A stretch of DNA of 64,000 nt, from NCBI GenBank assembly GCA_965655095.1, contig OZ296659.1, positions 8,742,001 through 8,806,000 on the forward strand. The letters run 5' to 3'. Each line of letters begins with the position of its first letter. Within the stretch, counting starts at the first letter, position 1. The DNA is from Haplodiscus bocki. Its lineage: Eukaryota. Position numbers and translations under genes: made by a program. The notes beneath the pieces are model-generated. The model was given only the letters and a program-made list of their open reading frames with translations, did no database searches and was not told the origin of the DNA. Below, one piece after another: positions 1-64,000 of this stretch.

Positions 1-378
1 GTTTTTTGATTTCAGGTTTGTTATGACAATTCTTGATCAAATACAACATCGAAATGATCCTCATGAATTAATTGGAGTTATGATGCATCTTTGATCATTG
101 GTTTTTTTTCATCTATAATGAGTCTGGGTTTTATACCAGTTTCTCCAATTAGCTGACATGGCGCACTACGATTCGTCGTTGCAAGTCTGCAGCTAATTCA
201 TTTCTACCGTGGCTCGATTTGATTGCTCGTTACACACTATCAATTTAAATGACGTGGTGCATTCCTATTGGTAGCCGCGTTTTACATTAATTTCTTGAAA
301 GCGTATTTGGCGTATTTCTTTATTTGTCAAATTTTCTCAAAACCGAAATCTGATTGGCTTCCGAAAACTGCTGAGACC

Positions 379-609
379 ATGAGTATCAACGTAATAGCGA
401 ACACCATGAACGAAGATGACACTAAACGAAGCAATAGCGGAAAGCCTATAAAAAACGGCGGGAGCAACTTGGAAAACAACCTGAAACTAAACCCCCCTTC
501 ACACTTATCAGTCAAGTTTTCAACTTCAGATGTTGACTCCGAATCCAAACATTCCTCACATCAAGACAACAATAATGACGATAAATTCAATTCAGAAAAA
601 GAAATTGGC
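379..609 (+). CDS. PLSCR: Phospholipid scramblase, probable first coding exon (Asn/Ser/Asp-rich low-complexity N-terminus)
   Basis: ATG at 379 in gagaccATG context, open frame MSINVIANTMNEDD...EKEIG, phase-0 donor GGC|GTTAGT at 609/610 compatible with the phase-0 acceptor at 1397/1398. No family motif in this exon, so linkage rests on phase and position. Confidence 0.6.
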
Positions 610-844
610 GTTAGTTTTGTTCATACTTTAATGAAGTCTCCTGCTTGGGAACAAAAGTCTTCGCTGAATCCTAAAGTAACTTTGCTGAATCCCGCTCCTA
701 AAGTAACTTTTGTTAGAAAATGAAGCAAAGATTGTATCAGAATTTGATCCCACCGCATGGCAAATAAGACATCCGCTACAACCGGGATGTTTTCCGCCCT
801 CCAACTTTGTTGAAGGATTTTTATGAAATATTACCATTTATCCG

Positions 845-1127
845 CATTCTACATCAAATTTGCTGCTTTTTGGCATTTCAAATTTTGAAATCAAATTTTT
901 GAATTTTGCTTTCAAAAAAACTAACTTTTCAACGAAAATCCATATTCTACGTTTTTAAGAAACCCTACTATTTTAGTCGGGGAAATTTGCAATAATTCGA
1001 TGTAAATTTCTCAAAATCAAAATGGTCCAAATCTTGTGCAATCGTGTAGTTGACAAGTAAACGTAAAAAGACGCGCTGAGTGGATAATTTTCCTTCGATA
1101 TTTGAATATGGGCGACAAATAATAAAA
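845..1127 (+). repeat. Interspersed repeat, copy 1 (non-autonomous element); related copy at ~23780-24085
   Basis: Both copies share caagt..cgt.aaaaa..cg...gtggat.attttc.tt..ata...aatatgggc....aataataaa ends and similar internal T/A tracts. Confidence 0.6.
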
Positions 1128-1397
1128 CACTATTTTGTCGATCAACCCGAAATTTTGACTTTTTTTGTATTGGTAGAATTTTGAAATGGTTATGAATTGG
1201 CCAAAATAACTATATTTTTCTATAGTTTATGACCTTTAGGGACCATTTCTATGAAATAACAATTGATTTACAGTTCTTAGTATTGAAATGCAAAACATTC
1301 TCAAACTGAACTACCTGATTTTTAGCGATTTTTAATGTCAACTGGTGTATTCGAGTCTTATTGAAATGGATGTTTTATAAAGTGTGTGTGTGTTTAG

Positions 1398-1530
1398 AGT
1401 TTTCTAAGTGCCCTCAGACAGCCAGAGTGGGTGATTTCAGAGGGATCGATCCCGGGCTGTCCTCCTGGTTTGGAGTATCTCACTCAAGTTGATCAAATCC
1501 TCGTTCATCAGGTCGTCGAACTGCTGGAAG
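1398..1530 (+). CDS. PLSCR: Phospholipid scramblase exon 2
   Basis: Translates ...QPEWVISEGSIPGCPPGLEYLTQVDQILVHQVVELLE, the hallmark PLSCR motif CPPGLEYL..(I/V)DQ; donor G|GTTCGT at 1530. The 5' acceptor could be 1397, 1417 or 1421. Confidence 0.9.
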
Positions 1531-1967
1531 GTTCGTTATTACTTTACAATTACCACTCAAAAATATTACTCTTGATTTAGCTTCCTACTTTAACAAGAGA
1601 TGTATCTCAAACATTGCAGGGAGTCTTGAAATTATTTGCTACATGCCTTCTGGGCCGCTTTGGGGACGTGAAATTTTCCAGGAAGGCAGCCGGCAAAATT
1701 TTGTGATACCCCGAAATTTTCATACTTTCAAGCTTCGAAAATTATTCGACATGCCTCCTAAAATTGGGGGCAACGGGTATCGCTGACTCTGTTATCTCTG
1801 CGAGCGAATATCTTTAGCTTTTGTCAGAAATATTGAGTGCAGAAGATTAATAAAAGTTCAAAACTGAATTAGTTGTTGTAAAAGGTGTTCATTTGAAGCT
1901 TACAAGTATTTACAACGGAATGCATGGGAAAGTGTGAAAGGTCATTTATGCATTAGCATCGTTTCAG

Positions 1968-2122
1968 CTTTCACGGGATGGGAGACGAAGAACCGTTACG
2001 TCATCAAGAACTCAATGGGTCAGCAAATTTTTTACGCGATGGAGGAAAGTGATCTGTGCATGAGACAGTGCTGCGGACCCGCAAGAGGATTCATCATTCA
2101 CATCACAGACAATGCAGGACAG
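1968..2122 (+). CDS. PLSCR: Phospholipid scramblase exon 3
   Basis: tttcag acceptor; (A)FTGWETKNRYVIKNSMGQQIFYAMEESDLCMRQCCGPARGFIIHITDNAGQ matches the PLSCR core; phase 1 in, phase 0 out. Confidence 0.95.
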
Positions 2123-2884
2123 GTTACAAATTACTGTTCTTACTGTAATTTCGTTGGCAAAGTCTGACTTCACTTCTAAGGAGTTTCTTCTTAAAATCTT
2201 GTTCAATTTTGGGAGTTCGTTCCGAATCTATTCTTTTTTATTTTGTCAGGAGAATAATAAATTTATTAGTAATGGTTCAATAGTCACGCACCGCCTGTTT
2301 TGGATTACAAGATGGATTTTTATAGATGCCTCCCTCTTACTTTGAATATCTCAATTTTTGAAGATTTTGACACTTAAAAGGTCGGTGGCCTTATTGACAC
2401 TGCAAGGAGGCTCTGTAGCTGGAGCGTACTGATACCAGACCACATATCTTTCTATTTCTATAAACAACGGGATTGCTACACCGTATTCTCCTTTCCTGAG
2501 ATCCATGCGTCAGTACGCTTGGACCTTATTGTTTTTTTTTCAAGTGAATGGAAGATAAAACAGAAGAAAATGAGAAAAAATGAAAGATCTTAAAATAATA
2601 AACGTAACTAATTTTTCCATTTTCCCGTTACCTATTTCCTCTATTTGCCTTGATTCTTATCCCAATTAATTACCTTGGTTCTTCCTTTGTCTGATTATTG
2701 CCAATATTTTTTGAATCAATTTCTTGCAAACTTTTTGCTTTTGGAATCGTCTTTCTTTTCACATCTTCGTACTAATTTTTGTCGCATTGTCAATAGAAAA
2801 ATGTTTTGTTATCAACAAATGATGGTTAACTTGGTACAGTTTTTCAATTCAGTTAGTTTTCATTCTATTTCTGCTACCTTTTAG

Positions 2885-3036
2885 GAAGTGATGAGTGTGC
2901 GTCGTCAATTCAAATGTTGTGCGGGCTGTTGCTGGTTCGCAGCCTGTCGCAACTGTGCCTACGACGTCTCCATTGAGGCACCCCCTGGACACACTATTGC
3001 GTACGTCACTCAAAATTGCTCACCTTGGCCTCCTCG
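2885..3036 (+). CDS. PLSCR: Phospholipid scramblase exon 4 (Cys-rich palmitoylation motif)
   Basis: ttttag acceptor; EVMSVRRQFKCCAGCCWFAACRNCAYDVSIEAPPGHTIAYVTQNCSPWPP(R); donor GTAAGT, phase 2. This frame is not in the ORF track. Confidence 0.95.
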
Positions 3037-3363
3037 GTAAGTCAAGGGGAAATTTTACAGGTAGATCTTTTCTGAGAAGAATGCAAATCTCACAAAAGCG
3101 TTTTTTCCAGTGGAAAAAATGTGTTGTTTATTGTCAGTAAAATATAGTCTTACATATTTTCAAGTGAAATTGGGCAACCTCAAAATATAGTTGTATTATA
3201 TAATTGAGCCTTATAGCACATGCTTTGTCTTGATAACGCTGAGATATCTACACAAGTCTACGAATTCCCGATTGTAAATCCTCCATGAAAAAGTTCAACC
3301 ACATGAAGGATTAGAAATTTAAACCTCGTCATTAATAGAGTTGAATTTTTTTGTTTGTTTCAG

Positions 3364-3622
3364 TTACTCAGTTCACGCAGCCGATCAAGTAGTTTGTAAG
3401 AATGCCCTCACTAACGAAGGCGATAATTGTGGCGACGACATTCCCATGAAATCCCTCTCCGAGAATGGAAACGGGGCAGGGGTGGCTGGGGCGCTTGTTG
3501 ACTCCCCTTCATCGTCACCCAACAATGCACCAGAAGATGCCACCATGGGGGAACTACAGTTGTATATCCAGGGACCAATCTGCGTGTGCCAAGGTGCCTG
3601 GTGTTGCGACCAAGACTTCTCC
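3364..3622 (+). CDS. PLSCR: Phospholipid scramblase exon 5 with ~50-aa insertion
   Basis: tttcag acceptor (phase 2); YSVHAAD...ELQLYIQGPICVCQGAWCCDQDFS; donor GTTAGA phase 0. Confidence 0.9.
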
Positions 3623-6600
3623 GTTAGAATATTTAGTTGACAACATTTTTTTATGTTAAACATGATCATCAGGTCTCAAGAATTCTGATGAAATATTCCA
3701 AGACAACTGAGTGACTCTTGAAAGAAACGTAGTTTCAAATAAATCGTAAAATATGTTCGAACATTTTCTCAAAAACGCAAGGCTAGATGTCTGTTCTATT
3801 AATTTTGATAACCGTTATTTGTTGTGATCATTGGCAACTAGTTTTTTGTTGGTGATTTTTGTAGCAGCACCTGCAACGGTTGCCAATTTACCGGAGTCGA
3901 AAAGTGGTTGTTGTTTTTAGTCATCTTTGACACCCAACTAGGCGCCTATTCAAAAGCATTTTTTAAATCTAATTACACGTCAGTTTTTAACCCAAGACGA
4001 GTCCAAGGTGAAGACTTTGTATTCCGAGAAGAGTGGAAGAGTTTCATTTTGGATTTGCAAATTCATGTTCATGTGGGATTTATTCTGAGTGGCTGAGCCA
4101 AAAGTTAGTCGGTGAGTCCTTCCTTCATAAAAAACGACTGCTGAAGACGATGCGAGACTGGATATCAACGAGGATTACATATTTCATGAACCCCGAATAA
4201 AATTGAATACGAGCCATGAACCAAATTAGAGAAATGCACCCTCAGCCCACTCGTTTTTTCCTGCAGCGATGATGCTGAACCTTCAGCCGCAAGCTTAATC
4301 AGCCGACCCTTGCTTCGAAACTGTACAAAAAAGGGTCCGAAATTTTTTCCGACACTGTAACTAAATTAGGACGAAGACAATTTCTGCCATTCTCCGCAGC
4401 TCCAAAAACCCATATGTAATTGTTAATAACACTTTCAGCCGGTCACGAATCCGAAACAAGCAAAAAACACGCATTAAGGTCTCAGCGCTAGGCTCGCTGC
4501 ATGAGTTCCTCAAAAGGCAACGAAATTGTGCCATCACCTTTTAAAGAAACCTTGGTGCTTCACTGATTTGACATGGATCTAAACTTTTGAAATATATTCA
4601 AAATAGATTGTTTTTAATTTTTACCATAAAAAACATCTGAAAAAATTCAGAATGCAACTAAAACATAGTGTTTAATACATTGGAGTATCTTTGTTATTGC
4701 GGTGCCAAAAGGGCCTCATATTCAGTCCTTGATTCCACGATATAGGGCTAAAGATTCACGAACTGTTCAAAGGGCCAAAAATCCCATCCCGATTTGGAAA
4801 TTTGTCTTGTTAAAAGATTGTGTTGTGCGAAAAATCATAGGTAATATTTCGACCCTCCGTGTTACTTTGATTGAGAGTTTTGGTTCTTTTCAGATTTAAC
4901 TGCCCCAGGATGAAAAATATTGACAGAAAACGCTCAAAATTACTGAAATAGCTTGAATATCACGTTCTGCCGCAGAACGTGGCAAAAAAATTTTGCCAAC
5001 AATAATGGAGAAAAGGTTGGAATTTGCTTATTAGGTGAATCAAGAGCTTGGGCTGTTGTCAGACTCACCTTTCAGGACATAGTACTGAATTGATAGAAAA
5101 TCAAATAAGCTGAAAATAGCATGATTTTCAAGTTTTCTGCGCTAAAAAAACTCATCTAAAGCTTCATTATTCTGCGACTTCAGCCAAACCGTAAGAGGTA
5201 ATCGATTGAGTTCTTCCATTTTTTTGTCGTAAGTTTCAATTCTACTTGGACTTATCTTCCAGTAGATATTACTTCAAATTCACAGAAAATTCGGTATCCG
5301 AGGTTGTTTTGCGGAAAAACTGTTAGAAAAGTATTGACACCGTAACGAAAAGCTAGTTTATCGTCAATAAGGGTCTGATTGACGGTATACAAAATTCGTG
5401 TAGGTTGATAACCCAGGTGCCAAATTGAAAAACTTCAAATTGACAAATCTTTTTGGAATACCATTTTAATCTCATTTTTCAAGATTTTCTTTGTGTGAAA
5501 ACCCAACGAAAAAACCTCAGCAACCAATATATACAATATTTTTTTGACTTGTTTGTACGCTTGGTCAAAATGCGCGAGGAAAAGTCTTCTACCAACAACC
5601 AAAATGTTTAATATTAATTTGAACTATGCCATAGCAATCTCAGGGTCTTTATTGGACATCTTTCCTGTAAAAAGGCCTAGATTCCCATGAAAAATGTGGG
5701 AAAGAGCTAGATTTTTGATAACTGTTTTTGAAAAACCTATTGAAAAACATCGTCACCTCAACTAAAACTGCCTATCTGTCAGATTTGAGTTTTCCTGCTA
5801 TAATTGTTCAAAGTAAATTGAAATGAGAGTTTTCGAAGTGATGGGTTGGAATGTCCGAGAAACCTTGGAATTGCCCAAAAAAGCTCAAATTTCGCAGATT
5901 CAAAATTTACTCTGCGATGGAACAGAATCTTCTGGATGAAAATTTGCAAAATTTGGTCAGTTTGGACCCCTACGTGCGGAAATAAATAAACTATAAATTG
6001 AGAACTGTTGTCAAGTTGGCCGAAATTAGCTCTGTTTTCAAGTTTGTTTCGCAGAAAATTTCGCAAAAATCATCATCGTCAATCTGAAATATTGGAATGA
6101 GACAGAATTTTTGTCGAAACTGCATTGTACGTGTTGAGGGGAACATTTTGGTTTACATTTTCGTCGAAAATTGTAGTTTTTTTCGTGTTTAGTGTGAATA
6201 AATCTAGGCAGCGTTGTCCAAACTGCACTCTGCGTGCCCGGAGGAAGATCTTGGTTGCTAAGAAAACGTGAACTTGTTTTTTCCGTGTTGCCGAATTCCG
6301 GGGAGAAATGTCTAAATGCTGAGAAAGTTTTTTGCTCGCGTATTGTGTTTCGACGGAAAATAAATACTGAGAGAATGATTTCCCTTCTAAGCTGTTCACA
6401 AATACGGTACTCAAAGGGTGGCTGTAAAATGACCTTGTTTTTTGCGTAGCCATCTTGCTTTGCAAGTGTGTTGAATAAAAAAAATGAACCAAAAAAAATT
6501 TATGTCTTTTTCACTTTCATAGTATCGTCTACTTGATTTTTGACAATGAAATACTTTTCCTCAGTCAATATTTCTTCGGATTGCAAGCATCCACTGTCCA

Positions 6601-8549
6601 CTCAAAATTTTACCTTACGGCGGATCTGCAGAGAAGTTTCGTTGTCCGCTTTTATACGTTTCACGTGAAGTATCTTCAGTCGAGACCTTTTTTCTCGGCC
6701 ACCTAATCTATGTCCCGTAAACTACTGCCTGAAGCGATGATTTGAAATTCACTTGCTTTATTCCAGGTGGTGAATCTATATAACAATGAAACCTATTATT
6801 TAACTTCAAAACTGTATGGAACGTCGCTTAACCATACAAAATGGTGTCTTCAACTTTTTCCATAGCAGAGACTAACAATGTCTACTTTTGACATTTCACC
6901 CAAATTTTCAATGTTTTCTTTTGAAAATCTGCATATTGTAATAGAATTAGTCGGAATTAATGCAATCATACCGTTGTCCCATTTTTTCCAATTTTTCATG
7001 TCGCTTTTGAATTTTTTCAATTGTCGAAACTAACTTTTTCTCAAATTTAGCTAATTTTTGGCGTTTTTCGCTCAATTGCGTTGGAAGTCAACTCTCAATT
7101 TACACAACTAACGCGAATCACTAAAGTCGACAATTTTTTTTTGAATTGAAGTGATTTTTTCGATTCTATAGATTTTTCGCCTTTTTGCCTTCTTATCATC
7201 TCAGTGCCACTCGACAAAAACTGTTCAGAAAGTAAACCTAAAGAAATGCATTGAAACTTCTTGAGAGTGATTCATTCTTGAGTTTCTTTGTTGTCTTGAG
7301 TTAAAAGAACTTGCTAAACGTTCAACTTCGCGAAATTTCTGGTGTTAAGCTTTCTTATTCAGCTTTGTAGCTACAACCCAATGGCGAAGATTATAACCGG
7401 TAAAGTTTTCATGACAAACAGGGTTTGTTGCAAAAAATGCCCACAGTGTTTTCGAGTAGGCGGATTCAGCTTACATCGGGTTTTCCCAGATCTTTGGTTT
7501 TTCTGCTTTTCAAATCACTTTTTCAGCTAAATTAGCTACGAAGTTGTGAATTTTTTTAACATTTTTGAAAATGTCGTCCGGAATGGTACCTTTGGTGCTG
7601 TGCAGTTTCACATGCGGTGAACGAAAACAGCGTTATAAACTTACTTCTAGTGCAAATTTAGTTGGTTTGCCCTGCAAGCCAATTTCAACTACAAATGTAG
7701 CTTGAATCAATGCAAAAGGTGGTTTTGGGATTATTGCAATAGTCTTCGAAAAATACGGTTTTCATTGCTTTCAATTAGTTCAAAAATTCATAATTTTTTA
7801 AATAATCCGGCACTATCAGCCTCCAAGTCAATTCTGTGGCTACTAATCCATATCAAAAAGATAAAATAAATTTTTTAGCCTCCTCAGTAGATGCCTTTGA
7901 AAATGAGTTTCATTAGTGGTTTGAAGGAAGCAAAAGTCGGTAGTTCTGCGTTTTGGATGTTTATGATTTTTTTAAATCTCCCAAATCAGCTTCCAATGCT
8001 TCATCTTCTTCCAATAAATTGACAGAAATATGTGCTCGTAACAATTTTTGCATCAGTGATTGGAAATTTTTGTGTAGATATTCGACCCCGCCAAAAACAT
8101 TTTTTTCAAATTTTTTTTTGAAATTACGAGTTGTGTTGCAATTATTCACTGTTGGTTTGAAGGCCCACATAAAGGGCAAACTGCGGAAAAGACGTCATGT
8201 CCCGTTTCATACCTTCTATGCGAAATTTTCTGATCTGGAGTTTGAACATCAAAGAAATTTCATTTGCGTATCTTCGAAAAATGTTTACTTGCACCTTGTT
8301 TTTCTTGAAGAGTACTGGTTGGAATGGGGTAACTTAATAGTGCTCATTCAATAGATGTAGTATGGGGAGAGAGTGGATGAGCTGGTATGTCCCATTTCGT
8401 GCCATTCACAAGAACTTTCTTAACTTCTATTCTGAAAAGCGAATTTTTTTCCGTCATTTTTCAACCGTTTTACAGACTACTGTTTCGGTTGCGACAATCC
8501 GGCGTTCATTCAGTAGTGCATAACTTGGAGAAGTAATGAAGGAGCAGAC

Positions 8550-10050
8550 ATGCTGGGTTTCACTCATTTCATACTTTACAAGTGGATTACTTTGGGTTGT
8601 TGTTTGTTAATCGAAAAGTTGAGGGGCTCTGTAATTACTAGTTGAATGCCGGCCATCCAGTGCTCATTCGAAATTCTGCATTAGGGAAATTCTATGAAGT
8701 TGTAGATAGTTCCCCGTACGTTTCATAATTTTCATATAATCCATTTTGAGCTGTTTGGAATACGAAATATTTTTAATAGGAGCTTTTTCCTGAGTTTTCT
8801 CGAATATGCTTAGATTGCCATATCTAGTGCTCATCGAAAAACCCGCGATACAGAGTGGAAGCGAAGAGCACCGGCTGTCCTATTTCGTACGCTAAATTTC
8901 TCACCTTCTTGTTGAAGTCTTTCATATTTGTTTTTCACTGGAGATTACCGGTTGGTTTGCGGCCATCCAAGGCTTAATTTGAGTCCCGAAAAGTATGGTT
9001 CATTTGGAACAATTGCATATTCCATTTCGTTTGTAGTGAAGCCTGTTTTATTTGGAATTTGCCATGTTATAAGCTTCAGGAGATCAATTAAGCAGTTTTT
9101 GTCCGTAGGCAATTAGTCGATGCCCATCCTGACCTTCATCGCGAGTGTATGCGGAGCGCACCTGCGCTTCTGTGTTCAATTTAACTTAGGTTAAAAAGTT
9201 GACGTTCTGAATATTGAAGGAGGAGACATCGATCCATTGGACTTGGTCTTGAGTGGACATTCAAAACTCGTAAAACCAAAGCATATCAATTTTTCCGAAT
9301 AAGCGTCTTCTTGTTTTTTTTTCACTACAAAGAAAGCGTACAAAATTGGGAGTTTTTTCGATTAGTTAAGTTCTTTCATCAGACTACTGGAGATTCGCGT
9401 AATCTGTTCAGTTTTTAAATTTAGTACGGCTTCCGGAATTTATTCTTCAGAGTTGATGTGAAGAAAATATTCATCAACCACAGGAAACCTTTTACAAGGT
9501 ACAATTTGGAACCTTAACTTGACTTCCAATGAATTTAAAATTTGGAGAGAACTCGATTGTACAGTGGAGGGTGAGTTGAATTGACTTAACATTAAAAACG
9601 TCTATTTTGGATCAATTTCTGATAATTTTGAGTTCAAGAAGCTCCGAAAATATGAGCTTTGTTGCGCTCAATCAACTTATCAGGGTCTTATCGAGTATCC
9701 AGCAAATCATAATCCTTTTTCGTGATACCGTCTTTACATTTATACATCTACCGAATTTTTTGAGAAGGTATATGCCAGAATGTTTGAAATAGACTTTTTT
9801 TAGGCAGTATATGTATCCTTCCAGATAATCCCCCTACTAATTTTTTTGGCGCTGTGCGACGATTTTGTTTTCAGAAAAAGCTTGATTATGTCAATTTTTA
9901 TTGGAAAAGCTATAATTGTTCAAAAACAAGTGCTCCCATGGATATTTTGGGTATTGTGCGCGTCGCCGATTTGGGTTGTTCCTGCCTTGTTTCGCAGCAG
10001 AGCAGTGAGAGATACTGGAAACATTCACTTATTATACCAATACACAACAC
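8550..10050 (-). mobile_element. Decayed Penelope-like retroelement (RT and possible GIY-YIG tail) in scramblase intron 5
   Basis: Minus-strand fragments PILYAFFVVKK (cf. PxLYGLPKxHK), SSFNIQNVNFLT (cf. SFDVxSLFT), CLIDLLKL, GFTTNEMEYA, and SINKQ near the 3' end; many stops and frameshifts. Confidence 0.4.
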
Positions 10051-10638
10051 TGCTGAATGTTTTTGGGGAATCTTAGATGTTCATGAAATAAATTAAAGTA
10101 AAAAGGGCATTGTATTTGTTGAAGGTAAAACAACAGTACTACTAATTGAAACATAAAAGTATGCAATATCTCAATTGAAAAATAGTCTGCATTCATCCAA
10201 AAATTTGAGTTAATGTTCACATTTTGTTAGTCAGTTTTGAAAGTCTTCATTGGGAATGGAAACAACAATGTTCGCAGAAAGAAATGCCAAAATCAGGGAA
10301 AATCCAATTTTTTAAATTCTTTCATTGTGGTCACAAAGAATTCAAACATGAACATCTTTGAACTGGTTGTAATTTTAAAAAAAACTTTTGAATTTACTCC
10401 TCTGAAAAAGGCTCATTGTGCTCAGATAATGCATCTCTAAAATTTGGGCCACTGGCGTGCTTTTTCACGCGACACTATGTTTCTCTCAGTTACTTCTTTA
10501 GGGGACTGTTACGTTGAAGTGCTTTCAAAATACAATGGTTTCTGGGGCATAAATGAATCTTTTTTACAAGCTTGTCTTCAACAAATTTCAGTATGTGAGC
10601 GCAAAACAAATTGAAAGTCAAGTAGTCTGTCTTCAAAG

Positions 10639-10800
10639 GTATTGACGCGAGATGGACAGACTGAGATAGGAAAAATCTCGAAGCAGTTTTCTGGTCTCAT
10701 CAAAGAGTACTTCACTGATGCGGACAACTTCGGGATCCAATTCCCTCTTGACCTTGAAGTTAAACTCAAAGCAGCTCTAGTCGGATCCGTCTTCCTCATC
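10639..10800 (+). CDS. PLSCR: Phospholipid scramblase exon 6 (NLS-like segment, Ca2+-binding motif, C-terminal helix)
   Basis: [54 protein letters not shown]; [12 protein letters not shown] is the PLSCR1 Ca-binding motif; follows a ~7.0-kb intron; donor GTAAGT. Confidence 0.97.
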
Positions 10801-11224
10801 GTAAGTTACATGTCATTTTCATGATTTATTTTATTGATCTTCATTTGCTTCCTAATTTGAGATTGGTGATCAAAACACTCACCTTCCTATGGCTTGAAAA
10901 TTGCACCAAATTGCTCTAGATGCCCAGGACAAACTTTAAGGAGGATCTGGGAACGTTTGGGACTATTTAGAAGTAGTAGTTTAGAAATTTTCCTACTTTT
11001 AAACTTCATGTCGGCTGAAAACTGAATTCCGGAATCTTTGGAATTCCGGCCAGAAATAAGAACTGATCGAACAGTTTTTTTAAAAAACGTATGGACCGAT
11101 GGCGTACCTTTATGGGTATCAAGGAAAGTCTTTCATTTTGCTAAAGTATAATGAATAAAAATCGGAAGCCCTGTTCAATAGACACGCAGTCCGATGCTTT
11201 GAAAATATTTTTTTTTGTTTTCAG

Positions 11225-11269
11225 GATTTCATGTACTTTGAGAACGAAAGCAACAACCGAAACAGCTGA
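11225..11269 (+). CDS. PLSCR: Phospholipid scramblase terminal exon
   Basis: tttcag acceptor; DFMYFENESNNRNS-stop (PLSCR consensus IDFMFFE). Exon lengths sum to 1137 nt = 378 aa + stop. Confidence 0.93.
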   Translation, partial: DFMYFENESNNRNS

Positions 11270-11339
11270 GAGCGATGAAAAAGACTCTTACAAACTAAAA
11301 AATCTTCCCTCCTGTGGAACTCAAATGAGAGTAAAATGG

Positions 11340-11345
11340 AATAAA
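11340..11345 (+). promoter_or_regulatory. Candidate polyadenylation signal of the scramblase gene
   Basis: AATAAA ~70 nt downstream of the stop codon; the hexamer is common in this AT-rich DNA. Confidence 0.4.
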
Positions 11346-13639
11346 ATGCAATGAAATCCAGAACAGTAGCAACTGCGTCAATCAGTGAATTTAATAACTA
11401 GTTGTTAATATTTATCAAATTTATTTGAATACATAAATCTAAATACAAAAGCTGACAAAAGCTAGCGTGCAGAGTAAACTGATATATTATTGTCATTGGG
11501 CCGTTGGTGCCTATGATTTGAGGTTTCATTATTGCCTCGTCACGCAAGTGCTGGTTCTTTTTTTTAGTTTTCTTGAGAATAGTCCAGTATCTTTCTTCGA
11601 GTATCGTTTTTTACTCCTTCTGATTGAAAAGATTTTTTGTTTCAAATAATAATCTTGACTTGGTGGTAAAAATGAAGCAATGGTTTTTTTCGCCCTGCGG
11701 AAAGGGTTATTCATGATCCCATCTCAAGTAAAAAGTTTGCCCCGAATATTAGTCGGTGTTTTTTGACCCCCATTTGTTGTGAATTGCTATCTGGCGTGTC
11801 CAGAGAACTGCATTTTATAAAAGTTGCATTCAATTATTCTTCCAGCGAAATTATTTTGGCACCTTGAGACTAATTTTTTTCCGGAAAAAATCATGATTTC
11901 TCCTCCCCTTTGTTACGAGTATTACCTGCTCGTGGAAATCTATTCCCGCGAACCATACACTCATTTTTGAAATTTCTGTCATCCGTCAGTTTTACTTAAA
12001 AGCGGTTTCAATTTTTGTGCAATTACTCATGTGCATTTCTCGGAACTATTATTTCTTTTTCAAAAATTGTACAAATATTTTACAAATAATTTATCTCGAA
12101 TGGTGAATTCCATTTTGATTGTTATAGTTCTAGCATAGTTCAATTTTGACAAAACCGTTTTTTAATGATAATTAAGTTGCCTAGATTGTTCGAGTTGAAG
12201 TTGTTAGCTTCATGGATTCATTACTTTGACCCGACATTTCTGTCGGGATTAATTTGCTTACGAAATGCAATATTACTCATGCTGACATTAAATTTCAGAT
12301 TGTGGATTAGAACGGGAAGCCGAAGCCTTTTCTTGTTCAAAAGACGTTCAGTTTGTGATGTCACAGTAGAGTCTAGTGTGAAAAATGACATTTCTTGAGA
12401 CAGTTGGCCCATACTTGTTACTTTCGTTTTCTAAAATGTGCATGTTTCTGAAACAGTGGGCTATAAAATGGCATGACTCAAAATAGCGTGATTGGCAGAT
12501 CAAGATTTTGACCATGAGAATATGCCGGGTACTTGGTGGTTCTTCTAAGTGACCCAAAATAGCTGATATTAGTAAACAGAGAGTTGAAACTTCTTTCAAG
12601 TCACCTATCTTGCCTGACAATCCTCGGAATTGACAAGTTCAGATCTCATGAAAGTGTGAAAATGAAGTGGAAATTTTAGTTTCAGATAATGAAAGTTATT
12701 TCTCCGTCATGACGCACTTTTCATGTTAATTTTTGAATTGAATGTCGTAATTTCGAATGATTGACATTTCTGAAGCATTTTATTTACTAATTTCGGCAAT
12801 TTTAAGGGCTCCAAATCAAAACATGTATCGTCGTTTTTCTTGGTTTTTTAGTAGCATGAGTTTTTTGAACAAGCGCTTGATCGACAATTGCTCTCAGAAT
12901 TCTAAACGCGTCAATCACATTAGGCAACGTGGTATCATATAACTTTCTGGTTCGGCAGCTTTTCAAATTTGATTGTGATTTTGTATCATTTGCTCCTTCT
13001 GGTTCCCAGGTGTTGCCAAACCTCCACTTCGCCTCTGTGTTTTGGTAAAAGTTGACAATTTTCAATACACGTGATCAAATTTTTGAAAAACACGTGATCA
13101 TTGATCAATTCCCAGTAAAAGCTGATTGCGTGTAAATGCTCCGGTACTTTAGTGCTTTTCATGTTTGTTGGTCAATATAGGTTTTTAGTCGGCGCTCCCG
13201 AAGTAGTCATGTTTTGACTATCAGCCACTCAATTATTCGCAACTTTCGCCAATGTATCTTTTTTGGTTGTAGTGAATTACCGCTAAACCGTTTTTTTGTG
13301 TTTGCATTATGATAACACTTCCGCAAGTGTTATATCACAGTCTTTTTTCCCGATCCGCTTGCAACTCTCACAAGTTCCTACAATTTCACCAAAGAGAGGA
13401 TGGACTGTCCTAGTCTCGAACATGGGGCCTTATTCCTGCTTGAGAGTAAGTATTTTTTGAAAAATATCAAGCGACTGTAATATTATAGCGTATCTTACTT
13501 GTAATGTAGAAAATTAACTGAGTTTCTGTATACTTTTTATCAGTAGTATCGTGGCTTCTTTAAAAATCAGTTATATTTAGTCGATTTCTGAAATATTCCT
13601 TAGGCGCAAGTGCTCCGAAGCTCTTTCGCATCAGTGTTG

Positions 13640-14060
13640 AAAATTCTTGGATTACCCATACGCGGGGTATCACGATTTTTTGTGGAATTGGTTTATACGA
13701 ATTATGTCACAACAGTTTTTATCTGCCTCTGCGAGAAATTTTCGTTTAAGCTTTTGTGAACGTGTTTGGAATGCTGTTCTGATGAAAAGTTTATATGGTA
13801 AGTATTCTGTGACTATAAAGGGGAAAGATATGCAAAATGTTACTAACGTCAGGAAAACCGTCGTATACAGAGTGAAGTCTGTCATTTTAAAAAAGTACTA
13901 CCATGATAAGGCTTTTCGGTAATCACAAAAGCGCCGAATAAAAATTGGAACGCCCACACCGTTTGAAAATGTCCAGCAGCAACTCCCGGTTGGACTGGTA
14001 TGTCCTAAATGATCCTCGGGGTGGACTATCCAGTTAAACTTCCAGCACTTGAACTGTCTA
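13640..14060 (+). mobile_element. Possible piggyBac 3' remnant
   Basis: Weak resemblance of HDFLWNWFI...RLSFCERV and VRKTVVYRVKSV...YYHDKAF to the PGBD C-terminal and Cys-rich region. Confidence 0.25.
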
Positions 14061-14695
14061 AAATAGCGAAGTAGAAAAATTTCGTATGGAGGGGGCCGTT
14101 GGTTGTGCTTTTCTCAATCTTATTGAAACTATTTGATGAAATTTGGAAGTTTTATTTTGGGAATGCTGTCCTCAGTTTAAAGCTTCAAAAAGCTGTCTGG
14201 ACTTCTTGGTGGTGATGGTTGGCGCCTGTGTAGAAGTCTTGAATTAGGCGGTATTACAAAAAAACCTGGAACGTTTTTCGGAGAGAAAGTGCTGAAGAAA
14301 AAGAATTCGGAAGCAAAAAAATGTTTTGGGAGAGTTTTGGAATTTACGGTGTCTCGAGCTCGTCGTAATCGAGGGATCAAAACTGTTTTGTCGTTCTGGT
14401 AAGAACACGTTTTGTTATCAAGATTTAACCGAAGATGGGTTACCAGAAAAATTAGTACAGTTAAGATCTGTGAAAAAAATCGATATGAGTCGGCTTTTTA
14501 CAAGTAAATGGCCGACTAAAAATGCGGAAAAGGGATGAAAAAAAAGTAATGTAAGTTTGGCGATGATAGTCAAATTATCAAAGTTGAATGTTAATGTGAA
14601 AAGTTACTGGACGTCGTGTTTGGGGAGGTCCCAAAAGCTAATGTGGCTTGAAAAGTCATTGCTCTGTTTTATGCACAATTTGTCAGTATTCTAAG

Positions 14696-15401
14696 CAGAG
14701 GTGTGTTAACGAAAGCGGTAGCGACGCTATTAACGGGAATTTATCAGCTGCTAATAGCGATCGCGATTAGCGAATGAAATGTCTAAGCGGATTTGCGAAA
14801 TCCGAGATTCTCTCTCTGAAAGCATTCCAGTTTTTCAAATTTTTGAAAGGTTGTCAGAAGCTTGTCGTTCGAATACGTTACTTGCAGCGTAAAGAAAGAA
14901 GCCTGCTAACTTTGGAGACGCATTTTTGTGTGGCTGTATCCTTTCAAACCGCAAAGCGATTTCGTTTTAGTCCTTTCACCCTGGTTAATCTGTCAGACAA
15001 AACTTGCAACATTCTTGGAAGTTTCTTGCAAGATAATGCAAAGCCTTGGAGGATTCTGGCAAGAGACTTCTGATTTGTCCAGTTTTCCTGCAAGAAATGT
15101 CTGTTGAGCAGATCAGGCGTTTCCTTCCTAAATTCTTTGAGGATACTTGCAAGATTTTTCTGTTCTTGCAAGATCCTTGCTGTATTATCCTTGCAGCATA
15201 TCTCTTGGATGATCATCTGGGGCAATATCTCATTTATTAATATCAAGTATAACTTAGAATACTTGATAATGCCATTGTTGACAAGCAGTTGCAATTTTAG
15301 CGATTTATTATCGGTTTTCAGTAGCGCTAACTAGCTAATAGCGATTATCAAAATAGCGGCATTAGCTGATAGCTATGTTTCATCAGCGAAACACACCTCT
15401 G
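14696..15401. mobile_element. Non-autonomous hAT-type DNA transposon (MITE)
   Basis: Perfect 12-bp TIR CAGAGGTGTGTT / AACACACCTCTG; exact 8-bp TSD ATTCTAAG at 14688-14695 and 15402-15409; subterminal TAGCG/TAGC repeats. Confidence 0.9.
14978..15221. mobile_element. Nested palindromic MITE rich in CTTGCAAG
   Basis: Imperfect inverted ends CCCTGGTTAATC / GATCATCTGGG and many CTTGCA(AG) repeats; lies inside the hAT MITE. Confidence 0.5.
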
Positions 15402-16383
15402 ATTCTAAGACTCGGCAATTCTCATTAAACTCAACATTTCGGAAGCTGATTCTGCAAAGCCAGGTCTAACGTTTGCTGAGGGTAATTTTCAGGGTATTCT
15501 GCAGCTTTCTTGATCACAGTAAACTACAATTAATGCGTGGACGTTTTAAAAACTGCTGATTTGAATCTGTACAAAACTATGATTACCGTAGAAATGACAA
15601 AAGCCGAGGAAATTGGCGCGATGTTGCTGAAATTGCTATCTTCGCTTGGTTGAATTTACCTGGAAGGTCCATGGTATGCTGATAAAACCTAGTTGTGTGG
15701 AAAAAGATCCGTACTCTCCAATTGATTTTCTTGGGCAGTGTAAGCATTGTCGAGATGCCAACTTTTGGGTTCAATCAATAGGTAACTGGCATCTTGTGAG
15801 TAATTAAAATGTAAATATGAGAATTAAAGGCACTCATAACCTGACAAGTTGCAATGCAAAACAGAACTTCTATCTTCAGAAATTAGTGTTTTAAAAGATT
15901 AGAGCTCCTATTAATAAATTGACTAACTTTAGACATTAATATCGCTGAAACTATTGGAAATGGTTACTTCTGGCGGAAAAAAATCTTGCAAGATGTGTGT
16001 TTCTGCTCATCTAGGGCACTTTGTGCCGCGTAATTTTGGAAAAACTGCTTTCTGCATAATTTTCCGGTCTTTAGCTATTGTCTGTTTTGCTGCAATCGGA
16101 AGTAAGGTGAATTTACGGGCCAAAAGTGTGAAATTGATTCACTCTAGTCAAGAGTTCTGTCAGAGAATCGGTTCTTCGGTTATGAGACGTTGATGTGGAA
16201 ACGATCATCAAGATGGCGATCAAGATGATTGAATAATTTAGAACCGATGAAGTTTTCGATTTGAACAATTTTACTCGGTTACGTGTTAAACACCGGCCTT
16301 TAACTTGTGGCATTTTTGTTACGTAACATTCTGTGATTGTTAGAAGTAAATTTTTAGTTAACTGATAATGAATAAAAATAGAC

Positions 16384-16700
16384 TTGCATAAAAAAGAAGA
16401 ATGTTTAATTGAAGGAAGAGATTTGAGAAGAAGATTATCGAAAGAATATCAAGTCCAGTATGGTTTGCCTTGGAGAAAATTAAAGGTTTGGTTAAAGAGG
16501 AAACTAGAAGAACAGCAGGATTTTTCTCAAGCAGCTGAAGCAAATTGGTTAGTGATTATTTTTAATTTCCCTAAACTTATCCACTTGAAGAGCCTCATTC
16601 TTGATTTGCATGTACCTGTAAAGAGGGCTTGTTGACCTAGCGATTGTGTATACGAGTCGCATTCTGAAGTTATCGGGATAATTCTCGCTGAGACCCTTGT
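16384..16700 (+). pseudogene. Possible hAT transposase C-terminal dimerisation-domain remnant
   Basis: NWLVIIFNFPKLIHLKSLILDL...RAC resembles WWxxxxxxFPxLxxLAxxILxIPxSxxxxER. Confidence 0.35.
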
Positions 16701-18912
16701 CTTTTTCAAGATGGGTTATGTTGTTGGCTGCAAAAATGCGCTTTTGGAGAAGCCGATGGCAAACTACTTTCTAAGTGCCTAGACAGTGCTGCAACATTGT
16801 GAAACTCAAGAAGTTTTTTAACCGTTTAACCTCTGATGATGCATTTGAAATGTTTGATTGAAGTATTCTCAGCGTGCCAAGATTCGAACCGTAAATATAT
16901 AGTGACGCAACCACATTTTGCTCGGAAAGGTCGTTGATGAATGGTGTCGATACTAGATTTTCGGAAAGTGGTGGCGTTCTCAGACATTCTCAAACGAGGG
17001 TACTAAGAAATGAAGAACATCTGAAACATTTCGCTTCCACTGAAAAAGCAGAAAAAATGCCAATTGTCCGGTATTTGATGCATTCAATTAAAAATTCCCC
17101 TATCGACGGGGGGGGGGGGGGGGAGGGCATCGCTAGAGCATTTTCTGTATCTCGTTCAAACCACCAGTGCAGAGTATTACGAATGATTGACCTTGTTCCG
17201 AATCCTCAACCGTTTTGGAAATTAAGACAATGCAGCTAGTGGTTAAAAGCGGTGGTGGATTCAACCGAAATGAATTAACCAAGCAGTCATTGCCAAAATA
17301 TATTGTGAAAATTGATTCAATAGATGAATCCCCAGTGCGTTTCGTTAGGGCAATCGGAACTTTCGAGTGAAAAGCAAAAAAAGTGCAGTCCTGTGGTATC
17401 ACGAGAATGAAACATTCATCTGTGGGTGGACATGCTTCAAACGAATAGCACTTCTTCAGTAGACTTTAATTGAATCGATCATAATTTGAGAATGGAATGA
17501 TATGTAAAATTCAGTTAGATCAGGATAACATGCATTTCTAGGAAAACATCATCAGTAGAGAGCTTTCTGTGACATTGGGCTGAATGTGGTTGCGAGAACA
17601 CTGCTTTTGTTACACGAATTCATCCAACTGATTATATACTTTTGCACGTTCTGTTTCATTTTCAGATCTTGTTTTACTGATGATGATGATGTTCCTCGAA
17701 ACGCATTTTATGCTGATCTAATTCCATTTTTTCCGCATATCAGATTTTATTTCCCAGGAAGCCATTCGCTTTACTTGAGATTCAATTGGCACTTTTTGTT
17801 AAAATTGTAAATATCACTTTGTCACGTTTGAGTTTGTTGCCTTTTTCAGTTTTTCGCTCTCATTCTTCTGCGGCTCCGATTGTGCTAACCTTGGGTTCAT
17901 TCTCTGGGCAGACTTAAGTTTGGAGAAGCTGAAATTTGCGCGAAATTTTCAACCTTCGCTAGCCTGAAAGAAACTGAATTAACATAAGCCGTTATAATGG
18001 CAGAGAATCGAACCGCCAACTGTTTGATCTCCAAAGACTGCTTTTTTAGGCGAACCTGAGACGTTCTTGAAAGAGAAAAGTTGTAGTTTATGAACTGTGC
18101 TGGCTGATAAAACAAATCGCATGTATCAATGCAACGGCTGAATGGTCAAACCTTGTTGACATCTCGAAATTGGGTTATTTCTGAGTTAAATCGACAATGG
18201 CAGAAGATCTCAAAGCTTGTAAAAATTGAACGTTGGAGGAAGCTAGCATGAATGTCAATTTCTAGTCTGAATTCGGAAATAACGAGCTGGGAAAGCACGG
18301 AGGTGGTGCCGACCGCCTGGTCCCAAATGTTTGAGGCAGTGTCGCATTCGCAAATTTCTAAAAAAAAAAATGGTTTGATTAGGCGCTGTGAATACGAATA
18401 CTGAATGCTGGTTTTGACTGTGGCTGGTGTCAAAAGTTTTGTGGACAAAATATTGTTCTTTTCAACTCTTCAAATTTTGCGTTTAACAGAAATGTGAAGA
18501 AAACAAAGCAAAAAAGGGGTTGTAAAATAAGGGCTCTTTCAGTAAGCGCCAAGTAAAAAGATCTACATTTCAAACATATTCATGAAAATTGTTGGACCAA
18601 AAGAATGCCTCCAAAAAGGATAAAAATCCTCTGAGCTCGTGAAAATTCTACGTCGTCAACTCCAAAGTCGAAAATCAACTTCAGATTTCTGCAGAAATGA
18701 TTACTTATGTGTTCGTTCGAAAAAAATGGTTCTGTCAAATGGTAGCGGTCCGTCTGCCGGAAGTTCAAATCGAGTAAAATAAAATCTATCAAGATGTTGG
18801 CTTGGCTTTTCGCTTGACGGTATCAAACTCAGTAGATAGTTGTCAAGTGCAGTACTGAAACAGCCCACATATAAGCATTCCCTTTAAATAGATCAAGCTA
18901 TTGATGGTTACT

Positions 18913-19718
18913 GGCTCTACGACAATTCGGACCAAAGACAAAGTCGGACCGGATTTTGAAACTCGGCACAAATTATTTCGCTAATTAGCCTAATTAACTG
19001 AATTAGCAAATAAGCTTTACCCAATTTATTTTCTGAAAGTACTAATTTTGCTACCACTTCTGATAAATTAACCAGGAAGCATTAACTTTTTTTTGGGGCA
19101 GTAGAGATCCCAGTGAATATCTCACAAGCTACAACTCCAGAATAACTTTTGAAACAACAAGCAGAACAGCAAAAGTCGGCCCTGCCCGTAGGTTTTGAAA
19201 CATTCATGGGGGATTTTTTGTGTTATATAGTTCTTCTGAAAAATTTCGAAATTTCAAATGACGATGTTGGGGATCAGTAATTTCCGCCCAAAATTCAACT
19301 CGCCACATGCATTTTTATTGTAAACTTGCCAACTCCACGATTCTCGCATATCGGAACTTTCTTTCTTTTGAATTTTATTCAATGTGGAAAGAAGTAAAAA
19401 AATCTACAAAATCCATTGTTCTTCTAGAACACACTTTTAACGAAGTTAGAACGAAGAAAATATATCCCAGTGGTAGCCGGGCGTCTTGTTTTTCTTGTCT
19501 TTAATGCATTTTGACAAAATTTATGAAACAGAAAATACTCGAGTAGATTTCAGGACACATTGGGAATGCAAGAATTTTGAAAGTGAGAATAAATCGCTTG
19601 TAAAATATTTTGGATTTTTTTAGATTATATAAACGCTTCAAATTAGAGGTAATTAAAATTTTGGGCCGAATATGTCTTTGGTCCGAATTTGGTATTTGGT
19701 CCAAATTGTCGCATCACC
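18913..19718. mobile_element. Non-autonomous DNA transposon with 9-bp TSD (MULE- or Merlin-like)
   Basis: Imperfect TIRs GGCTCTACGACAATTCGGACC / GGTCCAAATTGTCGCATCACC with subterminal CGGACC/GGTCCG repeats; exact 9-bp TSD ATGGTTACT at 18904-18912 and 19719-19727. Confidence 0.85.
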
Positions 19719-19856
19719 ATGGTTACTATCCTTTATATCTACACAAACATCCTGAAATTTTTGTGGCAGAAAAACATGCCTACTTTATTGTTTGTAAGCC
19801 CGTCATTGATTGGGAGCCAAACGTCCATCCTGGGCACCGACTTCCAGGATCACGTC

Positions 19857-20129
19857 TAGTGCAGAAACCCTCGTTCTATATCAAAAGGGAAAGCTCCTAA
19901 GCTCAGATGCAGCATCCGCGATTCATAACACAATCAAAACATTGTTGCTCAAACATTTCTAATTCAAATACTTGAACATAATGAAAATATACAAAAAAAA
20001 TTATACAAATAGATATGCAGAAGATATACAATTACAAAAAAATTGTTCCAAACAATTTTTTTGGAATTGCGGTCTTTGTCTGAGCGTAGGAGCTTTCCCC
20101 TTCGATATACAACAATGGTACCTACACTA
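19857..20129. mobile_element. MITE (~270 bp, ~50-bp TIR), copy 1
   Basis: TAGTGCAGAAACCCTCGTTCTATATCAAAAGGGAAAGCTCCTAAGCTCAGA at the left end and its imperfect reverse complement ending CTACACTA at the right; AT-rich core. Confidence 0.8.
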
Positions 20130-20384
20130 CAGCTATTTGTTTTGAAATAAATGGATGTCCAATTCCAATATGATTTATGGGACAAATTGGCGTTTCCTTG
20201 AAAATGACTTCTCTTCCATTCATTGAGTTTATGTTTCATTTCTTTTAAACATTCGAATTTGTATCGATTTAACGCTAGATTGCATATCTGCTCATCTTTG
20301 TATACACTTGCGCAGTCGAGTGTTATTACACAATCTTCAAATTTTTTCCGATCCCTTCACAAATGACAAAAAGTTTCTAAACTT

Positions 20385-20500
20385 GGACCAAAAACAGGTA
20401 GAAGTGGCCTAGACTCGAACCTGGGACCGTTCGCACGGAATTCGCATGCTGTACTAACTGCCATTGTCACTTGAGAATCAGTGCTCCTATCAAGATTACC
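20385..20500 (-). repeat. tRNA-derived SINE-like fragment
   Basis: Reverse strand reads ...GGTCCCAGGTTCGAGTCTAGGCC (Pol III B-box); no complete cloverleaf. Confidence 0.5.
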
Positions 20501-20849
20501 GAGCGAATGAATTTTTAAAGCATTTCTCACTTGTAATTAATAACTTGTATATAACGGTTTGTGCTTTTTAAATTTGTATACAAGTTTACAAGAATTAACT
20601 GAGTTAAATAAATTTCTGTTTTTTCAGTTAGTTTTCGTGCCATGATACCTTTAAAGTATTTATACTTGTTGTAGTTATCCACTTGTATTCCGATGGCGCA
20701 TGTAACGGCTGACTTAAATCTGAAAAATTGATTCAAGCTTATGTCAGTCCTTTGTTCTCTCTGCTTTCCACTAAAAAAAGTAGAGAAACGAAAATTGTGT
20801 GATACATTAATCTTTCAATAGAACTCAAGTGATTTCGAACAGACAATAC

Positions 20850-22550
20850 TGCAATAATTGTTCCAACTTTGACCATGATCTACATTTAGCGCACGACTTT
20901 GAAGAAATCCTCATGAAAATTTCCATTTGATAATCATCTGAGTCCTCTTGTCTATTCCAATTGGTCTAATTCACTAATAGAACGCATTGCATACATAACA
21001 AACAAAATCCTTTGAATTTATACTCCGTGATTAAAGGGTTCAATAGATTATCAGATTGTATGACATTCTGGCAATTTCAATTCCAAGATTTCAATGCTGG
21101 ATCAGATCTGGGTTGACAGTGTTTTCACCCAATTTTCCTCCAAGAGTAGAGATTTTTCCATTGCGACATTTAGTGGAATAAATCAAGCCTGTAGTAATGG
21201 AGAAATATGAGTTTGAATGAAGAGATTTTTCAATTTTGGGAGTATTCTTGGCATTCTCGGACTATCAGGATTGCGACACAAGGGAGGAAATCAATAATGA
21301 GCAAATCGAGAAGTGTACCAAAAAACCAAAGGCTGAAATTCTGCAGCTAGAAGTTAAGTCAGTGGTTATGCAGAATTAATAGTTGGAATTGACAAAATTG
21401 TCAAAATCATTAGCAGTTGTTTGGCATTCCTGAACTAACAATACACCATTACAAAGACTAAAATGTTTGCTTTTAACAGCCAAGTTATCTCTGCAGCTAA
21501 CGGTTTGTCGACTTAGATTTTCATGAAGGAAGTCAGACTTGTCGTTACGGAGAAAAGAGTGTTTGTCTCTCGTGATGAATCAAAACTAATAGCGCAGTTT
21601 GGAATTTTCGGATTGTCACAATTCTAATTTCAAGGAAAACAAAAAACAACTTCTAATTCTAATTATCTTCCAAAATTCATAATTGTTCAATTGAGACCTT
21701 AACCGAAAAATTAAGCTGTTAGTTACAGAGAAATTTGAGGTTGATTATGGAGATGAATCAAAATTGTTAGCACGTTTGGTTTCTTCGGACAATCAAAACT
21801 CCGAGGCAAGGACCAAAGCGATGTAATATCTACTTGAATTTTACTGCAAAAGGTCCAATCTTTCGATTGAGACCTTGCTGCCAAAAAAATTAAGCCAATA
21901 GTCATAGAGATTTATGTGATTGAATATCGACAAAAGTCAATAAAAATAGAAAATTCTCTCGATTTTCGGGAGTGACCTGACCGGACTTTGATGCAAAAAA
22001 AAGCCGCTGACTGAAGAAATTTGAATCGAATCCTTTTTTCTAAGTGAAAGGTTGCTGATTGTGACCTTCATGATGGAAATCAAACCTCTAGTTACGGAGA
22101 AACACCATTTCGATAATCGAGACAAATCATTTTTAATAACTTTCCGGAAATTTTTGACTCAAGGTTTTTTAATGCAAGGATCAAAATCAATGGTTTTTCA
22201 ATCTAATCCTCCTCTACAGGAGTGAAGCTTTTGATTGAATATTTGATTGATGGACTCCAACCTGGAGTGCTGAGATAATTCAGATAATTCAGTGTGAATA
22301 AGGAGATATATCAATAATGATGGCATTTTTCAGAATTTTCGGACAATGGGGATTGTGACGCAAAACACAAAACCACCGATTTCTTGAATTAGTATTTTGT
22401 ACAGGCAGAACGATTCTGATTGAGACCTAAATGAAAGAGTTGAGCCTTGATTCTTGGAGAAAAATGAGTTGCGACATAGAGGAAATTCAATGCTAATTGC
22501 GCTTCTCGGTATTACCTCAATCTGGGAATCCAAGATCGACATGTTCCAGT
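20850..22550 (-). pseudogene. Decayed leucine-rich-repeat gene (extracellular-type LRRs, LRRCT-like cysteines)
   Basis: Minus-strand fragments FCLYKILIQEIGGFVF, FSVTRGLISIMKVTISNLSL, KVSIERLDLLQ, QLLILHN..SCRISAFGF, LCRNPDS, SLLLEENWVKTL recur in LxxLxLxxN spacing; many stops and frameshifts. Confidence 0.55.
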
Positions 22551-22739
22551 AGAATTTTTTTCGAGGAAACTTCGCATTTTTTCACCCCGGAGAAACTAGG
22601 GTAATAAGAAAAACTTATTTCCAAAAACTGAAAAAAAGTTGAAAATTTAACGTTTTCAGTTTGGTTTTTTGACCGATTTATAAACTTTTAGCTTTTCTGC
22701 AAAATGAATAAATTTTCTGTCATATTTTTCAAAAATGTT

Positions 22740-23205
22740 AAGAAATGCCGATTTTCTTCAGTTGGGTCGGAAAATGGATACTTTTCGAGAAAAATAGACT
22801 GCACTTGTCGAAAAACCCTAATTTTTGTCGAAAAAAACCCTGTTTTTTGGTTATCAATCTAAAATAAGTAATAATTATGGCGGTTAGCGGGTTTCGAGAC
22901 CCCCACCTTTGGCTTCCTAAGTGCGGTGACGCCCACTCATTTGTATTAATCAAGGTACTAACGGCTCTGCAATAAAGTCTGTGTGTCCTGGGCATATTCA
23001 GAAAAAGGATAAATGAAAAAAACGCAGACTACTAAATTGAATATTTTCCTTTCGAAAAAAAATTTTCGACGGAAAATTAAGACTACTAAAATGACTATTT
23101 TACGTTCGAAAAAAATTTTTTGACATAAAGTAAAAAGGGGAAAGAAACGCAGACTACTGAATTGAATATTTTCCTTTAGAAAAAAATTTTTCGACGGAAA
23201 ATAAT
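22740..23205 (-). repeat. Interspersed repeat containing a tRNA-like segment, with tandemly repeated end motif (family also at 44478-44810 and 44993-45300)
   Basis: Reverse complement of ttttccgtcgaaaaaa...ttttcctga...cccatgac...gttcgaatcc...cagggttttttcgac seen at 44.5 and 45.0 kb; gactacta...ttttcgacggaaaa repeated three times at 23026-23205. Confidence 0.75.
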
Positions 23206-23779
23206 ACTTTCACTATCTGTTCTAATTTCACATGGAAAAATTAGTAGCTTACCACCACAAGTTTAATTAATTCCGTAATAAACTCTCGTTAATGTTTCAG
23301 TCCTTCAGAAGCATGATTAAAAAGATAAATATTGTTGTAAACCCCCACTTTAAAAATTTCTTTCTTTCTGTAAGCAAGCTATCTAATTTAACTACTTCCG
23401 AAATAATTTCCCTATCGTTCATATGTTTGCGAAATTTATCTGTCTTTTCAATCCACAATCAATAGAGGTTCCATTCAGCATCAACTATCTTCGCCTACTT
23501 TTTCAGTTCTTTGAGAAAAGTTTCTCTGTTCATCTATTTCCGGAAAAAGTATTTTGAAATGATTTTTAGCCTATTTACAAAGCAAGACGGACGGCTACCA
23601 CCGGAATATATTCCGCCTTCCCATTTTGGTAAAGATTCCTTTTAAAAGGATCAACTCGGTTTTTTTTTCAAAATACTCTTTTCTTCATTACATTCGGTAA
23701 TTTTTCCAAATTTGGAATATTTCCTATTTTTCACCAACAAAACTTCACAATTAAATTGGACATGTTTAGGAAGTTTGAA

Positions 23780-24085
23780 AGACATTCTACAGAAAGTTTG
23801 CCACCTTAGCGATTTTGAAAAAAAAATCTAGTTTGTTTTCGAAAAGACATCTATTTTTCCAAAAAAAACCCAAATTTTGAACGTTTTCAGAAATTTCAGT
23901 CGTATGCTGCAGCAAATTTGCTATAAGTTAGTGATAAAAACACTTTCCTTTCATGATAAGAACCGGACAATAGCTTCAAATCGGACATTATCAAGTGGCA
24001 AGTCAGCGTTAAAAAAACGTCGGATTTGAGCGTTTTTAGTGGATGATTTTCTTTCCATATAAATATGGGCTGAGAATAATAAATA
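23780..24085 (+). repeat. Interspersed repeat, copy 2 of the family at 845-1127
   Basis: cattctacagaaagtttgcc ... gtggatgattttctttccatataaatatgggctgagaataataaa parallels the intron-1 copy. Confidence 0.6.
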
Positions 24086-24559
24086 AGTGGGCTTTCTACT
24101 GTACCCTCAATACACCGTGAGAGTAATCACCGTTCCCAGCGAATGTCACACAACATCATCACTGGTTTTTCACCAAGCTTGCATCAAGAACTATATCAAA
24201 ATGTTCAAAAAACAATGAATTTTGAATACTAAAATTGCCTCATTTTGCAAGAAGGACAAACAAGATGTAAATATGTTCTTAGAAATTGTACTCATGAAAT
24301 GTTTTTGCAAAATGTCAGCAAACTATCTTTCAATTGTATCGTTGATGGAAAAAAATACTTAAATAGTAGCGAACCATGGAACCAAGTCAAGCAATTAAAC
24401 TTTCAAGAGCTCAATATGAACGTCGGCTGTTTCAGCTTGTTTTGTTCTTGGTTAGTTTCAAAATTTTATTCTTCGACTTCTTCAAATTATGCGTGATCAA
24501 AACAACGTATAGGTAAGCGTTATTATTACTTTCCATTAAAACGTAATTATAAAAAGCAG

Positions 24560-24841
24560 TAGTGTAGAAATCCTCGTTCTATATCAAAGGGGAAAGCTCC
24601 TAGGCTCAGGCAAAGAGATCCGCAATTCTTAACATAATTAAAGCATTCTTTTTTGAAAAAATTTCTGATATTTGTATATATTTTTTTATATGTTTTTGTA
24701 TATCTGTTTTTTGTACATATTTATTAATATGTTCATATATTTGTTTTAGGCAAGAATGTTTTTACTATGTTATGGATTGCTGAGTCTGCGTCTGAGCCTA
24801 GGAGGTTTCCCTTTTGTTTTAGAACGAGGGTTTCTACACTA
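24560..24841. mobile_element. MITE copy 2 of the 19857-20129 family, opposite orientation
   Basis: TAGTGTAGAAATCCTCGTTCTATATCAAAGGGGAAAGCTCCTAGGCTCAG ... CTGAGCCTAGGAGGTTTCCC...GAACGAGGGTTTCTACACTA; probable TA target. Confidence 0.85.
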
Positions 24842-24949
24842 CTCACGTCTTTGTATTGGGTGTCGTAGAATATCAACTCTTATGTTTTGCACAACATGTT
24901 CCAGCGCGCTTCACGCTTCCTTTGGAGATGGTGATTTAATGCTTGGCTG

Positions 24950-25830
24950 TTTCGGTTACTAAACAGCTATTTAGACAATTAGGTTTTGGTGCTGTGTGTT
25001 CAGTTTCCTTTAAGCTGGTTTCTTGATTTGCTCATAGCTTCTAAAAGTTTCTTCCTGTCTGTTCGTGCTGATGAACAGCTCCAAAAGGAGTCCTCGAAGG
25101 TTCTTGGTGTATACTGCCCTCTGGTATTTGCTCCTGATTCTTTTCTCTCCCTTTAATCTCCGCCCATCTCATTTTGTTCTGTGTCGCCGTCTTTTGATTT
25201 TGATAATCTGCCCAATCTCACATGGGCCGTTTTCCTTCAAAAAACAGGCAGCGCTTTGCACTTTAGATTTCAAACGTAGTTTAATTCCTTTCTGACTGGT
25301 AGGCTTTGTTCATTCAGATGGCGCGTTTTGTGGAAACTTCATTTGTCTGTATACCAGGAGAAAACATATTGTCTTCCTATACGGTTTCATAGAACGGTGT
25401 ATTAGTATGTAGTTTCGAGCTGCACTTGATCAAAGGCCGCACTACAGGACTTCAGTTTTGCTTGGTTTCATTCAATTCAAGTTCTATTTCGTGCAAGGAA
25501 AATCAATTTTAGCCTCCTTGCTGTCGCCAGAACCTTGATAAACTTGAAATCTTTTCATTTTTGATGAAAATGTTTGATATATCAACTTGACCCTGAAAAT
25601 ACCCCCCAAGGAATGCCTACCATGTGACGTTATCAGTTCGATTACAGCAAATTTTGTTCCTGAAAACAAAATGAAACTGAATTTTCTGTCATTCTTTCTG
25701 GCTGTATAGCCTGACTTTGGTGCTATTGAACTAGATTTCCAGTGATGCAGATGGGATGTGCGCAATGTTCACAAACGCCAAGTTTTGGCTAAATCGGGGA
25801 GGATTATTTTCCTTGTCCATCGTCACCACA
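24950..25830 (-). mobile_element. Possible Gypsy integrase remnant
   Basis: Weak minus-strand fragments (HLHHW..., YTNTPFY, GPCEI) in a heavily decayed state. Confidence 0.25.
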
Positions 25831-28339
25831 TTTTACCAAGTCAGAAATATAAGATGATGAAATTTCTGATAAAATTCAATCATTTTTTGATACATCTATT
25901 TATTTATTCATTGAAGCTTTAATTAGATCATTGGTGCTTCAAGGTTTCCAAATTTTTGTGACATTGGCCCATTTTACTTGTATTTCAAGCTAATTTTCAA
26001 AAGAATGCTAGATTTTATCTGTAAATAGGTGTTTTATGGTGTGATTTTCAATCTTCTGAACTTTCTTTCACTTCCGGTACCATCGTTCCCGCTGCCGCCA
26101 CGTAAACCTTGTGCTTTGGCATCCAATCTACCTCCTCTGATGCCGCATAGTACTTTTTCTTTTGAATCGAACTTATTTATATCAGTAGCGTTAATTGAAA
26201 CATTTTTTGTACCATATTTTCACTATCCCACCAATTTCATCTCTTCGTTCATTTTGAGGTATTTTCTCCCATTTACGTAGTTTTGGCCGCCACATGTCGT
26301 TTTTACACATTCTGACTGGAAGGAAAAATGTGAGTGGAAACCGGCCTATGCATAAATTTTTATTCAGTCCAAATTTTGTAATTTGTCAAGTCCTCAGAGA
26401 ATCTAGTCATCTAGTTTAAACTGTCAAAATGGATTTTTTTTCGAAAGACCTGTGCAGGTACTTGTTTTTTTTTCGCGTTCTGAAACGCGCAAAGTTTTTG
26501 AATACTAATCTGAAAAATGAACAGTAGCGTTCGAAAAAGATTATTTTGTTTTGAATATGAGACCGTATGAGAAGTGTATAAGGTGTCCCCAGAAATCGTT
26601 ACAGTAAAACTTTCGAGTTCTGAATCGTTATTATTAGTAAACAAGACATTGGAACTTCTTTCAAGTCGGCACATACTGCCTCTCAATCAGAAAAACTTGA
26701 AACAATGCTGAGTCTTAAATTGTTAAAATTTAGATTCAGAATATGATTATTTGTTCGAACTTATCTAACTGAAATTATGCATGTTTTTTTATGTTTGAAC
26801 TAAAACTCACAAGTCCTCATGATTTTAAGTGAGATAAGAAATTTTAGCAACTATTTTTATGTCTTGTTGACTAAATTTAGCCATTTTAACAGTCTAATTT
26901 TTTTTACCTGTAACGTTTTTTGGGACGCCTAGTGTTGTTCATTTTTTGCGTTTTTAATGTGTAGCTCTTTTAAAGATTGGGCTGCAGAATTGAGAATAAA
27001 AAATATGATTGAAAGTTTAATTTTTCGGGGATTAAAGGCCGTGAAGAGGACTTGTCTCAATTGGACTTCTTCGAACAACCTTTTAATTTTCATCCGATGC
27101 ATTGTTTCTAAAAGTCTCAATCATGTATCCGATCAAGGTTCAAATGTCTCTCAGGACCTTTGATGGGTGAACTTCATCTTCAATCTCAATTGACAAGTCA
27201 GAACGTGTTGAGAAATTCCGCGTTGATTTCCCCGCCATATTTCACTTTTGATCTTGGCCGAAACCTTTTCAGTCTTCATTTTTTCACGAGTGTATAATAT
27301 TTTTTATGGGTTTCGATAGTTTGACTGCTATCTAAAATATGCATTCTAGCGCTTAGTTGGTCAGATTTTGAATATCTCAGATGAGTTGTTGATTTAGAAG
27401 TCGAGACTTTTGTTCAATTTTTCAAAGCGTTGAAGACAGATTGACAGATTTTAGCCATAGTTGGGAATATTATCGCCAACGTTGTTTAGTTCACAAAATT
27501 TAGAGTTTCAAGCAAGAATTAACTGACAAATACAGCTATGGAAAATCAATAAGAAAACGCGTTCCCTTCTAAATTTAAAATCCTGATTTATTAGACAAAC
27601 TTAGGAAAACTGAGGAACTGTGTGACATTCATATGCTTTGTTTGGGTTTGAGCTCTCCCTTTTTGTCGTCGTTTTAAACCTCGAAGTGTTTTCGAATTGA
27701 AAGTGAAGCATGTTTGCGTTTCAACTGTATTTGAGTGAAGGCATCGCGAGGAGCTTTTGCGCTTCAGTTCCCACACCCAAAAGATTTTTGATTAAAATTT
27801 ACTGGTTTTTGTGTGGGAAACCAACTGGAATTTTTCTCCAATAGATTTTTCATAGGAATTTAATGAAACTATCCTGAGATTTGAACTCTCAACTGCTTCG
27901 CTTTGGCACTGATTTTCATCTATCCTCAAAAGTAATGACTTGTTACCTCGGTTTTGTATACGTGATTTTTGATTTTTACATTACACAAAAGCTAGCTTAA
28001 ATTTCTGAGCGTAGCATTTAAACAACTTATGTTTGAAAATGTGATTTCAGCCATCCGTTAGTTGATTTTTGATTTGATTTCAGCACACACACATGCACGT
28101 AAATTGTTGAAGCATTTGGCGATAGCTTAACTAAGGCCTGTTGTTTTTTTTAGTCGGTGTTTTGCTTTGGTAAAGATGCCGAACATTAACGTGGCTTTTT
28201 CAATCGTGGCTGACACTCAATCGATCCAATTTCCGAAACAGACTTTCTGGTATTTTAGCATTTATGTTTCGATGCATCTAATGATTCTGCTAGGAAATGT
28301 AAACTGTCGCAATGACCGGAAAGGGTTACCCTTAACCAA

Positions 28340-28500
28340 ATTTTCCCGTACTGTGAGACGAAATTTTTCGACCAAAATCGTGTTACCCGTCTGTGGTTTA
28401 CCAAAAAAATTCAGAAGCCAAAATATTTTAAATCGCGAAATGGTCTCCCTACGATGTTTTCCGGTACTGTGAGACAAAATATTTTTACGAAAAAAATTGA
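28340..28500 (+). repeat. Two units (~116-bp period) of a dispersed satellite-like family; related pieces at ~11850-11930 and ~46330-46430 (-)
   Basis: GTACTGTGAGAC at 28348 and 28464 with similar flanks. Confidence 0.6.
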
Positions 28501-29049
28501 GAAGAACATCAGGAATTTAATGTACCTAATATATTTGATTGCTCTTCTGTGTACTTTTGACTGATTTTCCAATTGGATAAGGACTAGGGTTTACCTGAAC
28601 CGGGCAGGACCTCGTTGCTCTTGCTGCGGTCTCGTCAATACTCTACTTGTATGTGTTACCAGACAAAAACTCCAGTTCCATCGAAAAATTTTAATTAAGC
28701 CCGCAAAGCGCCTGCTAATTACGGTTGACATGCTTTTTTTCTTGTCGTCGTGATTGCCTCAAGATGATTAGCGGGGTAAATTTCGCTTTCCTTCTATTTC
28801 AGTTCCTTTTATTCGTTTCTGGGCTCCGAATTTATCCGATTTTCTTGCAACGAGTTGTTCCTTTTAGTCTGTAGAAAACCATCAGGAGAGCCAGGTTTTG
28901 AAAATCATTTTCGAGATGCTTTTCTCTGACCAAAAAATGCCCGAAAACCTTTCTTAGGTTACAAAATCTTTTTTTAACTATCATTTTAACACGGTCCATT
29001 GCTAAATCATTTGTCCATAATATGTTTGAAAAAACATCATCAGTGTTAG

Positions 29050-31640
29050 CGCCTGATATGCGGTTCCTACTCCGAGAAATGCTTTCGCCTGTAACTTGAA
29101 TTTCGATAAATTTCCTCTCTCCAATATGTTATTCATTCTCAGACTCGATCTCTTTGATTGAAGTGCTCATCGATCAACCAGCTGACTGGAAAAGTCTTTG
29201 AGATATCGGGTGGCCTGTTGCCTTGTTCTTCAGGTTTATAATATGTTTTTACAGGGCTTGTCAGTGGCAGAAACGCCCGAAAAAGGCATATGTATGGCCA
29301 GAATATCAAGTTTTTGCAACCATGTGAACACTGTTTTATGTTCAGTCCAAAACTGCGTTTAATGGTAGTTTTGAAATTCAAGTTCAGTTTTTCCTCAAGA
29401 TACGGCTTTCTTAGCTCGAGAAATATCCTTGCTTCCAATTTGAAATCCGAGAACTTATCGTATGTTTCAAGCAGAGTCCATACTTGGGATTAAAGCCATC
29501 AAGTTGTAATTCTGGAATCCTGCACCTGGAATCCGGTGGGAAAAAAATAATCTACTCTGTCCTTCTCTGGCCGAATTGACCAATAAAACCTATTTTTGTT
29601 AAGGGAGTCACGTGTTTTCTACCATATCAACCACGTCTACTGCTCAGTCTCATCAGTTTTTATTAACGTTTTTGATAAAACTTTATTGCAAGATTTAGAA
29701 TTCCTACTGCGTCAAACATCCCAAAATAATTTGCGTTCCAGAATTTTTCCGTGGCCTTTTTCCAAGGTTTTTTCAGGCTAGCGTTTGGATTGAATCCATC
29801 TTCGGGTCTATCAACGAATCGTCATGTAGAAAATTGTTGGAGGAGTTTCTATTGTTCTTGAGGCTTGAAATCAGTCTTCAAACAGCATACTTCTGATCAA
29901 AAAGTCGGGTTGTTGCACTTTCATGAACACTGCTCTCTGGCCAGTCACACTTATTAGTTCCAAATTAGTTTTGAGACTAAATTGGTTTGTATCTTGAAGG
30001 AAATGGGGTTCTTATCGCGAGAAATAACCTCAATTGTAATTTAGTTTTGGAACAGGGTCAATGTCGTCTTTTTTTCGATAATTTTTTTCTTCGCTGCGGC
30101 TCTGTTGGATAGGATACCACCATCGATGAATCACCATCTTTATACGTCCAAACATTGATGGAGTGACGAATAATCTGTTCCCTAGTTCTTTAGGTTAATA
30201 ATCGCTCTTAAGGTACTTCTTTGTTGACAAAACTCCTTAAAAACCTTTTGTCAGATTGAAAATTAACCCTCGACCTTTTGTTTATTAATCGCTGACTTTC
30301 AATTCCTACCGTCGAATACTTTTTCGATTGCGGTGAGATTGTTGAATGAGAGGGGTTGCCTTCGACAAATTTTCCCTGCGAGTTTTCTTGTGTTCTTGAG
30401 TACGCCGATTGCGTCTTTTTTCGAAAGCTATCTTGAAAACTGTGCTAGTTTGGGAGATTCATTCAACATTTCGACGCACTTGCACTGTCGAAGTTCTTCT
30501 GACCGGCTGTAATGGCATATTTTCATCTTCACCCTGGATATAGCTTGAGTTTCGATTGGAAATTCTAATTTTTTTTTACTGTCTTCGATACTCTTTTTTT
30601 TGAAATTTACTTGAGGGTAAACTTGAAAACCTACCTTTTCAAGTGTTAGACACGTGGCGTAGCTGCTGATCGACAGGTTGCCTTTGTTTTTTTTACTTTG
30701 AAGTATCTGACTTTTATTCGATATTCACAAAAGTGTCAAACTCGTTTCTTTCAAAAGCTTCGCTACATCGCTTTTGATTTTCTCGGTAACTTAATTATAG
30801 GGAAACCCCGTGATTTTCAAGAACTCGCTTTTTCGATTGAATCTGCATAACTACTTGTCACTGTTCAACTTTCCTGGAAAATTGTTTCTGATGCTTTCTC
30901 GAATTTTAGGCTGTTTTATGGTAGTTTTTATTTTTAGGAGACGAGATTCATTTGAGTGGCCAGCTTTGCGGAGCTCCGTTTCACCTATGTTATATTTTTC
31001 AAACCATTGAGGGCAAGTTTCTACTGTTAGGCTAGTTTTTTTCATCTGTGATTGACTCGGAAAATGAACGTGTTGGGAAGTTTGTGTCCTTACTTCCTTT
31101 GAAACCTGCTGCATCTTATTTAGGGCCTATATAGTTTTTTCAACATGTGGAATGTAATATTGAAGAGGAACAGTCGAAATTTGTTTTCTACGGTTTTTAA
31201 CCCTGCTAAAGCCTCGGGAAAACGCTTCTTTTGTTGAAAATGAAGTTTTCAATGTCAAGTAAGCGAGGGCAAGCTTCAATTTTATCAATTCCATTGGTAT
31301 TTAATTTCAAACTCGTAATGAGTTTTCTTGGACCTGGCGATTGAAAATGGAGTATCAGAGTTTTTTGCCTTTCGCTGACGAGACTTGTTGTAACTAATTG
31401 CTTGTGATTCTTCGGGGCTAAGTTTATAACTATCTCGATTATTCCCGAGGTAAGACTTGAAGGCGGCAGGTTGAGATAATTTGTTTTTTTTTTGTTGTTG
31501 AGTCCAAAAGTATTTTCGATTGCTTTTTTTTCGAAAAAACTAGAAATATTAGTGTCTTTATTAGACAATTCGTCAACATTTAGCTTTACAGCTCTTACAC
31601 TTGGTCTGAGTTTAGCAAAATTTTTGCAATGCATGACAGA
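29050..31640 (-). mobile_element. Probable second, highly decayed Polinton/Maverick remnant (penton-like ORF and integrase fragments)
   Basis: Integrase-like LDGFNPKYGLCLK, RIFLELRKPY, HFNQRDRV, YWREEIY (cf. FKVGDxVR...NWSEEIF) at 29050-29520; penton-like NLPP...IIEI...PLQYYIPHVEKTI at 31100-31634. Confidence 0.4.
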
Positions 31641-31721
31641 TTGACTCTGATTCTTTTCGTTGTTTTTGAGTAAGATCGAACATTTTTCGTTTTTCCGCGA
31701 ACTAATCCCGAAAAAAAAAGA

Positions 31722-31896
31722 AAAATGATCCCTAATAGCGAGCGCAGAAGAGAGAACATAAGTATTGCATCGTTTGTATCTAATGTAACCAGAATCCAGG
31801 ATTGTGACCCGTGCTCCGGTTTACCTGGCCGCTCGCCAAATTAGTCTTTTTTGGAAAATCCTCAAAAATCAAAACCAGAACAGGAATTATTTAAGT
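31722..31896 (+). repeat. 5' LTR (recognisable part)
   Basis: gtattgcat..gtttgt..aacca.aatccagg.ttgtgacc..tgctccgg.tt....ccgctcgc...tttggaaaat aligns with 43284-43462 at roughly 70-75% identity by eye. Confidence 0.8.
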
Positions 31897-31914
31897 TGGC
31901 GACAGTTCGGAGAC
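31897..31914 (+). promoter_or_regulatory. Primer-binding site (probably tRNA-Arg type)
   Basis: TGGCGACAGT... directly after the 5' LTR; resembles the TGGCGACCGT PBS of some Gypsy elements. Confidence 0.7.
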
Positions 31915-32399
31915 AACCCTGATGACACAAGACAGAGAGGTAGAGAGGTACTACCTTCTTTGGTCTAAGTTTCCCACTTGAAGCTCTTTCCCAATCATCC
32001 ATTGCAATCCTCTCACGTCTTCCACCAAATTCAGTCGTGCATCATCCACACCAGCTCCAGTGACATTCAATTTGATTTTTACAAAAAAATGAGTTGTAAA
32101 CAACTGTAGTTCTTCCATTTTAGTTTTGTGTGATTGCATGGCATATCCACTTTTTTCGTCGAAAGTTGATTTTTCCAAGGTTTTACAAAAAACTGATAAT
32201 AAACTCTTTCAAATGCACCAAAGTTGTTTCAAAAACACTTTTTTTAAATTTCAAGGACATTTTTTTCGATTGTTTTCAATTCCTCCCTTTGCTTGTCCGC
32301 TAATTTGATCTAATCATTAATTCACTTAACTGAGCTTAATTCCTGAACTCATAACTTGTAGCTCAACCTTAATTTACACTCAGTCCTTTTTCTGACTCA

Positions 32400-33420
32400 G
32401 AAGAAGACTATTATTGCGAATTTGAACAACTATGAGTTATTTTATGCGCAACAGCCTTTCCAAAAAAAGCTAATTTTTTGCAATTGCATCCTCGAGATCC
32501 AGCTCTAACATGCTTTCAAACTTTGCCTTTGGCTATACATCAAAATTTGGGACTTTCAGTAATAGCGCTCCGGAATCATTTTTGCAATCCAGAGCTACAA
32601 GAACTTCTTATTTTATCTCTTAATAATTTCAAATTTGATTAGAAAACTGATAATACGGAAAACTTTTCAGCAACTTACAACTGAAAGCAATGAAATCGTA
32701 TCCGGATCTAAATCCTTCACTAGTTGCACCAATTAACGTAATGCGGCGGATGCAGCAGTTGAAAAAACCAGATTTGATGAAGAGACGAGGCAGAAGTAAT
32801 TCATTCTGCTGAAGAAGCACTTTCATTTCAAATTCGGCATCAAAAATCAAAAATTTGCCTGGCTGGCAACGTGAAAAGGTGCCCGAGCAACCTGAAATTA
32901 CTACTCGATAAACTATGTAATCTTGCACGAGAGGAACTATCCATTAGTAATCTCTGTAAAGCAGATGACTCAGTGATTAACGCGTTTAGTGAATTTGATC
33001 CCTCAGTAACGGAAGGACTTGTTACCGCCTTGTCAAAACTAACCACTAATCAAGAAGCTATAGTAAATCGCCTAGATGAATTGTGCAAATTTTTTGAAGA
33101 CCGCAATACTACTTGATCTAACTTCAAGAAAATCGCGGGGCTCTTTTTCACAAAATCGTGGATAAAATTCGAATTTGTCGCTTTGAAATCGTGGTAGTTC
33201 CGGATGTCGCTTCCGCGATAACATTCGAGGATTCAGGAACCTCGATGGAACTTTATAACACCTCAGTGGCAATATCGGAAACAGAACAATCATACGCTTC
33301 GACAGCAGTCACAACAGAACTATTTCCTATCGCAAAAATAATTTCATTTTTTTCCTGTTGGAAACTCCAAACCTTCCGCCGCAAAATCAAAGTTTTCTGC
33401 AAGAAAACTAGAATTTTCAA
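32400..33420 (+). pseudogene. gag: gag remnant
   Basis: Position between PBS and pol; fragments LLLDKLCNLAREELSI..., helical segment ALSKLTTNQEAIVNRLDEL, then an Arg/Gly-rich stretch; frameshifted. Confidence 0.55.
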
Positions 33421-33689
33421 CCCTAGTGTTCGATTTTTTCTCACCGAGACCTACGTTTGAAGCTTTTACGGCTGATCCTAACCTATTTTCGCAGTCATAT
33501 ACCTTTCCCATAACCAAATTACTTTGATTAATGAAACGGAAATGGCCCATTTTGAAATTTTAAATGAAGCACAGACTGATAACTTTATCCAAATTGTTCC
33601 TCAGTTGATTTCATTGGCAAAATGCTTGACAGGGAAGACTCTGGTGGCAAACTGAACAGTTGATAGAGGATTTTGAAAGATATGATACT

Positions 33690-35330
33690 CCCGCCAGCGG
33701 ATAAATCAAAACTCTGGTTCACAACTCCGGAGAATTGCGATATTTTTTTCCAAATCGACGCCTGTGTAGGACGATATTCAAGATCAGAATTTGGATTTTC
33801 AACGTATATAAAAGATGGATCCTCTAAGCAATGACTCCGATAGATCAGTTTTTTTTGAAAGTTTTCATAGGATATTTCGGTCTTAAATGCTGACTAAAAA
33901 GGAAACTTGAGGAATTTCTGCTTGAACACGATGATGTGTTTGCCAAACATCGCTTCCTTGCGACCTATAACTTAAAACTCAAGATGAAACAGATGCCTGA
34001 GCACCCACTTCCGGTGTATGTATATTGAGGGTCCACATGCGTGATAAAGTTTTGATTGAAGGCGGATTGTTGCATCACTGCAACATTATAACAACGCTCT
34101 CATTCCAATTACAGTAGGTCGATGTTTGTTCAGCGCAAATCATCAGGTCAGCAAAGAATTCTTATTCAACTACGCCGCATTAACCTTCTCCTACGCCATG
34201 ATTCCTTAAATATCAATCTTCCGTTTTCATTTTTGACGGATACCACAAATCACTTCGCTGGGAAAAGTTTGTTTTGTAGACCAGATTGTTCACAAGTATA
34301 CCCTTGTGTTCACATGGCAATTGACCTTTCAGTCCAACTTTTGGCATTCAACTTCGCTCCTCGAACAATAGCCTACAACTATCCAGCTGAAGGTTTAAAT
34401 GAATCCTTCATGGGGTTCAGTTGTTCTGTGAGGCGTTACTTTGACCCCTGTTTTACTACGAATGTTTATACGAAGTTCATTGATGATTTTGCTGCCGGAG
34501 TTGATAACTTTGATGAAATGATGCCTGCTCTGTGAACTCTACGATTGTTTGAAACAATCTTGTTCGGAACTTTCTACAGATAAGGGTGATTTTGGGACGA
34601 CAAAACTTGATTACCTCGGAAGTACAATTACTCCTAGAGGAATTTCTCCGAATAATGAAAAAAATCGAAAAATTTCCTAAACAAAGTCGAATGCTGAATA
34701 TTGTGAAAGAAGTAAAACGCCTGAATGGCTTCGTAGATTTATCGGAGTTTTATGCCCACGCTTGTACAGAAATTGTTACCTTTTCATGGACTACTCCGAA
34801 AATAAAAAACACTACCATCAATAACGATCATCAGGAATCTTCAACTCGTTTAAAATCTGATTTGACTCATGCTACGGATTTGACATTATGGTTGGCACGG
34901 AAACCAGGCCAGCACGTTGTCCTCTGCGACGCTAATTTTAAAGCCGCTGGATTCGCGCTAATGATTGAAGATTACGTGATTGATCAAAATAGCAAAGTAA
35001 AAACTTACGCTCCAAAATCTTTTGTTTCACGACTTCTTATGTCTACTGAACTGAAGTTTTCAGCATTTTACAAAATTTTTTGGCATTGTATTTTGCCATA
35101 GAGCAATTTTCTCTTTTCATTAAGGGCGCTATAAAACATAGCCGTGTTTCATCCGAAACAGAAGCCTGACTCATTTTTTTCAGTCAAGAAAGATCATCCT
35201 TCCATCTTTGTCGACTTGTCTCGACCAAGTTTTATCATTCAACATTTTGGCTGCTCACGTTCCTGGCATGAAGAAGTGTGCTGCAGCTTTTCCTGCACAC
35301 ATGCTAGTGGATCCCAGTTTGAGTATACAG
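33690..35330 (+). pseudogene. pol: pol remnant: reverse transcriptase and RNase H
   Basis: DVFAKHRF, MFVQRKSSG..RILIQLRRIN, LFCRPDCSQVY (cf. FxKLDxSxAY), AFNF, FIDD at 34476-34487 (YxDD motif), RNase H VLCDANFKAAGFAL...YAP.SF.SR. Confidence 0.93.
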
Positions 35331-35849
35331 ATGAAAGTCACGGATCGTGTCCTTTCAGGCGAAATTGAAATCTAAATTGAAGCAGAACCACCTGGTGTAT
35401 CTCTGTCAGTTTTCGCTGAGACGTAGATGAATTTGGTGATCAAAAAGCTAACGTTGATGAACAGGTCATCAAGTTGAAAGCTCATATTCTTTATGACCAA
35501 TTCTGAGTAAAAACCGATTCTTAATGACGAACCACCAGGCACTTGTTTCTCGATTTTTTTCTCAAAAATGTCCCACGCATCAGTTTGATCAAAATTAACC
35601 TTTTAGAGGCCGCTCTAAATGATTTTATTAGTAGATTAGAGCCTCGTAACTTGAAGCAAGAATGACTCAATGATGAAGTCAATAGTCAAGTAATTTTGCG
35701 GAAAACTCGGGGGACTCCTAAGGAAGCCCCAAATTTGCTTCTTGCTTTGCACTAATCCTGAAAACAGTTTAATCGCCTGGTTGTAGAAGTTCTTACGCCC
35801 TTTCGTTTTTTCTACGCCGATTGTGGCTAAATGAAGTAAAAACAGCTTT

Positions 35850-36950
35850 CTGTACCCAAAACCTTATGGCCAGAAATTGTTGCCACCTAAACAACTGAAA
35901 AGCAGCCGGACATTTCCGCGTTTCCAAAACTCGAAGAACTTCACAGACAACTTTACTTTCCTATTTTCACGGATTTCCTCATACCAAGGACCAAGAACTG
36001 CCCATTATGATTACGGCCTAAACGCGCTCGATCTATAAAATTTACAGCCAGTTTTAACGCTCTTTTCCTATCCTGGTGAAGCCCTTCAAATTGACTTGAT
36101 TGGACCACTCGAGTCACCTGTTCACCGTAACGTGTTGACTGCTTTTGATGTTCTCACGAAATTGTTTTTTGCTGTCCCTTTGACGAATGTCAAAGCAGGC
36201 ACTATTGCCCGTGAACTGACGTCAATATTAGTCCGACATAGCTATGTGCCAAAAGAGAATTGTCTCTCTCATGGGAACTTATTTTGCTTCTGAATCAATG
36301 CATGAAGCATGATATGACTCATTTACTTGAAATTCAACTGGAATATGTAATTTTGAAACTGGTGGGAGTCTTGGAGCGCTCTCATATCGCACGTAATCGT
36401 GTTCTCAAGTTGAATATCAGTGAAAAATGGGCTGATTGTTTCATTTACGTGCAATTAGCGATCTTTATTCACAATACGGGCTATCATTAAGCGATTGGCC
36501 GCAGCCTTGTAACTCTCTCAAGGACGTGAACCATTCAAGCCGTCAGAGCTGCGTTTTACTAAAACTTCGATTGCACGTATATCTGCGAACAGTGAATGTT
36601 TTACCGCATGACAAGATGCAATGAATAAGAGCTTTTGCGAAACGAAATTTAGCTAAATTTACAACAAATACCGTGCCTATCATGATTGCCATGCTGGAGC
36701 CAAACTGTTGGCATTTTTTTCATACTGTTTTTTTTTGAATCCCCAATGGTTTAATCTGATTTGGCGGGTAAGTTTTCACTGATTTGGGTTCCGCTTTCCC
36801 GTGTTGAGAAAATTTTGACAAAGTAACTTTATCATTCAGAAGGTGATCCATAAATACACACAATGTGTCCATCGCACGAGATTGCGACCTGTAACTCAGC
36901 AAAGTTGAGTTCATCTCACGGTTATCAGTTTTGAAAAATTTGGACGAGAT
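35850..36950 (+). pseudogene. pol: pol remnant: DDE integrase
   Basis: AGHF (zinc-binding domain), LQIDLIGPL, VLTAFDVLTKLFFAVPL, GVLERSH, IFIHNTGYH. Confidence 0.92.
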
Positions 36951-37884
36951 CATTCGCTGGGCCACCATCGCGGTGAACCAATGCTTTTTGATGAAATTAT
37001 TTTTTCCCTGTTGATATCTACCACTAAAGGGGTCGCAACAGAAATAATGACTAGAAATCCGCCTTCTGTAACTGTGAGTTTTTGATTCCCAGTCGCTCTA
37101 GCTCCCGTGCTAGTCGGACTGGCAGCTGATGTGGTTCCTTTAACCCCACGTGCTGTGTTGGCGGCCTGAGCCCCCGTGGTGGTACCTGAACCAGCTGAAT
37201 ACGAAGTGGAAGAGCCGTCAGCGCTGGAACGTTCATCTTCTCCTAGTCTACACTTCACTACCGGCGACTGTTCAAATACTTCGCCTAAGCCTGCTGACGA
37301 CCTTTTGAATCCGCAAATTTTTCCTGAGATTGTTCGGGGACCAGTATTTTCTCTTCAATCTTGAGAGGCGATGCCTATTGACAATCGAGGCTTTTTCGGC
37401 CTGGTACAACCTCAGTCAAGCCAATCCAATTTAAGTGATCAATCATTTGATTGAACATTTGAAAAATCCATATACTTTCCGACTGAACCTTCTACTCATC
37501 CTTCCTGTGCATCTATGAATGGACCGGATTGCTCGAGCGCGTTGGCCTCGTCTTCATTAGCTGGGATATCTAATGCATACGCCCTGCGACCCAGCTTACC
37601 AATTCGGGACTCTTATTATAAAGTTGGTCAAATTGAAATACCATGTAATGTTATGTTTTCAACAAGGATCGACACTGATGCCGGACCTGGACAACTTACT
37701 CAAAACCAATAAGGCGAAGCAATACTCAAGTTTTTTAAGAGAACACGTGCACTTCCGAGCGTGCTGAATGAAACAGTTACTCCAAAAACGCATACAACGA
37801 AACATTTCACTCATTCAACACAATCGCCACCTCCAGGTTATTTGAAATGACAACCGGAAGTTAGATCTCGTTAATCTTCGAAGA

Positions 37885-38400
37885 ATTTAAAGAAACGCTT
37901 ACCATCAGAGGTTGTGCTTCGAATCATTGAATCTACTATACATGCAAAATTTTTGCTTCTCACAAGCTTTATCCGAACAGCTGGTACATAGATAGCACAT
38001 TGTGTCCTGAGATTTTGCTATTGAAATAGATTTTTCTATTGAAATAGATTTTGCTGCAGAGATAGGCTGTTGCTATCCCGAGCTGCAAGAAATGTGGTGT
38101 TTTTTGATTTATTTTCCACCTGACGTTCTATTTCCCCATTTGGATCAGCAACATCAGCGACCTAGTCATAATTTAGTCTCATGAAGACGCTATTACCGTA
38201 AACATACCTGTGAAGCGCTTCAACTGAGCCTGCAAGTGTTAAAGCAACACTTCGTACGATATAACATTCAAGAAAACCTTTTTCACACTTAGTTGTGGCT
38301 TTGACCGATTTCTAATAATTTTCATTCAATTTGCCACTACAAACCAAATTTTCGTTATTCCCGGCTTTTAACTTCCGAGGGCTCACTGAGCTTAGCTGCC
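37885..38400 (+). pseudogene. TARG1/OARD1-like (Poa1p-type) macrodomain inside the LTR element, between integrase and env
   Basis: Hand translation across ~3 frameshifts: IAHCV..DFA...FAAEI...YPELQE / RPSHNLVS*RRYYRKHTCEALQLSLQVLKQHFVRYNIQE / LSCGFDRF, collinear with TARG1 motifs AHCIS.D..MG.GIA, IYYLITK...KPTYENLQKSL..MK.H and PRIGCGLDRL. Not in the ORF track. Confidence 0.8.
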
Positions 38401-40684
38401 TTTTCACTGGCTGCCTAATTTCTCACAAATTGCAGGTGTATCCCAGCTTTTGTACCGATTTCTTATCGAACTCCTGAGACAGCATTACTTCTGCCACGGC
38501 ACATCTTAGCCGCAATCGAATGGCATATGTTGTTCTACTCCTTTTGAGTGATCTGAAATTTCGTCCGCCTTTTTTGTCTGATATTTCTTTTGCTCGCTAC
38601 TTTTTCGATCGGTCAAGAGGTAGAAGAGATTTGGAGACACACATCTCCCTCCTTGCGCTAGGTTGACTCGGAACGATGCTACTGTGGACTCTTCTAGACC
38701 GTGAAGGCCAGTACCAGTTAATTTCTCTGCCAGCTCCCTGACTTTGAATTTCTTTTCTGTGCAGATCACTGGTCGTTCTACTCTTACAACGCAAGGGCGT
38801 TGCCACTGGTTTCCTTTGGATACTCGAAAAACACTTTGGACAGTCATGCAACACTCTCGGCATGCAGCAAACTTTTGGTGTCTTTAATGGCAGTTATTTG
38901 TAGGGGTACTACAGCAACAAGAAGCAGTTAAATACGTTGAACAGACGCTTTCAAGTCGACTGAGGAAACTTGGGATACCCCAATCTTGTAGTTGAACCGC
39001 CCCACGTCTTCTACACTTTTTTCTTCTGCTTGAATCGACCTGATGACACTCTCGAACTTTTCAATCGTGGGTACTTGTTTATCGGCCCAGAGAAATTTTC
39101 CATCCTTCTGGGAAAAACAATTCCAGTCGCTCCGCCCACATAATTTTCTTTTCCCAACTGTTGGTGACAGTCTCATCCATTTCACTTTGTACCATAATGT
39201 AGATAGCATGATATAGAAGGGACTCCATAATGATTCTGCAGATGATTTTTTTGGTCAGTGCCCTATGGCATTTGATCTCTCGCCTATTTTATGAGAGCCC
39301 CATTTGACACAACAGATGCCCTCAGTTGTCATCTATTAGTTTTGTTTATATGACTCTTTTTTCGGACGTTCTAAGGACTGACGACTTACTATCCGTCCTT
39401 CAGTCTTTTCCTGCGTTTCTTGTTTCCTTAGATCAGGTGTAGTTTGCTCTCAGGTCCTCTCATTTCATTTTTACGATGCTCGGTAAATCGGTATTGACCA
39501 TTCCTTTCCAATTGACTTCCTCAAAAGACAGCATAACTAACCATATCGTTGGTGTTCAACATGTTGAGGAAGGAAACCTTACGATGAACCTCCCTGATTG
39601 GCGAAGTTCTTGTGTTCGTTGGAGCAGAACCTCAGTGGTGTGAGTTCGTCACTTTTAAACACTCGAGCGATTTCACGGCTCGCCGATCTCATGGCTCACG
39701 TGGATTCAGTTAGCTCCAATTCAGTTAGTTAAAGAAGGAACTCCTCACGAACTTTACGCAAATCCAATGTTCTTTCATGTTTTGACAATTTGTCCTACGC
39801 TGATTTGATTTCAGACTTATACTCATTGAACGCCGAGTTTATTCAAAGTATCTGCTTTCTTTTCAAACAGTTTTCCTAATAATATAATACATAACTTTGA
39901 ACTTCAAGTTTTTCTCCAACGCCCAAAAGGGACAATGAAGTGTCATAGTTACACTTGTGCTGACTCTGTCCTGTTCCTTCTTATGTGTTTTAGGACTTTC
40001 CATTCGGAGAAGTAAAATTTTATCCAGAAACGTGAAAACAAAAAAACGCTCCTTGAAATTCTCAATTTTTGCTCAGACAAGCTACTAGCAAAAGTTCTGA
40101 CACAGTAAGTAACGTAGCAACACATTTTTCACTACCTGAAATACACTCATATGAGCTACAGGTTGCGAAATTTTTTTCAGTTCGCCATTTCAAGTATTCA
40201 ATTAGGCATTACGGAAACTGCGGAATGATCCGATATGATCGTTGACTGGTGATCACGGCACAAAAACTGTGAGTACAAGGGCTGCAACTTTCTTTTTTGA
40301 GGCTGAAAGACTCGGGGTTTTATCTTAGACTGTTGCAAGACTGTTGCAAATTTGCAGAACTTTTTGCGTTACATCTTCTGATGTTTTTCGTTTTTTTCCA
40401 GCTAAAGTCAATCGGCTACTTCTTGACATTTTGTTTCTTGAATGTCTGCACCAAAATTTTCTAAGCAAACACGACCTTTTCTAGAAAAAATCTGATTATC
40501 GGGTTTAAATGTCCCAGCTTGTTTACTCTTTTGTTACATCTTCAAACTTTGAAACCAGCGCTGAACAAGTTTACTTACAAAATACTTTCAATATTCACAA
40601 ATCTTTCCGTTGACATAGTATGTTGCTTTTGTTTTTACTAGCTGAAACAACTTTGAAACTCCAAAAGCATTGAACCCTGCCACC

Positions 40685-43010
40685 ATGCTGCTGATTCTCG
40701 GTCTTCTTCTGCTCCTGCTTCACTCCTGCTTCAGCTCGAAATAACTGGGCTTCCAACATTGAAGCTTCTGAGCCGGACGACGTAACCGAAATGGGGTTTT
40801 GTTTAATGAGATCAAAAAATCTTTGACTGAAAAGTTTTTTCGATTGGAATTTATTGTACCGTTTCTGACCTTCGCCTTTACCATGAAATCGTATCTCGAA
40901 CAAATGTTTAATCAGCTGTTGATCATATGAGAAAGTATGCTTCTTTTTGGCCGTTTTAGTTTGCAAACCAATTCACGACTAATAAATGTTGCTTTAAGGT
41001 AAATTGGAAGGTGCATCAAATTGACCATGAAATTATTGAAAAGCGCAAAAGAACCTGCAAATTATCAGTAACCAAAATCCTGTGTTCCTCTCGCCACCCA
41101 AGCCTACAGAACCAAACAGCCAAAGACGCGGCGCAGTTTTTGCTCTTGCTGCCCTCGCCGCCGTAGGACTTTTCGGAGGAGGACTTGCTGTTGGCGGAGC
41201 CCATGAGTGTTGTTTGCATTGTATTTGTGGCCATTGCCAACAAAATGGAAGGCGAATGCCGAAAATACCCGTAGTCTTGCCTATGTCACTGACTTTGCTA
41301 CTATCACCGAAGAAAGGATTCACATGGTGGAAAATGAACTGTCGGCTTTGAACGCTATTCTTGGCGGAATAACTGCGACACTAGGTAAAACTGGATCTTT
41401 CTTCAGGAGCAGCTAAACGTTTACGAGCAAAGTTGTCATATTCTTCGTGACTGCGACCAACCTCTTGCAAATCAACGACTTAAATTCAAATTTGATACCG
41501 TTTCTTTGCTTGCGATGATTCATCTTAGCGTTTAGAGCTACCGATCAGCTTTGTTCGCTTTCCGCATGAACGTTTGAAATTCTGTTCCTGTTTTGCTTCA
41601 AGGAATTTCGTCGATTTTGCTTGTTCCTAGGGATTCGTTTCGGCTGATCTTGGATAGTGTCAGTTCACAAGAATCAGAAGCTGTGGATTGGCTATTTTAA
41701 CTATTCCAACCAGCGATCTTCGGTTCTTTTTTGACTCTCGTTTGCTCGATAATGCTATTACGGTCTCAGAAGGACTCTTGTTGACCCTCAACATACCGCA
41801 TGCTTCACGGAAGACCGTTTTCACACTTTTCGAAGCAGACTTATTCCTATGCTTCTTCCAGACGACCGTCAGTGTGCTCTTGCATGGAACATTGAAGCTC
41901 CATATTTAGTTTTGTCTGGAAGTAACTTATAGTCGTCAATCTTATCTGCTGAACATTTAGAGCACTGCCTCGTTCCTTTAAGTATCGAATTTGCTCTCAA
42001 ACTCTTGAACCGAGATAGGACATTCTTGTTGCGTCGCTACTTTATATTTCTTCAATACTCTTGATGCTTCAGCTGTTTGTGAAACGTCTTTTAATAACGT
42101 TACCTTTTAATGAACAGGCTGCGACTTTAGGTTTTGGAATTTGGTTCATCAGATGCGCCCCAGTTCATTTCACTTCGTCAACCGTCAACGTTGATGCCAT
42201 CGACGACTTCACCATCGTTTTCGGGTTGTAACATTGCATTTTTACTAATTCGTCTGGCATGCAAATCCACATTGTTAATGTCATCATAAAGTTCGACCTT
42301 ACATCTTGTCATGTAGCTGCAAATAAGTTTCGTTTGTCTCTGGCGGATCCACTTCAATCAATAATCGTGCAAGTCTTCCTTTAGCAAACCTACCGTCATA
42401 GACCTCCAAAGCAGGAGGAGTGACTTCTCGGAGCCGTGAGAAAAGTTCTGATCAGCAGCCCGAACGTTGGCCAAGTCAGTCAGTCTGTGGAGATAGCACG
42501 TCTGTTCGCGCAGGACTTCAAATTTCTGAAACTTTTTTGTACTCGTTAATTGAATCAATATGTTACCTTCAAAGTATCATTCACCTTGAAATTGGTGGTT
42601 TTCAACGTCTCAGCAGTGCTGCATGTTGTTTTCATGTACCTTCATCACCGTTACAATCTTGCCGACCGTACAAACTGTCACATTGCATAAGAAGACTGCT
42701 ATCAAACCTGTGCTACAGCTTCCGGAAGGACACTCAACAACTAGCTGCTCTATCAATGGAGCTCTTTGACCCCGATGGCGTTTTGTTTCGCTTCCGCTCA
42801 GACGACCTAGTCTCGTAAAACAGCTGGAATCAACGCGTTCGAATAAACCTAGCACTGCCCTTGATCCGCTTTATTTGAATACACTTAAAGTCGAAGCTCA
42901 ACGAGGAAGCTCGACTCAATCAAATCATGAGTACACTGAGATACATCAACGTCATTTTGACCCTCTGAACCGGGTAACAGTCAAAGTACTGCCTCCCCCG
43001 CATGATTGAC
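40685..43010 (+). pseudogene. env: env: class I viral fusion glycoprotein remnant
   Basis: gccaccATG + signal peptide MLLILGLLLLLLHSCFS; basic site SQRR followed by fusion peptide GAVFALAALAAVGLFGGGLAVGG (41130-41198); heptad-like NAENTRSLAYV...MVENELSALNAIL; Cys-rich ectodomain; TM-like VSFTLKLVVFNVSAVLHVVFMYL (~42575-42645) then HHRY and a tail. Confidence 0.85.
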
Positions 43011-43283
43011 TTGACATCTCATCTTTTAATCATAAATATTCATCAATAAATGAAATATTGAATATTCTCAAATTTTTTGCTGTAAATTGTACGTAGTATT
43101 TTTCTGGCTCACTGCAATGACGAAGGCAACAATTTGGGGCTCGTGGAAAAAAGTACGTCACAGCACGATAACGGAAAACTTTGAGCAAACGGGTACTTGT
43201 GCTGGATTCCAATTTTCTTATTTATGGATAAACTTTTTTTACTTGTCGGGAATTCTTTTAACTTCTTTCTCAAAAATTAAAGT

Positions 43284-43462
43284 AAAAATGAGCCTTAGTA
43301 ACATGCTGTGAAGGGAGAAAATTATGTGTATTGCATGTTTGTTTTTTAACCAACCAAAATCCAGGTTTGTGACCATGCTCCGGATTGCTTGTCCGCTCGC
43401 TAAAAAGATCTTCTTTGGAAAATTCTAAACAATCAGGATCACAAAAAGATGTATTTTAGTTT
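43284..43462 (+). repeat. 3' LTR (recognisable part)
   Basis: Direct repeat of 31722-31896. Confidence 0.8.
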
Positions 43463-43589
43463 TTTTACGAAAGACCTCAGTGTTGGATAAGCATAACAAG
43501 AAAATCAATCCGTTTCTCCTTTGGTGGTCCCAAGATTTTGTAAGGAACAAGCTTTTGAAGGTTCAATTTCACAGCCCCGGAGAACCTAA

Positions 43590-43980
43590 ACTTTTCGTGA
43601 GAAATGACTTACTCCAAACCAAACCCTAGTCCTTCGGTAGTAGATTAGTTTCCACAATGAGTACTGATTTCTTGTGAAGATGCGAAGCTTTGTGGTTTTG
43701 AGAGTTTGCGAAAAGCCCGAAGTTTATTGGGCCATAGCAGGTTCCGATCGTGTCATTCATAAAATGACGCCGTCGAATTGTAACTAGTCTCGAATGTTCT
43801 GCCAACTGAGTTGTGTCCGCTGCTGTATTGACCTTGCAGCAAATTATAGAGCAATATTTCTGCTATATCGTTTCGTACGTGTTAAGTTCGTACATAAAAA
43901 TATTGGAACAGACTGGTTTTGAAATTTATTTTTTCTTGACTCAATAAGTAGAACTCGTAGTTAGCGTGGACCCGTCAAAA
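43590..43980 (-). mobile_element. Possible Penelope-like RT fragment
   Basis: PVCSNIFMYEL (cf. PxxANIFM) and RRRHFMNDTI (cf. WxRY(M/V)DDT) in one frame. Confidence 0.35.
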
Positions 43981-44477
43981 ATCTTTTATACTCGTTCGAT
44001 TTGTTCTCTAGTCTGTTGTCTGTGCACTTGTAATCCGGTGGCGCAAGTGTTATGAAGCGTTCTTTGCCTCTTGGAAATAATATAATCATTTTCGGGTCCA
44101 CTCTCTGTTAGCGAACGTCTTCGCGAGGCTGCACGAGTTGTGAGAGACTGCACGAGTTGTGAGAGAACTTTGAGATAGAAAACTATTCCAAACAAAACAT
44201 GAATTCCCCTTGAAATGTTTTGAGCTTTATGGGCAGCGCTGACCCCAGTCATTGTAGTCTTGTTGACTTTTTCCTTCTCAGCGCGAAGTGTAACGTCCCG
44301 AAGTCGTTCAACGGATCATTTTTTGCCTGTACTTTACTGGAAACGTTCAATTCATCAATTTCATTCAATTTTGTGGTAAATATGTTTCCTAGTTGGTTAA
44401 TTGTTGAGCAGCAACATTGTTACCTATATTCGTTTAGAGGAGAAATGACGATGGTTTTGAATATTGTTTAATATGTT

Positions 44478-44810
44478 TTTCCGTCGAAAAAAATTTCGAA
44501 AGGAAATTATTTAATTCAGTTGTTTTTTCCCTTTTCCTGATTTTGCCCATGACGTGCAGAATCATCTGCAGAGTTGTTGGTGTCTTGTATAATACTTCTG
44601 TAGGGTGTCACCGCGGTTGTGAAGCCAGAGGTGGCCAGTTCGAATCCCGCTGTCGACCCTAATTTTTGCATATTTTCAGATACTCATTAACACATTCCTA
44701 TTTTCTAAAACAAAAAACAGGGTTTTTTCGACCGAATGTAGGGTTTGTTGAAAAAGGGGCTTTTCTCAAAAATTATCCGTTTTATTACGTAACTGAACGT
44801 TTTTTTCTGA
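44478..44810 (+). repeat. tRNA-segment-containing interspersed repeat (family of 22740-23205)
   Basis: ttttccgtcgaaaaaaa...cccatgacg...agttcgaatcccgc...cagggttttttcgac. Confidence 0.75.
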
Positions 44811-44992
44811 ATAGTTTTCAAAAAATTGTATCGTGAAGTTGTCATCAACTGGACGTTTTATGGATTTTTCATGAAACTCTTTCTGACGAAGATTGTTTGC
44901 TATTGAAAGTTGTCATGCGCAAAAACTTAAAATTCAAAAACTTACCTTCTAGTCATCGTGGACTGAAGTGCCAGCCAGCATTGTATTTCTTA

Positions 44993-45300
44993 TTTTCCGT
45001 CGAAAAAAATTGCGGAATCAAATTATTGAAATCAGTAGTCGGAGTTTCTTCCTTTTCCTGAAACTGCCCATGACGCGAAGGCTTCTCGTGTCCGCAGAAT
45101 CGTTCGCGGCTTGCATAATACACCTGTGGGGAGTCACTGCGATTGGGGAACCAAAGTAGTGGGTTCGAATTCCTGTATGGGCCATTTTTTCCTTGCTCTC
45201 AGATATTCGTTAACTCACTTATATTTTACTACCAAAAAAACGGAGTATTTTCGAAAAAATTTAAGTTTTTCGATAATTGAGCTCTTTTTCTCGAAATTTT
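44993..45300 (+). repeat. Second, tandem copy of the same repeat family
   Basis: ttttccgtcgaaaaaa...ccttttcctga..cccatgacg...gggttcgaattcc. Confidence 0.7.
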
Positions 45301-45309
45301 TCTCCTTGG

Positions 45310-46330
45310 ATCAAAATCTTCATAGTCCGAAATTTCCAAAAGAGGCGTTTAACACTGATTCATCCCCGAATTCAATTTTTTTCTCCCTAACTACAGGCTC
45401 GATTTCTAGCATGAAAATCTCAATCGAAAATTTTCAACTTGTGGCAAAATAATTCATTGAAAAATTGTCGATTTTGAACGCTGCATCAGAGCCGTGATTG
45501 TCCAAAGGTTCCAGAAAGCGCTTTTATATCGATTCACCCCGATTATCGAACTCTTGTTTTCCTCTGTAACTAGAGGTTTATTTTCTTTCAAGAAAATCTC
45601 TAAACTTTTGCAGGTGTATTCAATTGAAAAATCATTCTTTTTGTTCCTTGCCTCAGACTTCTGATAGTCCGAAGATTCCAACTGTGCTAATATTTTTGAT
45701 TCATTTCCATATTCAAAATCTCTTTTCTCAGTAAATATCAGCTTTCATAAAGGTTTCAATTGAACGATATACACATATGGAGGAGAATCCTCTTGTAGTC
45801 CGAATATACCAAAATATGCTATGAATTCTTGTATCAATGTCTGAATTGACATTGATATATTTTTCGCGGTATCTTTTATGGAACAATCTCTGATTGTGTC
45901 CCTTCGATTGGAAACTCGATGGTTTGAAAATGCAGAAAGGTCCATTTGATTTTCATTTTTCGTCGATCTTCAAACTCAGAATTCTCTAAAGTTACCGGCT
46001 TGAATCCTTCCGACAAGGTAACCGTCGAGACGTTCTTGTCAAAAACGGTTTTTTGGAATTGATATGGTTTGTGTTAGATCAAAGTTTTGCGCCACATTGA
46101 CGGAAAATATCGCAGTGCGACTGCGCTTTTTGTTTGAATGATCAAATAAAAAACAATAGAATTGAGCGATGACATCAAATTCGGAAAAGAAACTTAATTA
46201 AGATTTATTCTGTTGTTTGGCCACATAATTGCATCAAGAGATGTTCGATCCCTGATTTTTTCCCCCGGATTTTTTTTTCGGACAAACTACCGGTTGATAG
46301 CCGGTATAGTAGTTCTAAAAATGTCACTTT
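45310..46330 (+). pseudogene. Decayed LRR gene, paralogous to 20850-22550
   Basis: FFSLTTGSISSMKISIENFQLV and FSSVTRGLFSFKKISK match FSVTRGLISIMKVTISNLSL of the 22-kb copy; shared nucleotide run tgtaactagaggttt(a) / aaacctctagttac. Confidence 0.55.
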
Positions 46331-46778
46331 TGTGTTCAAAGTTTCTGGTTTCAAAACCTTTATGCATAAGGGAGAGGGGCAGGGTATCACGATTTTTCGC
46401 CGAAAACTTTTTAGTGTCGGAGAACCTCGTAAGTCGGACCCTTTGATGTTTTTGACAATTTGCCGGTGCATTTTACTGTACTAGCAGGATTTAAAATAAA
46501 GCCATTGAAAGAATTAGAGGAAAATGTAGACAATTCGTTGTGATCTTGGATAAACAAAGTGATCACAAGGGTTGGCTTTTTTACTCAAGTAAGGCGCCGA
46601 CTAAATAAGCCTTTTAAGAAATGAAAATGAACACCACTGATTCTGGTTGAGCATTTTTAGTCGGCGATCTGCTGCAGTAAAAAAAGTCAAGCGTACAAAC
46701 ACTCGTTTTTTTTGCTACTGCTAAAAGGCCGAAATCTTTGATGAAGCTGCAACTTGGAAACTACCGTTGATCTAGAGA

Positions 46779-46880
46779 GTCCCAGTGGTGTAGCAGGTGG
46801 GACGAAAGGATTTTAATCCTAAATACAGGTTCGAGATTAGGTAGATCCAGAATTTTTTCAGCGGACTCGCTCTTGAACCC
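46779..46880 (+). repeat. tRNA-derived SINE-like fragment
   Basis: A-box-like TGGTGTAGCAGG and B-box-like GGTTCGAGATT; stems degenerate. Confidence 0.45.
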
Positions 46881-47350
46881 TCATTTGTTATCATGCACCC
46901 TTATATTTTTTAGAGGTACGGGTAGTAACCTCAGACAAGACTTTTAGTGTTCATCTAGACAGAGTTTTTTGTCGGAAATTTTACAGGTGTGCCGAATTTT
47001 GACATGGTACTGTTGTGCTTGTTCCTGTGATGGGCAGCATTGACCTGAGCATTTCGAGTTTTCTGCTTAACCAGGATGATAAAGCGCAAAATAAAACGAG
47101 CAGATTTATTTATTTATCTAATTTTGTTTCGCATCAAGTTTTTATTCAAGTAATGCAGTCATCTGTCCCGCTTTCTGTTTCGTACGCGCTCAACGCGTAC
47201 ATTTCTGTATTTAGATTCGGCATAGCATCTTGGGAATGATGAAAATGTTTTTAATCTGCACCGATTGCGGCGATCATCCCATATTTTGCTATTTTTTTTT
47301 CTTTTCAGGAAAATCGAATGTCTTGAATCTTTCATTCATTAACCTACAAA

Positions 47351-47809
47351 GTGGTGGCATTGAGTACAGAATTGATAGAATGTGCTATCTGCAATGAATC
47401 ACTGGTGGACCCGAGACCTTTACCTTGTGGCCACTGTTACTGCGGACCGCCTCGGCCTTGCTTGACTTCAATGGCCAGTACCGCAGGGGTGTTACGCTGC
47501 GCAGTTTGTCGAGTGGGTCATGACTTGAAACCTGAAGACATCAAACCTTTGTATGGAATACGTGACTGCTTTCAGAGCAGCAGTGGTGTGCAAACTATGA
47601 AAGGCCCTCATCTTCCTTGTAAATTACATTCCAAAAATGAGTATACAATGTTTTGCAATCGATGCTTGGTCATGATATGTGACAGTTGCATTGATGAAGA
47701 ACATGATGGACATCCAATGAGGAAATTGAAGAAGTACCTGATGGAAATTCTGGAAAGCAATTTCGGAAAGCCTTTTATGGAGGGCATCGTGGAGTATCGT
47801 GAAAAGTAA
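47351..47809 (+). CDS. TRIM-like RING (C3HC4) + B-box 2 protein; truncated, spliced or recently pseudogenised
   Basis: CAIC...PCGHCYC...C...CAVC RING and CKLH...MFCNRCLVMICDSC...HDGH B-box in an uninterrupted 152-codon frame; strong acceptor tttttcttttcag ending 47308; no in-frame ATG before the RING after the TGA at 47324. Confidence 0.8.
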   Translation: MVALSTELIECAICNESLVDPRPLPCGHCYCGPPRPCLTSMASTAGVLRCAVCRVGHDLKPEDIKPLYGIRDCFQSSSGVQTMKGPHLPCKLHSKNEYTMFCNRCLVMICDSCIDEEHDGHPMRKLKKYLMEILESNFGKPFMEGIVEYREK

Positions 47810-48189
47810 TCCCTTTGGGTAACCATGAGTTAGAAATGTCGGAGGCTAACCTTGGTAGCTGCAAATACCAAGACGTTGCAACCACGCTGACCTATGTTGC
47901 TGCTTAACGGGTGGTTAACTTCATGTTTTGCTTTTTAATCGTTTCACTTTCAACGCTTGCAATTGCGCTCGCGATACTCCAGTAGTCTCAGTCTTGCATC
48001 AAGATTGTGAACCTACCTAACAGTTACTGATTCTATTCTTTTTTAATAAACCAGGTGTCCATTTATTTCCATAAATTGCCATTCTTTATTTTTGAGTCTC
48101 CGAGTGAACCAAAGATGTCTCTATGGCATGAGTGTGTGCTTAAGGCGCTTGTTTTTTTGAGGCTTCGTGATAAAGGAGCGACGCGAGTA

Positions 48190-48320
48190 GTTTGTTTTTA
48201 TAAGACACTGGCAAATTAACGGGAAGGGGGGTGGTGATGAAAAAAATTTTGCCGCACCCGGATTCGAATCCGTTGTCCAGAAGTCCTATCCAGACTGCCA
48301 ACGGACCATAATAGTTCGCC
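48190..48320 (-). repeat. tRNA-derived SINE-like repeat (family with 60565-60715)
   Basis: Reverse complement matches gca.aaattttttcatcacc...ttgccag.gtc.t.taaaaacaaacta at 60.65 kb; B-box-like GGATTCGAATCC. Confidence 0.65.
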
Positions 48321-49214
48321 ATTGAAGTTGATCATTTTTGTTAACTTTCTGAACAATCATTTCTTGAGTTACATTGACAGAAAGGCAGTTTGTAACAGTT
48401 CGAGTTTTCGTGGCCATTATTTTAACTCTTGCCCTGGTATTTTGTAGTGTTTTTTGGGACCATAGTTGTTACATCGTGTCAATCATTCTTTCAACGACTT
48501 TTCGAGTACATACTTTGGCTGTTCCAACAAATATGAAGGTTATTTTTTGAACGAGGGAATCTGTTTCTCTTCAGAAGATGCCGAAGGTTCTGTTTGTATT
48601 TCAAAAGGAGTTTACGGAAGAAAAAGATGTGACAAGTACATGTGGGTACAGTTGAGAATGATTTTTGAGTTCTATATCGAATGCTCTGTGGAACAACTGC
48701 AGAGGTTCGAAAAGAAACAACTACTTTTCCGACAAATTTACAGCAGAAACCACAGAATGAAATTTATATGTTCCAGCTTGATCTTATCATATGTTTTTGA
48801 AAGAACGTGGTTACTTCAACATCAAGCAGAGAGAAGTCCCACATAAATCTCATTTGTTCAAGAAATTCAAATTTTACCGCTTATCTTGAAATGTTTACGA
48901 ATCAAATCGATTAGTTTTTCAACACAGCAACGAATTTGACAAAGTTGCATTGCCATGCAAACACACCTTCCTGGGGGATTTCGCTAGACTTCATTGCTGA
49001 ATCAATTTCTCATCTCCACGTATTCTCAAATAGGCGTCATGTCTCTGCTCATTCTCGACTGATTGTGACTTTCTAGAATTAAAATTGTCTCAGTGACCGT
49101 TATACATTGTCAGAGAAAAGAAAGCGAATGCACTATGCTTTTACTTTGACACTACCATTCTGATACAATTGGTTGTCCTCTTGGGTATAAATAGGACTTT
49201 TGATTTCAGCATTC

Positions 49215-49740
49215 ATGCAACATCGAACATAGTTTTGCTTCCATTGGTCTCATTTATGCAATGCTTGCCTCGCCTTCAACTTCTTACCCACCTATGGGCA
49301 AAACTTACTACTTTTACAAAGAATTTCAGCCTCTTTTCGAAGAAATAGCGGTAAGGTTGGATTTTGAATTTTCTACCTGCTTGGACTTTCAAATGATTGA
49401 AAAACTAGAAAACTGTCTACTTCTAAATGATGATTCTTGCGATGAACTTTTTTAGGAGGGAAAATTTGTCAAAATTGCAGTTGCCAGCCGTCATAAAAAA
49501 TAGATTGCATTACTGTCAAACCCATATTGTTGGGTTCAAATCACCACGCGATGCTCAGCATGTTGTTCACCTTGAACGACAGTTAAACAAAAGACACTTT
49601 TTTAGAGGTTGCTACTAGAAAGCCACATCATAACCTTTTGGTCGTTTTCTCATCGACTTTGATCCAAAGACATGCGAGTGTTTACGTTACTCCAGATATA
49701 GTTGACCCTCAAACAACTATGTTTTATCCTCGACCATCGC
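49215..49740 (+). pseudogene. A32/FtsK-HerA packaging ATPase remnant
   Basis: YYFYKEFQPLF, Walker B CLLLNDDSC, KIAVASRH (Arg finger), HIVGFKSPRD, FLIDFDPKT; Walker A not recognisable. Confidence 0.85.
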
Positions 49741-49789
49741 TCGCAAAACCCATTTGTCAAATGACAGGGAAAAAACTGCATGTACTCAA

Positions 49790-50560
49790 GCATTCACCGG
49801 AAAAAGGACAAATATCATCGCATTTTACGTGATTGCAACAATGACGACATCAAATTCCTATGCACTCAACACTTTTAATGGTAATATCCCCTTCGAAGCA
49901 TACAAATTGATACTATATGAGACACAATAGAGGGTCTTGTGCTCAGCTACGACATCATATAAACAGTGAAGGCAAGTTTTGTTGTCTGTCAGAGGCATGA
50001 AGTTACTCCAAAAAATCAGTTGCCCCTGCATTGATTTATCACAATGAATGCACAAGAATTTGTTTTGATACTCAAAGGAAACTATGCTAGGGAACAACCA
50101 AACCCATTAGAGATTGTAGATGATCCTACATTAACGCAGAAATCGCATTATCTAACCCTTCTCCAACGACAACTGCCTACAGATACGAAAACAGCAGATG
50201 AAACGCAGGCAATAGCAAAAACAGACAAAGAAACAGCGGTAGCGGATAACGTGGAGTCAACAGTTTTGCGTGCACGTTCAATGCTCAACCTCATCAGCTA
50301 GAAAATTCCGAACCGATAACGAAAAAACTTCACGGGAACGCAAATATTGAAGTTCACAATGAACGTGTGCTGACAATTGCTGACCTTTCCAATGTCAATT
50401 GAAGCAAGAAGTTTTTTTGCAACTTGCAGCAAAACAGAGAACTGTTGCCCGACCGACTTTCAACTAATTTTGGAAAAGCTCGAAATTCCTCCCCAATTAG
50501 TTGCAAACAGACAACCCTTTTGGTTCGTGTTCGACCAACAACAAAGGACAAGTAGCTGTT
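49790..50560 (+). pseudogene. Two small Maverick-type ORF remnants (pX-like, then MNAQEFVLI...)
   Basis: IKFL...NTFNGNIPF...RQVLL..RGMKLL and EFVLI...FFCNLQQ...ILEKLEIPPQLVAN resemble small ORFs that follow the ATPase in animal Mavericks. Confidence 0.5.
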
Positions 50561-50579
50561 GTATTTAAAGACACCTAGG

Positions 50580-51015
50580 GCGTCAGTTTTTATGATCGAA
50601 TTTTTTTCAATTTGGGCCTAAAGGGTAAGCTCGACAAGCACCGCAAATGCTCGTATTCTGTGGGCAAGCACAAAAAATATGGCGAGAGCACTCAACCAAT
50701 CTTTAATGAATAGCCTCCAGCTCTTACGGCTGGCACAAACCTGTTCTTCGTAAATACAAATATCATTGAACAATAACATGTTGCAGTTGTCAAGTCACTT
50801 CTGTTGTGAATCATCGATAACCAAAGAATACTGTCGATCGGCAGCCTAGAAATTAATTCAACAATAGTTCCTCAAACATTCTCAGAACTTTAATTCAAAA
50901 AGCGTTTATCAGCACCATTGAAATTATTCAAATTGATCTTGTTACAGGTACTGGTCAAAAAGTTCCGTTTGTTGGTAACGGAAACGGTGCATTGACATTG
51001 AAATTGGAAAAGTTT
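50580..51015 (+). pseudogene. Minor capsid (penton-like) C-terminal remnant
   Basis: LTAGTNLFFVNTNIIEQ.HVAVVKS.LL..ID, TFSEL.FKK, TGQKVPFVGNG...LTLK. Confidence 0.75.
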
Positions 51016-51019
51016 TGGA

Positions 51020-51340
51020 AATGGACCACTAAAATTTCCAGTCGTTTTGCCTCGATTCACTGGTCACGCGAAACAGAGAGGCACAGGTTTCGAGTCACTA
51101 GCAGCAGGCGTTGGTGGGGTAGCGATCAGTTTGCCTGAAATGTTTTGCTCCGTGCCGTCAATTGAATTGGGTAAGAATTGTTTCTCCAGAGTCTACCAAA
51201 ATCGGTTGAAGTTGGGTGAAGAAGAAAGGCTTTCAAACAAGCGGCAAAGTCAGCAATGATAAAAACGGTAAAGATGCACTGGGTGGATCATCAAATGCAA
51301 AACGCAAAGTCATTAAACGCAAAAACTTGTCACGTAGAAG
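51020..51340 (+). pseudogene. Basic core-protein precursor (pVII-like) remnant
   Basis: PRFTGHAKQRGTGFESLAAGVGGVAI; QRGxG is typical of adenain-cleaved Maverick core proteins; lies between penton and hexon. Confidence 0.6.
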
Positions 51341-51344
51341 TTGA

Positions 51345-51854
51345 TTGGGTTACTTTCAGGACTCAAAAATATTGCCTATTGTTTCAACTGCCAAGGTATC
51401 TCACATCTCACTCGACATATACGGAAAACCGCCTCTACTCATCACATTTGATACGTCATCTGAGCAGAAATTGGCCCCGTTTATGCTCCAAGTGGATCAA
51501 CAGTGGATTTTGAACTTGAAGGCGATCGGACCAAATTCTTTGATCTACAAAACTTTTACCTCGAAGTAAAATATAAATTTACCGTACCAGAGTGTACAGA
51601 TTTGGCTGCTGACGCTAAAACTGCTGCGAACAGCGAGTCGCCAGTATTTGTGAATAACACGCTCCTTGTGTTGTTTTCCGAATGCAGTTTTACGGTTAAT
51701 AAACATTTCACATGCTGATGGAAATTGCGCGCACAAGTTTTTTGTTGAATCATAAATTTCTCACAGCAAGGAAGCAAAAGACACTTGGTTAAAATGTGGA
51801 GGATACAGATACAAGTCGAACACCAGTGGTTCCACACCAGCACTTTCACACACA

Positions 51855-51902
<48 letters not shown>

Positions 51903-52705
51903 GAGAGAGAGAAAAAAGCCGGAAAACTGGACCTAATCGGTAGTTACTTTCAGTGGCAAAGTTGCAGCAGATGTTTTTTCGTGTGACATCTTTTGAGTGG
52001 CGTTTTTCTGTGGGTCTTGTTCTCGAGTACAAGACCAGAACTCGCCTTTTTCAAAAGCGATGAAGCAAAAGATTACAAAGTCAGCGTGTCCCTAGCAAAC
52101 TTGTATGATCGCAAATTGACAGTTGCAGACAAGGTTTACGCTGCTATCGAGATTAGATTTACGAAAATGCCAGTACTGCCCCGCTGTACTGACACTCTAG
52201 CATAAACTTTTCTAGTTTCCACAAATATTCAAAGTTAGGACCAAGAGGACTTTTCCAATACGGAGCCGATAAGAACATTTGTTCTAGCCATAAAGCATGC
52301 CGGATTCCTGAATGCTGAACGAACTTCCATTTGGTTACCAAAATTTTGATTTGCGAAGTATCACTGTTTAACGTAATGACTACCTCATTGCTGGGACACC
52401 ATTGAAAACGGATACAGACAAATAAAATTACCTAAAATCGCTGGAAGCTCTCGCTTTTGGGCATCATGGTCATGGCTTTTCTTAGTCCGACTAGTGGAAT
52501 CATTATCTGATTGTATTCGATCGTACCAGCACTCAACATTCAATACACGGTTAACTACATCCCGAACTTCCTAACGCTGCAATTTCAAACAATTGGCGCT
52601 GTGCAGCCGCTCTGGCAAACAATAGACTTTTTTTCCTCCGCGGAAGTCTACTGTGTAAATTGATTCAGCCCGAAGATTTTCAAAAAACATCTCTCTCAAC
52701 ACAAA
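51345..52705 (+). pseudogene. Major capsid protein (double jelly-roll, hexon-like) remnant
   Basis: SLDIYGKPP, FELEGDRTKFFDLQNFYLEVKYKF, PVFVNNTLLVLFSEC, ANLYDRKLTV, IAGTPL, HYLIVFDRTS; interrupted by a (CA)n tract. Confidence 0.85.
51847..51912 (+). repeat. (CA)n(GA)n compound microsatellite
   Basis: About 25 CA units followed by GA units. Confidence 0.95.
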
Positions 52706-52734
52706 AACTGGTTCTCGAGAATTATTGACGGAGC

Positions 52735-53110
52735 GGATTTGACCAGAATGATTGAAAAATACGAACACCTGAAGGACAAGTTTCTTGGAGTATATGCTGC
52801 AAAATTCCCGTAGCTCTTGATCCTAACCCCTTAGTTTTTGTCAATTCAGATAAGGGAAACAACCAGCAAGACATTGGCTACTTCTGTGCAATCGAGACAA
52901 AAAAATACTTGTTTGGCGACCCACCCGGGTTACCTGCGACAGTATACAAGTACGCTTACGACCTTGCGATTTCTGAACTCAAAAAAGAACCGTCCCGAAA
53001 ACCATCATCCATATGAGGACTTCGATGTTTTGTTTTGCTCTAATGTTTTCAGTGCTTACTATCCTTCTATGCCTTATTTGAGTGAACGAGTTGCTACTTG
53101 TTCTCAAACA
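52735..53110 (+). pseudogene. Adenain-like cysteine protease remnant
   Basis: KFLGVYAA, FVNSD...PARHWLLL (catalytic His), YLFGDPPG. Confidence 0.75.
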
Positions 53111-54011
53111 TTTAATTTGCTATGGTAACTGTCAATTTGCTCAGTAATGTCTTGGAAAAATTGAAAACCTTTTGCTGAAAACATTTTATCGCAAACGATG
53201 GCTGGAATTGGCGTTTAAAGCATAAAGTAAGAAAACTACAAACGTTAAAGAAGACCTTCCAGATTGCAAACGAAAGTTGGACTGTCATCCACGTATGAGG
53301 GGTCCCAGATACGTGAGACATCGACAGGGCATTGTACATAATTACATTACCCTTCATTGCCATAACCTCTTTTCAATGATACGAAGTCAACCACTTTTTT
53401 TCGGTCGTTACTTCTGTTGCAACTTTTTAAAGCCAAATGACTGATTGTTTCTGTAGGAGGTGTTCTCAACATATCTGGGGAGAAGGCGGCCACCAGATGA
53501 TGTTTTGTGCAAGTGAACACATCCGGAGGTACAAGTTTGAGTACCTTTGAAGGCCATATTAGACATACGAGAATGGATTTTTGACAAAAATTAAACTTGA
53601 GAAAACTCGAAAGTAGTTATAGTCGAAAAGACTGATACACGTAGTACCCTTTCTCGATGTAGGAGCTTACGATATCACAACCATGAAGAAATTTGGGTGA
53701 AAGTCAAATTCGACCTACTTTCGGTGAGCTACTGAAAGTTGAATCCGCGTTCAAGCAAATCAGATGTTTTTTTTTGTCCAACTCTAATGCAAAAGCTGGC
53801 GCTGTCTGTTCAGGCGGAAACCTGTTCTGAAGCAAAATTCGATTCGGCAGAAAGGTGCGGTTAACCAATATTTGATTGGAACTAGTAGATCGAGTTCTTT
53901 TTATAAAACGTTTGAAGCAAAGTAAAGTAGTTGAATATTCCCCAATCAGATTTTTTTTCTGTGTTTTGATCCATTATTTGGATGGAATCATGACTTAGTC
54001 AATTAGTTTCC

Positions 54012-57000
54012 ATGATGACATGCGATATCTGTCGAAAAACTTTTGCTGATAAATTTAACCTAAATCACCATCGAAGAAATCTTCATAAACATCCTCTGTA
54101 TTTTTGGCTCAAGAATTACGCAAAATGTCGTTCATCTGAACTTTCATTAGCTCTGATCAAAACACATTTCCCTCAAAAACATCAAATTGGTCCGAAGAAA
54201 TTTTCTATTCACTGTAGATTCGGTTTTGATGACGTAGAGGAGTTTTACAAATATCTAGGCGACAAACACGGTTCGCCACGAACTCCGGATCCTTTTCGCG
54301 AAAAATCAAGACCAGTTGCATCAGCGTTGATTGGAGATCCGAAAATCTGTACAATTCCTCGTTCCGAGGAAATTAACTAGTTGCAGTTTTCCACGGATTT
54401 CAAACCTTTTATTGATGAATCGGAAATGTCAATCAATCCGCAAGAAAAAATCTATGCATTGCGAAAGTGGATCTGTCCAAGCCGACTAAGGAAGAAGAAA
54501 CAACACTTTTCTCCCTTTCGTGCATGCAACCCGTGTATGATACACGTTTACCTCAGGGTGCTTCTCTTGGAATGGTGGACAGACTACTCAACCCTTCATT
54601 CGTTTTCACAGGCTCTGGCAGCGGATGGATAGTTGACAGAATTGTTCAACTTGATGTCAATTTCGCCAGCATTAATACTATTCGAGGATCTTCTTCTTTA
54701 CGAACTCCGGAGAAATCGAATCGTCGGATTTGCTTTTGAACTTCCGAAACCGACATGATCGTAATTGCTTCGTGTATTGTTTCACTGCAACTTGTCACCT
54801 GAGGTACAAACCATAACTTCATGTTGCAAGCCGTGATGGTGCTGAGAAGCGAACAAGTCCAGACACCCACTTTTCTCGAACTCCAGTTGCTCATCAAGCA
54901 AGAGGCGAATTTGAAGTGTTGTTGTTCGTCGGGAAGATGTTTCGTTTCGAAAAGATGAACAGCTGCAAAATTAACATCTTCCGGTACCTGGACAGGGAAC
55001 CCATGCCCTTGCGAGTTTCACAACGAAATCCACCGATGGCCTGTAAATCATAGGCAGCTATTGCAGTATGTCCTGATAAAGGATCTTGTGAGACTAGTCA
55101 ATAGAATAAAAGGATCCTTCACTCACTGGGGAAGAGTTCTGTTTATAGACTGTTTCCACATATGCCTGAACCATTAGTTTTACCGACGCCCTAAATCCAG
55201 CTGTTTGAATCATCAACCAGCACTAGTCAAAATACCTAAAGCTAGAAAATAAGGCCTTCAGGTTCGAACATCTCGCAGCTCCTTAGTTCACTCCAGTGGT
55301 GATTTACTTCGCCTCGAATCTCTCTTACTACCAGTCACAGGTTTCATCACTGCAAATCGAAACAGTAATTTAACAGAAATTCATCGACCGACTTTCTTTT
55401 GCATGGTCACAAAAGGGCATGGAAACCCCAAACCATTTTTCGCGAAAGTGGAGAGGTCGGCTGATTGTATGTCGAAGTTCTTAGAAGCTCCTCAGAACTA
55501 CAGCTCAGAAGTCAATACAAGAAAACAGTGTAAGCGATACTACAGTGATTTTGTTCCAGAAAGGCAACAGGAAGAGCATTTTTTCTGTGCTGGCGAAGGT
55601 CAATTCGGTCCGTCTTTAGATGTTGAAAATCACAAAGTGGTCGATCGCTGTCTTTAATTGGGCCGATTTCTAGGACTTGTGAACCCGGAGTTCAATCTGA
55701 AGTGACGAATGATTAATTTCATCCCAGTAATTTCTCATAATCTGTCCAACTATGACCTGCATCGCGTTTGCCTGTACATTCACAAGTTTGAACCTGGTTG
55801 CAAGGTTGATAGTATTTCCTGAACTGACGAGAAGTGTATCACTCTATCAGTCGTCGTGCTCATCAGGACGTAGAGACAAGAATAGAACAAGCAAAGAAGT
55901 TTACGATTATCTGAGCTTTTTGGACTCTTATCGCTTCATGGGCTGTTCTCTCGACAAGTTGGCAAAATACTCGCCCGAAGAAAAATTTCAAAATTTGAAT
56001 AACTGCTTCCCCAGTGAAACAAAAGCAAAAAACTTCATCGAAAAGGTTACTACCAAATTCTTCGTTGAATTTCACAACTTTGAAGAAACCTTCGAGAGAA
56101 TAATGATAAGATTTTCTTGGAGATTGGTCAATCATCGAGCCTCAACGGGAGTATGCAGAAAAGTGTATCGGAACTTCAACTGCAGTAACCTGGAAAACTA
56201 TAACGACCTTTATTTGTTAACAGATTTTTAGTTTCACTTGCGTGTTTTGGTCAAGACTATCGAGACCTCTGCTACAAAACATACGGCCTTGATAGTGCTC
56301 TTTTTTCACATGCTTTAATCCTTCTGGCGATGCTTTCCTCGAAAAGTGTAAAGGGGATATAGAACTTTTCATAGAAAAAGAGTACTTCAAAATAGTGGAG
56401 AACATGTTGCAAGGAGGCGTTTCTTTATTTTTTGACAAAAAGTTCTTCACCGTAAACAAGTATGTTCGGAATCATGACTCTAATGACTACGACAGCTATG
56501 AATTACTGATTGATACCAATAACCGTTTCGGAGGACTAATGTAGAAGTTTCCGGGTCTAGTTGAACCCTTCCCAAAGAATGCTGACTATCAACCTCAATT
56601 TGATCTTAGAAAAATCGATTCTGTCAGAGTTTGTGTATGTTCTCGAAGTTGATTTGGATCATCTTGATTGACTACATGATGGTCATCAAGACTTTCCGTT
56701 GGCTCCCACAAGAGAAGGAATTCACTACAAAGCCCTGGGAGAAACAACAGGAATTGTTGGAGCAGGTAAGAGTAAAACGTCAGTATATTTTGGTCAAAAT
56801 GTCGATTCCTTCAGTTGCTAACGAAAAAAATATACCATTCACTACATGAACTTAAAGTTATACGTCAGCTTGGGATTAGAAGTAACAAAAGTCCTCCTAG
56901 CTTTCAAATCTGGTCAATCGTTCTGGTTGACACCATACCTGCAACTGAGTGTGAAAAAAGTCAACAGGCGCAGAACAAATTCTATAAACTGATGAACAAC

Positions 57001-57750
57001 TCTTGTTATGTTGAGGAACTGGAAAGCAAAAGGAATTGAGTGTCCGTTAAACTGGTCTTAATTTGAGACCAACTCCCGCGATTGACGGATTGTGACCACT
57101 TTTGTCAGTTCAAACTTTTTGACGAAAACTTTGCTCCGATCTCATCTCGAGAAACACTTATTCTTTGGGACAAACGTACAATCGTGGGGCTTCTGTTCTC
57201 GACCTAGCCAAATAACATATGTTTCAATTTCTTTGCAATGTACTGATAAAGCATCGTAATTGTCACGTCTTGTATTCTGACATAGTTTCTTCCCTTTATG
57301 ATATCCTGCATACAGATTTCCACGAAGAGCTCGCCCAAAACAGAGAGCTGCGCAGCGGTTTCGATCCTTCGAGTTCTCCGGAAAATCACAAACTCTACAG
57401 CGTGGAAAACCAAATGGTGACACTCTATCGCAGGAGAGTTAGTTGGCGAACCTGTTTTAGAGTTTGCCGGACTGAAACAAAAAATGTATTCAAAAAAGTG
57501 TGGGAAAGGAAAAAAATGTCAACCCAAAAGTCAACCAAAGCAGCGCCAACTTGCAATGTTTACAAGAAGGTTTTATAATCAGGAACACGTCTCAAAACGA
57601 TCAATACAAGAATTGAATCGGAACCCCATCATCTACAAACAATTACAATGCAAAAGTTAACATTGAGTTACTTTGACAAGAACTTCATAATAGAAGACAG
57701 CGTAGCAACTCTACCACGTGGAAACTATCTCATCCGAGATGTTCATATTT
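54012..57750 (+). pseudogene. Protein-primed family B DNA polymerase remnant with N-terminal C2H2 fingers
   Basis: CDICRKTF..KFNL.HH...H; GSGSGW...I..L...RGSS; IPVISHNLSNYDLH (ExoII); FLDSYRFMGCSLDKL; YNDLYLLTD (ExoIII); LIDTNNRFG (motif A); YKLMNNSCY (motif B); VLYSDIVS (motif C); EFAGLKQKMYS. Confidence 0.93.
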
Positions 57751-58564
57751 TTAAGACATGGCAGATGTTCCTGACTGGATTTATGGAAGAGAACCACCAA
57801 GTCGAACGTTGGATGAACTGATTGGCAATGATGCCATTCGAAATAGTTCTCAAATTTACCCTAGTGAAGCACAAAACCCAATAACTGGTCCCTTTTCGAA
57901 TGCGGTAGCAACACAGGTTGAAGCACTTATAGCACTTATATTTATGACACAACAAATGATCGATATATGGTAACCGCGCGATCGGAGAAGGTACCATGAA
58001 GAATACTCAGATTCAGAATTGGGAGAATGTACAGTTGATTTGGATCAATCTATCGGGAAACAGAATCCAGGGCGCAATCTATTTTTTAACAATGAAGCTG
58101 ATGAGGCTTCACAAGAAGTCCCGAACGGATGCGATGAAGATTCTAATGAAAATGACTGTCAAGTTGTTAGAACCTACACGGAAGATGAAGCAAATGCAAT
58201 GTAGGGCTGGGAGTTTCTGAGATTTCGACAATTTGTTCAGTGATTACGAAGTTGTCAATAATCTCAGAACAGCAGACTGAAGACGCCTTCATTTTGAAAG
58301 TGCCGGTGAATGAGTTGTTTGACGTGATTTTTTATGAGCTTTATTACACTGCTTTCGTGTGAGTCATTCGCACATTGTGTTGATTTGTTCAATACATGGC
58401 TTCGTTAGATGTTAGATGTTTTCTGAAGTACCTGTTCTATAACTGGAGTGAGTGTTATATGAATTTAGTTTTGTGTGAAAAGCCTGTTGGCTGGAGGAAC
58501 AACCAAAAAAAGGTAGAGATTGATTGTACTGAAAGAATCCAAACGAGATCAGGTCAAATCTTCA

Positions 58565-58965
58565 ATATATAGATGCCTATAATCTGCCAAAATTGTCTAA
58601 GAATATATGTAGCTATACCAGGTAGATTGCGTCATTTTTTAGTACATATCTGCCTCTTTCTTGCCAAATTAGTGCATGAGTCTTAATATGTATGCCCATA
58701 CTAAGTATCTTGCGTTAATCTTTCAGTATATAGGTGCCTACGGTAAGCCAAAACAGTCTAAGAGTCTGAATATGTAAGCCTATGCTAGCTATATTCCATC
58801 AGTTTTTCAGTTTATAGATGCCTACGATAGGCCAAAACAAACTGAAAGTCTGAATAAGTAAGCTTGTAATAGGTGTATTCTGTCAATCTTTCATTATATA
58901 GATAGATGCCTATGGTATGCCAAAACAATCTAGGAGTCTGAATATGTATGCCTATACTAAGCAAC
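58565..58965 (+). repeat. Degenerate tandem repeats, probable Polinton subterminal region
   Basis: Recurrent (ta)gatgccta(t/c), gccaaaaca and gtctgaata(t)gta motifs. Confidence 0.6.
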
Positions 58966-60564
58966 ACTCGCCCGTCTCCTGCAGAAATTACGTCAACCGC
59001 TAAATACATCCTCAAAATGCACCATGAAAAACCTTTAAAATTTGGTACAGACTTCACCCCGTCGTCCATTGCCGCCGGAGCAGGGTGGTTTTTTCATCCG
59101 GAAACTAGGTCAGAAACACTCAGTGGAGGGTGGATGGGGTTTTTAATCCGTACCAATCCCCCTCTATACCAGCCTGCACCTGGTTCTTCCTTGCATCGAA
59201 TTTTTGAACCACAAATGTGAACCTTCTTATGAGCGGATCGCACGAAAATAAAGAATGAATAGCAACAGTTCAGATTTTTCAACAAAACAAGGAGCAGTTC
59301 TGAAGCAAATCAGTCCATTGGACAACACAATATTGCCAAGGAGCAACTTTATCACAGTAGTACTTTAGGTTTGAGGCGATAAGTTCGACACTCTCCTGAG
59401 GGCGCTGAAGACAGCTTGTATTACCGAACTATCCTTCTCGTCATTAGTGTTTATGCGCCTTTGCTCAATTCGAACCAATTTCCAATAAAATCCGCTTAAC
59501 CACCGGGGAGGCATTCAAAAGTTCTTCGGACGGATTAAGAATGAACACAACTCCGTTGAATTTTCCTCCAATGCTTTTTCGAACTGTTTGACTCGCGCCC
59601 TCATTTTTTTGAACATCGACAGCTTTCCATTGAGTGTCGCCTTGTTGATACCCATATTCAAATTTTTCAACAAGCTGTTCCCAAACCTATCTGTTGTTTT
59701 TTTTGCATCAGAAACAGCTGCGAAACTTTTTTTCTGTATATTCCGAGTCCTAGAAGGAGAACCTTCAAAACCGTTGCTTTTAGTTCCTTGCCCAAGAAGG
59801 TGATGAAAAAATTCGGGCTTCTGGATAATTAGATTCCTATTTTGAAGTTCGACAATATTTTTTGTTGGGCCTTCGTTTAGTATGCGCCCAGTTCGCGTTT
59901 TAAGCTTCCAATTGGGAACACTCATTGTAAAAAAATTCAATTGTAAAGCAATAATTAGTGACAGAAATTTTTCATCACTCAAGCTAAAATTGAGCTCACT
60001 GCAATCGAGGATTCAACGGCAAAGGGGTTTACCGGATAATACCTGTGATTTTAGCTACTTTTGCCGTGATAACAGCTATAAAAATTTTTATTCCAACTAA
60101 TAGTCTCAATTTAGAGCAGCATACAAGATGTCCGTTTTGATAAAATTATTTTTTCAGGGTAATCGTTTCTGAAAATTTGGTTTAAAAGCCAGTTCTGACA
60201 TAGTTTTTCAGGAATTGAACCACTTTAAATACAGCTCAAGATTTATAATGAATAAGAAGCTAATTAAGTCGAGTAGGTGAAAAGATAGGATAAAATTAGG
60301 GTAAAGATAATTTTCTCGTTCCTCACGGACATATCACGACATTGTACCGAAACAGTAGAAAGCAAGTAAAATTGTTATCATTTAGAACCCTGATGGAAAA
60401 GGGGTAAGAAGTCTGTCCAGGAAGCTGGCCGCAGAACTTCAATTCTTTCTCGGGTTTCCGTTTTGGTGCCGTTAGCCGGCCGAGGAAAATATCATTTACA
60501 TCCACAGTAGATCATTTCGGTTTATTGAAGCGATAAGTATATAAAAAAGCGGGAATCAAAATTT

Positions 60565-60715
60565 TTAGCGTCACCCTGGTTCAGCGATCTAAGCGTGATG
60601 CAGTGCGCAACATAATCTCCGACCGCGCAGGTTTGAATCCCAGTGAGGCAGAAATTTTTTCATCACCCCACGCCACTCGATGACTTGCCAGCGTCCTGTA
60701 AAAACAAACTATTGA
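60565..60715 (+). repeat. tRNA-derived SINE-like repeat (family with 48190-48320)
   Basis: B-box-like GGTTTGAATCCC followed by the shared tail. Confidence 0.65.
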
Positions 60716-61139
60716 GGCATCTAAAGCTAGAAAGTCACTATTGTTTCAGTACTCCAGCATCGTCTTAAACCTAAATAGCACGCTTTTTTAGGACGACCAT
60801 CTATTAGGTTTTTTATTACAATGGTCCTGTGTAAATAGTCTGTAATCACTTGCCGTGGAAAACATAACTTTGCCATTTTTGGAGCATCAGAAGAGATCGT
60901 TACTTTTTCGCACCAAAAAAAACCTCTGACAGCATTGGTGCAAATATGTACCGCTTTTTCAAACATCTTGGAGTTGCCCTGGAAACTTTGAAAATATTTG
61001 TTTGAAACTGTTCTGTTAGAATTAATGTGCTTGGGTTGAAAATTGGATTGGTACATAATTGCGCCACTGCGCATGAGCCAAGCTGGTGCAAAATTGCACC
61101 ACTGATGAAACGCAATCGGAAACCGCTCAATTCAACACG

Positions 61140-62800
61140 CTATGAAAAGCTATGAAACAATTATGTTTGTGTATACAAAGGTATGTTTTGCGCTTCACAC
61201 CATAAGTTTTCGCCACCTGACGAACACCTGGGTATCTTTCACCGCGGACCTCGCTGATCAGGTATAGCTGGTCAGTGACCTGTTATCTGAGCGAAATGGG
61301 ACCAAAAGTGGTGATGATCTTCTTTTTAGCTCCTCTGTCCGTTTCCTTCTGAAGCTCGCTCCGCCTGCCTACTTGCCTCAGACTTGTTCCACAATTGGCA
61401 AGACCGTATGCCACCTCAAGATTGAAATCGAAAAATGATTGGATTCTTTTTTTAAGCGTTTTCGATTCCAGAGCATCCTGTCGGTACTTGAGCCATGCAT
61501 TAGTTGCCATAATATTTACGAAATGCAAAAATATTTTTATACATGCTCTTTTACGCGTATGCGTTGTAATTCGGAAACGTCCAAGGTACGCGTTTATCTC
61601 ATCAACATAGCCCATGTGTGTAATATAGTCAAGAAATACCTTTGGAACTGAACTATTTTCGCTTCTTCCTAATTTGCGGTCATGTCTTGTTATGTTTCCA
61701 CTGGGCTCACCTCCTGAAAGAAACTGAGATTGTGCAGAATGCGATTGTCGATCCACTTTGTTGCATAAAGTCTCACGTCTTTGACTACTGCTGTTTTTGT
61801 AATAAGTCTTCCTCCTCCAGTTTTTTCCAATATCTCTGGGAACGTCAAACCTTTAGCTTGGCAGAGTTGCAAAGTGCAGATTGATTGGGGGGTACCTTTT
61901 TCAAAGAGAATAACTTGTAGCATTGGTGACTTGAACCAGTTATCGAAAAAAAAATAACGATATTTCTGTTTAGGTATACTTATTGCCAATCTGAGCATAA
62001 AATGTCCTGATTTGCAGACGTCTTTCCAGTCTGGGATAACTGATGTGTCTCCTCCGTATAATTCTAGTTTATGGATGAGTCCACCTTCTCCACAAAGCAG
62101 AAAAACCTTATTTCCCCATTTTTTTGGTTTTTTTAGATTACGCTGGCGTAAACTCGATTTTATGCCTTTGTTGGAAATAAGTTGTTTGTCTATACTCAGA
62201 TGTTCTTTAATTTTGAACTTAGCACATAACGCTGTTGAATTGTTCGATGATTCTCTGGAATTTACGAGTCCTGGAAGCTTTTTGCGATGGGTTTCCTTGA
62301 AATGCAAAAACCTAATGATGGCTTCAAATTTCTGAAGAGTCATTGTTTTAGATACAAAATCCAAGCGAAGATGTTTCGACCAGTACCGACGGGTTGCGCC
62401 CAATTTTTACCAAAGTCATGTAGACCACAATGCCAAGAAACTGATTGAGTTCAGTTGTAGACAACTTGAAGGGCAAGTTAGGGTTTTGTTCTTTTGACTA
62501 CAGGTTGGCAGATTCCTCTATCTCTAATAAAATGGTTCAGCAAAACTTTCTTGGAAATACTGCAAGGGAGTAAATGGTTCTGATACAATTCTGATACAAG
62601 ATCTTGGTCTTGGTGAAATTTGTTGGCGGGTATCTTATTCAGGTTTCACCGCCATGAAACCTTTGATACTCCCATCAAATCCGCTAAAGGTTCGTGATCA
62701 GAGTTCTCTTTAGTACTCTCCAAACAGGCTTCTTCTCTGTTCGGCTCTTTGCACGTTGACGAGTTTTCTGATGATCGTTTTCTTGTTTAAATTTTGTGCT
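61140..62800 (-). pseudogene. piggyBac (PGBD-like) transposase pseudogene
   Basis: LSIDKQLI..KG..LRQ...KPKKWG.KVF, FFFDNWFKS, DYITHMGYVD, KIFLHFVNIMATNAW and a decayed C-terminal Cys-rich domain; frameshift near 61700. Confidence 0.9.
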
Positions 62801-64000
62801 CCGAAATCATTTAGTAAGTTTTCGGCATTCTTCGCAGTCTTCTGCAAAATGCCGTACACATAAGAACTGCCCACAGCCCTCACAAGAAATTTCGCAGCTG
62901 TTCGCAGTTCTCTGTAGCAATTACGCGTTTGCTTGTTTTGATAAGATTATTTGCGTATAACGGGTTCGAAACTACATTTGGTATCCTAGACACAACTATG
63001 TTTATTGCAGAGCTTCTTACAATTTATGCGTTCATTTTTTCCTCTGAAAGTTTTTGAACAAATATGACCAGAGTTTTGAGGCCGTTGTTTTTCCAGTTGG
63101 TGGGAAAGCTTCGTTTTCCACACATGCTGGGACACCATGTTTCCAGGAGGCGTCCCAGGATCGCCAAGTTATTGGAAATGGTCCTCGGAGTTCAGAGTTT
63201 CACTTATCATCGCTTCCACAAAGGAATCACTAAGTTGAGGTAATTGAGACTCTCGAATTGGCGTCAAAAGTTGCAAATCAGCGGATTGATTTGATACTAA
63301 ATCCTTTTTTCTTTTTTTCTGGTTTGGCATTGCGATCATGCGGACGATTTGTCCTTCTGCTGCATTATTTGTGTCTTTCCACAGAGTTCTCTTTCCTAAG
63401 TACTATACAGGATTTCTAAATGACGAATGTTAACGCGATTTGTACTGGCTTCATCATCCCACGAAATTCCACCTTGTTTCTGTCCTGAATATTTGTTTAC
63501 TTTCCCGGTCCATTTTTCGTCGTACTTCTAAGAAACCAACAGATGTTCATCCGTATTTAGATCAGCTATGGCCATAGTATCACGTGCTCCATTACTGCAT
63601 TGCACGATGCAATCGAAACATATCATCTGAAAAAAAGAAGCCTCTTCGTTTTAAAAAAATTGAATGAATAATAAATTAAAGTTTGACAAAAAGGTTGTCT
63701 CTTGCATCTTGGTTCAATTATGTACCGCTTCATTGAGTTGAATTTCCATCCGGGCTCTTTTACTATGCTTCTTGACCTCTTGGCTGTTCCCATGATGAGA
63801 AACGATACGATGTTACGTAATTTTTGTAAATATCTGTTCATACTATTTGTTTCGTTTCACGCATGCCAAAGATTATTAGCATTCGACAGGCTTCGGATTG
63901 ATCCATTGCGTAATTTACGGCATTCGTGCCTGGAAGCATTTCGTAATTAAGCAATTTTGTATGGCTGTTTACTCGGCTTTTGTAGTCGGCTGTCAGAATT

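Follow-up and report, generated by a model that had tools for sequence, protein, structure and literature searches.

The window analyzed here, a 64,000-nucleotide stretch of Haplodiscus bocki contig OZ296659.1, very probably harbors a long-dead, env-bearing Ty3/gypsy LTR retrotransposon whose ancestral env gene encoded an F-family type I membrane glycoprotein. Judged by its layout and the predicted fold of a relative, the gene appears to belong with a kind already known, the F-type Env of Ty3/gypsy elements, here in the form of a dead copy. Under the operational definition used by Chary and Hayashi (eLife 2026, PMC13524379), the element counts as an errantivirus.

The retrotransposon and its broken env gene

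The element is ~11.8 kb long and follows the order LTR, PBS, a possible gag, pol, a macrodomain remnant plus gap, env, and LTR. Its features, all on the forward strand, are as follows.

31649..31897 (+), 5' LTR remnant, aligned to 43205..43461
31897..31914 (+), PBS-like sequence starting TGGCGAC
32781..33116 (+), ORF fragment where gag is expected, by position only
33491..37082 (+), broken pol
about 34090..34535, 34860..35370, and 36040..36300 (+), RT, RNase H, and integrase core within pol
38170..38356 (+), probable TARG1/OARD1-type macrodomain remnant, C-terminal half
40618..40641 (+), pyrimidine tract plus AG, candidate splice acceptor read from the sequence
40679..40687 (+), Kozak-consensus start GCCACCATG
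40685..43009 (+), broken env, assigned to the F type
40685..40741 (+), hydrophobic, signal-peptide-like leader, by translation and hydropathy
41121..41198 (+), remnant of a dibasic cleavage site, then a fusion-peptide-like segment, conserved in relatives
about 42574..42642 (+), transmembrane-like segment, by translation
43205..43461 (+), 3' LTR remnant, aligned to 31649..31897

The two LTR remnants align with a score of 178, whereas the highest-scoring of 200 shuffles reached 42, and are the single such repeat pair in a self-BLAST of the window. LTRs of one element are identical at insertion; since these are now ~25% diverged in their core (p-distance, 0.247; JC, 0.30), the copy is old. The PBS-like sequence lies exactly where LTR similarity ends and is missing at the 3' copy; no tRNA genes were found in the window. 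Upstream of pol, neither Pfam nor Atlas recognized a gag gene, and only ORF fragments are present. The pol remnant was delimited by tblastn against a natural Pol protein, P0066 (29 to 40% identity; E = 4e-73), which locates the RT, the RNase H, and, through its C-terminal region, the C-terminal part of the integrase; the integrase core was placed by eye. P0066, the one Pol relative available and itself devoid of the bridge between RNase H and integrase, carries the Pfam domains RVT_1 and RT_RNaseH, and the window itself gives a weak match to RT_RNaseH_2 (E = 0.009). The RNase H of P0066 directly follows the thumb and aligns with the Ty3 RNase H, with the D/E/D acidic positions kept. Among structure chains, P0066 scored best against the PR-RT-RH chains 7ksf and 7kse (E = 5e-26), which we take to be of foamy virus origin, and reached an E value of 6.5e-22 with the Ty3-type RT. 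Pfam scans of 12 whole frames read through with X gave no match in any of them; because even the RT was missed, blanks from these scans carry little weight. The assignment to a Gypsy-type element made in the preliminary description thus holds: env is bracketed by an LTR pair with a PBS-like site and lies downstream of RT, RNase H, and integrase remnants, the RNase H of the relative P0066 being of the Ty3 type. Between the last pol match and env is a gap of ~3.5 kb. Related contigs pile up over the RT and the middle of env, whereas most of the gap is near single-copy depth, contig depth over the element not being equivalent to copy number.

The env remnant comprises, in order, a signal peptide, a short N-terminal subunit, a cleavage site, a fusion peptide, heptad helices, cysteine-containing beta domains, a transmembrane segment, and a tail, as judged by 53 to 63% identity to five natural relatives and by the modeled fold of one of them. 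The Kozak start reported earlier is genuine: GCCACCATG occurs twice in the window, against an expectation of 0.19, and 0 of 100 shuffles reach that count. Its ATG is also the start of the natural relatives, with P0008 aligned from residue 1 at 40694. As a property of the window copy, the gene's own Kozak ATG therefore stands; however, a perfect Kozak is missing before the ATG of a related env on metagenome contig L001, so that on present evidence (n = 1) it is not a hallmark of the family. A hydrophobic leader follows, as described; it is 19 residues long, MLLILGLLLLLLHSCFSSK, and its frame closes afterward. The junction of cleavage site and fusion peptide, QRR|GAVFALAALAAVGLFGGG at 41121 to 41183, places the putative cut 148 codons from the ATG, in line with the earlier reading, but of the R-x-[K/R]-R motif the window copy retains no more than the dibasic end. 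The heptad-like helices, the transmembrane-like segment, and the tail, all noted earlier, match those of the relatives; the frame of the tail closes at 43009. The ectodomain cysteines are likewise conserved, and the description of them as cysteine-rich stands for 12 to 21 cysteines in 640 to 800 amino acids.

The window copy is a pseudogene that cannot encode an Env protein. Frameshift-aware alignments to the five natural relatives extend over 486 to 684 codons and require 11 to 14 frame changes and 5 to 8 stops, depending on the relative, spread along the gene; no long ORF exists in the env region. Two Logan contigs from one public run jointly span 36882 to 44505 without a gap and are identical to the window, which excludes a consensus error and places the breaks in the DNA. 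The public runs that match this interval number four, come from at most two samples of one study, and possibly represent the source sample, so they do not count as independent support.

An infectious ancestor of the element is a reasonable inference. By analogy with F-family biology, the ancestral Env would have entered the endoplasmic reticulum via its signal peptide and formed trimers; furin would have cut after about residue 148 and so released the fusion peptide, with the heptad helices then refolding to bring about membrane fusion. Particles may then have passed from cell to cell, probably from soma to germline. Because the env ATG is its own and lies far from pol, env was presumably expressed from a separate mRNA, either spliced or transcribed from an internal promoter; the acceptor-like tract 43 nucleotides 5' of the ATG and an AG 1 nucleotide 5' of the ATG in L001 would fit splicing. 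For most env-bearing elements outside Drosophila, the transmission mechanism is not known (PMC13524379).

Fold and relatives of the Env protein

The fold was modeled on an unaltered natural relative, P0024, which is 53% identical to the window copy, with a 76-row alignment. The AlphaFold2 model (pLDDT, 76; pTM, 0.65; low confidence in the fusion peptide and tail) predicts two long helices, at residues 185 to 263 and 266 to 315, after the fusion peptide. A Foldseek search of the PDB returned 153 matches at E ≤ 1e-3, and all 33 of the matches listed were paramyxovirus or pneumovirus F proteins (best E = 6.5e-6). The same was true of the 50 matches listed by VIA, led by the RSV F head (Z, 9.0; rmsd, 4.5; 245 residues aligned); the F proteins of RSV, NDV, HMPV, hPIV3, and Nipah virus scored Z values of 8 to 9. 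The VIA run re-ranked the Foldseek matches, with Z ≥ 8 for 16 of 993 chains, and values of 8 to 9 lie barely above the level that the tool terms a common arrangement. TM-scores were low (0.15 to 0.39, normalized by the query).

Against the viral proteins of BFVD, the model matched best a Hubei myriapoda virus 8 protein (E = 1.5e-20); glycoproteins of chu-related and chu-like viruses were among the further top matches, and a baculovirus F protein ranked fourth (E = 1.3e-15), the best matches all being 10 to 16% identical. The second-best match was A0A145VUZ2, an uncharacterized 801-amino-acid protein of abalone herpesvirus (E = 1.1e-19; 16% identity). The top Atlas clusters were annotated as Baculo_F (12 to 23% of members) or Fusion_gly (82%), at cosine values of 0.95 to 0.96 and with a recognition score of 1491, under the Atlas mark of 2300. 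Pfam assigned Baculo_F to 4 of the 76 alignment members (best E = 1e-6); it gave no match on the read-through window frames or P0024, and the Env profile, when run against PDB sequences, had no match under E = 0.014. Four kinds of search nevertheless agree despite the modest Z values, and the model-based assignment of env to the F-type class I fusion Envs is supported.

Two statements of the preliminary description are borne out by these results. The layout proposed there, that of paramyxovirus/pneumovirus F and baculovirus F, is matched by the short N-terminal subunit, the F-like fold predicted for P0024, and the Baculo_F and Fusion_gly clusters; and the AlphaFold and Foldseek comparison suggested there, carried out on P0024, yielded an F-like fold. 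Like the viral F proteins (PF00523 and PF12259), the Env combines a short N-terminal subunit, a cleavage site, a fusion peptide, a long heptad helix, and a predicted beta-rich head. It differs from them in being only 6 to 14% identical, in its greater length and its 50- to 130-amino-acid tail, and in being borne on a retrotransposon.

The Env family is large and diverse. With a 121-residue Env piece as the query, 18 of 116 candidates matched at E ≤ 1e-3, with 48 to 67% identity. Full-length ORFs of 797 and 798 amino acids are found in the clusters of these relatives; three of the four members of one cluster are 783 amino acids long, and 9 of the 15 members listed for another measure 725 to 737 amino acids. 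A profile built from 22 relatives recruited 1,451 clusters (50% identity) at E ≤ 1e-3, and 289 at 1e-30, drawn from ENA, Logan, NCBI, and JGI sources. Identity within the family ranges from 20 to 70%, distant members being 20 to 30% identical to each other. Of the 27 relatives at least 640 amino acids long, a hydrophobic stretch comes after R-x-[K/R]-R in 23, and N[LVI][GR]xGxW, a motif that has decayed in the window copy, occurs in 21. The family motif in the fusion peptide region is G-L-F-G-x-G. Eight cysteines are invariant in the C-terminal half of the family alignment (A5), and the long relatives likewise possess a leader and a C-terminal transmembrane segment, by hydropathy.

Sequence searches and cluster look-ups returned no informative name for any family member or cluster, and 20 distant Env members used as the query retrieved solely the query's own first sequence. 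Pattern matches among viral contigs (0 of 102 and 0 of 43) contained no Env relatives; among metagenome contigs, 1 of 123 pattern matches was a relative, that on L001. This env, at positions 819 to 3170 of a 3.8-kb contig too short to include pol, is 54% identical and has few breaks. Compared with L001, the sequences flanking env on both sides were no more alike than shuffled ones (48 and 87 of 200). None of the relatives recovered was an intact one that carried both pol and env on a single contig. In the clusters of P0072 and P0070, which are related Env families, full-length members sharing at least 90% identity are numerous, a hint that copying took place recently in some genome.

A probable macrodomain remnant between pol and env

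A macrodomain remnant, not mentioned in the preliminary description, is probably present between integrase and env, as indicated by profile comparison. When the whole window was searched with a profile built from 40 macro proteins of phages, gathered by motif, positions 38170 to 38356 gave the best of 3,192 six-frame pieces (16.2 bits; iE = 0.0011), and a frameshift-aware scan of both strands scored the same locus at 75.4, against 53.5 for the next. Four of five tested members of the profile match PF01661. Before the profile search, a region at ~37980 to 38350 had been judged macro-like by eye, from its motifs. Direct scans of 38170 to 38356 against Pfam, PHROG, and PDB were blank. The C-terminal ~45 residues of P0066 weakly resemble human OARD1/C6orf130 structures (E = 0.43 to 0.99), and its C terminus matches phrog_335 with E = 0.046; the N-terminal macro motif in P0066 matches the phage macro profile at E = 1.7e-9, a value that is partly circular. 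BLASTP gave no alignment between P0066 and the macro piece of the window, and the C-terminal stretch of P0066 had no match in phage collections.

Two other interpretations of the gap were discarded. Tandem macrodomains, an impression gained by eye, were rejected because a single locus stood out in the frameshift-aware scan; an antisense gag was without support in the Pfam scan and was abandoned once the forward-strand macro remnant was found. The ~2.2 kb from the macro remnant to env (38360 to 40600) gave no family match on the pieces scanned and may hold accessory coding remnants.

Comparable domains are those of TARG1/OARD1 (C6orf130), phage macrodomains, and the macro ORFs noted in fish epsilon-like endogenous retroviruses (reviewed in PMC4977317). 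The last of these share with the present case a macrodomain inside a retroelement; the putative remnant differs in lying downstream of a Ty3/gypsy integrase and in being detectable only as a decayed half domain. For env-bearing Ty3/gypsy elements, the literature searched, which most subscription papers lay outside, contained no report of a macrodomain, and the word "macro" does not occur in the main text of PMC13524379.

Known systems, alternative origins, and genomic surroundings

Intact Ty3/gypsy elements with an F-type env have been described from tunicates, cnidarians, ctenophores, rotifers, and arthropods, with Tor4b adjoining the tunicate F-type elements (PMC13524379). Like these "ancient errantiviruses," the element in the window has LTRs enclosing a Ty3/gypsy-type pol and, downstream of it, env, and its Env shares with theirs the signal peptide, furin site, fusion peptide, transmembrane segment, and RSV F-like fold (the fold here being predicted). 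It differs in that the copy is dead and that ~3.5 kb separates pol from env, more than the 1-kb gap allowed by the first filter of that survey. The host is presumably an acoel flatworm; in the supplements of PMC13524379, as far as these were available, 11 acoelomorph names gave no matches, and no report of an env-bearing gypsy element in acoels was found in the literature searched, beyond the reach of which most subscription papers lay. For the Oikopleura elements Tor3b and Tor4b, Henriet et al. (2015, PMC4402516) describe Env motifs, products of the size expected from furin cleavage, a stretch that separates pol from env, and an internal env promoter. Compared by description, the family of the present element resembles both in its own env start, an N-[L/V]-G motif with aromatic residues close by, the cysteine set before the transmembrane segment, and the furin site, and the present element resembles Tor4b in the gap between pol and env. 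The family departs from them in having eight rather than seven invariant C-terminal cysteines; F-x-G occurs in only 8 of its 23 long members that possess a furin site.

The preliminary description had raised the possibility of an independent env acquisition in this animal lineage, and a capture of this sort, by the same element, from a chu-like virus or jingchuvirus, a malacoherpesvirus, or a baculovirus F-like gene now appears unlikely. Such an origin would be consistent with the best BFVD matches, all proteins of free viruses (Hubei myriapoda virus 8, abalone herpesvirus, and chu-related viruses), with the failure of Env sequence searches to return a named retroelement Env, and with the exclusion of a single origin of env-bearing elements in PMC13524379. 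However, at 10 to 16% identity and from a database of viral proteins only, these matches name no env donor. Furthermore, the deep diversity of the Env family, with its 1,451 clusters and its 20 to 70% identity, and the presence in it of the N-L-G/aromatic motif and of the C-terminal set of cysteines known from Tor3b and Tor4b (PMC4402516) argue against a local acquisition, as does the evidence that F-type env in Ty3/gypsy is widespread in animals and, as is argued in PMC13524379, was acquired in ancient times.

Two further explanations concern the identity of the element itself. It is highly unlikely to be a lokiretrovirus- or Odin-like element outside vertebrates. Lokiretroviruses (PMC7947760) likewise combine an LTR retroelement with an F-like Env containing a signal peptide, RXKR site, fusion peptide, and transmembrane segment, and PR-RT-RH chains are the best PDB matches of P0066; but lokiretroviruses and Odin retrotransposons (PMC9040795) are defined by a dual RNase H, lokiretroviruses are reported from vertebrates, and Odin lacks env. 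The first RNase H of P0066, by contrast, looks like an active Ty3-type enzyme, with the acidic positions kept and Pfam assigning RT_RNaseH, and no second RNase H was detected before the integrase in scans of the broken frames, which had low sensitivity. That env is foreign to the element of the upstream pol, through two adjoining insertions, a captured viral gene, or a host-domesticated env, can scarcely be credited: the ~3.5-kb gap, mostly without a family match and near single-copy contig depth, would fit such a composite, whereas pol and env, which share a strand, both lie inside a single pair of repeats whose 5' copy is followed by a PBS-like site, and both genes recruit many related contigs. 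The 11 to 14 frame changes in env rule out a working host gene.

As it stands, the copy is one more dead example of a class widespread in animals. More tentatively, it could represent a clade, large and so far undescribed, of Ty3/gypsy elements with an F-type env in a host group that published surveys have not covered, with multicopy, full-length env ORFs in relatives, infectious, and equipped with a TARG1-like macrodomain that would remove ADP-ribose as a counterdefense resembling those of RNA viruses; we regard this combination as possible but doubtful. If the family did form its own clade in an early-branching host not yet surveyed, it would provide a test of whether the F-type env and Ty3/gypsy pol were joined before the bilaterian split; a macrodomain next to env, if real, would implicate ADP-ribosylation in the defense of hosts against such elements.

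The remainder of the window contains several unrelated features. Just past the 3' LTR, very high-copy dispersed repeats occupy 44477 to 46500 and are related to those at 21500 to 23200. Pfam identified a coding stretch with RING and B-box domains (TRIM-like) at 47327 to 47809 (+), a scramblase-like exon at 1868 to 2167 (+), a C2H2 zinc-finger stretch at 53994 to 54380 (+), and, in two overlapping frames at 61283 to 62406 (-), a DDE_Tnp_1_7 transposase, presumably piggyBac-like. The RING and B-box, C2H2, and scramblase stretches fit a eukaryotic host that is probably an animal. Two copies of a MITE-like element of 280 to 290 bp with terminal inverted repeats lie at 19857 to 20138 and 24551 to 24843, and a tandem array of ~84-bp units extends from 58557 to 58961.
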